A stretch of DNA of 64,000 bases from Candidatus Jordarchaeales archaeon (lineage in GTDB: Archaea; Asgardarchaeota; Jordiarchaeia; Jordiarchaeales; Freyrarchaeaceae): positions 104,288-168,287 of the forward strand of contig JAWAHN010000002.1 of the NCBI GenBank assembly GCA_038889235.1, in the 5' to 3' direction. Below, in pieces: positions 1 to 64,000 of the stretch. How positions within the stretch are numbered: the first letter of the stretch is position 1; every line of letters starts with the position of its first letter. Under the pieces are notes generated by a model, which made no database searches, had not been told where the DNA came from, and was given only the letters and a program-made list of their open reading frames with translations. A program made the position numbers and the translations under genes.

Positions 1-308
1 CTCGTAACTCCACCATTGTTAGAAGAAGAACTCATGTTTCGACACCTAAACGCGCCCCTTTCTCAGAGTACTATTTAAATCTTCATAGGGGTACGGCAAC
101 TTATAAAACTGTCCCGACAGGTGGGGGGTGCACAGATAGGTCTCAATATACATTCTAGCTGTACCAGTTTACATTTCCCGTTCACGAGGTAACCAAACGA
201 ATGCCTGCCTTTCTCAACAATGTTCAATAATGACTGATTGTAGTTGATGATTTATCAATTTGAACTACTAATTAGAGAAATAACTTTTATTAATGTTGAA
301 AGTAATTA

Positions 309-1052
309 ATGATACATGCCTCCCTCCTATGCTCATTAAGTGGTGGTTTCATGCCATCCTCTCCGAAGGCGGTTGTTCAGAGCGAGGAGATGAATACTGC
401 TACCCAAAAGGTGATAGAGCTGCTTACACCTGTTAGAGAGTGCATTGTTCGCACCCTCCTATCGAGGTTCCCCATGCGTGGGCTGGAGCAGATGCTCCGC
501 GAGGCCTTCGACAACGCCGTTTCCGAGAATTTATGCTTATTCTCCAGTCTAATTTCTCAAAAAGAAGGAGAAGAGAGAAGAGAGGAATCACTAAAAAAGG
601 CGATGTTAGATGCTAAAGAGCTCTTAAAGACTCCCGCTGTCGAGGGTGATGCACCTGAATCTTTGAAGGAAGACGTTTTGCGCTTAAGAAAAGAGATTGA
701 CCGCTTGGTTTTGGAGTTAAAGGTTAGAGACAAAAAGATCAAGGAACAAGAAAAACTCTTGGAAAAATTGCGTGCACTTAATGAAGACAGCTTGTTCGTA
801 ACGCTACTCGGAGGAAACATGCCTCAGACTTGTCCGGAAACGCTTTCCTTCTGGAAGCAGGTTAGTACATTTCTAGAGAAAGAGCCGAAGTTTAAGATTT
901 TACGCCTACTCATACACTTAAAAGAGTTGTCCCTAGAGAAACTCTACCAGTCGACTGGTATACAAAAACAGCTTGTAGCGAGATACCTCGATGAAATGAA
1001 GGAAGCAGGGCTTATTGAAGTCGTGGGCGAGAATGTAAGGTTGAAAATATAG
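309..1052 (+). CDS. hypothetical protein with coiled-coil region and C-terminal winged-helix-like segment
   Basis: 247-aa ORF. The central segment is Lys/Glu-rich coiled coil. The C-terminus (KILRLLIHLKELSLEKLYQSTGIQKQLVARYLDEMKEAGLIEV) resembles an ArsR-like wHTH. No confident family assignment. Confidence 0.45.
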   Translation: MIHASLLCSLSGGFMPSSPKAVVQSEEMNTATQKVIELLTPVRECIVRTLLSRFPMRGLEQMLREAFDNAVSENLCLFSSLISQKEGEERREESLKKAMLDAKELLKTPAVEGDAPESLKEDVLRLRKEIDRLVLELKVRDKKIKEQEKLLEKLRALNEDSLFVTLLGGNMPQTCPETLSFWKQVSTFLEKEPKFKILRLLIHLKELSLEKLYQSTGIQKQLVARYLDEMKEAGLIEVVGENVRLKI

Positions 1053-1394
1053 TTACTTCTGCCCCCGCGTTTTTACCAGCCAGTTAAGCGGGATCCTATA
1101 TGTCCCCTCTCTATCTGAGACTATGAGTGGAGCACCTTTAACGAGTGCTTCAAGGTTTATCTCGAATACTCCCCTACGCAGTATTCTCACGGTTTCAACT
1201 CTCTCCTCGCTTCCCTCACTGTCTACGTGTTGACTGAGCGTCTCGTCTACTTTCTCATCGGCTTTCTCCACTTTTTCACGGCTGAATTCCCGCACTAACT
1301 TAAAAACGTTGGAGCCGCATGCTGGGCAGCTTAACTCGCTGTGTCCATCAGGAATTTTTTTGCCACAAGCAGCGCAGACGTTGTAAAAGCTCAC
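1053..1394 (-). CDS. Zn-ribbon protein (DUF2072-like), first gene of a conserved archaeal Zn-ribbon/DUF2073/GTPase triad
   Basis: 113 aa with CAACGKK...CPACGS Cys4 ribbon at the N-terminus. Overlaps the next gene by 4 nt. Confidence 0.55.
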   Translation of the reverse strand: MSFYNVCAACGKKIPDGHSELSCPACGSNVFKLVREFSREKVEKADEKVDETLSQHVDSEGSEERVETVRILRRGVFEINLEALVKGAPLIVSDREGTYRIPLNWLVKTRGQK

Positions 1395-1726
1395 TTAGTG
1401 CACCCCATCGTGTACATCAAGGAAATCAAATCTTTTCCTTTAGTTACTTCGACAAGGTCGGAGGGAGCAACGACTGTTATTTTGCCGCCTTTCCTCTCCC
1501 CGTTGAACGTGACAACTTCTATCCCGCAGAAATCCTTGAAATCAATTTCCATCATAGTCTCCTTAATAAGTTCGGCTTGCTCTTCAGGCTTCAGCTTTTC
1601 CTCTAAGATCAATATGCTCTTCCCCTTAACTTTCTCAATGATCATCTTCACTTTGTCGCTTGGGCTCAAGCTCTTGGTGGCTCTCTCGGAGATTATGTCT
1701 ATCTTCAAGACGCGCCCTCCTAGCAA
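1391..1726 (-). CDS. DUF2073-like small protein
   Basis: 111 aa, tightly coupled between the Zn-ribbon gene and the GTPase, with overlapping stop and start on both sides. This gene order is the conserved archaeal arrangement. Confidence 0.5.
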   Translation of the reverse strand: MLGGRVLKIDIISERATKSLSPSDKVKMIIEKVKGKSILILEEKLKPEEQAELIKETMMEIDFKDFCGIEVVTFNGERKGGKITVVAPSDLVEVTKGKDLISLMYTMGCTK

Positions 1727-2472
1727 TATTCTGTTATCGTTTTGTAGAGCTCCTCCATATTATATCCATGCAGCGCGGATACGCAAACAACCTTGTAGTC
1801 CGGGAAGGACTCCTTAATGAGCTCTGGCCGCGCCTCTGGAAGGTCTATCTTGTTTGCAACTATGATCGTCGGTATTTTCTTAGATTTCAGGCATCCCAGA
1901 ATTACCAAGTTAACCTGGTCAAATGGAACCTTTGTCGAGTCAAAAACTGTTAAAGCCACGTCTATGTTGTCAAGCCACTGTATAGCCTCCACAACGCCGC
2001 GCGTGGCCTCCTTAGCCCTCTCCACTGCTTCTTCCTCGCTTAAACCGTACTTCATGAAGTCTCTATAGTCCACTTTACTCGCTATTCCAGGCATATCGAC
2101 CAAGTCGACATTAACCCCTTTACCGTTAAACTTTATGTTAACTTGCCTAGCAATAGTCGCCTTTCTCGTCTCGTGAGGTATAGGTGAAACCGTACCAACT
2201 TCGACTCCAAGAAAATCCTTCGCTATCCTATTGGCAAGAGTAGTCTTGCCAGCATTGGGCGCCCCATAAATGCCCAGGATAAAGTTTTGCTTTTTCTTCA
2301 AAATTCTCGAAATTTTATCGAGCAAGTTAACTCCCCTCGCAGTGTTTAACCAGAACCGCTTCCTGGCTTTAGCGGAAAACATGCCGACCCAAAATAGGAT
2401 GAAAAGAAAAACCAATTTTAAGCTTGAATAATACCATGAAAACACTAACACTAGATATATGGGGAGCTTCAT
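1720..2472 (-). CDS. small GTP-binding protein (membrane-anchored GTPase)
   Basis: P-loop GAPNAGKTT, DMPG (DxxG) and NKID (NKxD) motifs. Hydrophobic N-terminal helix. Confidence 0.7.
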   Translation of the reverse strand: MKLPIYLVLVFSWYYSSLKLVFLFILFWVGMFSAKARKRFWLNTARGVNLLDKISRILKKKQNFILGIYGAPNAGKTTLANRIAKDFLGVEVGTVSPIPHETRKATIARQVNIKFNGKGVNVDLVDMPGIASKVDYRDFMKYGLSEEEAVERAKEATRGVVEAIQWLDNIDVALTVFDSTKVPFDQVNLVILGCLKSKKIPTIIVANKIDLPEARPELIKESFPDYKVVCVSALHGYNMEELYKTITEYC

Positions 2473-2858
2473 CAGTTAAGCAAACGCCCGGCTTACTCCT
2501 AAACAATTTCCTGTCTTACTGTTCAAACACAGCCCAAGTGTATTCCTTAACACAGTTAGTAAGCCTATAGTTGGCAGCGTGTTGGATTTTCGCCGAGAAC
2601 GCCGAACCAGCGTAAGCACCCTAAGATGCAGTTGTCCATAAGCTCTACGCCACCCAGTAACCATAAACTACTAGCTAACTCGACACTGTTGTAGCAACTT
2701 TTACGGTTAGAAGACGTCACGCAGCCCTTGCTAGACGATTTTTCATGGGCGACTAAAAAGGTGCCCTACGAGTTAATTTTATCTTTCTCCCCTTATTCCT
2801 TATAACTTGACAACTTTTAGTCATGCGGCCTTTTCTCAAGTAAGGGAGGGTCTCTGAG

Positions 2859-4229
2859 TTGGTAGAAATCAGAGAAATCCTCCCTGGGCGTTTTGAAAGA
2901 ATAGGTGCTCACTCACACATAAAGGGTCTCGGGTTGCGAGGACTTAAAGCCGAACTGGTCGCCGACGGCATGGTTGGACAAACAGAGGCTAGAGAGGCGG
3001 CAGGAATAATTGTCAGAATGATAAAGGAGGGCAAGATGGCCGGCCGAGGGGTCCTGCTTGCGGGACCACCGGGGACAGGTAAGACCGCCATTGCCATCGC
3101 TATAGCTAAAGAGTTGGGTGAAGACGTTCCGGTAGTAATGATCACAGGTTCAGAGATATACTCTGAAGAGGTAAAGAAAACCGAGATCCTAACTCAGGTA
3201 TTAAGGAAGGCTATAGGGGTCAGGATACACGAAATAAAGAAAGTGTACGAGGGTGTCGTCAAAAACTTGGACATAACTATGGTGAAGAACCCCTACAACC
3301 CCTACCAACAGATCCCCCAGTCCGCGAAGATAACGATTGCCACTAAGGACGAATCCAAAACTTTCGAGGTTGGACAAACCATAGCTATACGCTTGATCAA
3401 CGAGGGAGTTAGCGTAGGCGACGTGATAATGATCGACGCAGAAACCGGCCGAGTTACACGTGTAGGGAAAGCCGAGTCCCCAGACGTCAAGAAGTATGAC
3501 ATTGAAGCGGAGAAGCCGGTTCCAGTGCCCTCGGGACCAATACTTAAGGAGAAGGAGTTCATCTATACGCTGACCCTCCATGACCTTGACGAGATAAACG
3601 CCAGAAGGAGCAGCTTCTCGATATTCAGCCTGTTTGGAGGAGGAAGAGAAGAAAAAGAAATAGACCCAGAGATACGGGAGAGAGTGAACCAGATGGTAAA
3701 GAACATGGTCGAGGAAGGGCGGGCTGAAATCCTGCCAGGCGTAGTGTTCATAGACGAAAGTCACATGCTCGACATAGAAGCATTCAGCTTCATAGCCAGA
3801 GCTATGGAGTCCGAGCTAGCACCAATAATAATACTGGCGTCGAACAGAGGGTTCGCAAAGATAAGGGGAACAGAGCTTGTGTCACCGCATGGAATGCCAC
3901 TAGATCTCCTGGATAGGCTTCTCATAATAAACACGAGGCCATACACTGAAGAAGAAATACGAGAAATACTGAAAATAAGAGCCAAGGAGGAAAAGATAGA
4001 GCTCAGCGAGGAAGCACTAGAGTACCTAACACAGATAGGAGCGAAAACCAGTCTGCGCTATGCAGTGCAGCTCCTAACCCCAAGCATGGAACACGCTAAG
4101 GAAAACGGACGCAAGAAACTAACCAAGGAAGACGTGCAAGCCGTGGAGAAACTTTTCGCTGACGTTAAGCGTTCAGCCAACTACGTGAGAAATCACGAAA
4201 AAGAGTTCATGGTTTCAGAACCAGCATAA
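2859..4229 (+). CDS. TIP49/RuvB-like AAA+ ATPase
   Basis: 456 aa. The N-terminus (ERIGAHSHIKGLGL) is typical of the TIP49 family. Walker A GPPGTGKTAIA, Walker B VVFIDESHMLD, and an inserted OB-like domain between them. Confidence 0.85.
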   Translation: MVEIREILPGRFERIGAHSHIKGLGLRGLKAELVADGMVGQTEAREAAGIIVRMIKEGKMAGRGVLLAGPPGTGKTAIAIAIAKELGEDVPVVMITGSEIYSEEVKKTEILTQVLRKAIGVRIHEIKKVYEGVVKNLDITMVKNPYNPYQQIPQSAKITIATKDESKTFEVGQTIAIRLINEGVSVGDVIMIDAETGRVTRVGKAESPDVKKYDIEAEKPVPVPSGPILKEKEFIYTLTLHDLDEINARRSSFSIFSLFGGGREEKEIDPEIRERVNQMVKNMVEEGRAEILPGVVFIDESHMLDIEAFSFIARAMESELAPIIILASNRGFAKIRGTELVSPHGMPLDLLDRLLIINTRPYTEEEIREILKIRAKEEKIELSEEALEYLTQIGAKTSLRYAVQLLTPSMEHAKENGRKKLTKEDVQAVEKLFADVKRSANYVRNHEKEFMVSEPA

Positions 4230-4615
4230 AACCACCAAAGTTACCGCAGTAATAGGAAAATTTTCCCCATCTGAGAAAATAAATCTCTCGAAGAGGAAAA
4301 CTTAAGCCCTCTTTTTTCTCGGAAGCTAACTCTAAACAAATTGTCAACGAACCCCTTTCTCATACTAACAAAAACCGAGACATTGTCCTCGTCATCCGCA
4401 AAACTTTGCTACGAGTTTATAAAGCAAATCCTAAACCTGAACGAGCTTCGACATGGAAAACGAACGAAAAACGAGTAAAAACGCGCTAGGCGGTTTTTCC
4501 TCAAATCAACGAAAACATCAGTCTTAGCAGTTAAGTCGCCCCTAATTAACTTAGACTCTGAAAAACTCGCCGAGGACCGCATTATCACAGAAAGAGAACG
4601 GTAAAACTATTTTTA

Positions 4616-5704
4616 GTGGTGCACTCTTTCTTAGCTTGTTTTACACTTGAAGCCCCAAAGAGGGTGGTGTTACTCTTGTTCAGAAGGGTTGTGTGGTCCT
4701 CTACAATCATCGACCATAGATGTGGTTTCACTCGGGTCTCACTCCCCGTCGAAGTCAGATTCGACCCCTTAACAGGGAGACCGTGCATAATTTCCGAAGC
4801 ACGCCTCACACTTCCCGTGAAAGCGGACTTCTCAGAGCTTGCAAAACTAACAGAAGCGTTCTGCCCCTTCTGCCCCGAAAGAATAGAGGCAGCTACGCCC
4901 AAGTTCCCGGAAGAGTTCATCCCGGAAGGGCGAATAAGAGTTGGGGAAGCTGTTGTGGTACCTAACCTCATGCCTTACTCCCAATACAGTGCAGTCACTA
5001 TCATCTGCAAGAAGCACTTCGCCACACCATCAGAACTCACACAGGAAACCCTGACAAACGCCTTTCTAGCATCGCAAGAATACCTGAAAAAGGTGGCGTC
5101 GCACGACCCCTCTCAAAAACACTTCCTTGTAACTTGGAACTTCATGCCCCCCTCAGGAGGCAGCATAATACACCCCCACCTCCAACCAGTAAGCTACCCG
5201 GAGCCGACAGGGTACTACCACGAGCAACTCGATGCCTCAAGAAACTTTATTGCAAGACACGGCGAAAACTTCTGGGAGCTACTCATCAAAGAAGAGAAAA
5301 AGCTGGGAGAACGATATATAGGAGCAACCGGGAACATACACTGGCTCACGGCCTTTGCCCCAAGAAACTACCTCTTCGAAGTAATCGCGGTTTTCCTCCA
5401 AAAAACATCCATACTAGAACTCGAACACCAGGACATCGAAAACTTCGCCAAAGGACTAACAAAAATCCTAAACTACATGGAAAACGTGAACATCACAAGC
5501 TTTAACCTCATCCTACAATCAGGGCCACCAAATGAAACAAGCTACAGAGTTAACGCATCAATAATACCCAGGTTCACACTACCACCACTAGGAACATCAG
5601 ACACAGCATCCCTCCGAGCACTAAACGACACATCAGTGTGCTACAAAAAACCAGAAACCACATGCGCGGAAATCAAACAATACTTCCAAACAACAAACGG
5701 GTAA
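4616..5704 (+). CDS. galactose-1-phosphate uridylyltransferase-like (GalT/HIT superfamily) protein
   Basis: RFDPLTGR, CPFCP and HPHLQ (HxHxQ-type) motifs. The real start is probably downstream of 4616 at an alternative start codon. Stop at 5702-5704. Confidence 0.7.
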   Translation: MVHSFLACFTLEAPKRVVLLLFRRVVWSSTIIDHRCGFTRVSLPVEVRFDPLTGRPCIISEARLTLPVKADFSELAKLTEAFCPFCPERIEAATPKFPEEFIPEGRIRVGEAVVVPNLMPYSQYSAVTIICKKHFATPSELTQETLTNAFLASQEYLKKVASHDPSQKHFLVTWNFMPPSGGSIIHPHLQPVSYPEPTGYYHEQLDASRNFIARHGENFWELLIKEEKKLGERYIGATGNIHWLTAFAPRNYLFEVIAVFLQKTSILELEHQDIENFAKGLTKILNYMENVNITSFNLILQSGPPNETSYRVNASIIPRFTLPPLGTSDTASLRALNDTSVCYKKPETTCAEIKQYFQTTNG

Positions 5705-5705
5705 G

Positions 5706-5795
5706 TGGCGGCCCCGAGGGGACTTGAACCCCTGAATTCCCGGCTTAGGAGGCCGGTGCCCTCTCAGGAACACATCCTGGCTAGGCCACGGGGCC
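5706..5795 (-). tRNA. tRNA-Arg (anticodon CCU) with a small non-canonical intron in the D-loop region; CCA encoded
   Basis: Minus-strand sequence GGCCCCG..CCGGC-CTCCTAA-GCCGG..AGGGG-TTCAAGT-CCCCT-CGGGGCC-G-CCA. It has 7-bp acceptor, anticodon stem-loop and T-arm. It is about 12 nt longer than a standard tRNA, and the excess lies in the D-loop (GTGTTCCTGAGA). Confidence 0.7.
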
Positions 5796-5908
5796 AACCA
5801 GCAGCCACACCAATAATACCTAAACAACTACTAGTTTTTTAATCCTTTCCCTTCCATAAACACCAGAAAAGTTTAAGTACAATCTCCACAATTACCCAAG
5901 ACTTGGGC

Positions 5909-6004
5909 GCGGGCGTAGTCCAGCCTGGTCTAAGACGGCGGCCTGCCACGCCGCGGACCCGGGTGGTTAACAAAAACCAGGGATTTCAAATCCCGGCGCC
6001 CGCA
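5909..6004 (+). tRNA. tRNA-Gly (anticodon GCC) with a 21-nt intron between positions 53 and 54 (5964..5984)
   Basis: Acceptor GCGGGCG/CGCCCGC with discriminator A. Anticodon arm GCGGC-CTGCCAC-GCCGC. T-stem CCGGG / CCCGG with T-loop TTCAAAT interrupted by TGGTTAACAAAAACCAGGGAT. A BHB-like fold is present: H2 ccc(g)/(a)ggg and a 4-bp intron hairpin. TATA-like tttaagta lies about 30 nt upstream. No CCA encoded. Confidence 0.7.
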
Positions 6005-6044
6005 TTAAAATCCACAAAGAAGAAATAAAATAGTGGAATTAGTG

Positions 6045-6881
6045 CTATATTTTCGTTTCCAACCATTCATCTATGTCTTTAAGGACCTTCTCTTTTTCTA
6101 GTTCATTAAGTATTTCGTGGTACAATCCCTTGTAGATTTTCATCGTGAAGTCTTTGTGTTTCACTTTCTCTGCTAGTTCCATGCTTCCTTTGGGGTTGAC
6201 TAGCTTGTCTTCTCCTGCTACTAATAATAGTGTTGGAACTTTGAGTTTGTCGGCATTTTCAAGTATTGTTTTCATGGCTTTGATGAATTCAACCGCAAAT
6301 TTGACCGTGATCGTCTTGAATATTAACGGGTCGTTGGCGTATGCTTCGCAGACTTTCTTGTCGTGGGATAGAGTGTATGGATCTATTTGGCTCGGTATCT
6401 CCTGCTTGGGGTTTGTCTTTGCAAGTTCTTCGAGCATCTTCATCGTTCCAGCGTCTACGTCGCTCGCAAGTCTCAGCGCAGGAGAGGAGAGAACTAGACA
6501 GTCGATTTTTTCCGGGTTTTTGAGCGCGTACAGCAATGCTATTGTTCCGCCCATACTGTGGCCTAAGAGGATAAGCTTCTTTTCCTTTTCTTTTTTCTTC
6601 ACCATATCGATGAACGTGTCGAGGTCTTCCACGTAGTCGTCGAAGTTGTCCACGTGTCCTCTGGCTCCCTCGGAGCGGCCGTGCCCCCTGTGGTCCAATG
6701 CGTAAAATGCTATACCTTTGCTGGCAAAGTGTTCTGCCACATGCTTATACCTTCCCGAGTACTCGGCCAAACCGTGGGCTGCAACCATTACTGCCCTAAC
6801 TTTTTCAGGTCTCCAAAACTGGTAGTATATTTTCAATCCTTCTTTTCCCTTAAACTCTCCCTCCTCATGAGCAATTTTCAC
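6045..6881 (-). CDS. alpha/beta hydrolase (lysophospholipase / monoacylglycerol lipase-like)
   Basis: 278 aa. Nucleophile elbow GHSMGG, HGxxEY region and C-terminal His. Family Hydrolase_4-like. Confidence 0.8.
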   Translation of the reverse strand: MKIAHEEGEFKGKEGLKIYYQFWRPEKVRAVMVAAHGLAEYSGRYKHVAEHFASKGIAFYALDHRGHGRSEGARGHVDNFDDYVEDLDTFIDMVKKKEKEKKLILLGHSMGGTIALLYALKNPEKIDCLVLSSPALRLASDVDAGTMKMLEELAKTNPKQEIPSQIDPYTLSHDKKVCEAYANDPLIFKTITVKFAVEFIKAMKTILENADKLKVPTLLLVAGEDKLVNPKGSMELAEKVKHKDFTMKIYKGLYHEILNELEKEKVLKDIDEWLETKI

Positions 6882-7050
6882 TTGCCTATCCCCCCACCTT
6901 TTCTGCTTAAGTGTTGGCGCTCTCCATTTGCTTTCTTTTTACTATAATTTAACTTTTATGTAGAATTTCATGTACCAGCAGCATTGAACGGTTAACGCTT
7001 GCACTGTTTGTCCAGGTTAATCAGTGCTCAGAGGAGGAAAGAAATATATA

Positions 7051-7059
7051 ACTTGACGG
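7051..7059 (+). promoter_or_regulatory. TATA box (aaatatata) about 20 nt upstream of the 5' end of the 7078..7263 RNA gene
   Basis: AT-rich box at the expected distance from the GGGGGCG RNA 5' end. Confidence 0.4.
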
Positions 7060-7077
7060 CGAATTTCTTCTCTCGAT

Positions 7078-7263
7078 GGGGGCGTAGCGCAGCTAGAACG
7101 TTTGTGGCGAAGTAGCGCGGCTGGCTCCAGAAGCAATGAGAACAAACTGGTGCGCTGATTGGGGATGATGACCTTCTGGAGCTTCGAGCCGGAGAGGAAT
7201 CCCGGAAGCACCAGTTGGTCGTGGGTTCACCCTCTCCGGGGCCTTCAAGTCCCACCGCCCCCA
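7078..7263 (+). tRNA. tRNA gene with multiple or large introns (about 186-nt locus; identity undetermined)
   Basis: Acceptor 5' GGGGGCG (7078-7084) pairs perfectly with CGCCCCC (7256-7262), followed by discriminator A. T-stem GTGGG (7221-25) / CCCAC (7251-55) with canonical T-loop TTCAAGT (7244-50). The T-loop is separated from the 5' T-stem by an 18-nt insert (7226-7243), the same architecture as the Gly tRNA. About 95 further extra nt lie between the D-stem GCGC and the T-arm. Within that insert there is an AUGAUGA (C-box-like) at 7165-71. Confidence 0.45.
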
Positions 7264-7446
7264 TCATTCTCTGCTTCCCCCAGGATTTTTCGGCTGCTTT
7301 ATCTGTCTGGTGTGTAATCCTAAGTTTTGCTTTCAACTTTCGAATGCCCTCTCGACTTGCCACTCGTCTCTGAGACCACTTGCGGGCTACCCCTTCATTT
7401 AAAAAAGATCTGTGGTGGGCGGAAGAACGAGCTGTTCGGCTTCTAG

Positions 7447-8115
7447 GTGGGTTCGTGGAAAAAATTTTTATTCTGTTTGTTGGGAGTTCTTCAAGTTGGT
7501 GCCCGAAAAGGAGGGTTTGTCGTGCGCCTTTGGTTGCTTGACATCCTTGCTTGTCCGGCTGATGGTTGCAAGTATTACCCGTTGAAACTATCGATATTTG
7601 AGTGGGACGACAATGACGCTGGACGAATACTTGAGGTGAGTGAAGCGTACGCTAAAGGCAACGCTGAAAAGGCGAGGCAGGAGTTGAAGGATAGCGTCAA
7701 GGTTGATAGGGTGAAGGGCCTTGTGGAAGACGAGCTTGTTAGGTCTCCGATGGAGGTAAAAGACTACGCTCTGGCTTTTAAAGAGAAGGTTAACAGCGTG
7801 TTTAGCAACGTTGTAATCGACGAAACGGGGGCTAGCACTAAGCTTATAAAGTCAATACTCAGTTTCGAGCCCCCCTCCGTCCTCAACGAGTCATTTGAAA
7901 ACACGATATATGTCGCCAACTGGCTGGCCTTCAAAGTCAATGTAAAAAGTGGCATCTTGGTCTGCGAAAAGTGCGGCCGCTTCTACCCCATAATAGATAC
8001 GATACCTCACATGCTACCCGACGATCTGAGAGACAAAAAAGAGGATAAAGAGTTCCTTTTGAAGTGGCAGAAGTTCATCCCAAAGAAGATACTTGAGGCA
8101 GAGGGCATCAAGTAG
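7447..8115 (+). CDS. Trm112-like zinc-binding domain protein with a large internal insertion
   Basis: N-terminal LLDILACP...C(K)YYPL and C-terminal LVCEKCGRFYPIIDTIPHMLPDD together form a Trm112p signature. The two halves are separated by about 140 aa. The real start may be the GTG near 7522. Confidence 0.55.
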   Translation: MGSWKKFLFCLLGVLQVGARKGGFVVRLWLLDILACPADGCKYYPLKLSIFEWDDNDAGRILEVSEAYAKGNAEKARQELKDSVKVDRVKGLVEDELVRSPMEVKDYALAFKEKVNSVFSNVVIDETGASTKLIKSILSFEPPSVLNESFENTIYVANWLAFKVNVKSGILVCEKCGRFYPIIDTIPHMLPDDLRDKKEDKEFLLKWQKFIPKKILEAEGIK

Positions 8116-8124
8116 CCCGGCGCG

Positions 8125-9285
8125 CTAGAATAGTGGGGCATACTTCGAAATAGTCTCCTTAAGTTTTTTAATGGTCTCTCTCACGACAGCAAATATTCTA
8201 TCTTTTTCGTAGGTTAGCGGTGGCTTTTCCTGGTCATACATGGTCTCTGGGTCCCTAGGGACATCGCCAAGTTCAAGTGCGATTTTAGTGTAGAGCTCCC
8301 TCCACGACGGAGGCGTATGTTCCGGCGGTTTAACCCCCAGTAACTTACAGACCATCAGGGTCCACGCTTTTGCCGTGCATCCTATATCGTATCCTCCCCC
8401 ACCGAGGAGTATTAGTTTACCGCCTGTAGCCTCGTGTGCTAGCTTATGAAGTATCTCCATTATTTTCTCGTAGCAGTCCAGTGTGAGCGCCTCCGTGGTT
8501 AACGGATCCCTGAAGTGCGTATCGACACCGCATTGTTGTATTATTATGTCGGGCTCATAGGACTTCACTAGCGACGGAACCACTTCGTTGTATGCATAAA
8601 GGTATGCCTCGCTGAACGTTAGGGGAGGGAGTGGAACGTTCACGCAGTAACCTTTCCCCTCTCCCTCTCCAACTTCGTCTATGAACCCTGTTCCAGGATA
8701 GAGGAATCGCCCGTCCTCGTGGAAGGAGACCGTCAAAACGCTCGGGTCATCGTAGAACACTTCTTGGGTTCCATCTCCATGGTGACAGTCTATGTCGACG
8801 ATCATTATTTTCTTCAAACCATACTTCTTCTGAAGGTATCTCGCAGTTATGGCGACATCATTGAAAACGCAGAAGCCAGCGCCTCTATCTCTGGCGGCGT
8901 GGTGCATTCCCCCTCCTGGGTTAAACGTGTGAACCGCCTTTCCTTCAACGACTAACTCTGCAGCCTTCAAAGAGCCACCGACGAGAATTGCCGACGCACT
9001 GAACATTCCCTTGAATGCTGGCGTGTCACCATAGTCTAAGTACCCCACGCCTATCTCATCAAGCTTCTTAACGCGTTGTAAGTATGCCTCACTGTGAACC
9101 AGTTTAAGCTCCTCCTCGCTCGCCATCCTAGCCTCGGCAATGTAGAGGTCAGGGTGACTGAGTAGACCTATTCCCTTCATGAGCTCCATCATGAGAACCA
9201 GCCTTTGAGGGCGCAACGGGTGCTCGGGGCCGAAGAAGTACTTAAGATAATCATCTGAATAAACTAAAGCTACTTTTCCACCCAA
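8125..9285 (-). CDS. histone deacetylase superfamily protein (acetoin utilization AcuC / HDAC-like)
   Basis: 386 aa with DIDCHHGDGTQ, FHEDGRFLYPGTG and GGGGYD motifs characteristic of the arginase/deacetylase fold. Confidence 0.85.
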   Translation of the reverse strand: MGGKVALVYSDDYLKYFFGPEHPLRPQRLVLMMELMKGIGLLSHPDLYIAEARMASEEELKLVHSEAYLQRVKKLDEIGVGYLDYGDTPAFKGMFSASAILVGGSLKAAELVVEGKAVHTFNPGGGMHHAARDRGAGFCVFNDVAITARYLQKKYGLKKIMIVDIDCHHGDGTQEVFYDDPSVLTVSFHEDGRFLYPGTGFIDEVGEGEGKGYCVNVPLPPLTFSEAYLYAYNEVVPSLVKSYEPDIIIQQCGVDTHFRDPLTTEALTLDCYEKIMEILHKLAHEATGGKLILLGGGGYDIGCTAKAWTLMVCKLLGVKPPEHTPPSWRELYTKIALELGDVPRDPETMYDQEKPPLTYEKDRIFAVVRETIKKLKETISKYAPLF

Positions 9286-9388
9286 AGCACGAAACCTCCT
9301 TCAAACTAGTGTAGAATTACTTATCCACATAGATGAAGAGTCGAGGTGACTTGGGAGTTTGTTTCTCGAAATAAAAGAAAGGGAAATG

Positions 9389-9889
9389 CTAGTGGATGAC
9401 GAGCACGTCCCTCTCGCTCCAGCGTATCACTTTCTGCGTAGTGCTTCCGAGTACCACGCGCTTAACTCCTGTCAACCCTCTCGTTCCAATTACTATGAGG
9501 TCAACGTTCTCGTTATTCGCCTCTTCAACTATTTTCTCCGCCGGGTCTCCGTAGGTTATCTTCTTCACCACGTCTTCTATACCTTTCTTCTTAGTCAACT
9601 TCTCGGCTTCTTCTAGTATTTTCGAAGCCGCTTGTTCTAAGTAAGATTTAACAAGTCCATAAGATGCCTCAGAGTATTGCTTTACCACTTCTAGTTCTTC
9701 TGTTTTAACAACATTTAACAAAATTATCTGAGAATTATACGTCTTGGCGAGACTTATTGCCCTCTCCAAAGCTCTCTCGGCGTGCTCTGAACCGTCTACA
9801 GGAACAAGTATTTTCTTATACAACTGATCACCCAAAAAGAGTTCTCCCGGCATTCCTTTTAAAATTCTTCTCCACAACGCTTCGCTCAT
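9389..9889 (-). CDS. universal stress protein (UspA family)
   Basis: KILVPVDGSEHAERAL...VDLIVIGTRGLTGVKRVVLGSTT is an ATP-binding Usp signature. Confidence 0.85.
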   Translation of the reverse strand: MSEALWRRILKGMPGELFLGDQLYKKILVPVDGSEHAERALERAISLAKTYNSQIILLNVVKTEELEVVKQYSEASYGLVKSYLEQAASKILEEAEKLTKKKGIEDVVKKITYGDPAEKIVEEANNENVDLIVIGTRGLTGVKRVVLGSTTQKVIRWSERDVLVIH

Positions 9890-10185
9890 CAGCCGCCGTG
9901 CACGACCCCTAGAATCGTTATAACGTCCCCGTCCCGTACCTCGGTATCCAGTCCCTTAAGTACCCTCACATCTCTCTCGTTTAAAAGAATAAGCATTCCG
10001 GGGGCCACCCTTCCCCCATCGACAACTCTTTTGAAAGCTTCTCTGTTAAGAGCTGCTGAAAGCACGTCTCTGACACTCGCCCCCTCACCGACTCTAACGT
10101 TTAACTCTTTAGTCCCAATGATTCTCGCTAACACTAAAGGTAACCGGACCTTAACCTCCATATAAGACACCAGTACTAAACGCAA
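9889..10185 (-). CDS. MoaD/ThiS-family ubiquitin-like small protein (SAMP-like), C-terminal GG
   Basis: The ORF ends ...ILGVVHGG. Beta-grasp-like length. The true start is probably MEVKV (about 10161). The stop overlaps the usp start. Confidence 0.6.
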   Translation of the reverse strand: MRLVLVSYMEVKVRLPLVLARIIGTKELNVRVGEGASVRDVLSAALNREAFKRVVDGGRVAPGMLILLNERDVRVLKGLDTEVRDGDVITILGVVHGG

Positions 10186-10900
10186 CTAGTCTTGTAAAAC
10201 TTAGTCAGGGGAGATGCATTTCCTCACAGCCTAAGCGGCTCGGAGTAGGTCAATCTCCTCATCCTCAAACTTGTTTAACACCACAAACCTATAAATATAG
10301 CGTTCACCGTCTATCCACAGTTTGAGCATTTAAGAATGCTTCCAACTCGGAGCCTTCTCTGTCCGCATTTATGGTATATTGCGGACGTGTTCTTCTCGCT
10401 TACTTTCATGACTTCTGCGCCATACCACTTGCCTTACACGCTATGAACTAGCTTAGCTTTAAGGATGTGGGAATCTGTTGTTACGCTTTCCTCTAAAGGC
10501 CCTACTTTCACCGTTTCGCCTTACACCTTTAAGGTCTCCGAGAAATGTCATTAAATCGTTTGCTAATACCTCGTCAACCATTCTTCTGCTTATCCTGTGG
10601 GGGATATCGATAACTACTCTTCTCTACTTGCTTCCAACATTCTTTGTAGCTTTGTATGTTTTTTTAGGGGGGCCGAGGTTCTCCTAAAGCCAGAAGTGTC
10701 TCTTAACTTCTCTCAGTTCTCCTCCACAGAATTCCGGCTCTGGGACTGCCGGAACTGACTGTTGCAGCTATTCAGCTTACTCCTATTTTATTGCTAGAAC
10801 TGTTTTTTTCTCGTCGACCTCTTTTCCCACAGCTGTATATAGGCGAACCACTCATCAAGGCAAATCCATAACATTACATTCTATATTAAAAACAGTTTTC

Positions 10901-12071
10901 CTATCCAAATATCGTCCTAATAGTCCTCGACACCACTAGCGGCATCGCCTCAACTATAATTCTCCTGCACCCCTTACGGCCGACGAGTAAGTCTGAAATA
11001 AGTCGCTGTATTTTTCCCGATGAAGCGTCCACCACTCTCCTTCCGCTACCTTTCCTTTTCAAAAAGAAGTTTCTAAGCCAAAGGCTCCACTTCAACTCTC
11101 CTCCAACCTCTCTCATGAGCCGCTTTCTGTACCAATGCAATGTTTCACAGCCTTTCTCATAAACTCTAAGCACACCTTCAGCACCTACAACTGCTGATAG
11201 CATCGCAAAGTACATTCCCTCACCGGTTATAGCCGAAACAGCGCCCGCAGCGTCCCCCACAGCCACCCACCTCCTCCCGCAAACGTTTTCTATAATACCT
11301 GAAAGAGGAACCAATGCTGTCTCAAACTTCCACTCGCCCACCCTTAACCTTGGGCGCCACTAGAGGGTGCCCCCAAACGAAGTTGTCCAGGTATTTCTTA
11401 AGCGAACCCCTAACCTCTGAAAGCAGAGATCCAACTCCAACCACGAGCGAACCCCTTCTAGGAAAAATCCAGGCATACCCGAAAGGCGCGACCCCGCCAC
11501 CATAATAAAAGTAGTTTCTACACCCGAAATCTTCCTCTACACGTTTCTCCCCAACCTCTACAATGTACTGGAAGCACAACCCTAACTGGTCTCTCCTCCA
11601 ATTCCACCCGGAAATAGTTCGCGAGAGCGAGAGGACTCCGTCGGCAAACACTATCCACTCGCACTCGTAATCGTTGCTCCCACGGCATACTACACTTTCC
11701 TCTCTAAAGGAAACCTCTTTCACTCTCTCCCCGCAAAAAACTCTCCCCCCTTCTCCCTCGACTCTTTCAGCTAAGTGAAGTCCAAGTCTAGTCCTGTCAA
11801 CGTTTACCCCTACTCTCTCATTGTAGTCAACCATGAACTGTCTTTCCCCAACGGAAACAGCGACACCATACAACTCTCTTTCAAACACTTCTGAGCTTAT
11901 CTTGAACTTTCTCACGGCTCTCTCGGTGAGCATTCCTCCACACGGCTTCCCTTTGTTTGGCGTCTCCTTCTTGTCAACCACAATAACCCTCAAACCTGAT
12001 CTAGCCAACTCTTCACCGCAAACTAGCCCGGCGGGCCCCCCTCCTACGACGACCACATCGCACCTCAACAC
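10901..12071 (-). pseudogene. geranylgeranyl reductase (FAD-dependent) split across two frames (N-part 11322..12071, C-part 10901..11341)
   Basis: The N-terminal part has VVVVGGGPAGLVCGEELARSGLRVIVVDKKE (dinucleotide-binding fold). The C-terminal part has RWVAVGDAAGAVSAITGEGMYFA (GGR FAD motif). Frame A ends ...KVKGGRVEV* at 11322-24, and frame B continues ETALVPLSGIIENV. The junction lies at a TTT run. Confidence 0.7.
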
Positions 12072-12083
12072 GCTTAACCCCCT

Positions 12084-12827
12084 CTAGAGACTAAAGCTGG
12101 AAAGCGTCTCGAGCGCAACTTCAACAGCGTGGTCAAGCCCCTCCACAACCCTTCGACCTATACAGTCGAAGAAGTCCTTTCCTTCAGTAGGCTTATCGCT
12201 CACCGCCATTACAGCACCACACTTTACACCATAAAAAGAGCACACGGCGAAAAGGGCTGAGGTCTCCATGTCTATCCCAATGCATCCAGTCTCTACAGCC
12301 ATTCTCAAGTCTTCCTCCTCTCTAAAAAAGACGTCGGTGGTCCAAACGGGGCCCGCATGCACCCTCCACCCTCTAGCCCTTGCCACACTCAAAAGCCTGG
12401 CGGTCACATCGCTGCTCCCATCAACCACCATCCTGCCGACATAACGTCTTGCAGTTCCGTCGCCTATAAATGCCCTATCAGCCACTATGAGGTCTCCCAC
12501 TCTAACCTCTCTTCTGATACCCCCAGCAAGATCGCTCCTCACAACAAGGCGGACACCCGCCCTACAAAGCGCTTCTAGGGTTACAGCCGTTGCTGGGCAC
12601 CCCATTCCAGTTTGCACAACAGACACCGCAACACCACCGTAATATCCATAAAAAGTCTCCCCCCTTCTTTCGGCTTTATCGAGGAACCTAATTGCCCTAG
12701 CCGTAGCTATCTTAGTCGCCGTTAACAACACACGCCTCCCCAACCTGCCCGGTCTACATCCAAGAATGGCATAAACTTCCCTAACACGTCTTGGCACCGC
12801 CCTCAGAAGACTTACGGCCACATTCAA
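12084..12827 (-). CDS. nucleoside phosphorylase (PNP/UDP phosphorylase family 1)
   Basis: QTGMGCPATAV, IDMETSALF and GAVMAVSD motifs are typical of DeoD/Udp-type phosphorylases. Confidence 0.75.
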   Translation of the reverse strand: MNVAVSLLRAVPRRVREVYAILGCRPGRLGRRVLLTATKIATARAIRFLDKAERRGETFYGYYGGVAVSVVQTGMGCPATAVTLEALCRAGVRLVVRSDLAGGIRREVRVGDLIVADRAFIGDGTARRYVGRMVVDGSSDVTARLLSVARARGWRVHAGPVWTTDVFFREEEDLRMAVETGCIGIDMETSALFAVCSFYGVKCGAVMAVSDKPTEGKDFFDCIGRRVVEGLDHAVEVALETLSSFSL

Positions 12828-12869
12828 GAGTATCTTCCCCCCAGAAGACGTACGAGGAGAAGTGTATGG

Positions 12870-13724
12870 CTAAATCAGATAGGGTAGCAAGACTTTCCAC
12901 TCATCTTTTACGACCCCCGAGAAAATTATGAACTGGCGTAGTATTCTCTTTGGCTCTGAGGGTTGAGGTATCCTGCCAGCCAAGCCGTGAAGAGCCACAC
13001 TCAGCGGGTCGAAGTACATGACCGCAAGCGTGACTAAGCACATTACAGTCAACATGCTAGCTAAAAATATGAGGAGGGTAAACGGCTTCCTCACTAGTTG
13101 CCTCTTAAAACATGCTGGTAAAGCCAGTGCTACCGCAGACGAGAATACCAAGGCGTGGACGGCGTACTGCCCCTCAACCGTGGCGAAGGTTGTTATTAGG
13201 GCAAGCATGGCCGACGAGACGGTTATAGCGGCGTAGTCTCTTGCTGTCAACTCCTCTTCCTTTCTATACCACCCTTCCAGCAATATTCCTCCCACCATTA
13301 ATCCGAAGAACCCTGTGTAAACGAGCTGGTGCCCTAATATTTCATCAAAGTAGTAAACTGGTGCATAAACATGGTAAAGGTAAACTAGAGCTTCGGGACT
13401 TGTAGCCACCTTCAAAGCCGCGAGCAACATAAATTCGTTCTCAGCCATCGTAACCTCAACCCAGTTAGCGGCGAAGTGCAAACCGTAGCCTATAAAGAAC
13501 ACCATCAGGGAGAAGAGAAGTAAGATGTCTAGAAAGATCCTCCTCCAACCTTCTCTGTGAACACCATCCGAGAGAACCCTGTAAAACCCATAAAACATGA
13601 CAGCCATGTAAGGCGCCTGAACGAAGCACTCAAAGAACACGCCTAGTCCTCCAAAAGCGGTTGCAAAGGAAACGATGAAGAACAAAGCTATGAGTGCTAG
13701 CGACAACCTAGCCACTTTACTCAA
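12870..13724 (-). CDS. integral membrane protein (about 8 TM), hypothetical
   Basis: 284 aa with several hydrophobic helices. No recognisable catalytic motif. Confidence 0.5.
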   Translation of the reverse strand: MSKVARLSLALIALFFIVSFATAFGGLGVFFECFVQAPYMAVMFYGFYRVLSDGVHREGWRRIFLDILLLFSLMVFFIGYGLHFAANWVEVTMAENEFMLLAALKVATSPEALVYLYHVYAPVYYFDEILGHQLVYTGFFGLMVGGILLEGWYRKEEELTARDYAAITVSSAMLALITTFATVEGQYAVHALVFSSAVALALPACFKRQLVRKPFTLLIFLASMLTVMCLVTLAVMYFDPLSVALHGLAGRIPQPSEPKRILRQFIIFSGVVKDEWKVLLPYLI

Positions 13725-13834
13725 CAGGGAACACCTCTCTCAGAGAAGGAGCTAAAATTCCTAATTAGAATTTCGCCGTTTAGACACAAAACTAATAACG
13801 GTTATCTTCCCCTCTATTCGGGGATGGGACCATT

Positions 13835-14404
13835 ATGGAAGGCAACATTTTAGAAGAAACAGTTAAAGAATTAGATCGCTCAGCAAAGCTGATAAGGGAC
13901 CTAGTGGCCGACCTCATAAAACTCAGGCGCAGCCTCTTAAAAGCATACTCGAATTTAAGCAGACTCGTAGAAGAGCCGGAACTCCTAAAGCAGGCACCTT
14001 CCACGCCTCTGACTCCACAGCCTCAACTCGTCGAAGCTCCACCACCAACTCCTCCCCCACCGGTACAGCCTCCACTCACACCCCAAGTGTCCGTTCCTGC
14101 AGCACTCTCTGTGGTGCCTCCTGCGCCTCGTGAGGAGCTCCCCGTTAAGGGGGAATTGGCTCCTATCGTAAAGGAGTTGATGGAGTCCATAAAGTCCAAC
14201 CCGCAAGCTTCGAACATTGCTACGAAGCTGAGTGCGTTTAAAGAAAACATTGAGAAAAAGTACATTTACCACCCCGTTCTCTCAGAGGTGAAACTGGTTA
14301 TTTCAAAGTTTCAAAGTATCCCAGGGAGCAGTGTGTTAAGTGAAGGTGAAGTAGAAGAACTCTTGAAGAAAATCCTAAACTGGGCTTCCCGAATTTCACA
14401 GTGA
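13835..14404 (+). CDS. hypothetical protein with central Pro-rich low-complexity linker
   Basis: 189 aa. The central segment is PLTPQPQLVEAPPPTPPPPVQPPLTPQVSVP, flanked by helical regions. Confidence 0.4.
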   Translation: MEGNILEETVKELDRSAKLIRDLVADLIKLRRSLLKAYSNLSRLVEEPELLKQAPSTPLTPQPQLVEAPPPTPPPPVQPPLTPQVSVPAALSVVPPAPREELPVKGELAPIVKELMESIKSNPQASNIATKLSAFKENIEKKYIYHPVLSEVKLVISKFQSIPGSSVLSEGEVEELLKKILNWASRISQ

Positions 14405-15748
14405 CGCGGCAACCAGCCTAACACTGGAAAACCTTACCGAAGGGGAAACTAGGTAAGCGTACTTTCTCACGTCATTTGCGACGCCGTCAACGCGCTTAAG
14501 CATTTCGTAAAAGTTGTCTGCCACCATAGCCGTCCTTGCCGACCCGATAATTTCTCCTCCCTTTATCACCCAGCATGGATTAGCAACTACGCTTATCTCT
14601 CCCGAGACCGGGTTACTGGAGTGGGCTCCCTGAACATCCCAGATGATCACTCCATCGTCTATTTCCTCGATAAGTTTCTCGGGACTTACATCTCCCTTCG
14701 TCACAACTAGGTTTGTCGCAGCAATCTGAGGTAGCGAAGCATACCCGGCTCGCCCCGCATTACCCGTCGACTCGACGCCTGCCACGTTCCCCCAGTAAGT
14801 ATCGAACAAGAACCCCTTCAAAACCCCCTTGTCTATTATGCTCTTCCTCTGAGTTGGAACTCCTTCATCATCGAAGGGAAAAGAGTTGAGGCCGCCCTCC
14901 AAAGTTCCATCATCTACTATGTTGAGGATGCTGGAAGCCACTTGCTCTCCAATTTTTCCAGCGTAGGGTGTCCTCTCCCTCACAACGTTATCTCCAGAAA
15001 TGGCCTGCAAAAACGTATAACTTATCAGGGAGCTAAGCGCCGGGTGAGCTAAGACAGCCGGCTTCCATCCCTGCTCAACATCAGCCGTTTTTAGTGATTC
15101 AACAGCTAAGCGCGCCGCCTCTCTCCCCACCCTCTCGGGGTCTATTTTATGGCTCCTTTGAAAGTCGAAGTCACTACATTCAGGTGATACGCGCTCCCCA
15201 TCCTTAGCCACAGTTCCGAGGGCACATCCCATCTCTGTTCCTTCAGCGCTAACGTCGATACCGCAACTATTCATTATGGATACTTTCTCCCTTCCGCTCA
15301 CCACCACCCCCCAGTACGCTGAGACCTTATCACTGTAATTAGTTGCAGCGTTAAGCATAGCCACAGCCGTATCGACGAGCTCTTCCTCGGTCACGCTGCA
15401 GACTCTGTTGTCGAATATCCCTAAAACTGCAGAAGGTTTCTTAGGGGACGGTAACCCCCTCCACTTCTCGTCGGGCTTGCTCACCCTTGCAGCTCTGACA
15501 GCCTTATCCACAACATATTCTAGTCTTGTTCTATCCAGATTGTTGGAAAAGCTGAACCCAACTGCCCCATTAACGACAACTCTCAATCCAACTCCCTGTT
15601 CGTCCGAGAAGCGGCAGGAGGAAACTTGTCCGAGGTTGATTTCAACCTTCATTTCTCTACTGTAACTGTAGTATACTTCCGTCTCATCCGCTCCAAGCCT
15701 TTCAGCGTGTCTGAGAACCCATTCAAGCAACCCGGCTAGGTCACTCAA
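14396..15748 (-). CDS. TldD/PmbA family metallopeptidase (PmbA-like paralog)
   Basis: 450 aa. PmbA_TldD family features including the C-terminal GxC...HSSNP region. Translationally coupled to the upstream TldD-like gene. Confidence 0.8.
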   Translation of the reverse strand: MSDLAGLLEWVLRHAERLGADETEVYYSYSREMKVEINLGQVSSCRFSDEQGVGLRVVVNGAVGFSFSNNLDRTRLEYVVDKAVRAARVSKPDEKWRGLPSPKKPSAVLGIFDNRVCSVTEEELVDTAVAMLNAATNYSDKVSAYWGVVVSGREKVSIMNSCGIDVSAEGTEMGCALGTVAKDGERVSPECSDFDFQRSHKIDPERVGREAARLAVESLKTADVEQGWKPAVLAHPALSSLISYTFLQAISGDNVVRERTPYAGKIGEQVASSILNIVDDGTLEGGLNSFPFDDEGVPTQRKSIIDKGVLKGFLFDTYWGNVAGVESTGNAGRAGYASLPQIAATNLVVTKGDVSPEKLIEEIDDGVIIWDVQGAHSSNPVSGEISVVANPCWVIKGGEIIGSARTAMVADNFYEMLKRVDGVANDVRKYAYLVSPSVRFSSVRLVAASL

Positions 15749-17271
15749 CCTTCCCGGCCCCCTACCAACATTCTACTACACCTTATATGCGGTCCGCCAT
15801 CTCCCACGTTTACTGTTTGCCCCTTCCCGCACCACCCGACGTTGAGCTTAAAATCGCGCCCGACGGCGTCAACGTGCATGAGTGTTTCCAAAGTGTTTCC
15901 ACTAATAGACAAGTTCCTGACGGGTCTGCCTACTTCGCCATTGACTATCTCGTAGGCCCTTTGGACTCCAACCTGAAATGTTCCATCGAGGTTGGCCTGC
16001 CCCCCTCTAAAGCTCTCAAGTAGATATCCAAAAGAGACTTCCTCCACCATTTCTTCAAGTGTCCACTCTCCGGGCGCGATGTACGTGTTTCTCATCCTCA
16101 CAATAGGGGGTACTCTAAAGCTTTCAGCTCTAGCATTCCCAGTAGGTTCAACGTCAAATTCTTCTATCTTAACGCGCAACTTGTCCACCATTCCCTGAAT
16201 TTTTGCGGCGGTCTCCCTGTCATACATTAACCCGACTACGCGTCCCTCCTTTACTATACTGCACTTACGCGCCCTTACCCCCTCGTCGTCATACTTGAAA
16301 TTCCCAAACCCCCCTTCTATCGACGCGTCGTCAAATATGTTGACTAACGGTGAGGCAACTCTCTGCCCCAACTTGTCGAGAAGCAAGCCCCCGGCAAGAG
16401 CTAAGTCCGCCTCTGCAAGGTGGCCGAAAGCCTCATGGACCAGTACCCCCGTCACGTTAGGTCCCATAACCACAGGGAAAATGCCTCCCTTTGGCGTGGC
16501 TGCCTCCAGCTGCTCGACAACGGCGCGTGCAATTTTCTCGGCCAATTCGCTCGGCGTGTTTTTCCTCCAAACTTTGAACCCTTTGAGCGAACCTATCTCT
16601 TCTCTATAGGCAGCATAAACCTCTCCCTCCCTAGCGGTGACCACAGCCTTCCCCCAAACGTAGAGCACTTCCTGGACGATACTCGCCCCCTCACTATTAA
16701 AAAACCACTTCCTGCCGTACACGTCACTATAACCAAAGTTAAAACTCTTAATCCTCCTGTCGAAGGCAAACGTTTCGCCTGCTAGCTCCAAAAAAAGCTT
16801 GATCTTCTCATCTACCCCAACGTCGGCTGGGTTCTCGTCGGGGACTAACCTAACGTTGTCTGTGAACGCCTTCACATCGGCCAGTTTTACCTTATCCTTC
16901 ACAGCTCTACTCGCAGCTCTCGCCATTTTAACGGCGCTTTCACAAGCTTCACACAATCTCTCGACACTACTAGTGGATGCGAAACCCCATGCACCATCCA
17001 CAATTACACGCACAGCAAACCCGCGGTCAACCCCTTGCTTCACAGCCCTAACCTGTTTGTCCTCTATGCTTATTGATGTTTCCGCAACTTCTTCCCCTCT
17101 AACTTCAACGTAACTAGCTCCTATGCTGAGCCCGTAGTTAACTGCCTTGGCCAGCTCGTCTTCCACGGGAAAACCCCCAATAAGGAATATTAACTTGGAA
17201 ATAAAGCTATTTGTAAGCAATCTAAATCGCCTAAAAGTGGGCTTCAGGAGGCTAAAAGGGTTGCGCAGCAT
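15745..17271 (-). CDS. TldD-like metallopeptidase
   Basis: About 480-508 aa. HEAFGH metal-binding motif. Paired with the PmbA-like gene. The true start is probably internal to the ORF. Confidence 0.8.
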   Translation of the reverse strand: MLRNPFSLLKPTFRRFRLLTNSFISKLIFLIGGFPVEDELAKAVNYGLSIGASYVEVRGEEVAETSISIEDKQVRAVKQGVDRGFAVRVIVDGAWGFASTSSVERLCEACESAVKMARAASRAVKDKVKLADVKAFTDNVRLVPDENPADVGVDEKIKLFLELAGETFAFDRRIKSFNFGYSDVYGRKWFFNSEGASIVQEVLYVWGKAVVTAREGEVYAAYREEIGSLKGFKVWRKNTPSELAEKIARAVVEQLEAATPKGGIFPVVMGPNVTGVLVHEAFGHLAEADLALAGGLLLDKLGQRVASPLVNIFDDASIEGGFGNFKYDDEGVRARKCSIVKEGRVVGLMYDRETAAKIQGMVDKLRVKIEEFDVEPTGNARAESFRVPPIVRMRNTYIAPGEWTLEEMVEEVSFGYLLESFRGGQANLDGTFQVGVQRAYEIVNGEVGRPVRNLSISGNTLETLMHVDAVGRDFKLNVGWCGKGQTVNVGDGGPHIRCSRMLVGGREG

Positions 17272-18082
17272 TACTGTGGCAGCAATTCAGCTAAAGAAAG
17301 CTGACAACAGGGAAGAAAACTTCAGAAATGTTTCTAGGCTAGTTGAAGACGCCATTAAAAGGAGCAATGTCGACTTAATCTGCCTCCCTGAAAAGTGGAA
17401 TATCAAGGAAGGCAATCCTCTCGTAGACTCTGAAGAGCCAAGTGGGCCAAGTATTAAGTTCTTGGAGTCCTTGGCTGAGGAGTATGGTGTCTACGTGCTC
17501 GGCGGCTCCGTATGGGAAAACTGGAATGGAAAAATTTACAATGTTTCCCGCTTGCTAGACCGCTCCGGAAAATGTATTTGCCTTCATCGAAAAATCCACC
17601 TCTACGGCATGGAAAAACATTTTTTCACTCCCGGGAACACGCTTGAACCCTGCAAAACGGAACTCGGCAGGATAGGTTTAACAGTGTGCTTCGACCTAGC
17701 ATTCCCAGAAGTTGCAAGGATCCTCGTCCTCAAGGGAGCTGACATAATACTTAACCCAGCATTAATCCCGTCCGATGGCATTGAGAACTGGCATATTTAC
17801 GTGAAAGCCAGAGCTCTAGAAAACAGAGTCCCCATAGTAGGAGTGAACTCGGTGAGCTTTGAAAGGGGTCTCAGCTGGCCTGGGGAAAGCATAATTGTAA
17901 GTTTCCTCAAAGGATATGAATCACCTGCAAAGTTAAAAGTGGTTGTGGGGAAAAGAAACGAGGAGGATGTGCTAATCCAACAAGTTGACCTCGAATATCC
18001 GCGCCGCATACGAGCCATACGACTATCTGAAAGAGCCGAAATAGACAACCTCTTAGGTCTAACCCGAGAAAACATTTTTTAA
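17147..18082 (+). CDS. carbon-nitrogen hydrolase (nitrilase superfamily)
   Basis: ICLPEKWN (Glu), a Lys region, and VCFDLAFPE (catalytic Cys). The start is probably near 17230-17270 (LRSITVAAIQL) rather than 17147. Confidence 0.8.
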   Translation: MASSSSTGKPPIRNINLEIKLFVSNLNRLKVGFRRLKGLRSITVAAIQLKKADNREENFRNVSRLVEDAIKRSNVDLICLPEKWNIKEGNPLVDSEEPSGPSIKFLESLAEEYGVYVLGGSVWENWNGKIYNVSRLLDRSGKCICLHRKIHLYGMEKHFFTPGNTLEPCKTELGRIGLTVCFDLAFPEVARILVLKGADIILNPALIPSDGIENWHIYVKARALENRVPIVGVNSVSFERGLSWPGESIIVSFLKGYESPAKLKVVVGKRNEEDVLIQQVDLEYPRRIRAIRLSERAEIDNLLGLTRENIF

Positions 18083-18118
18083 GAGCGGAAGTAGATGGGC
18101 TGAAAAGGAGGCGGAAAC

Positions 18119-18394
18119 ATGGGCAAAAAAATGAAGAAGGAACAGGAAAAAGTTACCGAAAAAGAAGTGCGTAGCATTCTTGTCGATGAAAAAATGCTTG
18201 AAACAATGGAGAAGGAAATCCCGAGAATGCGCGTGATAACACCGAGTGAAGTGTCTGACAAGTATGGTATACGGGTCAGTGTAGCAAAAGCTATCTTGAA
18301 ACGCCTGGAGGAGAAAGGGTTAATAAAACTGGTATCCTCAGACAAAAGGCTAAAAATATGGGTTGGGAGCAAGGCGGAAGCGGCTGCCGGCTAA
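18119..18394 (+). CDS. rps25e: 30S ribosomal protein S25e
   Basis: 91 aa. Lys-rich N-terminus and VITPSEVSDKYGIRVSVAKAILKRLEEKGLI, the S25e winged-helix signature. Confidence 0.8.
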   Translation: MGKKMKKEQEKVTEKEVRSILVDEKMLETMEKEIPRMRVITPSEVSDKYGIRVSVAKAILKRLEEKGLIKLVSSDKRLKIWVGSKAEAAAG

Positions 18395-18948
18395 ACGCCA
18401 GCAGCGGACAGGGCTTCATCAAAAGCTCTAACCTGCTCTTTGTCGATATCGCACAAAACAATTTTCTTCAACTTGGTTCCCGAGTTGATGTGTCTCACGA
18501 GAACCTGAACCATTCTCCTTGCAGCCTCGTCCCGTGGAACACCTCCAACGCCAGTTCCGAGAGCTGGGACAGCCAGAGTCTTAACACCGAGCTCCTCCGC
18601 ACATCGAAGCGCTGCTTCCATGGCCATCTCGACTTTTTCGGGAGTAGTGGCCATAGCGGGCTCCTCCATGGTAGGCGCGTGAATCACGTATTTTGCTTTG
18701 AGCTTTCCTGCAGTTGAAGCTATAGCCTGACCTACAGGTACAAAGGGTTCACCTCTTTTATCCCTCGGCGCCCTTTTTCGAGCGTCCTCCTCGATTTCAA
18801 CGCCACCAGCTCTCTTGATAGCACCAGCAACCCCGCCACCCATCCACAAACGGCTGTTGGCAGCATTAACTATGGCGTCGACTTCAAGCTTAGTTATATC
18901 CCCAACATGCGTCTCAATCTTAACTCCCCTGTATTCCCGTTCCAACAC
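18391..18948 (-). CDS. macro domain protein (ADP-ribose binding / Appr-1''-p processing)
   Basis: DAIVNAANSRLWMGGGVAGAIKRAGG and the GxG phosphate-binding loops of macro domains. Confidence 0.85.
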   Translation of the reverse strand: MLEREYRGVKIETHVGDITKLEVDAIVNAANSRLWMGGGVAGAIKRAGGVEIEEDARKRAPRDKRGEPFVPVGQAIASTAGKLKAKYVIHAPTMEEPAMATTPEKVEMAMEAALRCAEELGVKTLAVPALGTGVGGVPRDEAARRMVQVLVRHINSGTKLKKIVLCDIDKEQVRAFDEALSAAGV

Positions 18949-18979
18949 ACTCCCCCCTTACAATTTTTGTCCCTTACTC

Positions 18980-19462
18980 TTACTTTAGCATTTCCTTTTT
19001 CAACTCTCTTTTGACCACCTTACTTTGTAGCGCGGCTAGAATAAGAATGCTCACGACAATTAGGAACGCGCCCGCCGCGTTCGGCATCAAGAAAATAGAA
19101 GTCATGATAACTATCACTGGCTGCGCTAAGAGAACATGGTAGTTGTACTTCCATGGTGAAGTCATCCGCCACAGAAGAATTATGTTAAATGCCAGCAGCC
19201 ATAGTGAGAACGCTAACTGCAAGGCGTAAATTGATGGCAGTGTTGAAATCGAAGAATAAATGAATGCTGTAAGCATCATGTTCAAGGGGTTAGAAGTGGC
19301 TCCAAGCAACGGCAACGTCGCGCTTCTCACATCGTTAACCGAGGAAAGCAATGCGTATACAATGTAGGAGAATAAGGCCGCATAAACTACTTCGACAGAG
19401 AGCAATAGTGTTATTATTCTCATGACGGACTTTTCTGCCAAACTTGAACTGCACCTCCCCAA
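18980..19462 (-). CDS. small integral membrane protein, hypothetical
   Basis: 160 aa with 4-5 hydrophobic segments and a C-terminal KRELKKEMLK tail. Confidence 0.4.
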   Translation of the reverse strand: MGRCSSSLAEKSVMRIITLLLSVEVVYAALFSYIVYALLSSVNDVRSATLPLLGATSNPLNMMLTAFIYSSISTLPSIYALQLAFSLWLLAFNIILLWRMTSPWKYNYHVLLAQPVIVIMTSIFLMPNAAGAFLIVVSILILAALQSKVVKRELKKEMLK

Positions 19463-19618
19463 AGGCGCTAATAGATGGCAGTGGTCTTTAACACTTTTAC
19501 TTTTCGAACTCTTTGTCTTTTTATCTTTTGGGAAAGTTTAAAAATTCCGTCATCCCTTCTTATTCAAGAAAGTTCTAGGTTTCCAATATTAGCAGCAGAG
19601 AAGGGAGGGCGAATCCAT

Positions 19619-19945
19619 ATGGCTAAATCAAAGGAAAAAGGTTCTTCGACGGAAAATATGGTTTTTGTAGGTAAAAAACCGACAAAGTGAGGCGGAAGCC
19701 GCCCACGTCGAATGAGTTATGTTTTGGCGTGTGTAATGCAGTTTAGTCAAGGAGCCAATGAGGTGAGAGTCGTAGCGCGTGGAAGAGCGATTTCAAAGGC
19801 AGTCGACGTCGTGGAAATAGTGAGGCAGCGCTTCATGCCAGACTCCGTGAAACTAGGAGAAATTAAAATCGGAACAGAAACTATTGGCTCAGGCGAAGAC
19901 CAACGCAACGTGTCCACAATAGAGATACAGCTCGTCAGAGTGTAA
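19619..19945 (+). CDS. alba: DNA/RNA-binding protein Alba, interrupted by a 27-nt BHB intron (exons 19619..19685 and 19713..19945)
   Basis: Exon 1 encodes [22 protein letters not shown] (the conserved Alba beta1 VvlvGkKPvmnYV). An in-frame TGA follows at 19688-90. Exon 2 encodes (M)[42 protein letters not shown]...[12 protein letters not shown]. Removing 19686..19712 gives GKKPTMSYVLA, which is colinear with Alba orthologs. GGAGG lies upstream. Confidence 0.75.
19686..19712 (+). other. predicted 27-nt bulge-helix-bulge intron inside alba mRNA
   Basis: H2 is cgac (19680-83) / gtcg (19707-10), 4 Watson-Crick bp. The bulges are aaa (19684-86) and aat (19711-13). The intron hairpin is gtg-a-ggcgg aag ccgcc-cac (19687-19706). 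Cleavage after the 2nd nt of each bulge removes 19686..19712, takes out the in-frame TGA, and rebuilds an ATG codon from a19685 plus t19713-g19714. Confidence 0.65.
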
Positions 19946-19967
19946 AAACTTCAGGAGGCTACGGTTC

Positions 19968-20171
19968 TTGATAGTTGTTGAAAAAGTTAAGAGGAATGAC
20001 GTGAGGTGCGGCAAATGCGACGCACCTCTCACATTTACCCTTATTTGGGAGAACGGAAAGTACTCTTGGACCTACGAGTGTGAAAACTGCTCGTCTGCTC
20101 AAAAACAAAAGAAGGATCTTTGTGAAGACATGAGAGATGAATTTGTTAAGAGACTTGTGAGGTCATGGTAA
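19968..20171 (+). CDS. small CxxC...CxxC zinc-finger protein, hypothetical
   Basis: 67 aa. RCGKCDAP...YECENCSS forms a Cys4 ribbon. Confidence 0.45.
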   Translation: MIVVEKVKRNDVRCGKCDAPLTFTLIWENGKYSWTYECENCSSAQKQKKDLCEDMRDEFVKRLVRSW

Positions 20172-20174
20172 TCT

Positions 20175-20756
20175 TTGCGGTTCAAGTGTCTTAAGTGTGG
20201 GAGTTGTTGTAGAGATAAAAAAACCATAGTCACATTGACTCATAAAGACATAATTAGGATCGCTGAGTTCTTGAGTTTGGACGAAAGAAGGCTTGTAAGG
20301 GATGTTCTCATTTTTTACCAAGTTGATGAAGGCCTTAAAAAGCTCCTTGCCTTCCCCTCCGTTGAAACTTTCAGAGGGGAGGCGATCATAGGATTAAGGA
20401 AAAGAGAGGACGGGTCTTGCATATTTTTGCAAGGCAACCTCTGCAGTATATACCCGGCGCGCCCCATGACATGTAGAACTTTTCCCTTCACGTTTTCCGT
20501 AAAGGAGGGATGGCTGAAGTACGGTGTTGCTACAAAGGCCAAGGAACTTTGCCCAGGACTGAACGAAGGCGAGGAGATTGACGAAAACCAGTTAGCTGAA
20601 ATAGGCTTAAGCGCGGTCACCGAACTCGAAGAGTACTCCAGAATAGCTTCGTTGTGGAAGAAGGTGGTCGAAAAAAGCATTCCCGCGATACCCGAACTGT
20701 TAGTTAGGCTCATATTGCAAGGGAAAGATGAAAAGAAAATTGCCTTGACACACTAA
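20175..20756 (+). CDS. YkgJ/UPF0153-family Fe-S or Zn cluster protein (CxxCxxCC)
   Basis: N-terminal KCLKCGSCC (CxxCxxCC), with further Cys at CIF...C...C downstream. Confidence 0.65.
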   Translation: MRFKCLKCGSCCRDKKTIVTLTHKDIIRIAEFLSLDERRLVRDVLIFYQVDEGLKKLLAFPSVETFRGEAIIGLRKREDGSCIFLQGNLCSIYPARPMTCRTFPFTFSVKEGWLKYGVATKAKELCPGLNEGEEIDENQLAEIGLSAVTELEEYSRIASLWKKVVEKSIPAIPELLVRLILQGKDEKKIALTH

Positions 20757-20798
20757 AACAATGCACCTGGAAGTGATGAGTTTAACAGCTGACTGCAG

Positions 20799-21179
20799 CT
20801 ACTCTTTAAATAGTTCAACTTTTACCTTTGCTCCCTGTTTTGCGCTGCGGAAAACCTCAAGCCCCTTAACTACCCTGCCTACGGGGTTTACCTCAGAATA
20901 CGGCCTAATTTTGTCGTAGAACACGCACAATGAGTCCCCCATAGGCCAGTAAGCTATCTCACCCACTTCCACACTTTCTTTTGCGTTTTCCTCCCCAACA
21001 TTTATCCCAACAGAGAAGTATACCTCTTTGTTCTGCCACACGTTAACCTCGCTTGTTATCGGGAGAGCATTAAAAAATGCATCAACCGTTGAAGGAGCCT
21101 TTGACCTGTCAATCTCACCAACAGCCTCTCCAGCACCCTCAATCAGAAAGCGAACCTTAAACTTGTCTGGCGCTCTCAT
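20799..21179 (-). CDS. cyclophilin-like fold protein (TM1367/DUF369-like), hypothetical
   Basis: 126 aa. The GEIAYWPMGDSLCVFY segment resembles cyclophilin-like family proteins. Lies immediately downstream of cdhE. Confidence 0.4.
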   Translation of the reverse strand: MRAPDKFKVRFLIEGAGEAVGEIDRSKAPSTVDAFFNALPITSEVNVWQNKEVYFSVGINVGEENAKESVEVGEIAYWPMGDSLCVFYDKIRPYSEVNPVGRVVKGLEVFRSAKQGAKVKVELFKE

Positions 21180-21237
21180 TTAGAAGAACTCCTCCACACA
21201 TTCTGGCAGCGAAATTAGAAGAAAGAGAAAAAAGAAG

Positions 21238-23007
21238 CTACTTTTTGAGTGTTTCCGCTAGCTTCTCGAACGGAACGACCTCAACTTTCCATCCAGTGCT
21301 CTTCTCAATGGCATTCTTGATGGGAGCCGCCTCCTCCGGAACTATGAGTTTCCTGTGCTTAACTTTCTTGTCCACATCCTCTCTTTGAATAAACTCTTTC
21401 ACGATTTCCCCTGTGAGCTTCCCTTCTTTCACCGCTTCGCTGACCGATAATCCGTCAACGTTGATTACGAGGATCCACGCATCAATCCGCGCGTCTAGTA
21501 ACGGTACTTTCACCCTGTAGAAGTCTTTTATGTTATTGGTTACGAGCACAACTGGGGAATTTTCGTTCGGGTCTCCGACGTATCTAAGACCGTCACGCGG
21601 CCTGTACTTGGTTTTCAGGAAGTCTGGAATAGCACTCGAGTCTTTCGGCCCAACGTAGACGTCCCATCCGCTTGCGTCCTCCAGTTCACCGGCAAATCTT
21701 GCTGCGAGTCCAGGTATTATGACTGCCCTATGTCTCACTTTCTCTGCTACCTTATACTCGTTGAGTGCATCAGCCATTTTAGCAGCGTTCAACTGTCCTC
21801 CAGCCGCAGACGCCTCTACGCCTATACCTCCAGTATCTATTATCACAAGCCAGGCGTCTATCTTGGCTTGCTCTAGGTCTGACCTAACAACGGAAGCCGT
21901 AGATGCATAGTTTGTTGTTATCATTACCGGGCTGTCCTCGTTAGGGTTACCTATCGCGAAAAGTCCAGGCTCAACAGCTGGGTGTATCCTCGGGTCGGTG
22001 TAAATGTTCTGTCTCAGTGTTGCTAGAGCAAGGAAGCTCCACAGTTCCTTGGAGTTTATTATGAGGAGGTCAGCGTATCTGCAGATAAGGGCCGCTGCTA
22101 GGAAGGTCTCCATGAAAGCGGTTTCCAACTTTTCTGCTTCAGTCGCCGCCTCTTTTCCTATCCATAGGGTCGCTGGAACACCTACCAGCGGCCAGCCAAC
22201 CGACTTATCTCCCCTCTCTATTGCAGCCCTTCTAAGCATCGTGAAGCTATCTATGGTGTCCGCTAAAACTCCTGCACCCCACGCCGTTCCTGGGTCTAAC
22301 GCCACCTGTATTCCAGCACTCGAGAGTGTAACCGCAAGGGACTTAAGCGTGTCAAGATCCCCGGGAGCAGCTACGACAACCGGGCACCCTGCTTCGAGTG
22401 CTATCTCAGCTACTTCCTTCCAGTTATCTCTCGTCGCAGCGTATAGCAGTGGCTTCCTGTTTTTCACAACCTCGACGCCCGCCTTAAGACAAGCTGGATC
22501 AAGTGAGCAAAGTATCAGCGGGTAATTCGTATTGTCCGCTACAATCTTCACTGCTCTAGCGAACGTTGCTGGGTCTCTCGAGACAGACTTGATTGCTATC
22601 GCGTCGAGGCGCAGCTCAGCGCCCACTCTGAAAACCGACCAATTGCTTATCAGCTTAACGTTCTTGATAAGCTCCTCCTCAGTCATTTCGTCATGTACGC
22701 AAACAGCTATAGCCGTTGGATTGAAGTATGTCAGCTCATGCCTGTACATCACTTCTTCTCCGCCTATAACCACCTCGTTCCCGTCACCACCGAACTTCAC
22801 GGGCCTAACTGGCGGTGTAACTAGCTCTTTGAGCTCTTCAAACGCCTTTTTGAACTTTGGATCCGTTGCCAACGGTTTGCAATTTTCAACCTCTAGCTCG
22901 TGCTCGATCAATTTGTAAGCGAAGGCCATGCAGCTATCTAAACCGCACTCACCGCAGTTCGTCTTGGGAAGGTAATTGTATATGTCTAGCGGTTTTAACC
23001 GAGCCAT
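21238..23007 (-). CDS. cdhE: acetyl-CoA decarbonylase/synthase complex subunit gamma (corrinoid Fe-S protein large subunit)
   Basis: The N-terminus (LKPLDIYNYLPKTNCGECGLDSCMAFAYKL) is the [4Fe-4S] domain of CdhE/AcsC. A TIM-barrel region follows. The C-terminal domain is tandemly duplicated (SPVMITTNYA...IDAWLVIIDTGG and SPVVLVTNNI...IDAWILVINVDG), giving 589 aa against a usual length near 470. Confidence 0.8.
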   Translation of the reverse strand: MARLKPLDIYNYLPKTNCGECGLDSCMAFAYKLIEHELEVENCKPLATDPKFKKAFEELKELVTPPVRPVKFGGDGNEVVIGGEEVMYRHELTYFNPTAIAVCVHDEMTEEELIKNVKLISNWSVFRVGAELRLDAIAIKSVSRDPATFARAVKIVADNTNYPLILCSLDPACLKAGVEVVKNRKPLLYAATRDNWKEVAEIALEAGCPVVVAAPGDLDTLKSLAVTLSSAGIQVALDPGTAWGAGVLADTIDSFTMLRRAAIERGDKSVGWPLVGVPATLWIGKEAATEAEKLETAFMETFLAAALICRYADLLIINSKELWSFLALATLRQNIYTDPRIHPAVEPGLFAIGNPNEDSPVMITTNYASTASVVRSDLEQAKIDAWLVIIDTGGIGVEASAAGGQLNAAKMADALNEYKVAEKVRHRAVIIPGLAARFAGELEDASGWDVYVGPKDSSAIPDFLKTKYRPRDGLRYVGDPNENSPVVLVTNNIKDFYRVKVPLLDARIDAWILVINVDGLSVSEAVKEGKLTGEIVKEFIQREDVDKKVKHRKLIVPEEAAPIKNAIEKSTGWKVEVVPFEKLAETLKK

Positions 23008-23022
23008 AATGACTCACCTTTT

Positions 23023-24219
23023 CTAAACTCTAGCAGTAACCCAGTTGAGAAGTGGGGGCACCTCCTCTTTCTTAGAGGACGTGAGGTACTCCACGAACGT
23101 CTTGAATATTTGTGCACTCGCTGGGTGAATCATCATGAAGACATCACACCCTACTAGTGACAGTGCTAGCGCCGTTATAGCCTCCCATATAGGCCCTCTG
23201 AACCTCTGGAGACCCCACTCGTCTCCCTTTTTCTTGTCACTCATGTAAGCCTCTCTCGCACCCCAAGCGTTGGTCGTTCCGGACGAAAGCGGCATCTGTA
23301 AGTCTGCATCCCCCTTGAGAGCTGAGAGCCTTATTCTTTCGTACACGCTGAACGAGTACTCCAACCCGTAGCCTAAAGCAGCCGTGGTTGCGTCCTGCAC
23401 AATCCTATTTTTAGGCATGCCTGCATCCATTATGAGCTTGTTAAGCTTCTTTTGGTTGTTCACGTCCAGCTGTGTCCAAGATAGAACGTTGTGCCCATAC
23501 TTCTTAGCCGCGTCAACTATCCTCTTCCAGTCAAGGTTAAGTGACGCTGAGTTGAGCATCAGTCTTTCTCCCTCGGAAACCGCAGCAGCAGCCTCGAGAA
23601 CTTCAGGGTCCTTGTCTGGGTTCCCCGACCCACCTATAAGTATTGGTGTATCGACTGCTTGCAGAACATCCTCTACGACTTTGGCCGCCTCTCTAGCAGG
23701 CGTGTTCTTAACATATGGGTCTGTGCTTATCAGATGCACTGTTACCAAGTCTGCGCCGAACTCGTTAATCGCCTTCTTAGCCCAGTCTGCTGGATCCTCC
23801 ATAACGTCTCCAAAGTGCTCCACTACAGGCTTCGGAAGGCTTATCGGCATGTCGAAAACGTCGAAAGCCACGACGGGCCTGTTAGGATTGTTGAACTCAA
23901 ACCTATAGAAAGCAGGGGCTTTCTCGCCACCGATCTTAATGACCTTCTTACGCGTGCCTCCCTCAGCTCTAGTAGCTCCAAACTGGACCTCAACTATTTC
24001 CCCTGGGTACGACTCAATTGGACGCTCGAATTTTTGCTCGATGAGGGCTGCAGGTATTCTCGCCCTAGCTGCAGGAGGGAGCGCAGCAGCGAACATTCCT
24101 GGTATAACCTTGAGAACCAATTCTTCTGCTTCTATGACGACATCTTCAAGTTCCAGCTCCTCATATTTTCCAAGAATTTCCAGTATCTTCTTGCCTAGTG
24201 CTAATTCGTCTTTAGACAT
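23023..24219 (-). CDS. cdhD: acetyl-CoA decarbonylase/synthase complex subunit delta (corrinoid Fe-S protein small subunit)
   Basis: 398 aa. Its position between cdhC and cdhE, and TIM-barrel pterin-binding-like sequence features, support the call. Confidence 0.75.
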   Translation of the reverse strand: MSKDELALGKKILEILGKYEELELEDVVIEAEELVLKVIPGMFAAALPPAARARIPAALIEQKFERPIESYPGEIVEVQFGATRAEGGTRKKVIKIGGEKAPAFYRFEFNNPNRPVVAFDVFDMPISLPKPVVEHFGDVMEDPADWAKKAINEFGADLVTVHLISTDPYVKNTPAREAAKVVEDVLQAVDTPILIGGSGNPDKDPEVLEAAAAVSEGERLMLNSASLNLDWKRIVDAAKKYGHNVLSWTQLDVNNQKKLNKLIMDAGMPKNRIVQDATTAALGYGLEYSFSVYERIRLSALKGDADLQMPLSSGTTNAWGAREAYMSDKKKGDEWGLQRFRGPIWEAITALALSLVGCDVFMMIHPASAQIFKTFVEYLTSSKKEEVPPLLNWVTARV

Positions 24220-25643
24220 CAGTCTCCCCTGCTCTTATCGCTTCTCCTAATGATGAGCTTGTCCACTTTGATCTTCACGTTCTTGAAGATTAACTGCACT
24301 CCACCTCCGATGGCAGGCACACCTTCGACTGGAACAACGATCTCCGGCACGACGGCCCCGGTTGTCGCGGCTTCAGCCGCAGCCTCAGCTTTAGCTGCAG
24401 CCTCGACAGCCTTCCACCTCTCAACCACTGGGTGCCCTTTAGCCTTAAGGAACTCCTTAAGTTCCGCAGTGTTAGATACATCTTTCTCGGTTGCAATTTT
24501 GTCTCTAAGATGCTCAGGTATCGCGTCAAGAACTCTTTCCTTGACGTAAGACGGCAGCCATACAACTCTGTTCCAACCACCTTCAGCCTGCAGGAACTTC
24601 GGGCTCCTCATATACTCTATAGCGATGCCGAGGAAGCCCTCAACCTGCTTGCCACCACCAGTCTGGTTGGCCATTGTTGAGAACGGCAGACCGTTGACTG
24701 CAACACCTTGATAATTCCTGTCAACGATACCTATGCCGTCAACCTCTGGGATATAGAACGCTATAGCTTCAAAGCACCCACAGCTCGTGTGCGGATGCCC
24801 AAACATGCTATAGAGGAAAACCCTCTGAATTTCACCAAGAGACCTCTCCTTGGCAGCGGCATTTACCCCACTGTACTCTCCTACCACTGGGTCAAGCAGC
24901 TCACCCTTCTCAACCTTGAAGTTTGGACCCTTCGGGTCAACTCTAGCAGCTGCTCTAGCATCAAACCAGTTAATGGAACCACAAAGTGACACCCTGTTAG
25001 GAGTGATAATACACACGTGCGTCGGTGCGAAGCTCTGGCATAACACGCACCCATAAAACTCCTCCACGTCCTCATCCTTTAATCCTCTAGCCCTAGCATC
25101 TCTCGCCTCGTAGATCTTTAGGGCCTGCTCGTACATCTCCTCAACTTTCTTCGGGTCCGTAATATACGTCACCTGTATCTTCTCAATGAACGGGAACTCG
25201 GCCTTATAGAGCCTTGCCAAAACGCCACCGATCTGCTTGAAGCTATTCAATCCTTTCTTAAAGGAGGACTGAGATATGCGGATCCAGATGTCATACCTCT
25301 GGTTAAGGTGCATGACCCCCTCAATATAGTTTGTAAACTCGTGTATACGCCTCTCAAGTACCCCTTCAAGGTCTTTTTCCAATTGCGCCCCTGCAACCTC
25401 AACAAGTATGCCAAGCGGGTATGAACCACCTTGTTCCAAGTCCTTTATATCCGGCCCAATTACACTGACCCTGCCGTCCTCTATTTCGTTGAGACCTCTC
25501 ACTTGTACCAGTTCGAACTTGTGTTTGACCTTCGGACCGCCGAACTCTACCTGCATATCTTTGCTGCGGATTCTCTCTCCTTCGTAGACCGGACCAACAT
25601 CCACGGGGCATATATCCTTAAACGAGGACGCCATGGGCACCAC
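24219..25643 (-). CDS. cdhC: acetyl-CoA decarbonylase/synthase complex subunit beta (acetyl-CoA synthase, A-cluster)
   Basis: 474 aa with HTSCGCFEA (the Cys-Gly-Cys A-cluster ligands) and upstream Cys ligands. A GGAGG Shine-Dalgarno and TATA-like boxes lie in 25660-25760. Confidence 0.85.
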   Translation of the reverse strand: MVPMASSFKDICPVDVGPVYEGERIRSKDMQVEFGGPKVKHKFELVQVRGLNEIEDGRVSVIGPDIKDLEQGGSYPLGILVEVAGAQLEKDLEGVLERRIHEFTNYIEGVMHLNQRYDIWIRISQSSFKKGLNSFKQIGGVLARLYKAEFPFIEKIQVTYITDPKKVEEMYEQALKIYEARDARARGLKDEDVEEFYGCVLCQSFAPTHVCIITPNRVSLCGSINWFDARAAARVDPKGPNFKVEKGELLDPVVGEYSGVNAAAKERSLGEIQRVFLYSMFGHPHTSCGCFEAIAFYIPEVDGIGIVDRNYQGVAVNGLPFSTMANQTGGGKQVEGFLGIAIEYMRSPKFLQAEGGWNRVVWLPSYVKERVLDAIPEHLRDKIATEKDVSNTAELKEFLKAKGHPVVERWKAVEAAAKAEAAAEAATTGAVVPEIVVPVEGVPAIGGGVQLIFKNVKIKVDKLIIRRSDKSRGD

Positions 25644-25832
25644 TCCTCTCCAAATTAAGTCCTCTGTCGTCGAGAAACATTTAAGTTGTCCACTTTTAAC
25701 TTTTTTTGTTAACTTTTATAACTGGTAGAGGCAACGCTCGGCTCAGGGTGGCTGATGGTTTCTCACGTACCTTTCTTATCCGTCGAAAAGCTTTTTGTTG
25801 AAAGGTAACGCTTTTCTGATAGGTGTCTTAGG

Positions 25833-26753
25833 TTGTACGACTTAACTGTCATAGGGCATTTAACGATCGATTTCATATCCCGCTTTGGTGTTAGATTGCG
25901 TAAGTCAGTGGGTGGCCCGCCTTTCTACTGTAGTCTCACTGCACGCGCGCTGGGCGCCAAAGTTGCTGTCGTTTCTAAAACTGCAGTAGGAGAAGACTTG
26001 CGTGAATTTTCATCATTGCTGGGTAACGCTGGAATTTCTACTTTCATATTGAGTGGAAAAGCTACGACGACGTTTGAAATAGATTACAGGGGAGAAAAGC
26101 GCAATCTGAGACTTATATCCCGCGCGGAAAACATTTCGATAAATGAAGTTCCAAGCGAGTCATTAAAGGCATCAGTGGTGTTGCTCAGCCCCGTGGCTGG
26201 AGAGCTAAGTCTAGATTTTGTTAAGGCTCTCCCACGTTACCGTGAAAGTGGTTGTCACTTAATCGCCGGCGACCTTCAGGGTTTTACGAGAATATTTCAC
26301 AAGGACGGCAAAATGTCTTTTAGGCGGCTTGAGGAAGATTTCTTCAGTCTCTTCGACATCATTAAGGGGTCCGAAAGAGAAGTTAAAGCGGTGACCGGTT
26401 GTCGCTCAGTTGAAGAAGCCCTAAAACAGATAACATACTTTGGCCCCAAGATAGCCATAGCAACTCTAGGCGAAAAAGGCGCTCTCGCTCTTTCTGAAGG
26501 CTTGCTCTTCCGAGTTCACCCATTGAGACCTGAAAGCGTTGTCGATACGACTGGAGCCGGGGACGCATTCATCGCAGCCTTCCTTGTAGGATATGCATGG
26601 TCAATGAGCCTAGAAGACTGCTTAAAACTAGCCTGCTCCGCTGCTACGTGTACCGTGGAGAGGAAGCTTCCTCTTGGCGGTGCAAACAAGGAGTATATCG
26701 TGGAGAAAAGCAAGAACGTGCGCATTGAAAAAATATCGCGATTTGAATCATAA
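25833..26753 (+). CDS. PfkB-family carbohydrate/nucleoside kinase
   Basis: TTGAGDAFIAAF (PfkB signature 2) and a GG dipeptide region near the N-terminus. Confidence 0.8.
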   Translation: MYDLTVIGHLTIDFISRFGVRLRKSVGGPPFYCSLTARALGAKVAVVSKTAVGEDLREFSSLLGNAGISTFILSGKATTTFEIDYRGEKRNLRLISRAENISINEVPSESLKASVVLLSPVAGELSLDFVKALPRYRESGCHLIAGDLQGFTRIFHKDGKMSFRRLEEDFFSLFDIIKGSEREVKAVTGCRSVEEALKQITYFGPKIAIATLGEKGALALSEGLLFRVHPLRPESVVDTTGAGDAFIAAFLVGYAWSMSLEDCLKLACSAATCTVERKLPLGGANKEYIVEKSKNVRIEKISRFES

Positions 26754-26856
26754 CACGTCTCTCAATAGTAGTTCCTCTCAAAACGCCACCATACATCTTT
26801 AAAAACTACTAAATAAGGTCGATAAAGTTAGTCTAGTTTAGTTTGAGTTTCATTTA

Positions 26857-27165
26857 TTGTTGGAGGTGTTTGTCGTGATTTGCGTGGAAGAATTCTATGT
26901 AGAGGGAGTGCCTGTGATAGGTTTGAAGGTTAATTTGAATCCGCCCTTTCTGATGATTGTTTGCCAGCGGGGTGTTCTCGCGTGTGGCTATTTTAACATA
27001 GAAGTCGCTGAAAAGTTTGGTGTGTCCGCTGCAATAGTCAAGGGTGTTTCATCGTTCGAGGAAATGTTGAGGGCAAACGTAGTAAGTGTTACATCTAAAG
27101 CCAAGGAGCTTGGGGTAACTGAAAACTGCAGTGGAAAGGACGCGGTTCTCCTTTTCTCATTGTAA
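26857..27165 (+). CDS. DUF1805 (YunC-like) protein
   Basis: 102 aa. The pattern VIGLKVNLNPPFLMIVCQRGVLACGYFNIEV...GVSSFEEMLRANVVSVTSKAKELGV parallels YunC-family proteins. Confidence 0.5.
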   Translation: MLEVFVVICVEEFYVEGVPVIGLKVNLNPPFLMIVCQRGVLACGYFNIEVAEKFGVSAAIVKGVSSFEEMLRANVVSVTSKAKELGVTENCSGKDAVLLFSL

Positions 27166-27277
27166 CCATGAAGCTCCTCCTCTGCAACCAGGAAAAAGTA
27201 CTTAAAAACTATCTTTCTGTTTCTTGGTAGAGTTTGACGGTTAATTCAGTTTATGTGTTTCAGAGAGGTGCTGCTTT

Positions 27278-28729
27278 TTGGCGAAAGGCGAGGAAACACC
27301 ACTCCCAAACAAGTACGAGAAATTCAGTGAGTGGTATAACGAGATATTGCAAAGGGCTGAACTAATAGACTTACGTTACGGTGTTAAAGGTTTCATTGTT
27401 TACAGGCCGAATGCTGCAATGATAATGAGGCAAATTTACCGTTTTTTCGAAGAAGAACTTGACAAGCTTGGACATGCCCCCTGCGTTTTCCCTGTTGTTA
27501 TTCCTTTGGAGTACTTCGAGAAAGAGGCTCAGCACATTAAGGGCTTTCTTGACGAAGTGTTCTGGGTCACAAAGGCTGGGCGACATGACCTCAACAAGCC
27601 ACTATTGTTGCGTCCGACATCCGAAACTGCGATGTACCCTCTCTACGCTTTGTGGATTAGGAGCTACAAAGATCTTCCACTAAAACTATACCAGTCTAAC
27701 TCTGTATACCGGTATGAAACGAAGGCAACCAAACCCCTTCTAAGAGGGCGAGAATTTTTCTGGATAGAGACACACTGCGCTCACAGAACCAAGGAGGACG
27801 CTGAGCTACAAGTGTTGGAAGATATGAAGGTCATGAGCAGAGCCCTTCATGAGGTCTTAGGGATTCCCTTCATGCTCTTCGAGCGACCACCATGGGACAG
27901 ATTCGCCGGAGCCGACAAAACTTACGCTTTCGACGTCCTGCTCCCAGATAAATCCGTACTACAGGTGGCTACCACGCACATACTCGGAGAGAATTTTTCC
28001 AAGGCTTTCGAGATAACCTACAAAGACGAGGATGGAAGACTAAAATACGTCCAGCAAACGTGCTTCGGAATAGGAATTTCAAGAATACTGGCTACGCTAA
28101 TAAGTGTTCATGGAGACGAATACGGGCTAATTCTTCCATTCGACGTCGCTCCAACACAAATAGTAATAGTTCCGATAGTTTTCAAAGAGAACAGGGAAGT
28201 CGTTCTGGATAAATGTAAATCTCTCTTCGCGAAGCTCAGAAGCAAAGGATACCGGGTTGTGCTCGATGATTCCGAAGAACGCCCGGGAGCTAAATTCTAC
28301 AAATGGGAGCTTCTAGGAGTCCCCATAAGGATAGAGATCGGTCCAAAAGACATTGAAAAAGGTGTTGTAACGCTTTTCAGGCGCGATACTAGGGAAAGGA
28401 TCGTCGTTGCAGAACAAGAGGTTGAAAACAAGATTGCGGAGCTAGGAAAGGAGATCTTGAATGTTTTGAGGGAACGGGGTGAAAAGTGGCTTAAAGAAAA
28501 CTTGAAAGACATTAGAAGCAGGGAGGAACTCATGGAGCTAGCGAAGAACGGTGGAATAGGCCGGATGGCTTTCTGCGGAAGAGAAGAATGCGCTGCCGAA
28601 ATAAAGATCACAACAGGCGGCTTCGAAGTTAGAGGGGTCATGGTAGGGGAAAAGTGGGGCGACTTAGGCGCCTGTGCCGCATGCGGCAAGGAAGCAAAAC
28701 AAATAGTTTACGTTGCCAAGCCATACTAG
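27278..28729 (+). CDS. proS: prolyl-tRNA synthetase (archaeal/eukaryotic type)
   Basis: Class II motifs including RPTSETAMYP. The C-terminal zinc-binding domain has CGREECA...CAACG. Confidence 0.9.
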   Translation: MAKGEETPLPNKYEKFSEWYNEILQRAELIDLRYGVKGFIVYRPNAAMIMRQIYRFFEEELDKLGHAPCVFPVVIPLEYFEKEAQHIKGFLDEVFWVTKAGRHDLNKPLLLRPTSETAMYPLYALWIRSYKDLPLKLYQSNSVYRYETKATKPLLRGREFFWIETHCAHRTKEDAELQVLEDMKVMSRALHEVLGIPFMLFERPPWDRFAGADKTYAFDVLLPDKSVLQVATTHILGENFSKAFEITYKDEDGRLKYVQQTCFGIGISRILATLISVHGDEYGLILPFDVAPTQIVIVPIVFKENREVVLDKCKSLFAKLRSKGYRVVLDDSEERPGAKFYKWELLGVPIRIEIGPKDIEKGVVTLFRRDTRERIVVAEQEVENKIAELGKEILNVLRERGEKWLKENLKDIRSREELMELAKNGGIGRMAFCGREECAAEIKITTGGFEVRGVMVGEKWGDLGACAACGKEAKQIVYVAKPY

Positions 28730-28807
28730 ACCCCCCTCCAAAGGTAGTTTTGCTTAGATTTTTATGTCTCTCTGCACTTCTCTATTCCTAAGATTGCTTA
28801 GGAGGGT

Positions 28808-30150
28808 GTGCGATTATTGCTTTTCTTTGCAGATCTTCACATTCACAGCAAATATAGTAGGGGTAGCAGCTCCAACATGGAGCCTCGCATTCTACGTTCT
28901 TTTGCTAAAGTAAAGGGCCTTAACCTATTAGGGACAGGCGACTTCTCCCACCCTAGATGGTTTGCCGAGTTGAGGGAGAAGCTTGAGGAAGTAGATGAAA
29001 CGGGCTTCCACACGTTGAAGGAAGGTGAAAAAGACGTTTTCTTTCTGCTTTCGAACGAGGTGAACACTAGTTTTGAGTTTGAAAATGAGGCTAAAAACAT
29101 TCACCACGTCATATTAGTCGAAAACTTCGACGTTGCCGAACAAGTGAACGAGGTCTTATCGAAGTACGGGAACCTTGAAGTCGACGGAAGGCCTTCCCTT
29201 AAGTGTTCCCCCGCAGAACTCGTCGAGTCACTCATCCAAGTAGATAGGGACATACTAGTAGTTCCAGCCCACCTGTGGACGAGTTGGTTCGGGGCGCTAG
29301 GCGAACGCGGCTTCAACAGTTTGGAGGACTGCTACGGCGACATGGTAAGACACATATACGCCGTTGAAACAGGCCTCAGCTCTGATCCTCCAATGAACTG
29401 GAGGCTTAGCGCCCTCGACAAGTATGTCCTGATGAGCAACAGTGACTCACACAGCCCATGGTCCTGGAGACTTGGGCGGGAAGCGAATGTTTTCGACCTT
29501 GATGAGCCTTCATTCCACGAAATTGTTGACGCCATAAGGAGTAGAAATAGGAAAAAGATTGTCATGACTATCGAGGTCGCCCCTGAATACGGAATCCCCC
29601 TCCACTCCGGAGCGTGGACGTAAAATATCACTATGATGGGCATAGGGGCGACCGCCAGGGACATAACGGCGTAGATGTATGCATGCACCCAAAGGAAGCT
29701 ATAAAACTTGGGAACATTTGCCCTGTTTGCGGGAGGAAAATGACCATAGGCGTACAGCACAGGGTTGAAGAGCTTGCTGACAGGGAGGAAGGTTTTGTCC
29801 CTAAAAACTTCATACCGTTCAAAAGATTAATCCCACTCGCCGAGTTGATAGCTGTCGCCTTAGGCACCGAGAACCTTCACACACAGAAAATTAGAGAGGA
29901 GTATGACCGTCTTGTGAACAAGTTTGGGAACGAGTACAAGGTTTTACTGGAGGCCTCGATGGAAGACCTCCTAAAGGTCACACATCCAAAGATAGCCGAA
30001 CTCATAATACTCAACAGAGAAGGACGGCTGAAGATAAAGCCGGGATTCGATGGAGTTTACGGCAAAGTGGTATTAGAGGAGTCTCAAGAGGAAAAGGGTG
30101 TGGAACGCCGTGTAAAAGTCGGACAACAGAGTCTCGACAGTTACTTCTAA
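28808..30150 (+). pseudogene. PHP-domain protein (TIGR00375-like, PHP + Zn-ribbon) split across two frames (28808..29623 and 29614..30150)
   Basis: ADLHIHSKYS is the PHP His motif. The second part carries KYHYDGH and the CPVCGRKMTIG Zn ribbon. The frame switch lies at about 29594-29622, next to a C5 homopolymer (29596-29600). Combined length is about 449 aa, which fits intact family members. Confidence 0.65.
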
Positions 30151-30168
30151 ACCCGGCACAGCCCCACA

Positions 30169-31143
30169 TCAGCACACACGGGGGATCGGCTCACCGTAAG
30201 GCTCCTCTATCACCCTTTTTCCTCCAACAACTGTTTCCATGATAACATAGCCAGGTCTTTCCTTCCGCACCTCTCCTATTATGTTGGCGTTTTTCCCGTA
30301 CTTCGTTGCCCTAACAGCTTTCAGCACTTCTTCAGCTTTTTCAGGTCTCACTGCTATGAGTGCCTTTCCCTCACAAGTCACCTCAAGGGGGTCTATCCCG
30401 AGCATCTCCGACGCGGCAACAACCTCCTCCCTAATAGGAATGTCTTCCTCTCTAATCCATATACTGACCCCGTTCTTCTTAGCCCAACCGTTTAAGGCTG
30501 CAGCAACACCCCCCCTAGTCGGGTCTTTCATCGCTGTGATGCCGCCCACCTTTAAAGCGGCCTTAATAGTCTCATTTAGAGGAGCTACATCGGATTCTAA
30601 TTTCGTTCCAAAACTTATCCCCTCACGGGCTGCAAGCAGCGCTATCCCGTGGTCTCCAACAGTTCCTGTCAGTATTATCTTGTCACCGACTTGTATCCCG
30701 TGGTCGCAGATCACATCGCCTTTAACAAATCCTATCCCGGCTGTTGCCAAGACTATTTTGTCAATTTTCCCTCTAGGCATGACCTTGGTGTCCCCAGCTA
30801 TTAGAGCAACTTCAGCTTCGTCGCACGTGTCGCTCATGGACTTAACTATCCTCCTAAGGTCAGATATGGGAAACCCTTCTTCCACTATCATGGAACACAC
30901 TACGGCCACGGGGTTTGCCCCCATCATGAGAAGATCATTGACCGTTCCCGAAATGGCGAGGCGCCCTATGTCGCCACCCGGGAAGAATATAGGGTCAACG
31001 GTGTGCCCATCTGTTGTTACGACAATGTTAACGCCCTCTAACGGTATAGTTGCTCCATCGTCAAGCTCATCCAGCCCTATCCCGCCTGGAACCTTCCGCT
31101 TTCTGATCAACGGAAGAATAACTTCTTTGATCAGTTTCTCCAT
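30169..31143 (-). CDS. hypE: hydrogenase maturation protein HypE (carbamoyl dehydratase)
   Basis: AIR-synthase-related PurM-like fold. C-terminal ...PRVC is the HypE signature Cys. Confidence 0.85.
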   Translation of the reverse strand: MEKLIKEVILPLIRKRKVPGGIGLDELDDGATIPLEGVNIVVTTDGHTVDPIFFPGGDIGRLAISGTVNDLLMMGANPVAVVCSMIVEEGFPISDLRRIVKSMSDTCDEAEVALIAGDTKVMPRGKIDKIVLATAGIGFVKGDVICDHGIQVGDKIILTGTVGDHGIALLAAREGISFGTKLESDVAPLNETIKAALKVGGITAMKDPTRGGVAAALNGWAKKNGVSIWIREEDIPIREEVVAASEMLGIDPLEVTCEGKALIAVRPEKAEEVLKAVRATKYGKNANIIGEVRKERPGYVIMETVVGGKRVIEEPYGEPIPRVC

Positions 31144-31347
31144 GGCTACTCCGCCAGCTCCATGGGCCAGCTCAATAACCTCTTGAAGTCCCGTTTAAAC
31201 CACCTCCAAAAACATGCTTAAACCTGCAAAATGATTATTCTCGGAACTGCCAACATCTCTGGAACGTCACGGACACTTTTGCCCGATGAATTTATATTCC
31301 CTTTCACATTTTTGAAATCTCTGAACGACTTGTGGAGGCCTCCCAAA

Positions 31348-31737
31348 ATGGGCGTTTGGCAAGGCAGGTCTAAGAGGAAACCCACTGGTGGCAAACTTAG
31401 GCCAGCTCGGGGAAAGAGAAAGTATGAGATGGGACGTGAACCCACCGAAACACAGGTAGGAGATACAGAAAAACGAAAGAAGATCCGGGTGCGTGGCGGT
31501 AACTTTAAAATTAGGTTGAAAGTGGCATCCTACGCAAACGTCACAGACAAGACTACGGGGAGAACTGTTAAGGTCAAGATCCTAGATCTGGTGAAGAACC
31601 CAGCCAGTGTAGATTACACCCGCCGCAAGATAGTAACAAAGGGTTCAATCATAAAGACGGAGCTAGGGTTAGCGCAAGTCACGAGCAGACCGGGCCAAGA
31701 TGGCGTAGTGAACGCTGTCCTAATAGAGGCTAAATAA
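31348..31737 (+). CDS. rps8e: 30S ribosomal protein S8e
   Basis: [32 protein letters not shown] is the S8e N-terminus. GGAGG lies 10 nt upstream of the ATG at 31348. The six-frame ORF start at 31231 is rejected. Confidence 0.8.
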
Positions 31738-31750
31738 GACGCATAGAAAG

Positions 31751-32161
31751 TTACTCCTTCTGTATTATTTGAATGTTTTTAATGGTACACTCCCTTCCGC
31801 CAACTATCTTCGTTGAGTTACTTCCACAGTTTGGACACTTCAAAGACAATGATAATAGTTGGGGGATGTGTGGGGTCTCGTCTAACTCTTCCCTCTTAAC
31901 TTCCCCCTCGTAGCCACACTCTAAACATTTAATGACACCAGGCTTGATAACTATTTTAATGGTCGCCCCTTCCGCTATGGTTCCCTCAGCGGCGGTTTCT
32001 AGTCCAAATTTCAAGTACTCTGGGTTTAATAGCGTGAGCTCTCCTAACTCCAAGTTTATCTCCGTCACTCTCTTCGCATTATTTTCTAGGGCCGCTTTAA
32101 TCACGGTGTCAATTATCATCAAAGCGGTGGAGAACTCATGCAATCTAAAAACACCCGGCAA
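31751..32161 (-). CDS. hypA: hydrogenase nickel incorporation protein HypA
   Basis: (M)HEFSTAL... N-terminus. CLECG...CPNCG zinc site. About 130 aa. Confidence 0.8.
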   Translation of the reverse strand: MPGVFRLHEFSTALMIIDTVIKAALENNAKRVTEINLELGELTLLNPEYLKFGLETAAEGTIAEGATIKIVIKPGVIKCLECGYEGEVKREELDETPHIPQLLSLSLKCPNCGSNSTKIVGGRECTIKNIQIIQKE

Positions 32162-32212
32162 ACTTGTGCTCCTAAAATGTTTAAAAGCGTTTTTAAGGGA
32201 GAGTAATGTCAG

Positions 32213-32545
32213 GTGGTGTCATTGAGGAGAAGAGGTATATTCATAGTCTACCCTGAATACTTCGATTCCAAACTAAGCAGACGTGGAGGGCGAAGGGTTC
32301 CTTTGAGCCTTGCTGTTCCAAATCCGACAGTAGATGAACTTGCATCTATTGCACATAAGCTTGGATGGCGTTTTAATGTCGAAACGGATGCGTCGTATCC
32401 AAGGTGCTGGTGGAACAGGAGGGGGAGGCTCGTGGTGGAAAAAGGCGTTATGAAGAAAGGGAAAGCTATGCTTACCTTAGCCAGGAACCTTAAAGCATTG
32501 CGGGAGAGCAAGCAAATGCCTCCAAAGGTAGGGGGATCCGTTTGA
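32213..32545 (+). CDS. srp19: signal recognition particle protein SRP19
   Basis: IVYPEYFDSKLSRRGGRRVP...YPRCWWNRRGRL is the SRP19 signature. Confidence 0.8.
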   Translation: MVSLRRRGIFIVYPEYFDSKLSRRGGRRVPLSLAVPNPTVDELASIAHKLGWRFNVETDASYPRCWWNRRGRLVVEKGVMKKGKAMLTLARNLKALRESKQMPPKVGGSV

Positions 32546-32835
32546 AGCGTTTGGGAAAAGCTCTCCACGTTTCCTCTGCGGGCAATATAGTGGTTCAGGC
32601 GGATAAAGCTCCAGCTATTGGAAGCGTGGTCGTCAACGAAAAAATCGAAGAGGTCGGCTTGGTATACGACGTAATAGGCCCTGTAAGCCGACCCTACGTT
32701 GTCGTAAGGCCGAAAGAAAATGTGGACGCGAAAAGTTATGTTGGAAGACTCCTTTACATCCGCGTGGAAGACAAAAAACAGGCGAAGAAAGCGGCGAAAA
32801 GCGCCACTAAAACCTCGAAGCCGAAAGCTCCCTAA
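32542..32835 (+). CDS. gar1: H/ACA ribonucleoprotein complex subunit Gar1
   Basis: GKALHVSSAGNIVVQ...IGSVVVNEKIEEVGLVYDVIGPVSRPYVVV beta-barrel signature. Lys-rich tail. Overlaps srp19 by 4 nt. Confidence 0.75.
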   Translation: MKRLGKALHVSSAGNIVVQADKAPAIGSVVVNEKIEEVGLVYDVIGPVSRPYVVVRPKENVDAKSYVGRLLYIRVEDKKQAKKAAKSATKTSKPKAP

Positions 32836-34006
32836 GCGAGTCAAGTAATACCTTAACGGGTGCGTCCGTCTTAATAGCTACGGGACTAAAATGAGTTTTA
32901 AAAGCTGAAAACCCCTTCTTCTTCAAAAACTCGACTACTTCTCCTATAGATGGACATGGAACGCGAGCAGCCGAACATACGTTGTGAATATTGTAGTAGA
33001 GTGGCGGCGCGCTCGCCTCCGACAGAAGCTGCTCCAAGAGGCTTAACGCCTCACTCATTTTCTTCTCTTCAGCCACCTTAATCACTTCACCTAGGAAGCC
33101 CTCTTCCTGGAGTGAGCCGCACCAAAGTGGGCCGGCCAGTCTTACATTACCCCCACACTCAGCGCACTCCTCCGATAGCCTGTGAGTAGCGAATCCTTTG
33201 ACTAGCTTCCTGGACAAGCACTTATCGCAATGCACTAGGAAACCTATTTCCCGCAGCACTTTATCTGCTTCCCTCGCCCCCAGTTTACCACTAAAGTAGA
33301 CTCTTACATGGTGCCCGAAGTAGTACGATATTACCGGTTGTAGCGTGTAGTCGTACTTGGCTGCCACACTCACCGCGTGCGCTATTAATATGCGGATGGC
33401 TACCTCGTGGCAATATTCTCCCTTAAATGGGATGCTGCCATAGCGCCTTAGGCAAACAGTAGGCTGTGAACCGCAAAGGGGGGGCAGATCTGTCGCTGTA
33501 ACGCAGAGAATGGCACTTTTAGGTTTTAGGGCTCTCACGGCAGATTCTAGAAAGGGAGCAGGTGAGCCGAACGGGTCTAGGTCCACGAAGTCGAACCTCT
33601 CACCCCTCGACGCAAAGAATGAAAGAAGGGTGTTCGCATCTTCGCAATATACGGGTGTCTTCTCCTTAAGACCATGCAGCTCGAAGTTCCTCTCTATCAG
33701 GGAGGCAGCGGCAGGATTTAGGTCGTTAACCACTAGGCTTTCCACGCCATCCGTTTCGAGTACGAATCTCAAAGCTCTTACACCGCACCCAGCCATCGGG
33801 TCGCACACCCTCAATTTTCTTCCAGCCCTTCTGGAGTAAGCCTGAAGAACGCAAACGGCTATATCCCTGTTTAAAGCCATTTTGGGGTTGTAGAAAACCG
33901 GAGCTCTTGAGGGGATGAAACTTCCCTTTTCAGCATAGAGGCTAACGTCTGGGGCGTAAAACATGGTGGCTCCTTCTTTGTAGCAGCGTAGTGGAAAGCT
34001 TGACAA
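32807..34006 (-). CDS. trm1: tRNA (guanine26-N2)-dimethyltransferase Trm1
   Basis: MALNRDIAV, DPFGSPAPFLESA (SAM-binding) and a C-terminal Cys cluster CDKC...CAECGG. Confidence 0.85.
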   Translation of the reverse strand: MSSFPLRCYKEGATMFYAPDVSLYAEKGSFIPSRAPVFYNPKMALNRDIAVCVLQAYSRRAGRKLRVCDPMAGCGVRALRFVLETDGVESLVVNDLNPAAASLIERNFELHGLKEKTPVYCEDANTLLSFFASRGERFDFVDLDPFGSPAPFLESAVRALKPKSAILCVTATDLPPLCGSQPTVCLRRYGSIPFKGEYCHEVAIRILIAHAVSVAAKYDYTLQPVISYYFGHHVRVYFSGKLGAREADKVLREIGFLVHCDKCLSRKLVKGFATHRLSEECAECGGNVRLAGPLWCGSLQEEGFLGEVIKVAEEKKMSEALSLLEQLLSEASAPPLYYNIHNVCSAARVPCPSIGEVVEFLKKKGFSAFKTHFSPVAIKTDAPVKVLLDSLRELSASRF

Positions 34007-34102
34007 GCCATCTCACCGAAGCCCACTGTTTGCCTGCAAAGAGTTTTCTTAAGAAGCTTATTTATCTACCCGACACTCACTTCTTTCTCTAGGTGAAGGC
34101 TT

Positions 34103-34744
34103 TTGCTGGTTGCTGGGGTGGACGAGGCTGGAAGGGGGCCAGTAATAGGCCCCATGGTGGTGTCCGGTGTGCTCGTTGAGGAGTCGTCTATCGAGTCACT
34201 TACACGGATGGGTGTCACTGACTCTAAATGTCTCACCCCGTCTCAGAGGTCGAGGCTTTTCGGTCACATAATTGAGGTCGCTAAGAAGGTCATTTCCTTA
34301 GAAGTTCCCCCAAGCGAAATAGACGACGCGGTCTGTTCAGTGGGGCTAAACGAGCTCGAAGCTTGCAAGATGGCAGAAATAGTGAACGAGTTGCAACCCG
34401 ACGTAGCCTACCTTGACGCCGCAGATCCCTACCCTGAAAAGTTCTACGAGCGGGTCAAAAAATACCTTTCATGCAACGCTAGAATAATTGTCGAGCACAA
34501 TGCTGACAAAAAATATGTCGTTGTAGGAGCCGCCTCCATCGTGGCCAAAGTTATCAGGGATTCTCGAATGAATGAGCTCAAGGTTTATGGTGAGATTGGG
34601 TCAGGTTACCCTCAGGATCCGCGAACTATAGAATTCCTGAGGTGTTGGGTGAGAGAGAAGGGCTGCCTTCCTCCCTTCGCCAGGAAAACGTGGAAAACAG
34701 CGAGAAGAATACTAGAGGAAACCTTTCAGAAAAAGTTAATTTGA
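34103..34744 (+). CDS. rnhB: ribonuclease HII
   Basis: AGVDEAGRGPVIGPMVV with the DEAGRG catalytic motif. Confidence 0.9.
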   Translation: MLVAGVDEAGRGPVIGPMVVSGVLVEESSIESLTRMGVTDSKCLTPSQRSRLFGHIIEVAKKVISLEVPPSEIDDAVCSVGLNELEACKMAEIVNELQPDVAYLDAADPYPEKFYERVKKYLSCNARIIVEHNADKKYVVVGAASIVAKVIRDSRMNELKVYGEIGSGYPQDPRTIEFLRCWVREKGCLPPFARKTWKTARRILEETFQKKLI

Positions 34745-35713
34745 GCTTTGCACTTTTTTGAGAAGCTCCTCCGGTTCCTCCATGGACTCTATTTCTTCTT
34801 TACTAATGATGGGAACCTTTGCGCCCTTAATCTTCCTACTTTTATCCATCACGAACATAGCGAGCTTTTGCGTGACAAACGCCAGCTTGTCCAACATCAT
34901 CACTCGTTTTTCAATCATTCTCTCGTTGGCCTTACCAACTCCAGTAACAACCAGGCACTTCTCGCTTTGGTCTGCTGTAAGTGCGTCGAAAGGTGCTCTC
35001 CTAGCCAGTATAACTTTAAACCCTAGACTGGAAAGGGCTTCGAAGACCTCCCTCTCCAAGTCATCCTCCCACTCCCGTTTCTCCTCCCTCTTCTCCTCGT
35101 ACTCGTAGATGGAATACCACTCCTTTAAGTCAATAGGCAATATTACGTCGGCATCTAGCTCCTCCTCTATCTTAAGGGCTGTCTCCAAGGTGGCATCCAT
35201 CTCGTTCCTTTCATACTCGTATATTGTCTTACGTGAAACACCAACTCTTTCTGCTAAGTTTCCAAGCGATAACCCTTTCAACTCCCTAGCCTTCTTCAAA
35301 GCTTCACCGTCGATCCTCGTGTAGAGCCCTCCGTGCCTAGCAAAAACCATTGGCTGAACATTTTCTAGGACAAATTGCTTAAATGTTGAAAAGTTAAGTG
35401 TCGGTATGCCACATCTTCCGTAGACAACGCCGTCAAGCATCTCGCTTCTTCTCGTCCTCTCACCAACTATGATGGGAGTGGCAGACAGCCGCCTTGCAAG
35501 CATTCTTAACTCTCTTCCTTGCTCGTCCTTCAATCCGTCGACATTGACAAGCACTTTAAGAAGCATCAAAAAGTCGCCTTTCCTTGCAACTAAGTCAAAA
35601 CAGCTCTTAGAAGGGAGATTGTTAACTACCTGGAACCCTGCAACTTCTAAGGTTTTCCTAACTTTCTCTATGGATAAGCCTGAGGACATTTCGCCCACCG
35701 GTCTATTCTCCAC
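34736..35713 (-). CDS. archaeal HTH (XRE-type) transcriptional regulator, COG1395-like
   Basis: Central LKKARELKGLSLGNLAERVGVSRKTIYEYERNE Cro/C1-type HTH, flanked by conserved N- and C-terminal domains. 325 aa. Confidence 0.6.
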   Translation of the reverse strand: MENRPVGEMSSGLSIEKVRKTLEVAGFQVVNNLPSKSCFDLVARKGDFLMLLKVLVNVDGLKDEQGRELRMLARRLSATPIIVGERTRRSEMLDGVVYGRCGIPTLNFSTFKQFVLENVQPMVFARHGGLYTRIDGEALKKARELKGLSLGNLAERVGVSRKTIYEYERNEMDATLETALKIEEELDADVILPIDLKEWYSIYEYEEKREEKREWEDDLEREVFEALSSLGFKVILARRAPFDALTADQSEKCLVVTGVGKANERMIEKRVMMLDKLAFVTQKLAMFVMDKSRKIKGAKVPIISKEEIESMEEPEELLKKVQSSN

Positions 35714-35774
35714 TAGTAAATTTGGGAACCAAAAAATTTAAATTTTAGTTTTCCTTCGAGATCAGGAGTCGCGC

Positions 35775-36005
35775 TTACCCTGTTGAAATCAGCGTCATGC
35801 TCTTTGTTACACCCCTCGTTCTCCTAATCCTCGTGACTATTTCATCCAATTTTCGTCCTAGGTCGTCTATTTCAACTCTAACTACGACATCCCACTCACC
35901 GTAAGTTACATGGGCTTCGGTGACTTGTTCGATTTTTGATATTTCCTCTGCAACCTCGTGCTCCATGCCCGCTTCAGTCATCAAGAGAATATAGACTACA
36001 TGCAC
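35775..36005 (-). CDS. stand-alone Lrp/AsnC C-terminal (RAM) ligand-binding domain protein
   Basis: 76 aa. ...EVAEEISKIEQVTEAHVTYGEWDVVVRVEIDDL... matches the AsnC_trans_reg fold. Confidence 0.6.
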   Translation of the reverse strand: MHVVYILLMTEAGMEHEVAEEISKIEQVTEAHVTYGEWDVVVRVEIDDLGRKLDEIVTRIRRTRGVTKSMTLISTG

Positions 36006-36044
36006 AGACTTCCCCCCTCAAAATTTTGTCTTCACTGAGGAAAA

Positions 36045-38417
36045 ATGTTTTTCTGCTGTCCTAAGACAATTTCGTTTATGGGTCTCTCATCGGGGAAAGG
36101 CTCTAGCCCTCATCTTCTGAGCGGAGAAGTGCACTACTTCCGTCTACCTCCGTCAGAGTGGCGTAACCGCATACTGAAAGCTAAAGAAGCCGGTCTACAT
36201 GCAATTTCAACTTACATACCATGGAACTGGCATGAGATCAGTGAAGGAGTGTTCGATTTTTCGGGGGACACTCACCCTCAAAGAAATTTAGAACTTTTCC
36301 TTGAAACAGCCGAGGAAGAAGATATGCTCGTAATTGCTAAGCCGGGGCCATACATATGCGCTGAATGGATTTACGGTGGGATACCGCCTTGGCTTCTGAA
36401 AAGCCGACCAGAAATACGTGCTCTCGACTCTTCGGGAAAACCGACGAAGTGGCTTTCAAAAAAAGCACCAGTCGTGAGCTACCTTCACCCAACTTACCTT
36501 GAATTTGCAGAGAGATGGATGAAAAAAGTTTCTGAAGTGATAAAGAAGTACGAGGCATCTAGAGGAGGTTGCGTATTCATAGTTCAAGTGGATAATGAGT
36601 CCTGTTACGGTTTCCATTTCTCGCCGTTCGACACAGATTACAACCCAGTAGTTGTAGGGGCATGCGGAAAGGAAGGTTTGTACCACGAGTGGCTTAAAAC
36701 TAAATTCCCATCGATAGAACAGCTCAACATGGCTTACGGAACGAAATACACCGATTTCTCCGAAGTTCAGCCACCTAGAAAACTAGATGGGAGGCGCAAT
36801 CTCCCAGCGGTACTCGACTGGATTGAGTTCAAAGAGCAAATAATTGCCACTTTCCTTCACAAGATGGCCGAATCTGTCAGGAGTACTGGGGTAGACGTGC
36901 TCCTAATAACGAATGACTTTTTCATCTCTCTCCTTTCCCCTCCAGTACAGGTGAAAAGTCGCTTTTTGGTCGATGCAGTAAACCTATACCCTCACTACCT
37001 TGACGACGAGTCATTTCTTGCGGTTGTAAACTACCTCGAGCTTTTCAAGGGGTGCCAACCTGGAAAACCACTTATAGTGGCAGAACTCCAAGCAGGGTGG
37101 TTCTCTTATAAGACGTCTAAAAACACGCTGCACGCTCTGGCAAGACTTGCACACGTAAAGGGTGCTAGAATAACAAATTTCTATATGTTTTCTGGGGGAG
37201 TAAATCCTAAGGGCTTTGGCACCACGGGAAAACTCTATTTCAAGGACGCGCCAGTCAGCCCTGAGGGAAGAAAGACTGACAAGTATTATACCATCAAATT
37301 GTTCGCCTCACTCGTTGAAACTTCCCCACCACCTGACCCAACATACGACCTTCACGTTGCATACTATCACAAGTACAGTGCTGCGGAGATCGCTGATGGT
37401 TGTGACGTTCACGGGCGGAAATACAGGGCCATATCAACTTCATTCCGCCGCCTCCTGCTATCTCTCTTAAAAAACGGGCTGAGTTACTCTATTACTCCAA
37501 TTGAATTCGTCAATCCGCAGATTTCCCCTCTGTTATTTAACGCGTTTGATTTCTTAAACGAAGAAGGAGCCGAAAAGCTGGTACATTACGTCGAGGAAGG
37601 TGGTACTTTAATCCTAACCCCTCAAACTCCCTCCTTCGGTGAAAGGAACCGCTCACCTAACGCCCTAGCGGAGGCACTAGGGGTTACCGAGCAGAACGTT
37701 AGGAGCGGGGTAGTTGAGCTCGCCAGCCAAAAATTGGAGGTACGCTCCGCCACTGTTTTCAAAGTTAAAGAAGCAGAGCCCCTGGCGATTCTTAACGAAA
37801 GACATCTGTGCGGCTTCCGTTCCGACATTGGGAAAGGAAAAGTTATCCAACTTGGCTTCACTCCAAGCTTCTCTCAATTAGAAAAGCTAGTACCCAACTT
37901 GAGACCGGTGTGTAGGGCGAGCAACGTTATGGCGTGCCTTTCGAGGGACGAGAAAGGCTACAGTTTATTTGTTTGCAATTTCGAACGGAAAGATGTCGAA
38001 GGAGTTGTCCACTTATGCCTCCCCGATTACAGCACGTTGATACGCTTTTCTCTCCCGGCGAGAGGCAGCGCGGTATGGCCCCTCAGGCGAAAGTTCAACT
38101 TTGGGGAATTGGTGTACGCCACAGCAGAAATCGTCGAAGTTAGTAAAGAAGGTCTCACCTTCTGGGCGTATGAAGGGTCAAGAGTCAGTATCGAGTTAAA
38201 GACCGGCGAAAATCTTCCACTGCATGGAGACGCCAGTAGACACCTTGGGAGAACCATGTTCTTTGAAGTTTATGCCAAGAGGGGGGAAAACATGGTTGCA
38301 GAAAAACCACTAAAATTGGTTGTAATTGGGGTTAGGCGCCCCGAGCTAGAAGGAGTTAGAGAGCGTGCAATAAACACCATAAGAAAGTTTGCCGTTAAAA
38401 GAGTTCTCGGATACTAA
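36045..38417 (+). CDS. glycoside hydrolase family 35 beta-galactosidase
   Basis: HYFRLP, GPYICAEWIYGGIP and VQVDNESCYG (GH35 ENEYG-like acid/base region). 790 aa. The start may be the internal Met (MGLSSG). Confidence 0.7.
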   Translation: MFFCCPKTISFMGLSSGKGSSPHLLSGEVHYFRLPPSEWRNRILKAKEAGLHAISTYIPWNWHEISEGVFDFSGDTHPQRNLELFLETAEEEDMLVIAKPGPYICAEWIYGGIPPWLLKSRPEIRALDSSGKPTKWLSKKAPVVSYLHPTYLEFAERWMKKVSEVIKKYEASRGGCVFIVQVDNESCYGFHFSPFDTDYNPVVVGACGKEGLYHEWLKTKFPSIEQLNMAYGTKYTDFSEVQPPRKLDGRRNLPAVLDWIEFKEQIIATFLHKMAESVRSTGVDVLLITNDFFISLLSPPVQVKSRFLVDAVNLYPHYLDDESFLAVVNYLELFKGCQPGKPLIVAELQAGWFSYKTSKNTLHALARLAHVKGARITNFYMFSGGVNPKGFGTTGKLYFKDAPVSPEGRKTDKYYTIKLFASLVETSPPPDPTYDLHVAYYHKYSAAEIADGCDVHGRKYRAISTSFRRLLLSLLKNGLSYSITPIEFVNPQISPLLFNAFDFLNEEGAEKLVHYVEEGGTLILTPQTPSFGERNRSPNALAEALGVTEQNVRSGVVELASQKLEVRSATVFKVKEAEPLAILNERHLCGFRSDIGKGKVIQLGFTPSFSQLEKLVPNLRPVCRASNVMACLSRDEKGYSLFVCNFERKDVEGVVHLCLPDYSTLIRFSLPARGSAVWPLRRKFNFGELVYATAEIVEVSKEGLTFWAYEGSRVSIELKTGENLPLHGDASRHLGRTMFFEVYAKRGENMVAEKPLKLVVIGVRRPELEGVRERAINTIRKFAVKRVLGY

Positions 38418-38423
38418 GCTCTG

Positions 38424-38936
38424 TTACTTTTTCTTTTTCACAAGTTCCTTAGCTTCCTCTATCCAAGAAGCAAGTTTCTTCTCGCTTATTCCCGTGGCTT
38501 CAGAGAGGAGTTTTGCGTCGCTTTTCGCCAGTTGTTCTAGGTTCTCTATGCCTGCGTTCTTGAGCTTCTCAGCAGTCTTCGGTCCAAGCCCTTTAAGAAT
38601 GGTTAGCGGTGTTCCTTCCTCTACTACCTCGACCTGTTCCACTTTCGCCTTCTCAACTTTTTCGGCGGGCGCTTCTTCAACGGCTTTTTCCTCCTCGCTA
38701 ACTTCTTTAATAGCTTTTCCGGCTTTCAGCACATCTACTAGTTTTCTTAGTGCCTCAACGTTTTCCTTGTGGACGCTCCTCCTTCTTTTATCGACCATTA
38801 CCCCGATTTTCTTCGCGTCATGTAATGTAAGGTTTGCCTCCCTCAGTTCGCCTAAGCTGAAACCGCGCCCCTCTCTAACCTTGTTTAAGCTCTTCGGAAC
38901 ACGCACCATGGGCTTAATCTTCTCCATGTAAGCCAC
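38424..38936 (-). CDS. rpl13e: 50S ribosomal protein L13e with C-terminal helix-hairpin-helix extension
   Basis: VRVPKSLNKVREGRGFSLGELREANLTLHDAKKIGVMVDKRRR is the L13e core. The C-terminus has GLGPKTAEKLKNAGIENLEQL (HhH). Confidence 0.6.
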   Translation of the reverse strand: MAYMEKIKPMVRVPKSLNKVREGRGFSLGELREANLTLHDAKKIGVMVDKRRRSVHKENVEALRKLVDVLKAGKAIKEVSEEEKAVEEAPAEKVEKAKVEQVEVVEEGTPLTILKGLGPKTAEKLKNAGIENLEQLAKSDAKLLSEATGISEKKLASWIEEAKELVKKKK

Positions 38937-38993
38937 CTCCCATTTGTTTAGACAAATGCGCTATGTGCCCTCAAAATTTCCTCGGAATTTCCT

Positions 38994-40217
38994 TTGAGAA
39001 GTTACTTTTTTAAGTTTCTCCGGCTGATGTTGCTCTCGTTGACGCGTAACCGGAGGCAGTGCACTGTGAAGGTATCTTCTCCCATAGCGGAGGTCGAAGA
39101 ACCACTGTATATCGACAGCTTAAGATGTTTCAGGTGCGGTCTTTGCCGGACCACTTGCCCCGTATTTGAAGTCCAGGGGACTGAAGACTGGAACACACGT
39201 GGCCGCATACTCCTACTAAGAGGGCTAATCTTAGGGGAAATCCAGCTCTCACGTTCACTAGCCGATAGGATCTTCTCATGCACACTGTGTAAGAAATGCG
39301 AGGTTATATGCCCGTCTAAGGTTAACGTAACGCGCCTCATCCAAGAAGCGAGGTTCAGGCTCGTCAAAAACGGTGTGCAGTTCCCAGAGGCGTATCAAAA
39401 ACAGCGAGAAAACATACTGAAATTTGGAACTGTGATGGGAAGACAACTCTCACTCACTAGTAAAATACCTAAAAACGTCAGAATTGCCTGCGACAGCAGC
39501 ACAGTCTTCCACGTTGGATGTGTGGCCAGCGGCTCCTACCCACTTATAGCCCAGCTGGCGCTGGGGGTACTTTCAAGGTTCACCCCTATACGGACATTTG
39601 ACTCTGAGAAGTGTTGTGGTGGAGTCCTTCTAACCATGGGGTGCAGAGAAGACTTCAAGAGTTACTCTGAACGATATGTTAGAGAAGTTGAGGGCGAGAA
39701 AATCGAGAAAATAGTTACACTGTGCCCGATGTGCTACAACACTTTTGCAGAAGAATACCCGTGGAAAGTTGAAGTCCGCCACACATCACAGGTGTACGAG
39801 GAGCTCCTTGACTCTGGAAAACTCAGTTTCACAAGGAGAATTGACGCGTCAGTGGCGTACCACGACCCATGCCACTTGGGACGCCACGCAGGAATATACG
39901 AGCCACCTCGCAAAGTCATAGAAAACATACCTGGAGTAAGGTTTGTGGAACTAGAGTTCCGCCGCGAGCTCTCGGTTTGCTGCGGTGGCCCTGTGAGATC
40001 CTCATACCCGTGGATAAGGGACTATCTCTCGGAGAAGGTGGTTAGGTTAGCGGTTGAAGCTGGAGCGTCATACTTGGCCACAGCTTGCCCCACATGTTTC
40101 CACAACTTGTACTCGGCTTCAATGCTTTCCGACTCTGAAGTAAAAGTTGTTATGGTGGACGAGCTTGTAGGCTTTGCCATCGGCACCCCAGTAGAAATCC
40201 CCCTGTATAAAACATAA
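38994..40217 (+). CDS. Fe-S oxidoreductase with 2x[4Fe-4S] ferredoxin motifs and two CCG domains (GlcF/HdrD-like)
   Basis: CFRCGLCRTTCP and CTLCKKCEVICP. Downstream CCGG and CCGGP Cys-rich CCG motifs. Confidence 0.75.
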   Translation: MRSYFFKFLRLMLLSLTRNRRQCTVKVSSPIAEVEEPLYIDSLRCFRCGLCRTTCPVFEVQGTEDWNTRGRILLLRGLILGEIQLSRSLADRIFSCTLCKKCEVICPSKVNVTRLIQEARFRLVKNGVQFPEAYQKQRENILKFGTVMGRQLSLTSKIPKNVRIACDSSTVFHVGCVASGSYPLIAQLALGVLSRFTPIRTFDSEKCCGGVLLTMGCREDFKSYSERYVREVEGEKIEKIVTLCPMCYNTFAEEYPWKVEVRHTSQVYEELLDSGKLSFTRRIDASVAYHDPCHLGRHAGIYEPPRKVIENIPGVRFVELEFRRELSVCCGGPVRSSYPWIRDYLSEKVVRLAVEAGASYLATACPTCFHNLYSASMLSDSEVKVVMVDELVGFAIGTPVEIPLYKT

Positions 40218-40288
40218 ACCCGCTATGTTTATTTCTCCATCATCATTATGTTGCACGCGTCATGAAATGCGGAAAGGGTGCCGTTTAA

Positions 40289-41542
40289 ATGGGTAAAACG
40301 CTTGCCGAAAAAATTCTAAGTCTCGCCTCTGGAACTGACGCCTACCAAGGAGACATAGTGGTAGCTAACGTAGACTTTGCCATGGCGCAGGATGGCACAG
40401 CCCCCTTGGCGATTGAAGCCTTCAAGAGTATGGGGGTAGAAAAAGTCTGGGATCCCAGTAGGATAGCGCTCGTCATAGACCACAACGCCCCCAGTCCCAA
40501 CGAAGGTGTCTCGAAGCTACATAAGCTGATGAGAGAGTGGGCTACAAGTCAAGGGGTAATCCTTTACGACATAGGGGAAGGTGTCTGCCACCAAGTTATG
40601 GTGGAGCGTGGACACGTAAAACCTGGAAGAGTCGTCCTAGGAGCCGACAGCCACACATGCACTTACGGTGCGCTCGGCGCCTTGGCTACTGGTATAGGGT
40701 CAACGGAGATGGCTGCTGTCTTTGCAAGCGGCCAGCTCTGGCTGAGAGTCCCAGAAACGTTCCTTGTAATTGTCGAGGGTAAGCTTCCCAACGGGGTCTA
40801 CGCTAAGGACATTGTTTTGTCAGTCATTGGGAAAGTTGGAGCTGACGGGGCAACCTACATGGCCGTTGAGTATACGGGAAGTACCATTAAGGAACTCAGC
40901 CTGGACGGACGGTTAACTCTCTGCAACATGGCTGTAGAAATGGGTGGAAAAACGGGTCTAGTGGCCCCCGACGAGAAAGTGGTCTCCTTCCTAAAGGAGA
41001 GAGGGATAACAGGCGGATACGAGTTACTTGCAAGCGACGAGGATGCAGATTTTGCCGAAAAGCTAGAGCTCGACGCCGAGGACCTAGTGCCGGTCGTTGC
41101 ATGTCCCCACTCTGTGGACAATGTTAAATCAGTAGAAGAAGTTGAAGGAACACCCGTTAGCCAAGTATTCATAGGAACCTGCACTAACGGTAGAATAGAA
41201 GATCTAAGAATCGCTGCAAGAGTTATGAAAGGAAGGAAAGTCAGGGTGAGAACAATAATTGTGCCAGCTTCCAGAGAGGTTTACCTCAAAGCCTTGAGAG
41301 AAGGACTCATTGAGGCATTCGTAGAGGCAGGCGCTACCGTCTGCAACCCTGGATGCGGCCCCTGCGTCGGGACACACCAAGGGATACCGTCACCCGGCGA
41401 CGTTGTCATCTCCACGGCTAATAGAAACTTTAAGGGGAGAATGGGTTGTGACGACGCCGAAATATACCTTGCCTCACCTCACACCGCTGCGCTGGCAGCG
41501 GTAACTGGAGAAATAAGAGACCCTAGAAGGGGAGACATATGA
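40289..41542 (+). CDS. leuC: 3-isopropylmalate (or homoaconitate) dehydratase large subunit
   Basis: Aconitase-family large subunit, 417 aa, with the Cys triad region CGPCVG. Stop TGA overlaps the leuD ATG (ATGA). Confidence 0.85.
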   Translation: MGKTLAEKILSLASGTDAYQGDIVVANVDFAMAQDGTAPLAIEAFKSMGVEKVWDPSRIALVIDHNAPSPNEGVSKLHKLMREWATSQGVILYDIGEGVCHQVMVERGHVKPGRVVLGADSHTCTYGALGALATGIGSTEMAAVFASGQLWLRVPETFLVIVEGKLPNGVYAKDIVLSVIGKVGADGATYMAVEYTGSTIKELSLDGRLTLCNMAVEMGGKTGLVAPDEKVVSFLKERGITGGYELLASDEDADFAEKLELDAEDLVPVVACPHSVDNVKSVEEVEGTPVSQVFIGTCTNGRIEDLRIAARVMKGRKVRVRTIIVPASREVYLKALREGLIEAFVEAGATVCNPGCGPCVGTHQGIPSPGDVVISTANRNFKGRMGCDDAEIYLASPHTAALAAVTGEIRDPRRGDI

Positions 41543-42077
41543 TTAGGGGAAGGGTTTGGAAGTTTCCGGACAACGTTAACACAGACTATATTATACCTGG
41601 AATGTAGCCTGAAAAGTCAGGCTACCTGGAAAGTACAAGTTTAAGACGCTCGACATGGACGAACTGGCTAAACACGCTATGGAAGGCATAGACCCAAGCT
41701 TCTCGAAGAAAGTTAGAAAAGGCGACATAATCGTAGCTGGGAAAAACTTTGGTTGCGGCTCGAGCAGAGAGCAAGCTCCACTAGTCCTCAAACACGTGGG
41801 GATCTCCTTGATCATAGCGGAAAGCTTCGCCCGAATATTCTACCGCAACTCCTTTAACATAGGACTTCCCCTCCTCATATGCAAAGGGATAACCGAAGCC
41901 ACTGACGAAGGCGACGAGCTAGAAGTAGATGTTAGCAGCGGTCGCATACGCAACCTGACAAAGGGCACCGAGTTGTATGCAAACCCAATACCTGACTTCC
42001 TGATGGAGATTGTCAACTCTGGTGGTCTTTCCGAGTACTACAAGAAGCACGGGCGGTTCCCATGGCAAAAAAGGTAG
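41539..42077 (+). CDS. leuD: 3-isopropylmalate dehydratase small subunit, interrupted by a 29-nt BHB intron (exons 41539..41602 and 41632..42077)
   Basis: Exon 1 encodes [21 protein letters not shown], then TAG at 41605. Exon 2 (a different frame) encodes [28 protein letters not shown]...[14 protein letters not shown]. Splicing out 41603..41631 yields a 169-aa LeuD colinear with archaeal LeuD. Confidence 0.8.
41603..41631 (+). other. predicted 29-nt bulge-helix-bulge intron inside leuD mRNA
   Basis: H1 is tac (41594-96) / gta (41633-35). H2 is ctgg (41597-600) / ctgg (41626-29). The bulges are aat (41601-03) and aaa (41630-32). H3 is an 8-bp hairpin 41604-11 / 41618-25 with loop aaaagt. Cleavage after the 2nd bulge nt on both sides removes exactly the 29 nt that the protein alignment requires. 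Confidence 0.75.
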
Positions 42078-43060
42078 GCTACATAGAGGGCGACGGCATA
42101 GGACATGAAATAGTTCCAGTAACTATTGAGATACTCGAAGAGTTAGTCCCACAAATAGAGTTGATACCGATAGAAGCCGGGCTAAACTACATGAAGAAGA
42201 CAGGGAAAAACGTACTCATAAGCGACGAGGCGTTAGAGCTTGCAGCAACATGTGACGCCATACTCAAGGGACCGACGGAAACGCCTCCCGGGCCTGGAAG
42301 TCCGAAAAGCGTAGTAGTCACGCTAAGACAAGCATTAGATCTTTACGCCAACGTACGCCCCTTCCAGTACCCGGGAAAAATAGACGTCATAATAGTCAGA
42401 GAGAACACGGAAGATCTGTACAAGGGAATAGAGCATAGGTTGTCGTCCGACGTCGCCATCGGCGTACGAGTAATAACCCGAAAAGGATCCAAAAGAATAG
42501 CTGAATACGCCTACAAGATGGCGTCCCAATTCGGAAGGCGCAAAGTTACCATAGTCCACAAAGCAACAGTCATGAAAGAGACGTGTGGCCTCTTCAGGGA
42601 GACTTGTCTCGAAGTCGCATCCCAATATCCTTCAATTGAAACGGAAGAAATGCACGTCGACACTATAGCGATGAACTTAGTTCTTAACCCGGCGCGCTTC
42701 GACGTTATACTCACAACCAACATGTTCGGAGATATACTCTCCGACCTCTGTGCTGGCATAGTTGGAAGCATAGGGTTATGCCCGTCGGCAAATGTGGGAG
42801 ATAAAAACGCCATGTTCGAAGCAATACACGGAAGCGCGCCGGACATAGCTGGAAAAGGCATAGCGAACCCCGCGGGAATAATACTCGCAGCAGCACTCAT
42901 GCTCGACTACCTAGGATACACGACCCAAGCAAAAAAGCTCAGAGACGCCACACTAAGCGTGGTAACCGAAAAAGTCAAAGTGACCCCCGACCTAGGCGGC
43001 AACGCCACGACAAGACAAATGGCGGAAGAAATACTTCGAAAAGCCAAGCAAGAAAGCTAA
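42062..43060 (+). CDS. leuB: 3-isopropylmalate dehydrogenase (isocitrate/isopropylmalate dehydrogenase family)
   Basis: N-terminal [19 protein letters not shown] and the [14 protein letters not shown] signature. Confidence 0.85.
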
Positions 43061-43244
43061 CGAAAGCATACAGCTACAAAATCAATGACCGCCAAAACAT
43101 ACAACCACCCCACAGAAAGACAAAGACCTACTCGTGAAGCAACAAAAAATACCCGTCAAACAACTCCCAAATTTCAAGCAACTCTATTTTTCAAGCTCTA
43201 CAGCCTTGCAGCAGTCTTAACAAGGTTCACGGCGTTTCCAAGCC

Positions 43245-43541
43245 TTATAAGCACGTTTCTAATAGCTTCAAGAAGAGAAGCACCTCCTTCTTCAACAACA
43301 AGTGAAGTGCAGAAACAGTTCTAAAAACTTTACAGAGACACTGTCCTTCATTACCATTAAAGTGAAATCTAGCTACATAGGTGCCTTTTTCAACAAGCTC
43401 TTCCATAGTGTAGAGCATAGGTAAACCTCTGAGGACCCCGCCAGGCAGCCTCATATACTCGTTAGTTACACTTCTTTTATACCTGAAGACCTTATAGATC
43501 CCTTTGTGCAAGCTTCCTTTTATTCTCCCCGAGTAAGTCAC
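43245..43541 (-). CDS. hypothetical small protein (doubtful)
   Basis: 98-aa ORF in an otherwise non-coding, CA-rich 1-kb stretch. No recognisable family. Confidence 0.2.
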   Translation of the reverse strand: MTYSGRIKGSLHKGIYKVFRYKRSVTNEYMRLPGGVLRGLPMLYTMEELVEKGTYVARFHFNGNEGQCLCKVFRTVSALHLLLKKEVLLFLKLLETCL

Positions 43542-43963
43542 CTACCTCCCTAAAACCTCAACAGCCATCTTACTTTTGCCCCTAATCCCCGTCCAACCCT
43601 AGCCAGCAACAAAGGAACAACACAAAACCCGACACGCCACCTTCCTCAACCACCATCTAAAACTAGCAAGACCCCCTTAACAAAGCCACCCTTACACAGA
43701 TGCAAACATTACCTAACAACCTCCCAGCCCCTCTCCTACAATAATCCTCTAAATACACTCCTTTCTCTAACAACTCTCTTTCTCCTTCAGCTTGCCGCCC
43801 CCCTCCCCGGCACAACAACCACTCCACACTAATATTCTTAAATCCCCAATTTCGCATGAAAATTCTCTCCCGCAGCAAACCTACAAATAAGCTCAAAAAT
43901 AGTATACACGGTCACAGCTTTGAAACGAAAATTTACGTAAAAAATAATTTAATTAATAGATAA

Positions 43964-44077
43964 TGGTGCGGTCGCCGGGATTTGAATTCCCGGACTTTGT
44001 GCGTCTCCCGGGTCGCAGGCTTGGAGGGCTTCCGCCCGTTTTGGTCTACGTCCTGGTCCAGGCTAGACGACGACCGC
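43964..44077 (-). tRNA. tRNA gene with 20-nt intron between positions 53 and 54 and additional insertions (identity undetermined; CCA encoded)
   Basis: On the minus strand: acceptor GCGGTCG / CGACCGC, discriminator A, then CCA. T-stem CCGGG / CCCGG with T-loop TTCAAAT, preceded by the insert AGACGCACAAAGTCCGGGAA. The insert folds as a BHB: H2 CCCG/CGGG (4 bp), bulges GGA and AAT. About 18 further extra nt upstream, including a GGGC-GGAA-GCCC tetraloop hairpin, suggest a second intron. Confidence 0.5.
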
Positions 44078-44115
44078 TCATATTAGATTTTTCAGCTTAT
44101 GCTTTTATTTTTTAC

Positions 44116-45354
44116 TCAGAAGAGTATGGCTTGTCTTTCTAGGACTAGTTTTGTTATGTTAGTGACTTTTGCTATTTCTTCTTTTGCTATCTCTCTAGCT
44201 TCGTTTTGGATGTTGTTCCATGAGGCTGTTGGGTCCACTAGTAGCTGTATGCTGGCTATTGCAGGGTCGTCTATTCTTCTTCCTATTTGTCCCAGTATGT
44301 ATACATATGCTTCTTTTACTTCATCTATTTCTACCGCTATTCTATTTGCGATGGAGCCTGCTAGGACGTTGTATATTTTCCCTATGTGGCTGTAGGGGTT
44401 TTTTCCTGCTGTTGCTTCTATACTCATTGGTCTGTTAGGTGTTATTAGTCCGTTACACCTGTTTCCTCTTCCGACTTGTCCGTCGTCTCCGCTCTCGGCG
44501 GAGGTTCCCGTTAGTGTAAGGTAGTATATTCCTTTTTCGTAGTTGTCTCCGACGTTTACTTTTACTTCTATTTCTTTGCTCGTGTGTTTTGAGGCTAGGT
44601 TGGCTAGTTCTGTTGCTATCTGTTCTTTGACGTTTATGTAGTGGTCTTTGTCTGGTGTGAGCGGGGCTATTATTGCTGCGGCTACTGTTAGCGTTATTTT
44701 TTCTCTGTCTCTAACTCCCATTACTTTTATGTCTTCTCCGACCTCTGGAAGTTTTTCTTTGAGCTCTTTGGAGTTAAGGTATTTTTCGGCTTCTAGTACT
44801 ATTCTCTCGGTTTCCGTCAGAGGCGCGAAGCCGACTCCTATGCTTGTATCGTTTGATAGTGGTGCTTGCTTTTTCCCCTCTTCGAATATTCGGCGTAGGT
44901 CTGCTGATCCTGGACGTAGTAGCGCTTTGACAACTAGGTGTTTTTCTACGTCGAGGAATCGTAGGATCCTCTTGAACTCCTCTTTAATGCTTCCAACCGC
45001 TATTTCTTCTGCTGGGATTTTCTTTACTTTTTTCTCTGTGGCGACTTCGGTTGTGGCTCTTCCTGCGAGGATGAATGTTATTGGCTCGATTATTTCTCCT
45101 CCCCCGAACGTCACGTTTGCTCTCCCACCTACTAATATCGCCTTGTCTACGTTGTGGTGTAGTATTTCTCCAAAGTGTTTCTGGTAGTATTTCGAGAGGC
45201 TCACGCTCGCGGCTTCGGCGGCGTGATCGCAAAGGCTGTCGGGGTGCCCAATCCCTTTCCTCTCGACCACTTCAACCTCCAGACTTTCCACTGGTTGGCT
45301 ATACAACCTGCTAACTCTAATGTTCAATGCGCTTCCCCCATCCGTCTCTCGCAT
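44116..45354 (-). CDS. mat: S-adenosylmethionine synthetase, archaeal type
   Basis: [13 protein letters not shown] and the overall 412-aa archaeal MAT architecture. Confidence 0.9.
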
Positions 45355-45519
45355 TATTGGAGAAAACTCTCCTCTACCACCCTTCCATCTTACTTGGAAC
45401 CTATATACCGCTTAAATAGCTTCTGGACGTGCTCGCCTTTCTGAAGAGTTTTATGTCCTTTTTCTTGGGCTTCTTCACAGCGTGCGCGTTTGTTTCTTTC
45501 GCAATTTTTATAAACAAAT

Positions 45520-46224
45520 GTGCTCTTTCCCCCTTACGTTCAGCCTCGTTCCTCTGGAGGCGTCGTTACGATGCGTTACAAGTGGCTTTTCGTGGCGCTA
45601 CTGGTGGCCTTTTTGACGGCGCCTTTGTTTTTAAGTTTCTTCTCTATTCCGGTTCAAGCTCAGCCTGTGAAGCATACTTTCACGTTTCTTAACCCTGATA
45701 ACTGCGGTGTGAACTTTAACGTCACTGTGGATACTAGTATCCTGATTGACGGGTTGATAGGAAGTTGGTCGATTATGGTGACTGCTTCGCCCATTACGCC
45801 GAATGTAGTGAATCTCACATTGATGGGGACGGTTAATGGAAGCATTGTCTCAAGGGGGTTCCTTGTACCGGCGCGGGACGCTTTCTCGTCGGATAGTGTT
45901 TTCAAGAGGTTTTCTCCTTCCTCCTACATCATTTACATCTCGGAGCCATTAATTGTTTGGCAAGATTCAGCGGGCTTTCCCGTAGCTTTCTCGTTTGACC
46001 TTATTATAACCATTAAGTACAGTGATGGAGGGGAGAAAAGTGTCCATCTTAAGTCGGGTGAAAGCGTGATTGCTTTCATCATGCCTAATCCAGGAAAGTT
46101 GCCTCCTGAGGCCACTAAGCTCATGGCTGTCTCTTATCTAGGTTCTATCCTGCTTCCGCTGAGTGTTTTTTTGTTAAACAAGCTGATTAAGAGAGGTTTT
46201 AACAGGAGGGTGTTGTCGAGTTGA
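45520..46224 (+). CDS. secreted/membrane-anchored hypothetical protein (signal peptide + C-terminal TM)
   Basis: N-terminal hydrophobic signal-like segment and a C-terminal TM helix followed by a KRGFNRR tail. Confidence 0.45.
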   Translation: MLFPPYVQPRSSGGVVTMRYKWLFVALLVAFLTAPLFLSFFSIPVQAQPVKHTFTFLNPDNCGVNFNVTVDTSILIDGLIGSWSIMVTASPITPNVVNLTLMGTVNGSIVSRGFLVPARDAFSSDSVFKRFSPSSYIIYISEPLIVWQDSAGFPVAFSFDLIITIKYSDGGEKSVHLKSGESVIAFIMPNPGKLPPEATKLMAVSYLGSILLPLSVFLLNKLIKRGFNRRVLSS

Positions 46225-46910
46225 GTCTGACGTGGGAGAAGATTAGGCTTTTCTTATCTCTCATATTGGTATGCGTAGTTATATCGTCTCTCTGTGTCTG
46301 GGTTTACATGTTGCCATCGCCTTCGGCTACGCTGCCAACTGTGCCTTTCGCCCTCTACTATTCAAAGGAGGAGTACACTGTCCAGGAAAATGGTACCGCT
46401 ATGCTTACCGCGTTGTCGTATGCAGCTGTGTGGTTTTCTTCTTACGACGGTTCTTCTCTTACTGTTATGGTGAGAGAAGGGGTAGGCGACATTCAAGCGG
46501 TTGAAATAAACCTTCTTACGGGTGAGACGAACGATTCCGGTAGCGGTATTTGGTGGATTCCTCCAATGAGACTTCTGTTCCCGGTGGTTTCTGTTAATGG
46601 GATTGATTTCGTTGTAGTTGGTAGTTGTGAGGAGTTCGTTAACCAGCTGGCTAGGGAGGCCATTATACTCTTCCATAGTGATGGAGGAAACATTTCCATT
46701 GCCAAGTATAATAAAGAGAGCGGTTTCTTGATTGACTTGAAAGTTAGGCAGGGTGAATCCGTGACTGTTTACCACCTGCAATCCGTCCTTGGCGCTCAGC
46801 TGGGCATTTCCAAATACTACTATTTAAGGGTCATACTCCCTGTCACGCTCATCCCGTCTGTTGCTGCTCTCCTATTATCCATACCGAGGGCCGGGAGGAA
46901 AAGAAGGTGA
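46221..46910 (+). CDS. membrane-anchored hypothetical protein (N- and C-terminal TM)
   Basis: Same architecture as the preceding ORF. Translationally coupled to it and to the ABC ATPase downstream. Confidence 0.45.
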   Translation: MSLTWEKIRLFLSLILVCVVISSLCVWVYMLPSPSATLPTVPFALYYSKEEYTVQENGTAMLTALSYAAVWFSSYDGSSLTVMVREGVGDIQAVEINLLTGETNDSGSGIWWIPPMRLLFPVVSVNGIDFVVVGSCEEFVNQLAREAIILFHSDGGNISIAKYNKESGFLIDLKVRQGESVTVYHLQSVLGAQLGISKYYYLRVILPVTLIPSVAALLLSIPRAGRKRR

Positions 46911-47827
46911 GCGCTATATCGATACGTGGGCTGAGGAAGGTTTTCGGGAGCTTTGTAGCGCTGGACGGCGTTGACCTAGAGGTCCCCGAAGGTGTTTGCT
47001 TCGGGCTTCTAGGTCCTAACGGGGCGGGTAAAACGACGACGATAAAAATAATCCTCGGTTTGTTAGAGCCCAGCGGGGGCGAAGCTAGGGTTTTTGGTGA
47101 AAGGGCCGGAAGTTATGACGTGAGACGAAGGATAGGGTACCTCCCCGAGAGGATAGAATACCACAACCACGTTTTATGCATAGACTTCCTGAAGTACGTG
47201 GGCATTTTGAATCACATGAGGCCGCTTGCCGCTGAGAGGGCTGCGAGGGAGATTCTTGCATGGGTTGGTCTTGAGGGGTGGGAGGAGCAGCCTATAGGAA
47301 CGCTGAGTGCCGGTATGAAGCAGAGACTTGGCTTAGCTCAGGCGTTGATGGGGGATCCAGACCTTTTGATACTTGACGAGCCGACGGTTAACTTGGACCC
47401 TATTGGAAGAAAGGAAATTCTCGACAAGGTGAGGGAGCTTGTCAAGGACGGGAAGACCGTCCTACTGTCGAGCCACATTCTTTCGGAAGTTGAAATGGTG
47501 TGTGACTATGTCGGGATAATCTACAGGGGGCGGACGCTTAGGCAGGGAAAGTTGGAGGAGGTCGTCCAAGAGATAGTTCACGGTAGGTCTGGAAAATACG
47601 AGCTCGTGGTAGATAAGACCGACGAGGTTCTCTCCCTCCTAAGGGAGAAGGGGGTTGAGGCGGCGGTGGAAGGCGGGCGAATAATAATTTCCTCTTCGAA
47701 CATGGATTTCGTTGGAAGGATTATCCCGAAAGTTTTAGCTGAGGCGAATGTGTGCCTAACGAAGTTTGCCCCGATAGGCGGGGCGCTGCAAGAGGTATTC
47801 CTCCAGCTTGTTTCAGAAAACGTTTAA
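46907..47827 (+). CDS. ABC transporter ATP-binding protein
   Basis: Walker A GPNGAGKTTT, signature LSAGMKQRL, Walker B LLILDEPT and an H-loop. Confidence 0.85.
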   Translation: MSAISIRGLRKVFGSFVALDGVDLEVPEGVCFGLLGPNGAGKTTTIKIILGLLEPSGGEARVFGERAGSYDVRRRIGYLPERIEYHNHVLCIDFLKYVGILNHMRPLAAERAAREILAWVGLEGWEEQPIGTLSAGMKQRLGLAQALMGDPDLLILDEPTVNLDPIGRKEILDKVRELVKDGKTVLLSSHILSEVEMVCDYVGIIYRGRTLRQGKLEEVVQEIVHGRSGKYELVVDKTDEVLSLLREKGVEAAVEGGRIIISSSNMDFVGRIIPKVLAEANVCLTKFAPIGGALQEVFLQLVSENV

Positions 47828-48846
47828 TGGTGTGTGAGAAGATGGCGTCTGTCTCCTTAAATAAGGTTCAAGCTGTTGTCTTACAGACGTTGTTCATGAC
47901 ATTAGAAGAGATGAAGGCGCTTTACAAGACGAAGGCGTTCGTGCTGTTTTCGGTCCTCATGCTTCTGCCGATGCAGCTGATCTTAATATCTTACGCTTTA
48001 ACTCAATATCCCAATCTTCTAGCTGAAGTCGAAAAATCGCTTTTCCTAAACGGTTTGCTTGAGAACGGAGCCATTGATGTTTTCAGAGATATATTCTCCT
48101 CGGCCATGGGAGTCCAGACGGTCCAAATGGGCACTATACGTTTCGCTGTAGGTGCCACCGACTACTACCTAAACTTCCCAATAGTCGCCATCGTGGCAAT
48201 CCTTACATGTGGCTTCATAGCGTCTGAGAGGGAAAAGGGGACTTTCCAAGTGTACGTTTCAAAACCAGTCTATAGAACCCAGCTGGTGATATCTAAGTTC
48301 CTTTCATTCTCCTTGGTAAGCTTACTATTGACAGCTCTAACCTACTCTATAGCTTACTTTGCCTACGCCACCTTTCTACTCGCCCCGTTTTCCCTACTTT
48401 CTTTAGGCGTGCAGGAGACCGTGAGCTTATTGTTAACGCTAATATTTTTCACGTGGCTCTTCATACTCGCTGTTGGCTCTATAACTATCTTTTTTTCGTC
48501 GCTCATAGACCGATCCATCATAGCCGGGGTGGCATCCCTCATAATCTTAACGTTGTTATCCATACTTCCAGCTATGCTCATTGTGTTTGGAGGAGCCGGC
48601 CTTTCAACCTATTTAAGGTTCTTTGACATACCTAGCTTGGCTCAGCAATTGATAGACTACTACTCCCTCGGCCCCATCAATTACTATAGGGGTCTCTGGA
48701 ACATCATAACAATGTTCGGATTCTTCTCAGAATTTATCCTTTCCAGACTGGTGGAGCCAGCGACGGCGCTCTCCTCTCTCCTTTTGCTCATAATAGTCCC
48801 ATTGTTGGCAGCATGCATTATAACTGAAAAAAGAGAGGCAGTGTAG
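47827..48846 (+). CDS. ABC-2 type transporter permease
   Basis: About six TM helices. ATG at 47827 overlaps the ATPase stop. The ORF-track start at 47752 is rejected. Confidence 0.65.
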   Translation: MVCEKMASVSLNKVQAVVLQTLFMTLEEMKALYKTKAFVLFSVLMLLPMQLILISYALTQYPNLLAEVEKSLFLNGLLENGAIDVFRDIFSSAMGVQTVQMGTIRFAVGATDYYLNFPIVAIVAILTCGFIASEREKGTFQVYVSKPVYRTQLVISKFLSFSLVSLLLTALTYSIAYFAYATFLLAPFSLLSLGVQETVSLLLTLIFFTWLFILAVGSITIFFSSLIDRSIIAGVASLIILTLLSILPAMLIVFGGAGLSTYLRFFDIPSLAQQLIDYYSLGPINYYRGLWNIITMFGFFSEFILSRLVEPATALSSLLLLIIVPLLAACIITEKREAV

Positions 48847-48929
48847 CTTCCTTAACACCCCCAAGATCAAAAGATTTTTGCCGGCTCACTTTCTTCTATG
48901 TTTCCTGAGGTGGCGCTGGGGGGAATGCT

Positions 48930-50081
48930 TTGAGCTCTGAGTGGAGCCTAGAGAAGCAGCTCGAGAGCATAGCTTCCGAAGTTAGACGCATTGAGAAAGG
49001 AAGAGAGATGTTAGTGAGCGTCTTAAAGCGTTTTAAGAACGAAGAGTTGTTTGACGAGGATTTGAGGAGGTCCTTCGGAGAGCTCGTTGAAAGTAGGCTT
49101 GCCTATCCATCCCCCCCAATAGACCTAACTGGGTTGAAGATTGCCTGTGTTGACGGCGGAATGGTCAGTAGAAGTCTCCGCTTGATAGACATTATCGCCG
49201 TAAGAGCTGTCGCAGTGATATTCAAATATGAGGTTGGAGGCTCCGTCAGCGCCTTCTATTACCCAAGGGAGCATCCTCCACCTAAAATAATCTTCAATGT
49301 TGATCCGTTCTCGCAGGCCGACTTTGATGTTTCAGCGGGACTTGAAAGACTTTCGCACGAGCTAGACGTGGCTATCAATGTTCAGAAAGAGTACAGCATA
49401 GATCTGCTTCTTATGGATGGAAGCCTACTCCCACAAGCAAGCGATAAACCCTACACCCCTGAACTCGAAGCAAAGTATCTGAAAGTTGTGAAGCTTTTTG
49501 AAAGGCTGTACAGTGTTTGCATTAAAAACGGCGTTTCACTCGCAGGCGTTATCAAGGACACTCGAAGCACGCGCTTCGTTCAACTTTTATCAAGCATTAT
49601 ACCTGTCCTAGTGGAAAGAAACCCGTCACTTAGGGAAATCTTGTCTTTCGACTACCGATCCTCTATCCGGAGCTTAACGGACTCGGAGCTCTTGTTCAGG
49701 TTGTTAGACAAAGGTGAGAGAAGTATGATTTTACGTTACTCTGACAACCCATGCGCTCACCCGGTCCTAAAGGATCTAAGCAGAGAGTGGCGCGACAAGT
49801 TCTATATAATGTATCTTAAGCCAGCGGAGCTAGACCATCCGTTAAGGGTTGAATACCTCGCCATGGGAAACCCCACTAGCGAGGCTAGGAAAGTAGCGTC
49901 TGCCGTGATGGCCCTCTCTATGTACCATCCCGAGCACGCCCTACCCTCAGTCCAGCTTGAGGCTCATGTGCAAGCAAAACTCGCCGAAAGAGAGGTAGAT
50001 TTTATTTGCGACCAGCTAGCCCACAAGATAGGCGTCCCACCCAGCTTTTTAAGGACAAGAGATAAACTATTCCTTACATAA
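48930..50081 (+). CDS. nurA: DNA end-resection nuclease NurA
   Basis: IACVDGGMVSRS catalytic Asp motif in an RNase H-like NurA domain. Lies immediately upstream of herA. Confidence 0.7.
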   Translation: MSSEWSLEKQLESIASEVRRIEKGREMLVSVLKRFKNEELFDEDLRRSFGELVESRLAYPSPPIDLTGLKIACVDGGMVSRSLRLIDIIAVRAVAVIFKYEVGGSVSAFYYPREHPPPKIIFNVDPFSQADFDVSAGLERLSHELDVAINVQKEYSIDLLLMDGSLLPQASDKPYTPELEAKYLKVVKLFERLYSVCIKNGVSLAGVIKDTRSTRFVQLLSSIIPVLVERNPSLREILSFDYRSSIRSLTDSELLFRLLDKGERSMILRYSDNPCAHPVLKDLSREWRDKFYIMYLKPAELDHPLRVEYLAMGNPTSEARKVASAVMALSMYHPEHALPSVQLEAHVQAKLAEREVDFICDQLAHKIGVPPSFLRTRDKLFLT

Positions 50082-50095
50082 AGGGGCGGTTAAGA

Positions 50096-51607
50096 ATGAA
50101 ATCTATCGGTACAATAATCTGTGACGACCATGGTCCGACGACTTCCGAGTTTACATTCGTCGTTACGTCCTCCGAAACCGTCCCTGTGAGACGAGGCCAG
50201 ATGGTTCAAGTTGAGACAGAGGAGGGGTTAATGCTAGCTGTTGTCCAAGAAGTTGTCAAGACGAACCGCTTCTACTATCATGCTGAAGCAGTCAAAGAGC
50301 TTGAGAAGAGTGGGAGAACTCTTTCGTCAATTTTCCCGTGTGATAGATGGGATATGTTGATTGCGACAGCTAAGCCCTTGGGAGTACTCAAAGGGGGGTT
50401 ATTTGACAAAATAACGTTCCCCCCTTCACCGGGAGATAAGGTTTACCTTGCGGAAAGAGAGGTTCTCTCTAAGTTTTTCGGGTTTGACGAGGAAAACGGC
50501 TTGGAAATAGGGTTTATGAAGTTTCACAACGTTCCAGTTAAACTTAATATGACGCGGCTGCTACAAAAACATCTGGCCATCCTCGCCATGAGTGGCTCAG
50601 GAAAATCCTATCTCGCCACAGTACTCATAGAAGAAATACTTTCGAGGAAAAAAGAGGAAGGAAGGATATTTGTTCTAGTGGTTGACGTTCACGGCGAGTA
50701 CGTAGCACTTTCACAAGACGAAAGCTGGGGGCTAGCGCACGCGGTAACCGTAGTAAAGGGGCCGTACGTTCAGTTTGCCACACCACTTCTCACTGAAAGA
50801 CACTTGGGAATGTTCCAGCCGGAAATGAGCCCCGTACAAATGCGTGAACTTGGTCGGCTTCTTTCAGAGGTGAGGAAGGACAAGGGCTTTGCTTACTCTC
50901 TTTCAGACGTCATATCTTTCATAGAGAAAGATGAGAGGATGAATCCTAGAACTAAGGAAGCCTTGCTAGGCTGGCTTTACGAACTGGAAGACACACAGCT
51001 TTTTGGAGTGGAAGAAAACCCACACCTACCAGAAATAGCTAAGCCCGGGAGGGCGGCTGTGCTAGACTTGAGCGAAACTCTAAGCTTGAGAAAGAAGCAG
51101 ATGATTGTCGCGTACGTTCTTCAACGCTTGTTCGACTTGAGAAGGCGCAACCTAATCCCTCCAACCCTAATAGTACTCGAGGAAGCTCACCAGTTCTGCC
51201 CAGAAGCAAAGCAGGAACTAGCCATTTCGAAAAGCGTTATCGAAACTATAGCGAGGGAGGGAAGGAAGTTCTACTGCTCACTGTGTCTAATCTCCCAGCG
51301 TCCGGTAAGACTCGCGACAAGTGTACTCAGCCAGGCTAACACGCACATAATTCTGCGGATAACGAACCCAAACGACCTGAGAGCCATAGAGCTCTCCTCT
51401 GAAATGATCACCCGCGAAGTACTCGGCATGATAGCAGAGCTCCCTGTAGGCGAAGCCTTGATAGTGGGCAGCGCAGTAAATGCCCCCCTTTTCTTAAAAG
51501 TTAGAAAAAAGAAGTCGTCTCTCTCAGTCTACGAGGAATCCATGGAAGAAGCGGCTAAAAGGTTTGAGCAAGGTGAAGTCAACCACCCCTATACTAGTGC
51601 CACATGA
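50096..51607 (+). CDS. herA: bipolar DNA helicase HerA (FtsK/VirB4-like ATPase)
   Basis: N-terminal HAS-barrel, Walker A AILAMSGSGKSY and Walker B VLVVDVH/EEAH. Confidence 0.85.
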   Translation: MKSIGTIICDDHGPTTSEFTFVVTSSETVPVRRGQMVQVETEEGLMLAVVQEVVKTNRFYYHAEAVKELEKSGRTLSSIFPCDRWDMLIATAKPLGVLKGGLFDKITFPPSPGDKVYLAEREVLSKFFGFDEENGLEIGFMKFHNVPVKLNMTRLLQKHLAILAMSGSGKSYLATVLIEEILSRKKEEGRIFVLVVDVHGEYVALSQDESWGLAHAVTVVKGPYVQFATPLLTERHLGMFQPEMSPVQMRELGRLLSEVRKDKGFAYSLSDVISFIEKDERMNPRTKEALLGWLYELEDTQLFGVEENPHLPEIAKPGRAAVLDLSETLSLRKKQMIVAYVLQRLFDLRRRNLIPPTLIVLEEAHQFCPEAKQELAISKSVIETIAREGRKFYCSLCLISQRPVRLATSVLSQANTHIILRITNPNDLRAIELSSEMITREVLGMIAELPVGEALIVGSAVNAPLFLKVRKKKSSLSVYEESMEEAAKRFEQGEVNHPYTSAT

Positions 51608-51611
51608 ATGT

Positions 51612-51896
51612 TCATATGATTATCACTATGCGCCGCACAGCGGGTTCGCATATTTTCTTAACGCCGTGCTGTCCCGGAGCATAGTAGCTTTTTACTAACC
51701 CGGCCTTTTCTAGTATTTTTATTTGAGCAGAGATGTTAGCCTCAGTTTGGTTAAGAGTTTCGGCTATCCTACTTACATCCATTTTTTTGTCGCGGAGAAG
51801 TCTTAGTATCTCTAACCTTGTCTCGGACGAGAGTGCTTTAGCTACTATCGTAACGTTTTTATCGCTCACTACTAGCTCCTCTTCGCTTCCTTCCAT
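51612..51896 (-). CDS. ArsR/SmtB-like winged-helix transcriptional regulator
   Basis: 94 aa. LSSETRLEILRLLRDKKMDVSRIAETLNQTEANISAQIKILEKAGLV HTH. Confidence 0.7.
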   Translation of the reverse strand: MEGSEEELVVSDKNVTIVAKALSSETRLEILRLLRDKKMDVSRIAETLNQTEANISAQIKILEKAGLVKSYYAPGQHGVKKICEPAVRRIVIII

Positions 51897-52081
51897 TTTC
51901 GGAGCTGCCTCCTTTCACCAGAATATGGTGTGAGTAACATGAAAAGCGAGTCGCTAATCTCTTATAAGCTTTTCTATTCAAATAAGCAAAAGGTTTAATC
52001 ATAGTATTGAAAGCATTTCAAATTGCAATTGAGTAAGAAAAAATAAAAGTCTCTGAAATGTAGAGAGGGCTAGGTGACTAG

Positions 52082-52960
52082 ATGAAGTGGCTTGCAAGAA
52101 AACTCCACGACCTCAAAGCGGATGACTACAAGGTTCTAGGCGCCCTTGAAAGGGGAATGAAGATGTATGAATTCGTCCCAGTAGACGTAATTACTCGGCT
52201 TTCATCCCTTCATGAGGGGAGAGTGTTGAACATTCTTAGCAAGCTACACGAGTTCAAATTGGTTGTAAGGCAGGTGGGCGACTATGTCGGGTACAGGTTG
52301 ACGGTTCACGGCTTCGACGCCCTCGCTCTAAACGTGCTGGTTAACTTAGGGGTGATAGAATACATCGGCTCTAAACTTGGTGTAGGCAAAGAATCCGACA
52401 TTTACGAGGCTCTCACACCCTCTGGCAGGCGTGTTGCCATAAAGGCTCACAGAATCGGGAGAACAAGTTTTACAAAGGCGAAGAGAGTTCGAAGTTACAT
52501 TAAGGGCAAGATCACCCAGTCAGGGTGGTTTTCTGCTTCATGCAGATCGGCGGAAAGAGAGTACTTTGCCCTTAAAACCCTTCATCCCAATGGTGTTGCT
52601 GTACCAGAACCGATCGGCTTTAACCGGCACATCGTAGTAATGGAGCTCATAGACGGAGACGAATTGGTTAAGTACAAGTTTCTACCAGAACCCGACGATC
52701 TTCTAGAGTCAATAATCGAGAACATAAAGCTAGCCTATGAGTGTGGGATAGTTCACGGAGATCTGAGCGAGTACAACGTGATTGTAACTCCAGAGTTGGA
52801 CGTCTTCCTAATTGACTGGCCTCAATTCGTACCTATCAACCATCCTTCAGCACAATACCTGCTCGAAAGAGACGTCTACAACGTCTTACGGTTCTTCGAA
52901 AGAAAGTTCAATGTTCGGTTAAACTTATCGGAAACCCTTGACTATATTACTAAGGGGTAG
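52082..52960 (+). CDS. rio2: RIO-type serine/threonine protein kinase Rio2
   Basis: N-terminal winged helix. Kinase motifs GVGKESDIY, a catalytic-loop K, and HGDLSEYNV. Confidence 0.8.
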   Translation: MKWLARKLHDLKADDYKVLGALERGMKMYEFVPVDVITRLSSLHEGRVLNILSKLHEFKLVVRQVGDYVGYRLTVHGFDALALNVLVNLGVIEYIGSKLGVGKESDIYEALTPSGRRVAIKAHRIGRTSFTKAKRVRSYIKGKITQSGWFSASCRSAEREYFALKTLHPNGVAVPEPIGFNRHIVVMELIDGDELVKYKFLPEPDDLLESIIENIKLAYECGIVHGDLSEYNVIVTPELDVFLIDWPQFVPINHPSAQYLLERDVYNVLRFFERKFNVRLNLSETLDYITKG

Positions 52961-55016
52961 TCAGAGCAGTCGGCTGGGTCAAAAGATGGAAGCCCCTAAG
53001 AGAGTGCTTGGCGTCGACATACTTCCATCAAGCTCCCCGTCGTCTAAAACCCCCCCAAAGTATGCTGCGTTCCTACTGGAAGACGAGAAAAGCTATGTTT
53101 ACGAGTGTCTTAGCAAGCGTGAGCTACTATCCCTCATAAACTTCGTAAAACCAGACATAGTGGCGTTAGATAACGTGTTTGAGCTCGCCTCTAACCAGGA
53201 GGGGATAATCTCCTTTCTGGCTAGCTGCCCTCCCACTACAAAGCTCGTGCAAGTGACCGGCTCCCCTGTTAGTGGTACTACGCCTCTTTCGGTGCTCGCA
53301 TCCCAAAACGGCATTAAGGTCGAAAGCTTTTCACCCGTCAAAACCGCTGAAGTGTGCGCTAGGCTGGCGGCCAGTGGTGTAGGATACGCTGTACGTGTTT
53401 TTAGAGACGAAACGCGGATAATAATTGCCAGGGGGCGCTGCCCGGGCCATGGAGGCTGGAGCTCAGAGAGATTTAGAAGACGCGTGTATAACTTGATACT
53501 TCAGACAACCAAGGAAATACAGAGGAGACTCGACGAAGCGGGAATAGAATACGAGTTGCACGTAGAGAGGGTCGATGGTGGGGCTAAACGCAGTAAGTTC
53601 ATCGTTTACGCTGAAAGAAGTATTGTAAGCCGGCTGGTTAAACCATATAGGGGGGACGTGATCGTAGCTATTCAACCCGTGTTACTCGAGCATCTAGAAT
53701 GGATACCCCTTACTCAGGGAAGTTTAACCGCAGTTACGCCGAAGAAGGGGCTAATTGTGGGCATAGACCCGGGGGTTACATGTGGCGTCGCCATATTAGA
53801 CCTCAACGGCAACCTTATTCTCCTGGAAAGCGAAAAAGATCTATCCAGAACAGCCCTCGTCAGGAAACTTACCTCTTTCGGTATACCTATTTTGCTCGCC
53901 TCAGACGTAAACCCGCCTCCGAGCTTTCTCGAAAAGTTGGCTGGCATACTCAACTCAAGACTATTTTACCCGCCAAGGAGCCTTACAGTCTCGGAGAAAA
54001 GGGAACTCGTGCAAAAGTTTGTTGAAGAAAAGCGTGTTAAAGTTCAAGACTCGCACCAGCGCGACGCCCTAGCCTCAGCCCTCAAGGCTTTCTACACGTT
54101 CAAGAACAAATTCGAGAAAGTTGAAGCTAAAGCTAGATCCCTAGGCTACCCTATCTCACCTGACCAATTGAAAATAATGGTTTTAAAGGGTCTGTCGCTT
54201 TCGGAGGCAATAAACATGCTTTCATCTTCAAAGGCGAAGGAGGAGACTGTTGAGGAGAAAAAAGTTCAGCCGGAACCAGACCTAAGTGTTCTGATCAACA
54301 AGTTGGAATCATATAGGGTTAAACTCAGGAGGATGAGGAGAAGTCTAATTCGCATCAAAGAGCTAAACACTTCTCTCGTCGCTGAGAAACAAAAGCTGGA
54401 AAACGAGCTTCAACGCCTCCGAGAGCTCTTAGAGAACGTTGACGTTAAAACTAGGTCTGAAGATGTGGAGAGAGTTGTGGAACGCTACAAAGAGGAGATT
54501 AAGATACTTAAAAATGAGATTTTGAAGCTGAAAGAGGAACTTTCAGCTGCACGCCACCAAATTGCAAACCTGAAAAGGATGAGAATTATGGAAATAAGGG
54601 GAGTAGTTTACCCCCTTAAGGTTGTAAGGAGTTTCACTCCGAACGAGATCCGTAGAACGGAGGAAACCGTTGGAATAAACAAAGGAGACATAATCCTCTT
54701 ACTGGATGGAAGCGGAGGCGGGAAGGCTACCGCGAACATGCTGATAGAAAAAGGAATCAAAGCCGTCATTTCCAAGACCGCGATGTCGCACCTAGCTCTT
54801 GAAGCCTTCCTCGAAGCAAACATACCCGTCTTTTTCTCGGACGAAGTTCCTGTTAAGGAAATTGACGACTTCGCCGTAGTAGATAAAAAGGAATTCGACT
54901 CCCTCCTTTCAAACTACCTTAGGGAGAAGGAGAGGATCGAGTTAGAAGAACAGAAGAGGAAGCTGGAGGAACTGCTTAAATCTTACAGAGCTGAAAGAGA
55001 GCAGGAGTTAAACTAA
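52938..55016 (+). CDS. conserved archaeal protein with two RuvC/YqgF-like RNase H-fold segments and C-terminal coiled coil (COG2433/DUF460-like predicted nuclease)
   Basis: VLGVDILPSS...AFLLEDEK and LIVGIDPGVTCGVAILDLNGN resemble resolvase-like Asp motifs. The C-terminal half is Lys/Glu-rich coiled coil. The start is probably MEAPKRV (about 52986). Confidence 0.5.
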   Translation: MTILLRGSQSSRLGQKMEAPKRVLGVDILPSSSPSSKTPPKYAAFLLEDEKSYVYECLSKRELLSLINFVKPDIVALDNVFELASNQEGIISFLASCPPTTKLVQVTGSPVSGTTPLSVLASQNGIKVESFSPVKTAEVCARLAASGVGYAVRVFRDETRIIIARGRCPGHGGWSSERFRRRVYNLILQTTKEIQRRLDEAGIEYELHVERVDGGAKRSKFIVYAERSIVSRLVKPYRGDVIVAIQPVLLEHLEWIPLTQGSLTAVTPKKGLIVGIDPGVTCGVAILDLNGNLILLESEKDLSRTALVRKLTSFGIPILLASDVNPPPSFLEKLAGILNSRLFYPPRSLTVSEKRELVQKFVEEKRVKVQDSHQRDALASALKAFYTFKNKFEKVEAKARSLGYPISPDQLKIMVLKGLSLSEAINMLSSSKAKEETVEEKKVQPEPDLSVLINKLESYRVKLRRMRRSLIRIKELNTSLVAEKQKLENELQRLRELLENVDVKTRSEDVERVVERYKEEIKILKNEILKLKEELSAARHQIANLKRMRIMEIRGVVYPLKVVRSFTPNEIRRTEETVGINKGDIILLLDGSGGGKATANMLIEKGIKAVISKTAMSHLALEAFLEANIPVFFSDEVPVKEIDDFAVVDKKEFDSLLSNYLREKERIELEEQKRKLEELLKSYRAEREQELN

Positions 55017-55039
55017 ACCCCAGCTCTAAAAAGTCGCGC

Positions 55040-55306
55040 CTACTTCTTCTCCTTCTCCTCCTTCTGGGGGATTTCCTCTGTCAAATCAGGCTTTATGAAG
55101 AGTATGTTATTCCCCCTTATGAATACCTCCCCATACCTAGCTATTGGTCCATCTTCATCCAGTTCCTCGGCATTAGTTAGACATAGGTTCATGTACGAAT
55201 CTATGTGTGAAAGCCTTCCTTGAATCGTTCTACCATCTTTCAACTTCACTAGAATCAAGTTGTTAATAGCTTTTTGCAGAACAGCTAGAGGCTGGCTTCC
55301 AGACAT
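55040..55306 (-). CDS. Sm-like archaeal protein (LSm)
   Basis: Sm1/Sm2 motifs LNNLILVKLKDGRTIQGRL...IRGNNILFI. Confidence 0.75.
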   Translation of the reverse strand: MSGSQPLAVLQKAINNLILVKLKDGRTIQGRLSHIDSYMNLCLTNAEELDEDGPIARYGEVFIRGNNILFIKPDLTEEIPQKEEKEKK

Positions 55307-55490
55307 GATATTTCATCCTCACCTTGTTGTTTTCACTGAAAGAGAGAGAAACCCCTTTCCATTTAAAAAAGTTGCTCTTCTCAGCAGGGCTTAGCAAACC
55401 TTTTCCAGTGTTTTTAAGTTAAACTTTTAAGTTATGACTGCTAAGTATGCATGATTAATTGTACCTCCTGTTTTTTGGGGGACAGCAACT

Positions 55491-56795
55491 TTGGCAACTA
55501 GAATGGAAGAAGCAAGCAGACTCTCACTGACCGAGGAAATTAAAGCCGTCGCTGAAGAAGAAGGAATACCGCCGGAGAAGGTTGCGAGGAGACTTGGAAG
55601 AGGAGAAGTAGTTATAGTTAGGAATGTTGTACGAGAAGTGAAGCCGCTAGGTATAGGAAAAGGATTAAGGACTAAAATTAATGCCAACATAGGGACCTCT
55701 TCTGAAGTTTGTGACGTCGAATTAGAGCTCAGGAAGGCGTTTATAGCAATAAGGTATGGTGCTGACACGATAATGGACCTTAGCACCGGAGGGGACTTGG
55801 ACACTATAAGGAGGCGTATCTTAAAGTCGGTTAACGTCCCCGTAGGCACAGTCCCCATATACCAGGCAGGCATCGAAGCTGCAAGGAAAAAAGGCGCAAT
55901 AATCGATATGGATGAAGATGATATGTTCAACGCGATCGAAAAACACGCTAAGGATGGTGTAGATTTCGTCACCGTTCACGTCGGTGTGACAAAGGAGAAC
56001 GTGAAAAAACTTGTTGAAAGCAAACGAATAATCCCCATGGTGAGCAGAGGAGGAACTTTCCACGCAGCCTGGATATTACACCACGACAAAGAGAACCCGC
56101 TTTACGAGAACTTCGACTACCTGCTTGAAATAGCCAGACAGTATGACATGACTCTAAGCCTAGGAGACGGTCTAAGACCTGGGTGCATCCATGACGCCAC
56201 AGATGTGCTTCAAATATCTGAGCTCGTGACGATAAGCCGCTTAGTTGAAAGAGCCAGAGAAAAGGGTGTGCAGGTGATCGTTGAAGGTCCCGGACACGTG
56301 CCTATAAATGAAATTGCAGCGAACATAAGGCTGCAGAAATCCATGTGCAAGAATGCCCCCTTCTATGTCCTCGGTCCACTAGTAACAGATATTGCCCCAG
56401 GATACGATCACATCGTAGGTGCCATAGGGGGTGCTATAGCCGCTCTTGAAGGAGCGGACTTCCTTTGTTACGTTACTCCCGCAGAACATTTACGCCTGCC
56501 CGGAGAAGAGGATGTGAAACTTGGCGTTATAGCAGCGAAGATAGCTGCTCACGTCGCCGACATAGCTAAGCTTGGCCAAAGAGCGGCTAAGTGGGATGAC
56601 GAAATGGCGAAGGCCAGAGTTAGCCTTGACTGGGGGAAGCAGTTTAGTCTAGCAATAGACCCCGAGAAAGCGAGGGCCTACCATGAACAAGGCACTACAA
56701 GAAAGACCGCATGTACCATGTGCGGGGAATATTGTGCAATGAAACTCATATCCGAAGCTTTGGGGCGAAAAGACTTTTCCCGGCTTACCTGTTAA
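55491..56795 (+). CDS. thiC: phosphomethylpyrimidine synthase ThiC
   Basis: 434 aa. The radical-SAM-like C-terminal CTMCGEYCAMK Cys motif and the conserved ThiC core. Confidence 0.9.
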   Translation: MATRMEEASRLSLTEEIKAVAEEEGIPPEKVARRLGRGEVVIVRNVVREVKPLGIGKGLRTKINANIGTSSEVCDVELELRKAFIAIRYGADTIMDLSTGGDLDTIRRRILKSVNVPVGTVPIYQAGIEAARKKGAIIDMDEDDMFNAIEKHAKDGVDFVTVHVGVTKENVKKLVESKRIIPMVSRGGTFHAAWILHHDKENPLYENFDYLLEIARQYDMTLSLGDGLRPGCIHDATDVLQISELVTISRLVERAREKGVQVIVEGPGHVPINEIAANIRLQKSMCKNAPFYVLGPLVTDIAPGYDHIVGAIGGAIAALEGADFLCYVTPAEHLRLPGEEDVKLGVIAAKIAAHVADIAKLGQRAAKWDDEMAKARVSLDWGKQFSLAIDPEKARAYHEQGTTRKTACTMCGEYCAMKLISEALGRKDFSRLTC

Positions 56796-57517
56796 CCTTT
56801 CTTTTTGATCAATAAAGCTATTGGGAGACTGGCTTTCTTCCACTCAGCATATTTTCCCTCGTACTCGATAGGTGGCATTGTTCTGCCATGCGTTCCCACT
56901 ATGGTTATCAGAGTGTCTGGTTGTGCTTGCCTGTAAAGCACCTTCACCCAGCTGTCTGTTCTAGTAATAAGTTTTTGAGCGGTTTCCTTAGGAGGTTGAA
57001 AGCTGTACTGCCTGTAAAGTTCTTCAAAGTCTAGGAAGTGAACCCAAATAAAGTCGGCTCTGTTAAGAACTTTAACAGTTTCCACATAGCTCTTATTGTC
57101 GGAATCACTAACCTTAACCTCCCCCTTACCACCTATCGCCGTGATGTCTTCTTTTCTGTCAATTATCACAGTTCGCTTTCCAAGTGACGACAAATAGGTG
57201 AACATGTTAAAGTCAGAGCTTCCTCCACAAACCAGTTCCTTAAGGACGTGGGGGGTGTGCGGGTTTTTTGTTTCAAGAGTTATGACGGCCTCGGACATGC
57301 CTATTATAAAGCGCGGCTTATAATACGTGCATTCTAGCAGGCCGAAGTGGTCTATAACTATCACTACGATGCGCTTCGAAACGAACTTCTCTGGCAGGTT
57401 AACTTTCGGTGGGATGTTCTTAGGGGGCTCTATACTCATAACACTCAAGAAAGTTGAAGCCATCTGACTTACCAAGCCCTGAAAAGTCAGTAGTTCGCAC
57501 ATGCGCAAATCCACCAT
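56792..57517 (-). CDS. alkaline-phosphatase-like metalloenzyme domain protein (uncertain)
   Basis: VVIVIDHFGLL and ...IVGTHGR resemble the metal-ligand segments of the Metalloenzyme/phosphopentomutase superfamily. The protein is short, at 241 aa. Confidence 0.35.
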   Translation of the reverse strand: MVDLRMCELLTFQGLVSQMASTFLSVMSIEPPKNIPPKVNLPEKFVSKRIVVIVIDHFGLLECTYYKPRFIIGMSEAVITLETKNPHTPHVLKELVCGGSSDFNMFTYLSSLGKRTVIIDRKEDITAIGGKGEVKVSDSDNKSYVETVKVLNRADFIWVHFLDFEELYRQYSFQPPKETAQKLITRTDSWVKVLYRQAQPDTLITIVGTHGRTMPPIEYEGKYAEWKKASLPIALLIKKKG

Positions 57518-57732
57518 CGAAAGCAGTCCTATTTAGATTACGATAAACTCCCTTATTTTAGCATTATTGAAAAAAGAGTGCCACAACATGTTTTCCCGCG
57601 CTTCCACTTACAACTTACACTTGAACTCGTTCCTATGTCTCCATCAAACCCGCTCCCTTTAAGCCAGAAATATTTAAAGAGCCTAACCCCCACCATTAGG
57701 GTTAAGCTAAGAATGAGATGGCGGTGTAAACT

Positions 57733-58686
57733 TTGCCCCTAACCGACCTTTTAGAAGAACGTAGAGTTTCCTTCCTGTTATTCGGAGGAAAAGGTGGCGT
57801 AGGAAAAACCACGTGCTCTGCGGCTTCAGCTCTCTGGGCAGCTGAACACGGTAAGGAAACCATTATAATAAGCACCGATCCCGCTCACAGTTTGAGTGAT
57901 AGCTTCGACCAGCAACTAGGGGGAGGAGAAGTAAAGAAAGTGGAGGGTTGCAGCGGCCTCTATGCACTAGAACTTGACCCTAGGAAAGCCTTTGAAGAAT
58001 ACAAAAGAAAGCTTTCGGAGGCAGAGGGATTTGAGGAGCAAGCCCAAGCTGTTCTCCAGGAACTAGGTGACCTCTCTAGTATGACTCCCCCCGGTGTGGA
58101 CGAAGCCCTAGCCTTTGCAAAAGTGCTCGAGTTCATTGAAAACCCGGAATACGACTTAGTGGTTTTCGACACCGCCCCAACAGGACACACTCTGCGCCTG
58201 TTAAGCTTACCCGATATACTAAACAGCTGGGTTGTGAACCTCATAAAGATAAGGGTTTACATGAGCAAGCTGACCGGCCTCCTAAAACGGCTTATAGGGC
58301 GTGGAGGCGAGGAAGATAAGACGCTAGAAGTTCTAGAAAAGTTGAGAGAGACCATAGGCGTTGCCAGAGAAACCCTTAAAGATCCCAATCAAACGGCATT
58401 TGTTGTAGTGATGATACCTGAAGTCATGGCAATCTACGAAACTGAGCGCCTTCTCTCGTCACTAATAGAGTACGAAATTCCATGTGACCACATAGTTGTC
58501 AACATGATCTACCCAGATGTACCCGGCTGTCCCTTCTGCCGCGCGAGGAGACAGATGCAACAGGAAAACCTAAAAAACATAAGGGAAATATACGACGACT
58601 TCAACATAACAGAAATCCCGCTTTTCGACACAGAGATAAGAGGGTTAAACATGCTCAGAAAGGTCTCAGAGCTACTCTTCACTTGA
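57733..58686 (+). CDS. ArsA/Get3-family ATPase
   Basis: GGKGGVGKTTCSAA P-loop, DPAHSLSD switch, DTAPTGHTLRLL and a C-terminal CPFC pair. Confidence 0.85.
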   Translation: MPLTDLLEERRVSFLLFGGKGGVGKTTCSAASALWAAEHGKETIIISTDPAHSLSDSFDQQLGGGEVKKVEGCSGLYALELDPRKAFEEYKRKLSEAEGFEEQAQAVLQELGDLSSMTPPGVDEALAFAKVLEFIENPEYDLVVFDTAPTGHTLRLLSLPDILNSWVVNLIKIRVYMSKLTGLLKRLIGRGGEEDKTLEVLEKLRETIGVARETLKDPNQTAFVVVMIPEVMAIYETERLLSSLIEYEIPCDHIVVNMIYPDVPGCPFCRARRQMQQENLKNIREIYDDFNITEIPLFDTEIRGLNMLRKVSELLFT

Positions 58687-58688
58687 AA

Positions 58689-59807
58689 TTACAGCAGCCT
58701 AGCGACAAACTCGGAAATGTCGCAGACCACTATCCTGTTCTCCGACAAGCTTTCGAGCTGGCTCTTACAGAAAGGACATGCTGTAACTAAAACCTCCGCT
58801 CCAGTAGCTACAGCTTCCTTAACCCTTTCTGTGCCTATTTTGCGAGAAAGTTCTGGAAAGTTCACGTAGAGAACTCCGCCACGACCGCAACACTTTGCGT
58901 TTTTCCTGTTCCACTCCATTTCCAAAAGGCGGACTCCCGGAATACTGCTTAAAACACTTCTAGGCTCTTCATAAACGTGCATTCTTCTCCCAAGGTGGCA
59001 TGGATCGTGATACGTTACGCTAACACTCTTCCCCAGGTCTTTTAACTCAATTTTCCCCTCACTAATAGCCCCCCACAAATACTGGCTTAAGTGTAAAACT
59101 TCGACGTTAAGTGGGAACCCAAGTTTTGGATACTCGCGGGAAAGTGCCATATAACAGCCAGCACAAGAGGTGACAACGACTTCGCAACCACTTTTCTCCA
59201 CCTCTCTCCTGTTATGATCAGCGTGCTCCATGGCTAGCTTCTTATGTCCCGCTGAGAGGAGCGGTACTCCACAACACCACTCGTCCCCAATCAACTTGAA
59301 ACCACCCTCAACTAGCTCAAGTATCTTCGTCGTAGCTCTCGCTATCTCCGGCTGCCTATACGCGGCCGTGCAGCCTACAAAGTAAGCCACTCTCCCCTTA
59401 CCACTCTTTTTTCCACTTAGCACGTTGAACCTTTTTGCATGTGCCTCTCCATAAGGGTTCTTTTCACTCTCCACCTTCCTACTAAGTTCAATAGTTGCCT
59501 CAGGGGCGGCGCCCTCCTCGAAGATCCTTGCTCTCACTTCTTTAACTATTTCTGGAACGTCAATGCTAGGCAAGCACCATTCCTTGCAAAGCCCACAAGT
59601 GGCGCACTGGTACATGATGTCCACCACTCTACCTTTAAGCTCAACTTTTCCGTTGCGCAGGTAGTATGCTGTAAAGGATTTCCCGTACGGAGCCACACTT
59701 TCAAGCTTAAGCTGGTTCGCTACGATGCAAACAAAACGACACATTTTCATGCATTCCACTCCGCACATAACCACAGGATCTGCGCTCACCAAGACAAACC
59801 CTCCCAA
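58689..59807 (-). CDS. CCG-domain Fe-S protein (GlpC/HdrD-like)
   Basis: N-terminal CxxCxxCxxxC-like Cys pairs. C-terminal CCGV and CCGRGG Cys-rich motifs. Confidence 0.7.
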   Translation of the reverse strand: MGGFVLVSADPVVMCGVECMKMCRFVCIVANQLKLESVAPYGKSFTAYYLRNGKVELKGRVVDIMYQCATCGLCKEWCLPSIDVPEIVKEVRARIFEEGAAPEATIELSRKVESEKNPYGEAHAKRFNVLSGKKSGKGRVAYFVGCTAAYRQPEIARATTKILELVEGGFKLIGDEWCCGVPLLSAGHKKLAMEHADHNRREVEKSGCEVVVTSCAGCYMALSREYPKLGFPLNVEVLHLSQYLWGAISEGKIELKDLGKSVSVTYHDPCHLGRRMHVYEEPRSVLSSIPGVRLLEMEWNRKNAKCCGRGGVLYVNFPELSRKIGTERVKEAVATGAEVLVTACPFCKSQLESLSENRIVVCDISEFVARLL

Positions 59808-59813
59808 GCTTTC

Positions 59814-61253
59814 CTAAAATCCAAGCTTTCCCGGGTTCATTATGTTGTTCGGGTCTAACGCTTTCTTTATTGTTTTCAACACCTCAAATGCCTCCCCATG
59901 CTCCCTATGCATCCACCCAGCCCTAACAACACCAATACCGTGATGGTGGCTTATGGTTCCACCAACTCTCAGGCAGGCTTCAAGTGCATCTCTCCATACC
60001 GCGCTGTACACTTCCACTGCTTTTTCGTGGCTTTGTTGCTGCGTGAAGAAGATCATGTATATTGAGCCACCGTCCTCGTAGAAGTGGGAGAAGTGTGCCA
60101 TCATGGTTACTCCCGGATTTTTGGTCTCAACGGTCTTCTTAATCTCCCAGTAGAGTTCTTCGAGCTTATCGTAGGTCGCCGCGACGTCAACCGTGTCCGC
60201 TATTATATTGTATGACGACCTCAAGGGGTCAGGGTAGTACATGTCATATCTATGGTTCCACCAGTACTCTGCAAGCTCCTTATCAACCTCCACACCACCC
60301 TCATTAAGACAAATTTCCGTGGCGATTCTCTCCTCTAACTCTACAATCTCCTTTAAGCCGTCAAATCCCAGTATCAAGTATGATCCACCTTCAGGTATCT
60401 TTGCCCTCCCTTTAAGCGTAAACTGCGCGTCTAGGTAGTCGTAGAGGCGCACCACGCAGGGCTTTATTCCCTTACGGAAGATTTTGATGACCGATTCTAT
60501 TCCAGAGTGGAGATCCTTGAATATGAAAGCTTTAAACCTCCTCTCCTCTGGGAGAGGTTTTATCTTCAACGTCACCTCCGTTATTATTCCAAGCGTTCCC
60601 TCAGAGCCTATAAAGAGTTGCTTCAAATCCGGCCCCGTGGACGAGCGAGGTACTGGTTTCATCCTTAAAATCTCACCCGTCGGTGTAACCACTTCGAGCC
60701 CAACAACCATGTCTTCAATTTTCCCATACTTCGACGAAAGTGACCCTGCAGAGCGACAGGCTACAAAGCCCCCTACCGTTGAGCAGTACATTGATGCGGG
60801 GTAATGGGGGAGAGTGTAACCCATTTTATTTAGCTCTCTCTCTAAAACCTCTCCAAAGATTCCCGGCTGCACGGTTACAAGTAACGACTTGTGATCTACG
60901 TTGAGTATCTTGTTCATCTTCTTTAGGTCTACTATTATGCCACCGTTTACCGGAATTGTTCCACCACAGACACCAGCTCCTCCTCCGAAGGGTATCAAGG
61001 GGATCTTGAATCTATTAGCCAGCTTAACGATTTCCGAGACTTGCTTAGTGTTTTCAGGATGCACTATAAAATCTGGCTTCGGCAGCTCACCTCCACCTTT
61101 AATCCAAGGCACAAGTAACTGCCAAGTGTCACGTGAATAACACAGCGCATCGACCTCGTTGAAGTGAACATTCTCTTTACCCACTATGCCGACCAGCTCT
61201 TCGTATATAATCTTCTTCTGTAACAGATCTCTTTTCCACGTGTTCAAACACAA
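59814..61253 (-). CDS. FAD-linked oxidase (GlcD / D-lactate dehydrogenase family)
   Basis: FAD_binding_4 (PCMH) domain with RFKIPLIPFGGGAGVCGG, and a C-terminal FAD-oxidase_C domain. Confidence 0.85.
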   Translation of the reverse strand: MCLNTWKRDLLQKKIIYEELVGIVGKENVHFNEVDALCYSRDTWQLLVPWIKGGGELPKPDFIVHPENTKQVSEIVKLANRFKIPLIPFGGGAGVCGGTIPVNGGIIVDLKKMNKILNVDHKSLLVTVQPGIFGEVLERELNKMGYTLPHYPASMYCSTVGGFVACRSAGSLSSKYGKIEDMVVGLEVVTPTGEILRMKPVPRSSTGPDLKQLFIGSEGTLGIITEVTLKIKPLPEERRFKAFIFKDLHSGIESVIKIFRKGIKPCVVRLYDYLDAQFTLKGRAKIPEGGSYLILGFDGLKEIVELEERIATEICLNEGGVEVDKELAEYWWNHRYDMYYPDPLRSSYNIIADTVDVAATYDKLEELYWEIKKTVETKNPGVTMMAHFSHFYEDGGSIYMIFFTQQQSHEKAVEVYSAVWRDALEACLRVGGTISHHHGIGVVRAGWMHREHGEAFEVLKTIKKALDPNNIMNPGKLGF

Positions 61254-61259
61254 ACCCCC

Positions 61260-62480
61260 TCACTCCGAGTATATCCTCTTAGCCAGGAAAACTACGAAGT
61301 CGTCAACCGTCACGTTAATTCGTTTACGTGTAACACCCTCTGAAATGTTAATAGTGCAGAGGGGACATGGCGTCACCAGGGATCCGATGTCAGACCTGGA
61401 AACCGCGTCAAGCCTCTTACTTCTTATCAGCGCGGAAACCGTCGGGTTATAGAACCTGAGCAAGCCACCCGCTCCACAGCATTCACCGTCATCTTGTAGG
61501 ATGACGTACTCAACATTTGGCAACGCCTCCAGTATTCTTTCAGCATAATCAATGGTGTATCTTCCAACGTGCCTACCTAGGTGGCAGGATTGATGTAGCG
61601 CAACTTTAATTTTGTCGCCATTACGCGCCTTCTTACTTATCGCGTCAACACCAACCTCCTCAAACAGAAACTCGACTAAGTGTCTCACGCGGATGTCGTA
61701 GCCAAGCCGCTTAGCTGCCAACTTGAGCTCCGAAGTACACCCAGCACAAGTGGCGACAACCTCTCTCACACCTATTTCCTCCATCTTCCCAAAAAAGTCC
61801 TGTTGCAGCTTGTCAGCCATCGCGACGTCCCCTGCAAGTCTCACCGGGAGGCCACAGCACTTCCAACCCTCTGGAATTCCGTAATATACTTCGAATGCCT
61901 CTAAGACGAGTTTTCCAGCCTCCTTAACCTCCAACAATTTAGCTTCAGCCTGGCACCCTGGAAAATAGGCTACCTGTCCCTCTTCCCTAAGAGGGACATC
62001 GCCTCTTAACGGTAACCCCAAAGCTTTAAGCCTCCACTCGACTCTCTCCTTCCTCTCCTCAGGGCTCATAGGCTCAAATATGTAGCCGTATCTCGAAACG
62101 TTTTCCAGCAAGGATTTGAATTCTTCTGGCACTAGGTCGGGTCTTTGAACAAATATTTTCGCCCTAAGAAGCATAACCGCTTCCGGCACAGGAACATTTG
62201 TCGGGCACTTTTCCTGGCATCGTCCGCACAGCGTGCACATGTAGATTACCTCGCTCGCTCTCCAAAACTCTCTGACATCTCTCGAGAGCTCGTCCGCTAT
62301 CCCGCGTGGTCCAGGGTAAAACCTGCCTGTAGCCTCGAAAACAGGGCAGAATGTGAGGCACAACGAACAATTCTGGCACTTCTCCACTTCACTATAAATT
62401 TCATCCTCATACAACGAGAAAACCACTATTTTCTCCTCTGCGAGCACTTTCTTTATGTGAATAACCTCTTTTCTCTCCAT
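61260..62480 (-). CDS. Fe-S subunit with 2x[4Fe-4S] and two CCG domains (GlcF-like)
   Basis: CQNCSLCLTFCP and CTLCGRCQEKCP. CCGLPV and CCGAGG CCG motifs. Confidence 0.8.
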   Translation of the reverse strand: MERKEVIHIKKVLAEEKIVVFSLYEDEIYSEVEKCQNCSLCLTFCPVFEATGRFYPGPRGIADELSRDVREFWRASEVIYMCTLCGRCQEKCPTNVPVPEAVMLLRAKIFVQRPDLVPEEFKSLLENVSRYGYIFEPMSPEERKERVEWRLKALGLPLRGDVPLREEGQVAYFPGCQAEAKLLEVKEAGKLVLEAFEVYYGIPEGWKCCGLPVRLAGDVAMADKLQQDFFGKMEEIGVREVVATCAGCTSELKLAAKRLGYDIRVRHLVEFLFEEVGVDAISKKARNGDKIKVALHQSCHLGRHVGRYTIDYAERILEALPNVEYVILQDDGECCGAGGLLRFYNPTVSALIRSKRLDAVSRSDIGSLVTPCPLCTINISEGVTRKRINVTVDDFVVFLAKRIYSE

Positions 62481-62493
62481 AACTCCCCCCCTT

Positions 62494-63816
62494 TTAGCTC
62501 GCCTGCATCGCTGCCTCCTCTCCTGCTATATAACCCGTAACTGCCGCAACGCCCATCCCGCTCTTCTCCCTCACATAGTTGTAACCTGAAATTATGGATC
62601 CCGCAACAAACAAGTTGTCGTATAGTGTTTTGTCACCCATAACGGGCTTCATATGTGCGTTAACCCTAACACCGCAACCCATGAGGGGATGTCCTTCCGC
62701 AGGAAAGACCTCTTTAGACAGGAGGTGTGCTATTTTTCGCTTCCCCAACGGCTCTCCTTTCTCGTCGTAAAGTGGGAGTCCGAACACGGTTTCCCTTATT
62801 CTGTCCTCCTCTTCCACAAGTCCTCCTCCAACGAACTTCCCAGTTGCTAAAATATACGCCTCAGCTATTGCGGTGAAAACCTTCTCTCCCGATTTAACTT
62901 TTAAGTTCACAACGCGCCCCCCTTCCTTTTCGAACCCGACAGCTTTATACCCCCTAAGGATTCTTACTCCTTTTTCCACAGCCTTCCTTTCAAGCGCGCT
63001 CATTAGTCTCTGAGCTGGCACTGACGGGGGCGGTGACAGCAGCTCGAACATGGTCACCCCTATTTCTCTTTCTAGCGCTTCCACGTTTCCCTGCGGCCTC
63101 CTCAACCCAAGTGTCGGGAGAGCTACGTGTGAAGCGCCACTTTCGGACACTATACCGCTAAGTTTCTCAGCCAACTCCATCTTAAACTCGTCCCCATCCA
63201 TTACCCTCGCCAACTCTACAGTCGTCAGGTTTACTTCTCTTAAACTCGGGAAGGAAAGTCTAACACCTACCACTTTTTCAATTTTGACGTTGAGTTTAGA
63301 TGCAAAGTGTTTGAAACTCAAAGAGCAGAAGTTTGGGTTAAAGCTGGATAAGCCCTCAAATCCCACGACGAGCAGCCTAGCTCCATCTAACTTCTCTAGC
63401 ACCCCTCCCTTCATCGGCAACTGGTAAAAACAGGTAACCTTGAAGCTCCCCATAGTGTTTAGAAGCACAACATTTCTATTGAGGTCTCCTCTTATCTCAG
63501 CTTCTCGGCCAGAAACCATCCTCGAAAGATACTCGACAGCTTCTCTAACAGCCTCGACAACATCCCTCTCACTCGAGATAACCGAGTAAGGGTGCGTCGG
63601 CGAGCATTCAACTGTTTGTGCTATTCCATCAATGGGGTTTAAAACTAAGCCTCCTCCTGGGGGACACCCCATGATATCGATGACTCCGGAGGACTGATAG
63701 CTGGCTCCTGAACCTTTTTCGATGACGACAACATCTAGTTTTTCGTCAGCCGCTCTTGTTGCAGCCAGTATACCTGCTAGCCCGCCGCCTATTACGATCA
63801 CATCAGCCTCGATCAA
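62494..63816 (-). CDS. GlpB-like FAD-dependent oxidoreductase (anaerobic glycerol-3-phosphate dehydrogenase subunit B family)
   Basis: ADVIVIGGGLAGILAA dinucleotide fold, then YQSSGVIDIMG (compare the GlpB HFSSGSLDLL segment). TTG start at 63816 overlaps the upstream stop. Confidence 0.6.
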   Translation of the reverse strand: MIEADVIVIGGGLAGILAATRAADEKLDVVVIEKGSGASYQSSGVIDIMGCPPGGGLVLNPIDGIAQTVECSPTHPYSVISSERDVVEAVREAVEYLSRMVSGREAEIRGDLNRNVVLLNTMGSFKVTCFYQLPMKGGVLEKLDGARLLVVGFEGLSSFNPNFCSLSFKHFASKLNVKIEKVVGVRLSFPSLREVNLTTVELARVMDGDEFKMELAEKLSGIVSESGASHVALPTLGLRRPQGNVEALEREIGVTMFELLSPPPSVPAQRLMSALERKAVEKGVRILRGYKAVGFEKEGGRVVNLKVKSGEKVFTAIAEAYILATGKFVGGGLVEEEDRIRETVFGLPLYDEKGEPLGKRKIAHLLSKEVFPAEGHPLMGCGVRVNAHMKPVMGDKTLYDNLFVAGSIISGYNYVREKSGMGVAAVTGYIAGEEAAMQAS

Positions 63817-64000
63817 GTAGCCGCTCCCCTCACAACATCCATTGATCCAACAGAAGCATACGCTGCCTGGGAAATCTCATACTCAATAAGCTGACTTCCT
63901 CTTAAAACGATGGAGTGCCCTTTCCACCTTTCCGCCAGAAATTCCTTAAGCTCTCTGAACGCCTCGTCAACCCCTAATCCCCTCTCCTCCGCCAGTATTG
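63813..64000 (-). CDS. C-terminal fragment of an upstream oxidoreductase gene (GlpA-like?), partial at window edge
   Basis: An open frame ending ...SQLIEYEISQAAYASVGSMDVVRGAAT with stop TGA at 63813-15. It continues beyond position 64000. Confidence 0.4.
   Translation of the reverse strand, partial: ILAEERGLGVDEAFRELKEFLAERWKGHSIVLRGSQLIEYEISQAAYASVGSMDVVRGAAT

Follow-up and report, generated by a model that had tools for sequence, protein, structure and literature searches.

What kind of enzyme is encoded by the crowded redox genes at the end of the stretch of DNA analysed here (the window; 64,000 nucleotides from the Asgard archaeon Candidatus Jordarchaeales), and does it combine, as the initial annotation proposed, parts of the anaerobic glycerol-3-phosphate (G3P) dehydrogenase GlpABC with parts of the glycolate/D-lactate oxidase GlcDEF? 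The window ends within a conserved six-gene operon, of which the five open reading frames first described are indeed co-directional and tightly packed on the minus strand at the positions originally given (Table 1). While the packing stood, the number of members did not, as the unit includes an FGGY kinase gene lying outside the window directly upstream of glpA; the full order on the source contig (L001) is FGGY kinase, GlpA, GlpB, a GlpC-like subunit, a flavoprotein here called X, and an iron-sulfur protein here called CCG2.

Table 1. Genes of the operon located in the window.
Feature	Position	Strand	Basis
glpA 3' end (last 61 codons and stop; runs off the window)	63813..64000	-	Translation
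glpB, 440 aa	62494..63816	-	TIGR03378; FAD_binding_2
GlpC-like HdrD-type Fe-S subunit, 406 aa	61260..62480	-	Pfam Fer4_8 and CCG x2
X, VAO/FAD-linked-oxidase flavoprotein, ADPS clade, 477 aa	59814..61247	-	FAD_binding_4 and FAD-oxidase_C
CCG2, HdrD/GlpC-like Fe-S partner of X, 367 aa	58689..59792	-	CCG x2, weak Fer4_8

The start of glpB lies on the stop of glpA (4-nt overlap, TTGA), and the other gaps measure 13 nt, 6-12 nt and 6-21 nt. The ranges reflect alternative start codons of X and CCG2, whose gene-caller starts are those tabulated and whose longest open reading frames begin at 61253 and 59807, respectively. No excess of promoter- or terminator-like sites was found inside the operon, nor was an ordinary GlcDEF set beside an unrelated flavoprotein with internal signals, and no transmembrane helices were predicted in any of the six proteins. 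The neighbouring ArsA/Get3 gene (57733-58686) is convergent, its stop codon 2 nt from that of the operon, and lies outside the unit. The six-gene order is shared by other Jordarchaeia (L002, L003), an uncultured archaeon (L011) and Thorarchaeota CP070761, and is kept in Atabeyarchaeia CP147779 apart from the kinase gene, found there two genes upstream, with X being 50-84% identical in these Jordarchaeia, the uncultured archaeon and the complete Atabeyarchaeia and Thorarchaeota genomes. Because the arrangement is conserved across these lineages it is not a chance juxtaposition, and the notion of a real, conserved redox cluster of non-standard subunit composition is upheld.

The GlpA- and GlpB-type subunits recognized earlier are present. 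Extension upstream recovered the complete glpA gene (L001, 8370-10004), whose 544-aa product carries DAO, DAO_C and Fer2_BFD (BFD-like [2Fe-2S]) domains and shows 37.7% identity with E. coli GlpA along its full length; it scores 455 bits on TIGR03377, below the cut-off of 553, and the partial peptide in the window corresponds to the GlpA C-terminus (TIGR03377 positions 481-524). GlpB exceeds the curated cut-off of TIGR03378 (203.9 against 174.15 bits), is covered in its entirety by FAD_binding_2 and is 24% identical to E. coli GlpB, also over the full length. Judged by sequence, the two would be good subunits of an anaerobic-type G3P dehydrogenase, GlpA as the predicted catalytic FAD subunit and GlpB as the predicted second flavoprotein subunit. 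No curated cut-off is reached by the FGGY kinase (225 bits for GlpK, against 590), which has an Ala at the position of Glu84 and whose product may not be G3P.

The domain calls of the initial annotation agree with the Pfam and NCBIfam assignments, which give two CCG domains in each of the two Fe-S proteins, whereas its label GlcF-like does not fit, both proteins being nearer to GlpC, HdrD and TfrB than to GlcF. The GlpC-like subunit has two CX2CX2CX3C ferredoxin motifs and two CCG domains, with all Cys motifs kept across 9 upstream-type homologues; none of its best NCBIfam matches (TfrB, LdhH and GlpC) reaches the cut-off, GlcF scores far lower, and it is 24% identical to E. coli GlpC. To describe CCG2 as a second CCG-domain protein is correct but incomplete: in addition to two complete CCG motifs of five Cys each, it has another eight conserved Cys arranged as CX3CX3CX3C and CX2CX2CX3C, a number that would suffice for two cubane clusters. 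Each of the 18 Cys is conserved to at least 91% among the 22 partners of HHH-type X, and CCG2 matches E. coli GlpC with 29% identity and 108 bits, against 44 bits for GlcF. A third CCG protein of the window (38994-40217) is flanked by a GH35/42 glycosidase gene and by aconitase-family genes and is unrelated to the operon.

For X, the designation GlcD-like holds at the superfamily level only. It consists of FAD_binding_4 and FAD-oxidase_C domains but remains far below the GlcD cut-offs (267 bits against 568, and 143 against 897), and its nearest solved relatives are alkyl-DHAP synthases (ADPS/AGPS), with E-values of 2e-69 and 9e-64 among PDB sequences as compared to 8e-47 for D-LDH. Neighbour joining groups X with ADPS (91/100), apart from mLDHD and EcGlcD, and the top 33 Foldseek PDB matches of its AF2 model (pLDDT 83) are all ADPS/AGPS chains, with TM-scores of 0.83 to ADPS and 0.82 to mLDHD. 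Residue-level alignment, which took in the R419H and Y578F mutant entries, indicates that X keeps the catalytic Arg (RLYD), the Tyr (GGSIY) and the SHHHG loop of ADPS, the equivalents of Arg419, Tyr578 and His615-617 all being conserved, and the Arg and Tyr are found in at least 95% of 86 homologues. The conserved residues include those that hold the DHAP moiety in ADPS. At the H/H/E metal-ligand positions of D-2-hydroxyacid dehydrogenases X has H/Y/H, with Tyr and His in place of His405 and Glu442, the Mn/Zn ligands in mLDHD, while the Arg corresponding to Arg347 of mLDHD and the equivalent of its catalytic His443 are retained. The N-terminal domain of ADPS (135-200 aa) is missing from X, alignments beginning at ADPS residues 136 and 205. 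With these differences from GlcD, and no GlcE, the proposed GlcDEF half of the cluster is not sustained.

In 29 of 30 HHH-type loci the gene next after X encodes a CCG protein, frequently with an overlap between the two, and a natural X-Fer4-CCG fusion with two CCG domains occurs (P0292), a Bacillota member of this form carrying the name 'FAD-binding and (Fe-S)-binding domain-containing protein'; this adjacency, this fusion and the 18 conserved Cys of CCG2 argue that X and its CCG partner constitute one enzyme. In the flanking sequence retrieved, which reached up to 10 kb on each side, GlpA or GlpB homologues accompany 13 of the 30 HHH-type loci, among them two bacterial ones with X-CCG beside GlpAB (L047, L063), as opposed to none of 51 bacterial NEHH-subfamily loci. 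In Thermoplasmatota (L041, L074) X-CCG is located directly upstream of a G3P dehydrogenase of the GlpTk-NOX-MOX type and a canonical GlpK (611 bits), and in Baldrarchaeum the set is FGGY-X-CCG only, i.e. a kinase and a dehydrogenase. These counts and contexts link X-CCG to G3P metabolism. Baldrarchaeum and several loci of Promethearchaeota and Helarchaeota have no G3P dehydrogenase within 10 kb of X-CCG, and one Jordarchaeia lineage (L005, L006) possesses GlpA-GlpB-GlpC-X and no CCG2. Natural fusions also join X with a sugar kinase of the PfkB type (P0304) and with a HAD phosphatase of the Cof type (P0387), an FGGY kinase adjoins X in 44 of 51 NEHH loci, and the family extends to sugar-catabolic operons of PVC bacteria; the fusions, the adjoining kinases and the conserved ADPS residues point to a phosphorylated substrate. 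No description of the X-CCG pair was found in the literature searched.

Building on the gene content, conservation, cofactor-binding motifs and family placement established above, the reading that we favour, tentatively and as somewhat short of an even chance, is that of an operon for glycerol/G3P oxidation on the uptake side, to which a second two-subunit flavo-iron-sulfur dehydrogenase, X-CCG2, has been added for a phosphorylated C3 compound of the G3P/DHAP type. The glycerol-kinase-like FGGY kinase would make glycerol phosphate from glycerol or a closely related polyol; GlpA, with FAD and a BFD-type [2Fe-2S] cluster, would oxidise G3P to DHAP, and electrons would then travel via GlpB to the cubane and non-cubane (CCG) clusters of the GlpC-like subunit. 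X and CCG2 would form a separate heterodimer with the architecture of GlcD/GlcF or fused Dld-II, in which an ADPS-type active site (Arg, Tyr, His-His-His, and no metal site) may hold a DHAP/G3P-like phosphorylated C3 unit facing the flavin, with electrons flowing from FAD through two [4Fe-4S] and two CCG clusters to a quinone or a disulfide/thiol carrier. As a best guess, we infer that the substrate would be a DHAP derivative or a glycerol phosphate, the latter being either the stereoisomer sn-G1P or sn-G3P used with another acceptor. If this reading is true, X-CCG2 is a previously undescribed dehydrogenase. The reading has to be weighed against the fact that the kinase may yield a product other than G3P, that no membrane anchor is predicted, that a second G3P-type dehydrogenase beside GlpABC looks redundant, that the lineage devoid of CCG2 raises the possibility of X docking on GlpC rather than acting independently, and that the conserved residues of X could mark covalent-flavin chemistry instead of dehydrogenation, since ADPS itself is no net redox enzyme.

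The apparent redundancy would vanish if X-CCG2 were a reductive electron sink of GlpABC, in which electrons from G3P would reach the FAD of X by way of both CCG proteins, either handed straight from one to the other or shuttled by a thiol/disulfide carrier, and X would reduce DHAP to sn-glycerol-1-phosphate (G1P), or another acceptor, the net result being an electron-neutral conversion of glycerol-derived G3P. It is consistent with two HdrD-like proteins per operon whose best NCBIfam match is the thiol:fumarate reductase TfrB, with the single CCG protein of the GlpA-GlpB-GlpC-X lineage, which suggests physical coupling, and with X-CCG accompanying, not replacing, G3P dehydrogenases of two unrelated types. 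However, the scheme is purely inferential and we regard it as improbable: X-CCG also occurs at loci with no G3P dehydrogenase within 10 kb, the glpAB-X-CCG layout extends to bacteria, where a need for G1P is not expected, and DHAP is normally converted to G1P by an NAD(P)H-dependent G1P dehydrogenase. More weight, although it is still unlikely, can be given to a D-lactate/glycolate-type D-2-hydroxyacid dehydrogenase as implied by the original GlcD/GlcF labels. X-CCG2 shares its superfamily and its two-subunit FAD plus Fe-S/CCG architecture with GlcDEF and bacterial D-lactate dehydrogenases, its TM-score to mLDHD is as high as that to ADPS, and the retained Arg and His are those of mLDHD. Glycerol use is known to be linked to methylglyoxal, and such an enzyme could clear methylglyoxal-derived D-lactate when glycerol use piles up DHAP. 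The altered metal ligands, the GlcD scores, the placement with ADPS, the missing GlcE, the low GlcF score of CCG2 and the fusions of X to a sugar kinase and a phosphatase, which point to phosphorylated substrates, all speak against it.

The same placement, together with the best sequence and fold matches, the conserved Arg, Tyr and triple-His equivalents and a position directly downstream of a DHAP-producing enzyme, would favour X being a true ADPS, whereby DHAP made by GlpABC would be acylated and the acyl group swapped for an alcohol, to give, in an Asgard archaeon, a G3P-type lipid precursor with an ether linkage; moreover, how eukaryotic AGPS arose has not been settled (bioRxiv 10.1101/2025.10.10.681575, section 11). 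Nevertheless, this is the least probable of the readings considered, with only a slight chance of being correct. X lacks the N-terminal domain and belongs to a family that also occurs in PVC bacteria, in operons for sugar catabolism. ADPS needs no Fe-S partner, yet X is seldom encountered without an HdrD-like protein and is in some cases fused to one. Neither an acyltransferase nor a fatty-acyl reductase gene is present in any operon, those of L001, Atabeyarchaeia and Thorarchaeota included, and the same preprint detected no archaeal plasmalogen pathway (bioRxiv 10.1101/2025.10.10.681575).

Among known systems, GlpK-GlpABC of E. coli and Haloferax volcanii shares with the operon the order kinase, glpA, glpB, glpC, the domains of GlpA, a GlpB above its curated cut-off and a GlpC-like subunit with two [4Fe-4S] motifs and two CCG domains; the Asgard operon differs in the appended and conserved X and CCG2, in a kinase that is no canonical GlpK and in a GlpC-like protein scoring below the GlpC cut-offs. 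GlpK-GlpABC has been predicted in Atabeyarchaeia and Freyarchaeia, and that published Asgard description names only GlpK and GlpABC (PMC11291895). The GlpTk-NOX-MOX enzyme of Thermococcus kodakarensis (PMC11962113), of a type unrelated to GlpABC and absent from the window, provides independent evidence of context only, X-CCG being tied to a G3P dehydrogenase in Thermoplasmatota as in the window. Both Fe-S proteins of the operon have the two ferredoxin-type Cys motifs and two complete five-Cys CCG motifs of the HdrD/TfrB/GlpC family, and CCG2 homologues are named 'heterodisulfide reductase subunit D' by JGI, but the CX3CX3CX3C spacing of the first ferredoxin motif of CCG2 is unusual and the nearby genes include no membrane partner of the HdrE kind. 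GlcDEF and fused YdiJ, which X matches below cut-off, likewise combine a VAO-family flavoprotein with a ferredoxin/CCG module, in adjacent and translationally coupled genes or in fused forms, as do Dld-II-type D-lactate dehydrogenases; the metal triad, GlcE and the affinity of the CCG subunit set GlcDEF apart. ADPS (EC 2.5.1.26; PDB 2uuu, 4bby) shares with X the VAO-type FAD fold, and its substrate is a derivative of the DHAP produced by enzymes encoded beside X, whereas it is longer (584-658 aa against 477 aa), only 33-34% identical, and devoid of an HdrD-like partner, and no FAR or GNPAT genes lie near X. Even so, X resembles this eukaryotic ether-lipid enzyme rather than glycolate oxidase.

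The initial annotation had described five co-directional minus-strand genes at the end of the window as a redox cluster mixing GlpA/GlpB with GlcD/GlcF-like subunits, and the ORF listing together with direct reading of the minus strand confirmed their arrangement. On the source contig (L001, a Logan contig of 163.5 kb on which GlpB is identical), extension upstream recovered the full GlpA-like gene (544 aa) and, before it, a gene for a 484-aa kinase of the FGGY family. Six genes make up the unit, in the order FGGY, GlpA, GlpB, GlpC-like, X and CCG2, where X is a flavoprotein of the VAO/FAD-linked-oxidase type and CCG2 its HdrD/GlpC-like Fe-S partner. X shows 100% identity to a protein that NCBI places in a MAG of Candidatus Jordarchaeales, an Asgard archaeon. 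The coding regions of GlpA and GlpB share 4 nt, gaps of 6-21 nt (varying with the start codon assumed) separate the remaining genes within the window, and the operon is bounded by a convergent ArsA/Get3 gene, the two stop codons lying 2 nt apart. A promoter and terminator scan of 58000-64000, run with bacterial consensus sequences on DNA of an archaeal host, gave counts not above those of shuffled sequences, and on the minus strand within the cluster it detected nothing resembling a terminator; for an archaeon this is weak evidence, taken only to show that nothing speaks against a single unit. A transmembrane helix was predicted in none of the operon proteins.

Genes of the operon that lie within the window
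Gene	Window coordinates	Strand	Product
CCG2	58689-59807/59792 (start codon choice)	minus	367 aa
X	59814-61253/61247 (start codon choice)	minus	477 aa
GlpC-like	61260-62480	minus	406 aa
GlpB	62494-63816	minus	440 aa
GlpA, 3' end only	63813-64000	minus	last 61 codons

Two neighbours, a third CCG protein and the ArsA/Get3 gene, were checked for membership of the operon and judged unrelated to it. The former (38994-40217, plus strand) is an HdrD-like protein with two CCG domains and Fer4_8 that shares 30% identity with CCG2; it is flanked on one side by a GH35/GH42 beta-galactosidase-like gene (36045-38417) and on the other by aconitase-family large and small subunits and an isopropylmalate/isocitrate-dehydrogenase-like gene (40289-43060), with no flavoprotein partner adjacent. 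The latter (57733-58686, plus strand) encodes a single-domain, Get3-like ATPase of the ArsA/Get3/TRC40 family (TIGR00345, 327 bits vs a cut-off of 135), and between it and ThiC lies a minus-strand ORF of 241 aa (56792-57517) for which no Pfam or NCBIfam match was obtained. The same region holds a DUF460 protein of 692 aa, in which a long stretch rich in Lys and Glu resembles a coiled coil (52938-55016, plus strand), and, near it, an Sm-like (LSM) gene (55040-55306). About 5 kb past the window end (L001, 4798-5328), a gene of a kind typical of Asgard genomes, encoding a 176-aa small GTPase (Arf/Ras/Roc type), adjoins CoA-biosynthesis-like genes for a GHMP kinase, PPS_PS, ApbA and a pyridoxal-dependent decarboxylase.

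GlpB scores 203.9 bits on TIGR03378, above the curated cut-off of 174.15. GlpA shares 37.7% identity with its E. coli counterpart along the full length, and its complete gene on L001 encodes all three expected domains, namely FAD (DAO), DAO_C and, at the C-terminus, a BFD-like [2Fe-2S] domain, with scores near but under the curated cut-offs (TIGR03377, 455 bits vs 553; NF008313, 399 vs 425). These model scores and domains identify GlpA and GlpB as a predicted bona fide pair. The kinase, on the other hand, falls so far under the curated GlpK thresholds (TIGR01311, 225 bits vs 590; NF000756, 213 vs 498) that identity as a canonical glycerol kinase is ruled out. Its best models are LsrK (288 bits) and XylB (280 bits), both under cut-off, and a PDB search placed LsrK (215.7) about level with the glycerol kinase of T. 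kodakarensis (214.5). Among the residues that we take to bind glycerol in E. coli GlpK (R83, E84, W103, Y135, D245, Q246 and F270; numbering checked against L087), R83, W103, D245, Q246 and F270 are retained and E84 is replaced by Ala, while Y135 falls in an unreliable part of the alignment where a canonical GlpK is also unaligned. We regard the protein as glycerol-kinase-like but divergent, and its specificity as uncertain.

The two Fe-S proteins of the operon share 29% mutual identity, and their best model matches are TfrB, LdhH and GlpC. The GlpC-like protein, encoded after glpB, carries two [4Fe-4S] motifs and two CCG domains with all Cys motifs conserved; it reaches 115 and 84 bits on GlpC models with cut-offs of 278 and 280, and in BLAST it is less similar to E. 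coli GlpC (80 bits) than CCG2 is (108 bits). Scores on the GlcF model (cut-off 333) come to 42.8 bits for CCG2 and 52 bits for the GlpC-like protein, and BLAST of CCG2 against E. coli GlcF gives 44 bits. CCG2 possesses 18 Cys, each conserved in no fewer than 91% of 22 homologues from the archaeal-type subfamily, which form a first motif CX3CX3CX3C, a second CX2CX2CX3C and two five-Cys CCG motifs, thereby matching the HdrD/GlpC-type layout of two four-Cys ferredoxin-type motifs and two five-Cys CCG motifs. Since this full Cys set is conserved, CCG2 represents a complete HdrD-like protein, more than a CCG domain, and the motif content marks both Fe-S proteins of the operon as complete and HdrD-like. 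No gene for a GlcE-like second flavoprotein was found in the operon.

X is composed of FAD_binding_4 and FAD-oxidase_C domains and remains well under the cut-offs of the GlcD models (TIGR00387, 267 bits vs 568; NF008408, 143.5 vs 897). In a phmmer search of PDB sequences it matched alkyl-DHAP synthase (ADPS, also AGPS) of Dictyostelium (2e-69) and of mammals (9e-64), then mouse D-lactate dehydrogenase (mLDHD; 8e-47), and next LctD and a glycolate oxidase, both at about 4e-43. The best 33 Foldseek PDB matches of its AlphaFold model (pLDDT 83) were all ADPS/AGPS chains; ADPS ranked first by E-value and identity, but the TM-scores to ADPS and mLDHD were equal (0.82-0.83), so that the fold alone cannot tell synthase from dehydrogenase. 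A neighbour-joining tree of 385 columns, built with few outgroups and with ADPS and mLDHD represented by their aligned HMMER segments (unaligned segments being left out), set X and ADPS apart from mLDHD and E. coli GlcD in 91/100 bootstraps, while leaving ADPS unplaced with respect to the X subfamilies (monophyly of X alone, 24/100).

Nenci et al. are said to have assigned, in 2012, catalytic roles in ADPS to Arg419, Tyr578 and the His615-His617 loop (Cavia numbering). At these positions, located in a residue-level alignment via the mutant entries 4bc7 (R419H) and 4bca (Y578F), X reads RLYD (with the Arg), GGSIY (with the Tyr) and, for the HHH615-617 loop, SHHHG. Among 86 X homologues, conservation of the ADPS-type Arg and Tyr is no lower than 95%, and the loop reads HHH or HQH in the archaeal subfamily. 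In mLDHD, Mn2+ is bound by His398, His405 and Glu442, and His443 acts as the base (PMC10589216); the corresponding residues of X are His, Tyr, His and His, and the metal triad is thus missing. As judged from the alignment, this is the ADPS pattern, with no predicted metal site, and X is best described as an ADPS-clade flavoprotein, ADPS-like rather than GlcD-like. The GlcD and GlcF scores, the missing metal triad and the lack of GlcE rule out a simple 'GlcDEF plus GlpAB' chimera. The GlpAB half of the initial annotation stood, whereas its GlcD/GlcF-like subunits had to be abandoned; the arrangement that it had itself named as contrary to its proposal, an ordinary GlcDEF set and an unrelated flavoprotein with separate promoters or terminators between them, was not encountered either.

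To place the operon in a wider context, 80 genome loci with X homologues were fetched and analysed by tblastn and by clustering of all flanking ORFs. The loop aligned to HHH divides the family into two subfamilies, HHH/HQH (30 loci) and NEHHG (51 loci), the former comprising Asgard lineages, Thermoplasmatota, one Nitrososphaeria and assorted bacteria. A CCG protein adjoins X in 29/30 HHH/HQH loci, usually immediately downstream and often overlapping, and the flanks contain GlpA or GlpB homologues in 13/30 and an FGGY kinase in 12/30. The operon is conserved: the order FGGY-GlpA-GlpB-GlpC-X-CCG2 recurs in Jordarchaeia (L002/L003), in L011 and in the complete genomes of a Thorarchaeota member (CP070761.1) and of an Atabeyarchaeia member (CP147779.1), the kinase of the last lying two genes further upstream. 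Two bacterial MAGs (L047 and L063) contain GlpA-GlpB-CCG-X-CCG, one Jordarchaeia lineage (L005/L006) GlpA-GlpB-GlpC-X without CCG2, and Baldrarchaeum (L008) and L010 only FGGY-X-CCG; the neighbours of the X-CCG-only loci L007, L008 and L009 are unrelated housekeeping genes only. In Thermoplasmatota (L041 and L074) the order is X-CCG-[DAO+BFD]-[Pyr_redox_2]-[DUF1667]-GlpK, in which the G3P dehydrogenase is of the GlpTk-NOX-MOX type, unrelated to GlpABC, and the adjacent GlpK is canonical (611 bits). Synteny across phyla rules out chance adjacency of the genes, and the X-CCG pair is recurrently associated with two unrelated types of G3P dehydrogenase and with FGGY kinases.

Further features were observed at some of these loci. 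In the Thermoplasmatota MAGs (L041, 9935-17528, and L074), X-CCG lies directly upstream of the Thermococcus-type set, whose DAO+BFD protein has an N-terminal BON domain match and whose Pyr_redox_2 and DUF1667 proteins correspond to 'NOX' and 'MOX', respectively. The operon runs on beyond CCG2 in Thorarchaeota L084 (10504-13992, CP070761.1) and in L011 (12582-18911), with genes for a radical SAM protein (4-nt overlap with CCG2), a GNAT acetyltransferase and an aldehyde dehydrogenase in Thorarchaeota, all absent from the Jordarchaeales window.

The NEHHG loci belong mostly to Verrucomicrobiota, Lentisphaerota and Kiritimatiellota and contain GlpA or GlpB in 0/51 cases; in 44/51 a XylB-like FGGY kinase immediately precedes X. 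Their operon comprises a PfkB kinase, an SftI-like isomerase, an IolB-like protein, the FGGY kinase, X, a CCG protein that has lost most of its CCG cysteines, and a class II aldolase. This highly conserved, sugar-catabolic and apparently undescribed operon (L021, L025-L031, L036-L081, e.g. L027 6010-13401 and L045 6516-14776), also hosted by Bryobacteraceae, starts with a DeoR regulator and often includes NagB-like, GFO/MocA, MFS and ThuA-like genes, its SftI-like member being sulfoquinovose-isomerase-like and its CCG protein degenerate. Some bacterial loci (L015, L029, L033, L035, L076) harbour a tandem X-X'-CCG that resembles the GlcD-GlcE-GlcF layout, and in one X copy the loop reads SHAYG (L029 and L033) or SHAHG (L035).

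Natural fusions of X were sought among 1.84 billion cluster representatives, followed by Pfam scans and sequence inspection, and the SHHHG loop was present in all those found. One representative (P0292, 894 aa), whose cluster includes a Bacillota member named 'FAD-binding and (Fe-S)-binding domain-containing protein', joins X to Fer4_8 and two CCG domains, which shows X and the CCG protein to be parts of a single enzyme. Others unite X with a PfkB sugar kinase (P0304) or with a Cof-type HAD phosphatase (P0387), pointing to a phosphorylated sugar-like substrate. In P0242, P0243 and P0251, X is joined to a second FAD_binding_4 domain, such fused X-X' proteins measuring 726-989 aa, and P0339 (643 aa) has an N-terminal extension and a long cap insert that bring it to a length like that of true ADPS.

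On the basis of GlpK and GlpABC, Valentin-Alvarado et al. have predicted anaerobic glycerol use in Atabeyarchaeia and Freyarchaeia, leaving the two genes downstream of GlpABC unmentioned (PMC11291895); the Asgard glycerol operon thus holds two more conserved genes than that prediction. A survey of archaeal G3P dehydrogenases distinguishes the types GlpABC, GlpA-CoxG, GlpA-SdhBCD and GlpTk-NOX-MOX, the last described for Thermococcus, and contains no X-CCG module (PMC11962113). Our search of the literature on AGPS homologues in Asgard and other archaea and on kinase operons found no published description of the pair or of its glp link, and neither X nor CCG2 passes any curated NCBIfam model (June 2026). 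NCBI labels them 'FAD-binding oxidoreductase' and '(Fe-S)-binding protein', while the automatic pipelines of JGI name the flavoprotein 'alkyldihydroxyacetonephosphate synthase', which, taken literally, would wrongly imply ether-lipid synthesis, just as a GlcD label would wrongly imply glycolate oxidation. X-CCG is a widely distributed, uncharacterised enzyme family with a predicted ADPS-type active site, worth biochemical follow-up; what defines the target is this site, the HdrD-like partner, the fusions with a sugar kinase or a phosphatase, and the conserved link, archaeal as well as bacterial, to G3P dehydrogenases.

It is probable, from the sequence evidence, that X-CCG constitutes a new dehydrogenase whose substrate is a phosphorylated triose or polyol. 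More specifically, we tentatively favour X-CCG2 as a second flavo-Fe/S dehydrogenase acting on a glycerol-phosphate/DHAP-type substrate within a glycerol-oxidising operon. Electrons would pass from FAD to two cubane clusters and on to two CCG clusters, the substrate may be a phosphorylated C3 compound or polyol, and the pocket is predicted to be DHAP/G3P-shaped and strongly basic, with Arg267, Arg333 and His434-436. Because X-CCG accompanies G3P dehydrogenases and does not replace them, its role is probably complementary: it may use another acceptor, take the other stereoisomer of glycerol phosphate or act at the level of DHAP. The initial annotation had proposed a membrane-associated 2-hydroxyacid or G3P dehydrogenase; a D-lactate/glycolate dehydrogenase would agree with the shared fold, and is unlikely given the GlcD scores and the residues at the mLDHD metal site. 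That X-CCG2 serves as a reductive partner, or in a G3P-to-G1P inversion, would also fit the company of G3P dehydrogenases and appears quite improbable. Beyond these proposals and the synthase reading given below, the rest of the probability falls to roles that none of them covers.

The X family appears to be the nearest prokaryotic relative of AGPS, the eukaryotic ether-lipid enzyme, for which a 2025 preprint on plasmalogen origin found no phylogenetic signal and left the evolutionary origin unresolved; the same work, in which matches were filtered by length, reported no plasmalogen pathway in Archaea (bioRxiv 10.1101/2025.10.10.681575). It is conceivable, albeit highly doubtful, that X keeps ADPS-type covalent-flavin chemistry on a DHAP-derived substrate and that Asgard archaea couple glycerol-derived DHAP to an alkyl-DHAP-synthase-like step. 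If so, this would represent a route towards G3P-backbone ether lipids, or an ancestral dehydrogenase form that gave rise to eukaryotic AGPS, and would have a direct bearing on both the lipid divide and the origin of AGPS, Asgard being the closest archaeal relatives of eukaryotes. That X is a true alkyl-DHAP synthase is suggested by its catalytic residues and is just as hard to credit: a gene for DHAP acyltransferase or fatty-acyl reductase was present in none of the operons examined, and two differences set X apart from the known enzyme. ADPS has an N-terminal domain of ~135 aa (Dictyostelium) or ~200 aa (mammals) before its FAD domain, whereas X, with only 477 aa, is without it, its residue 58 aligning with ADPS residues 136 and 205; and ADPS works without a redox partner, whereas X is almost always paired with an HdrD-like Fe-S protein, to which it is fused in some organisms.
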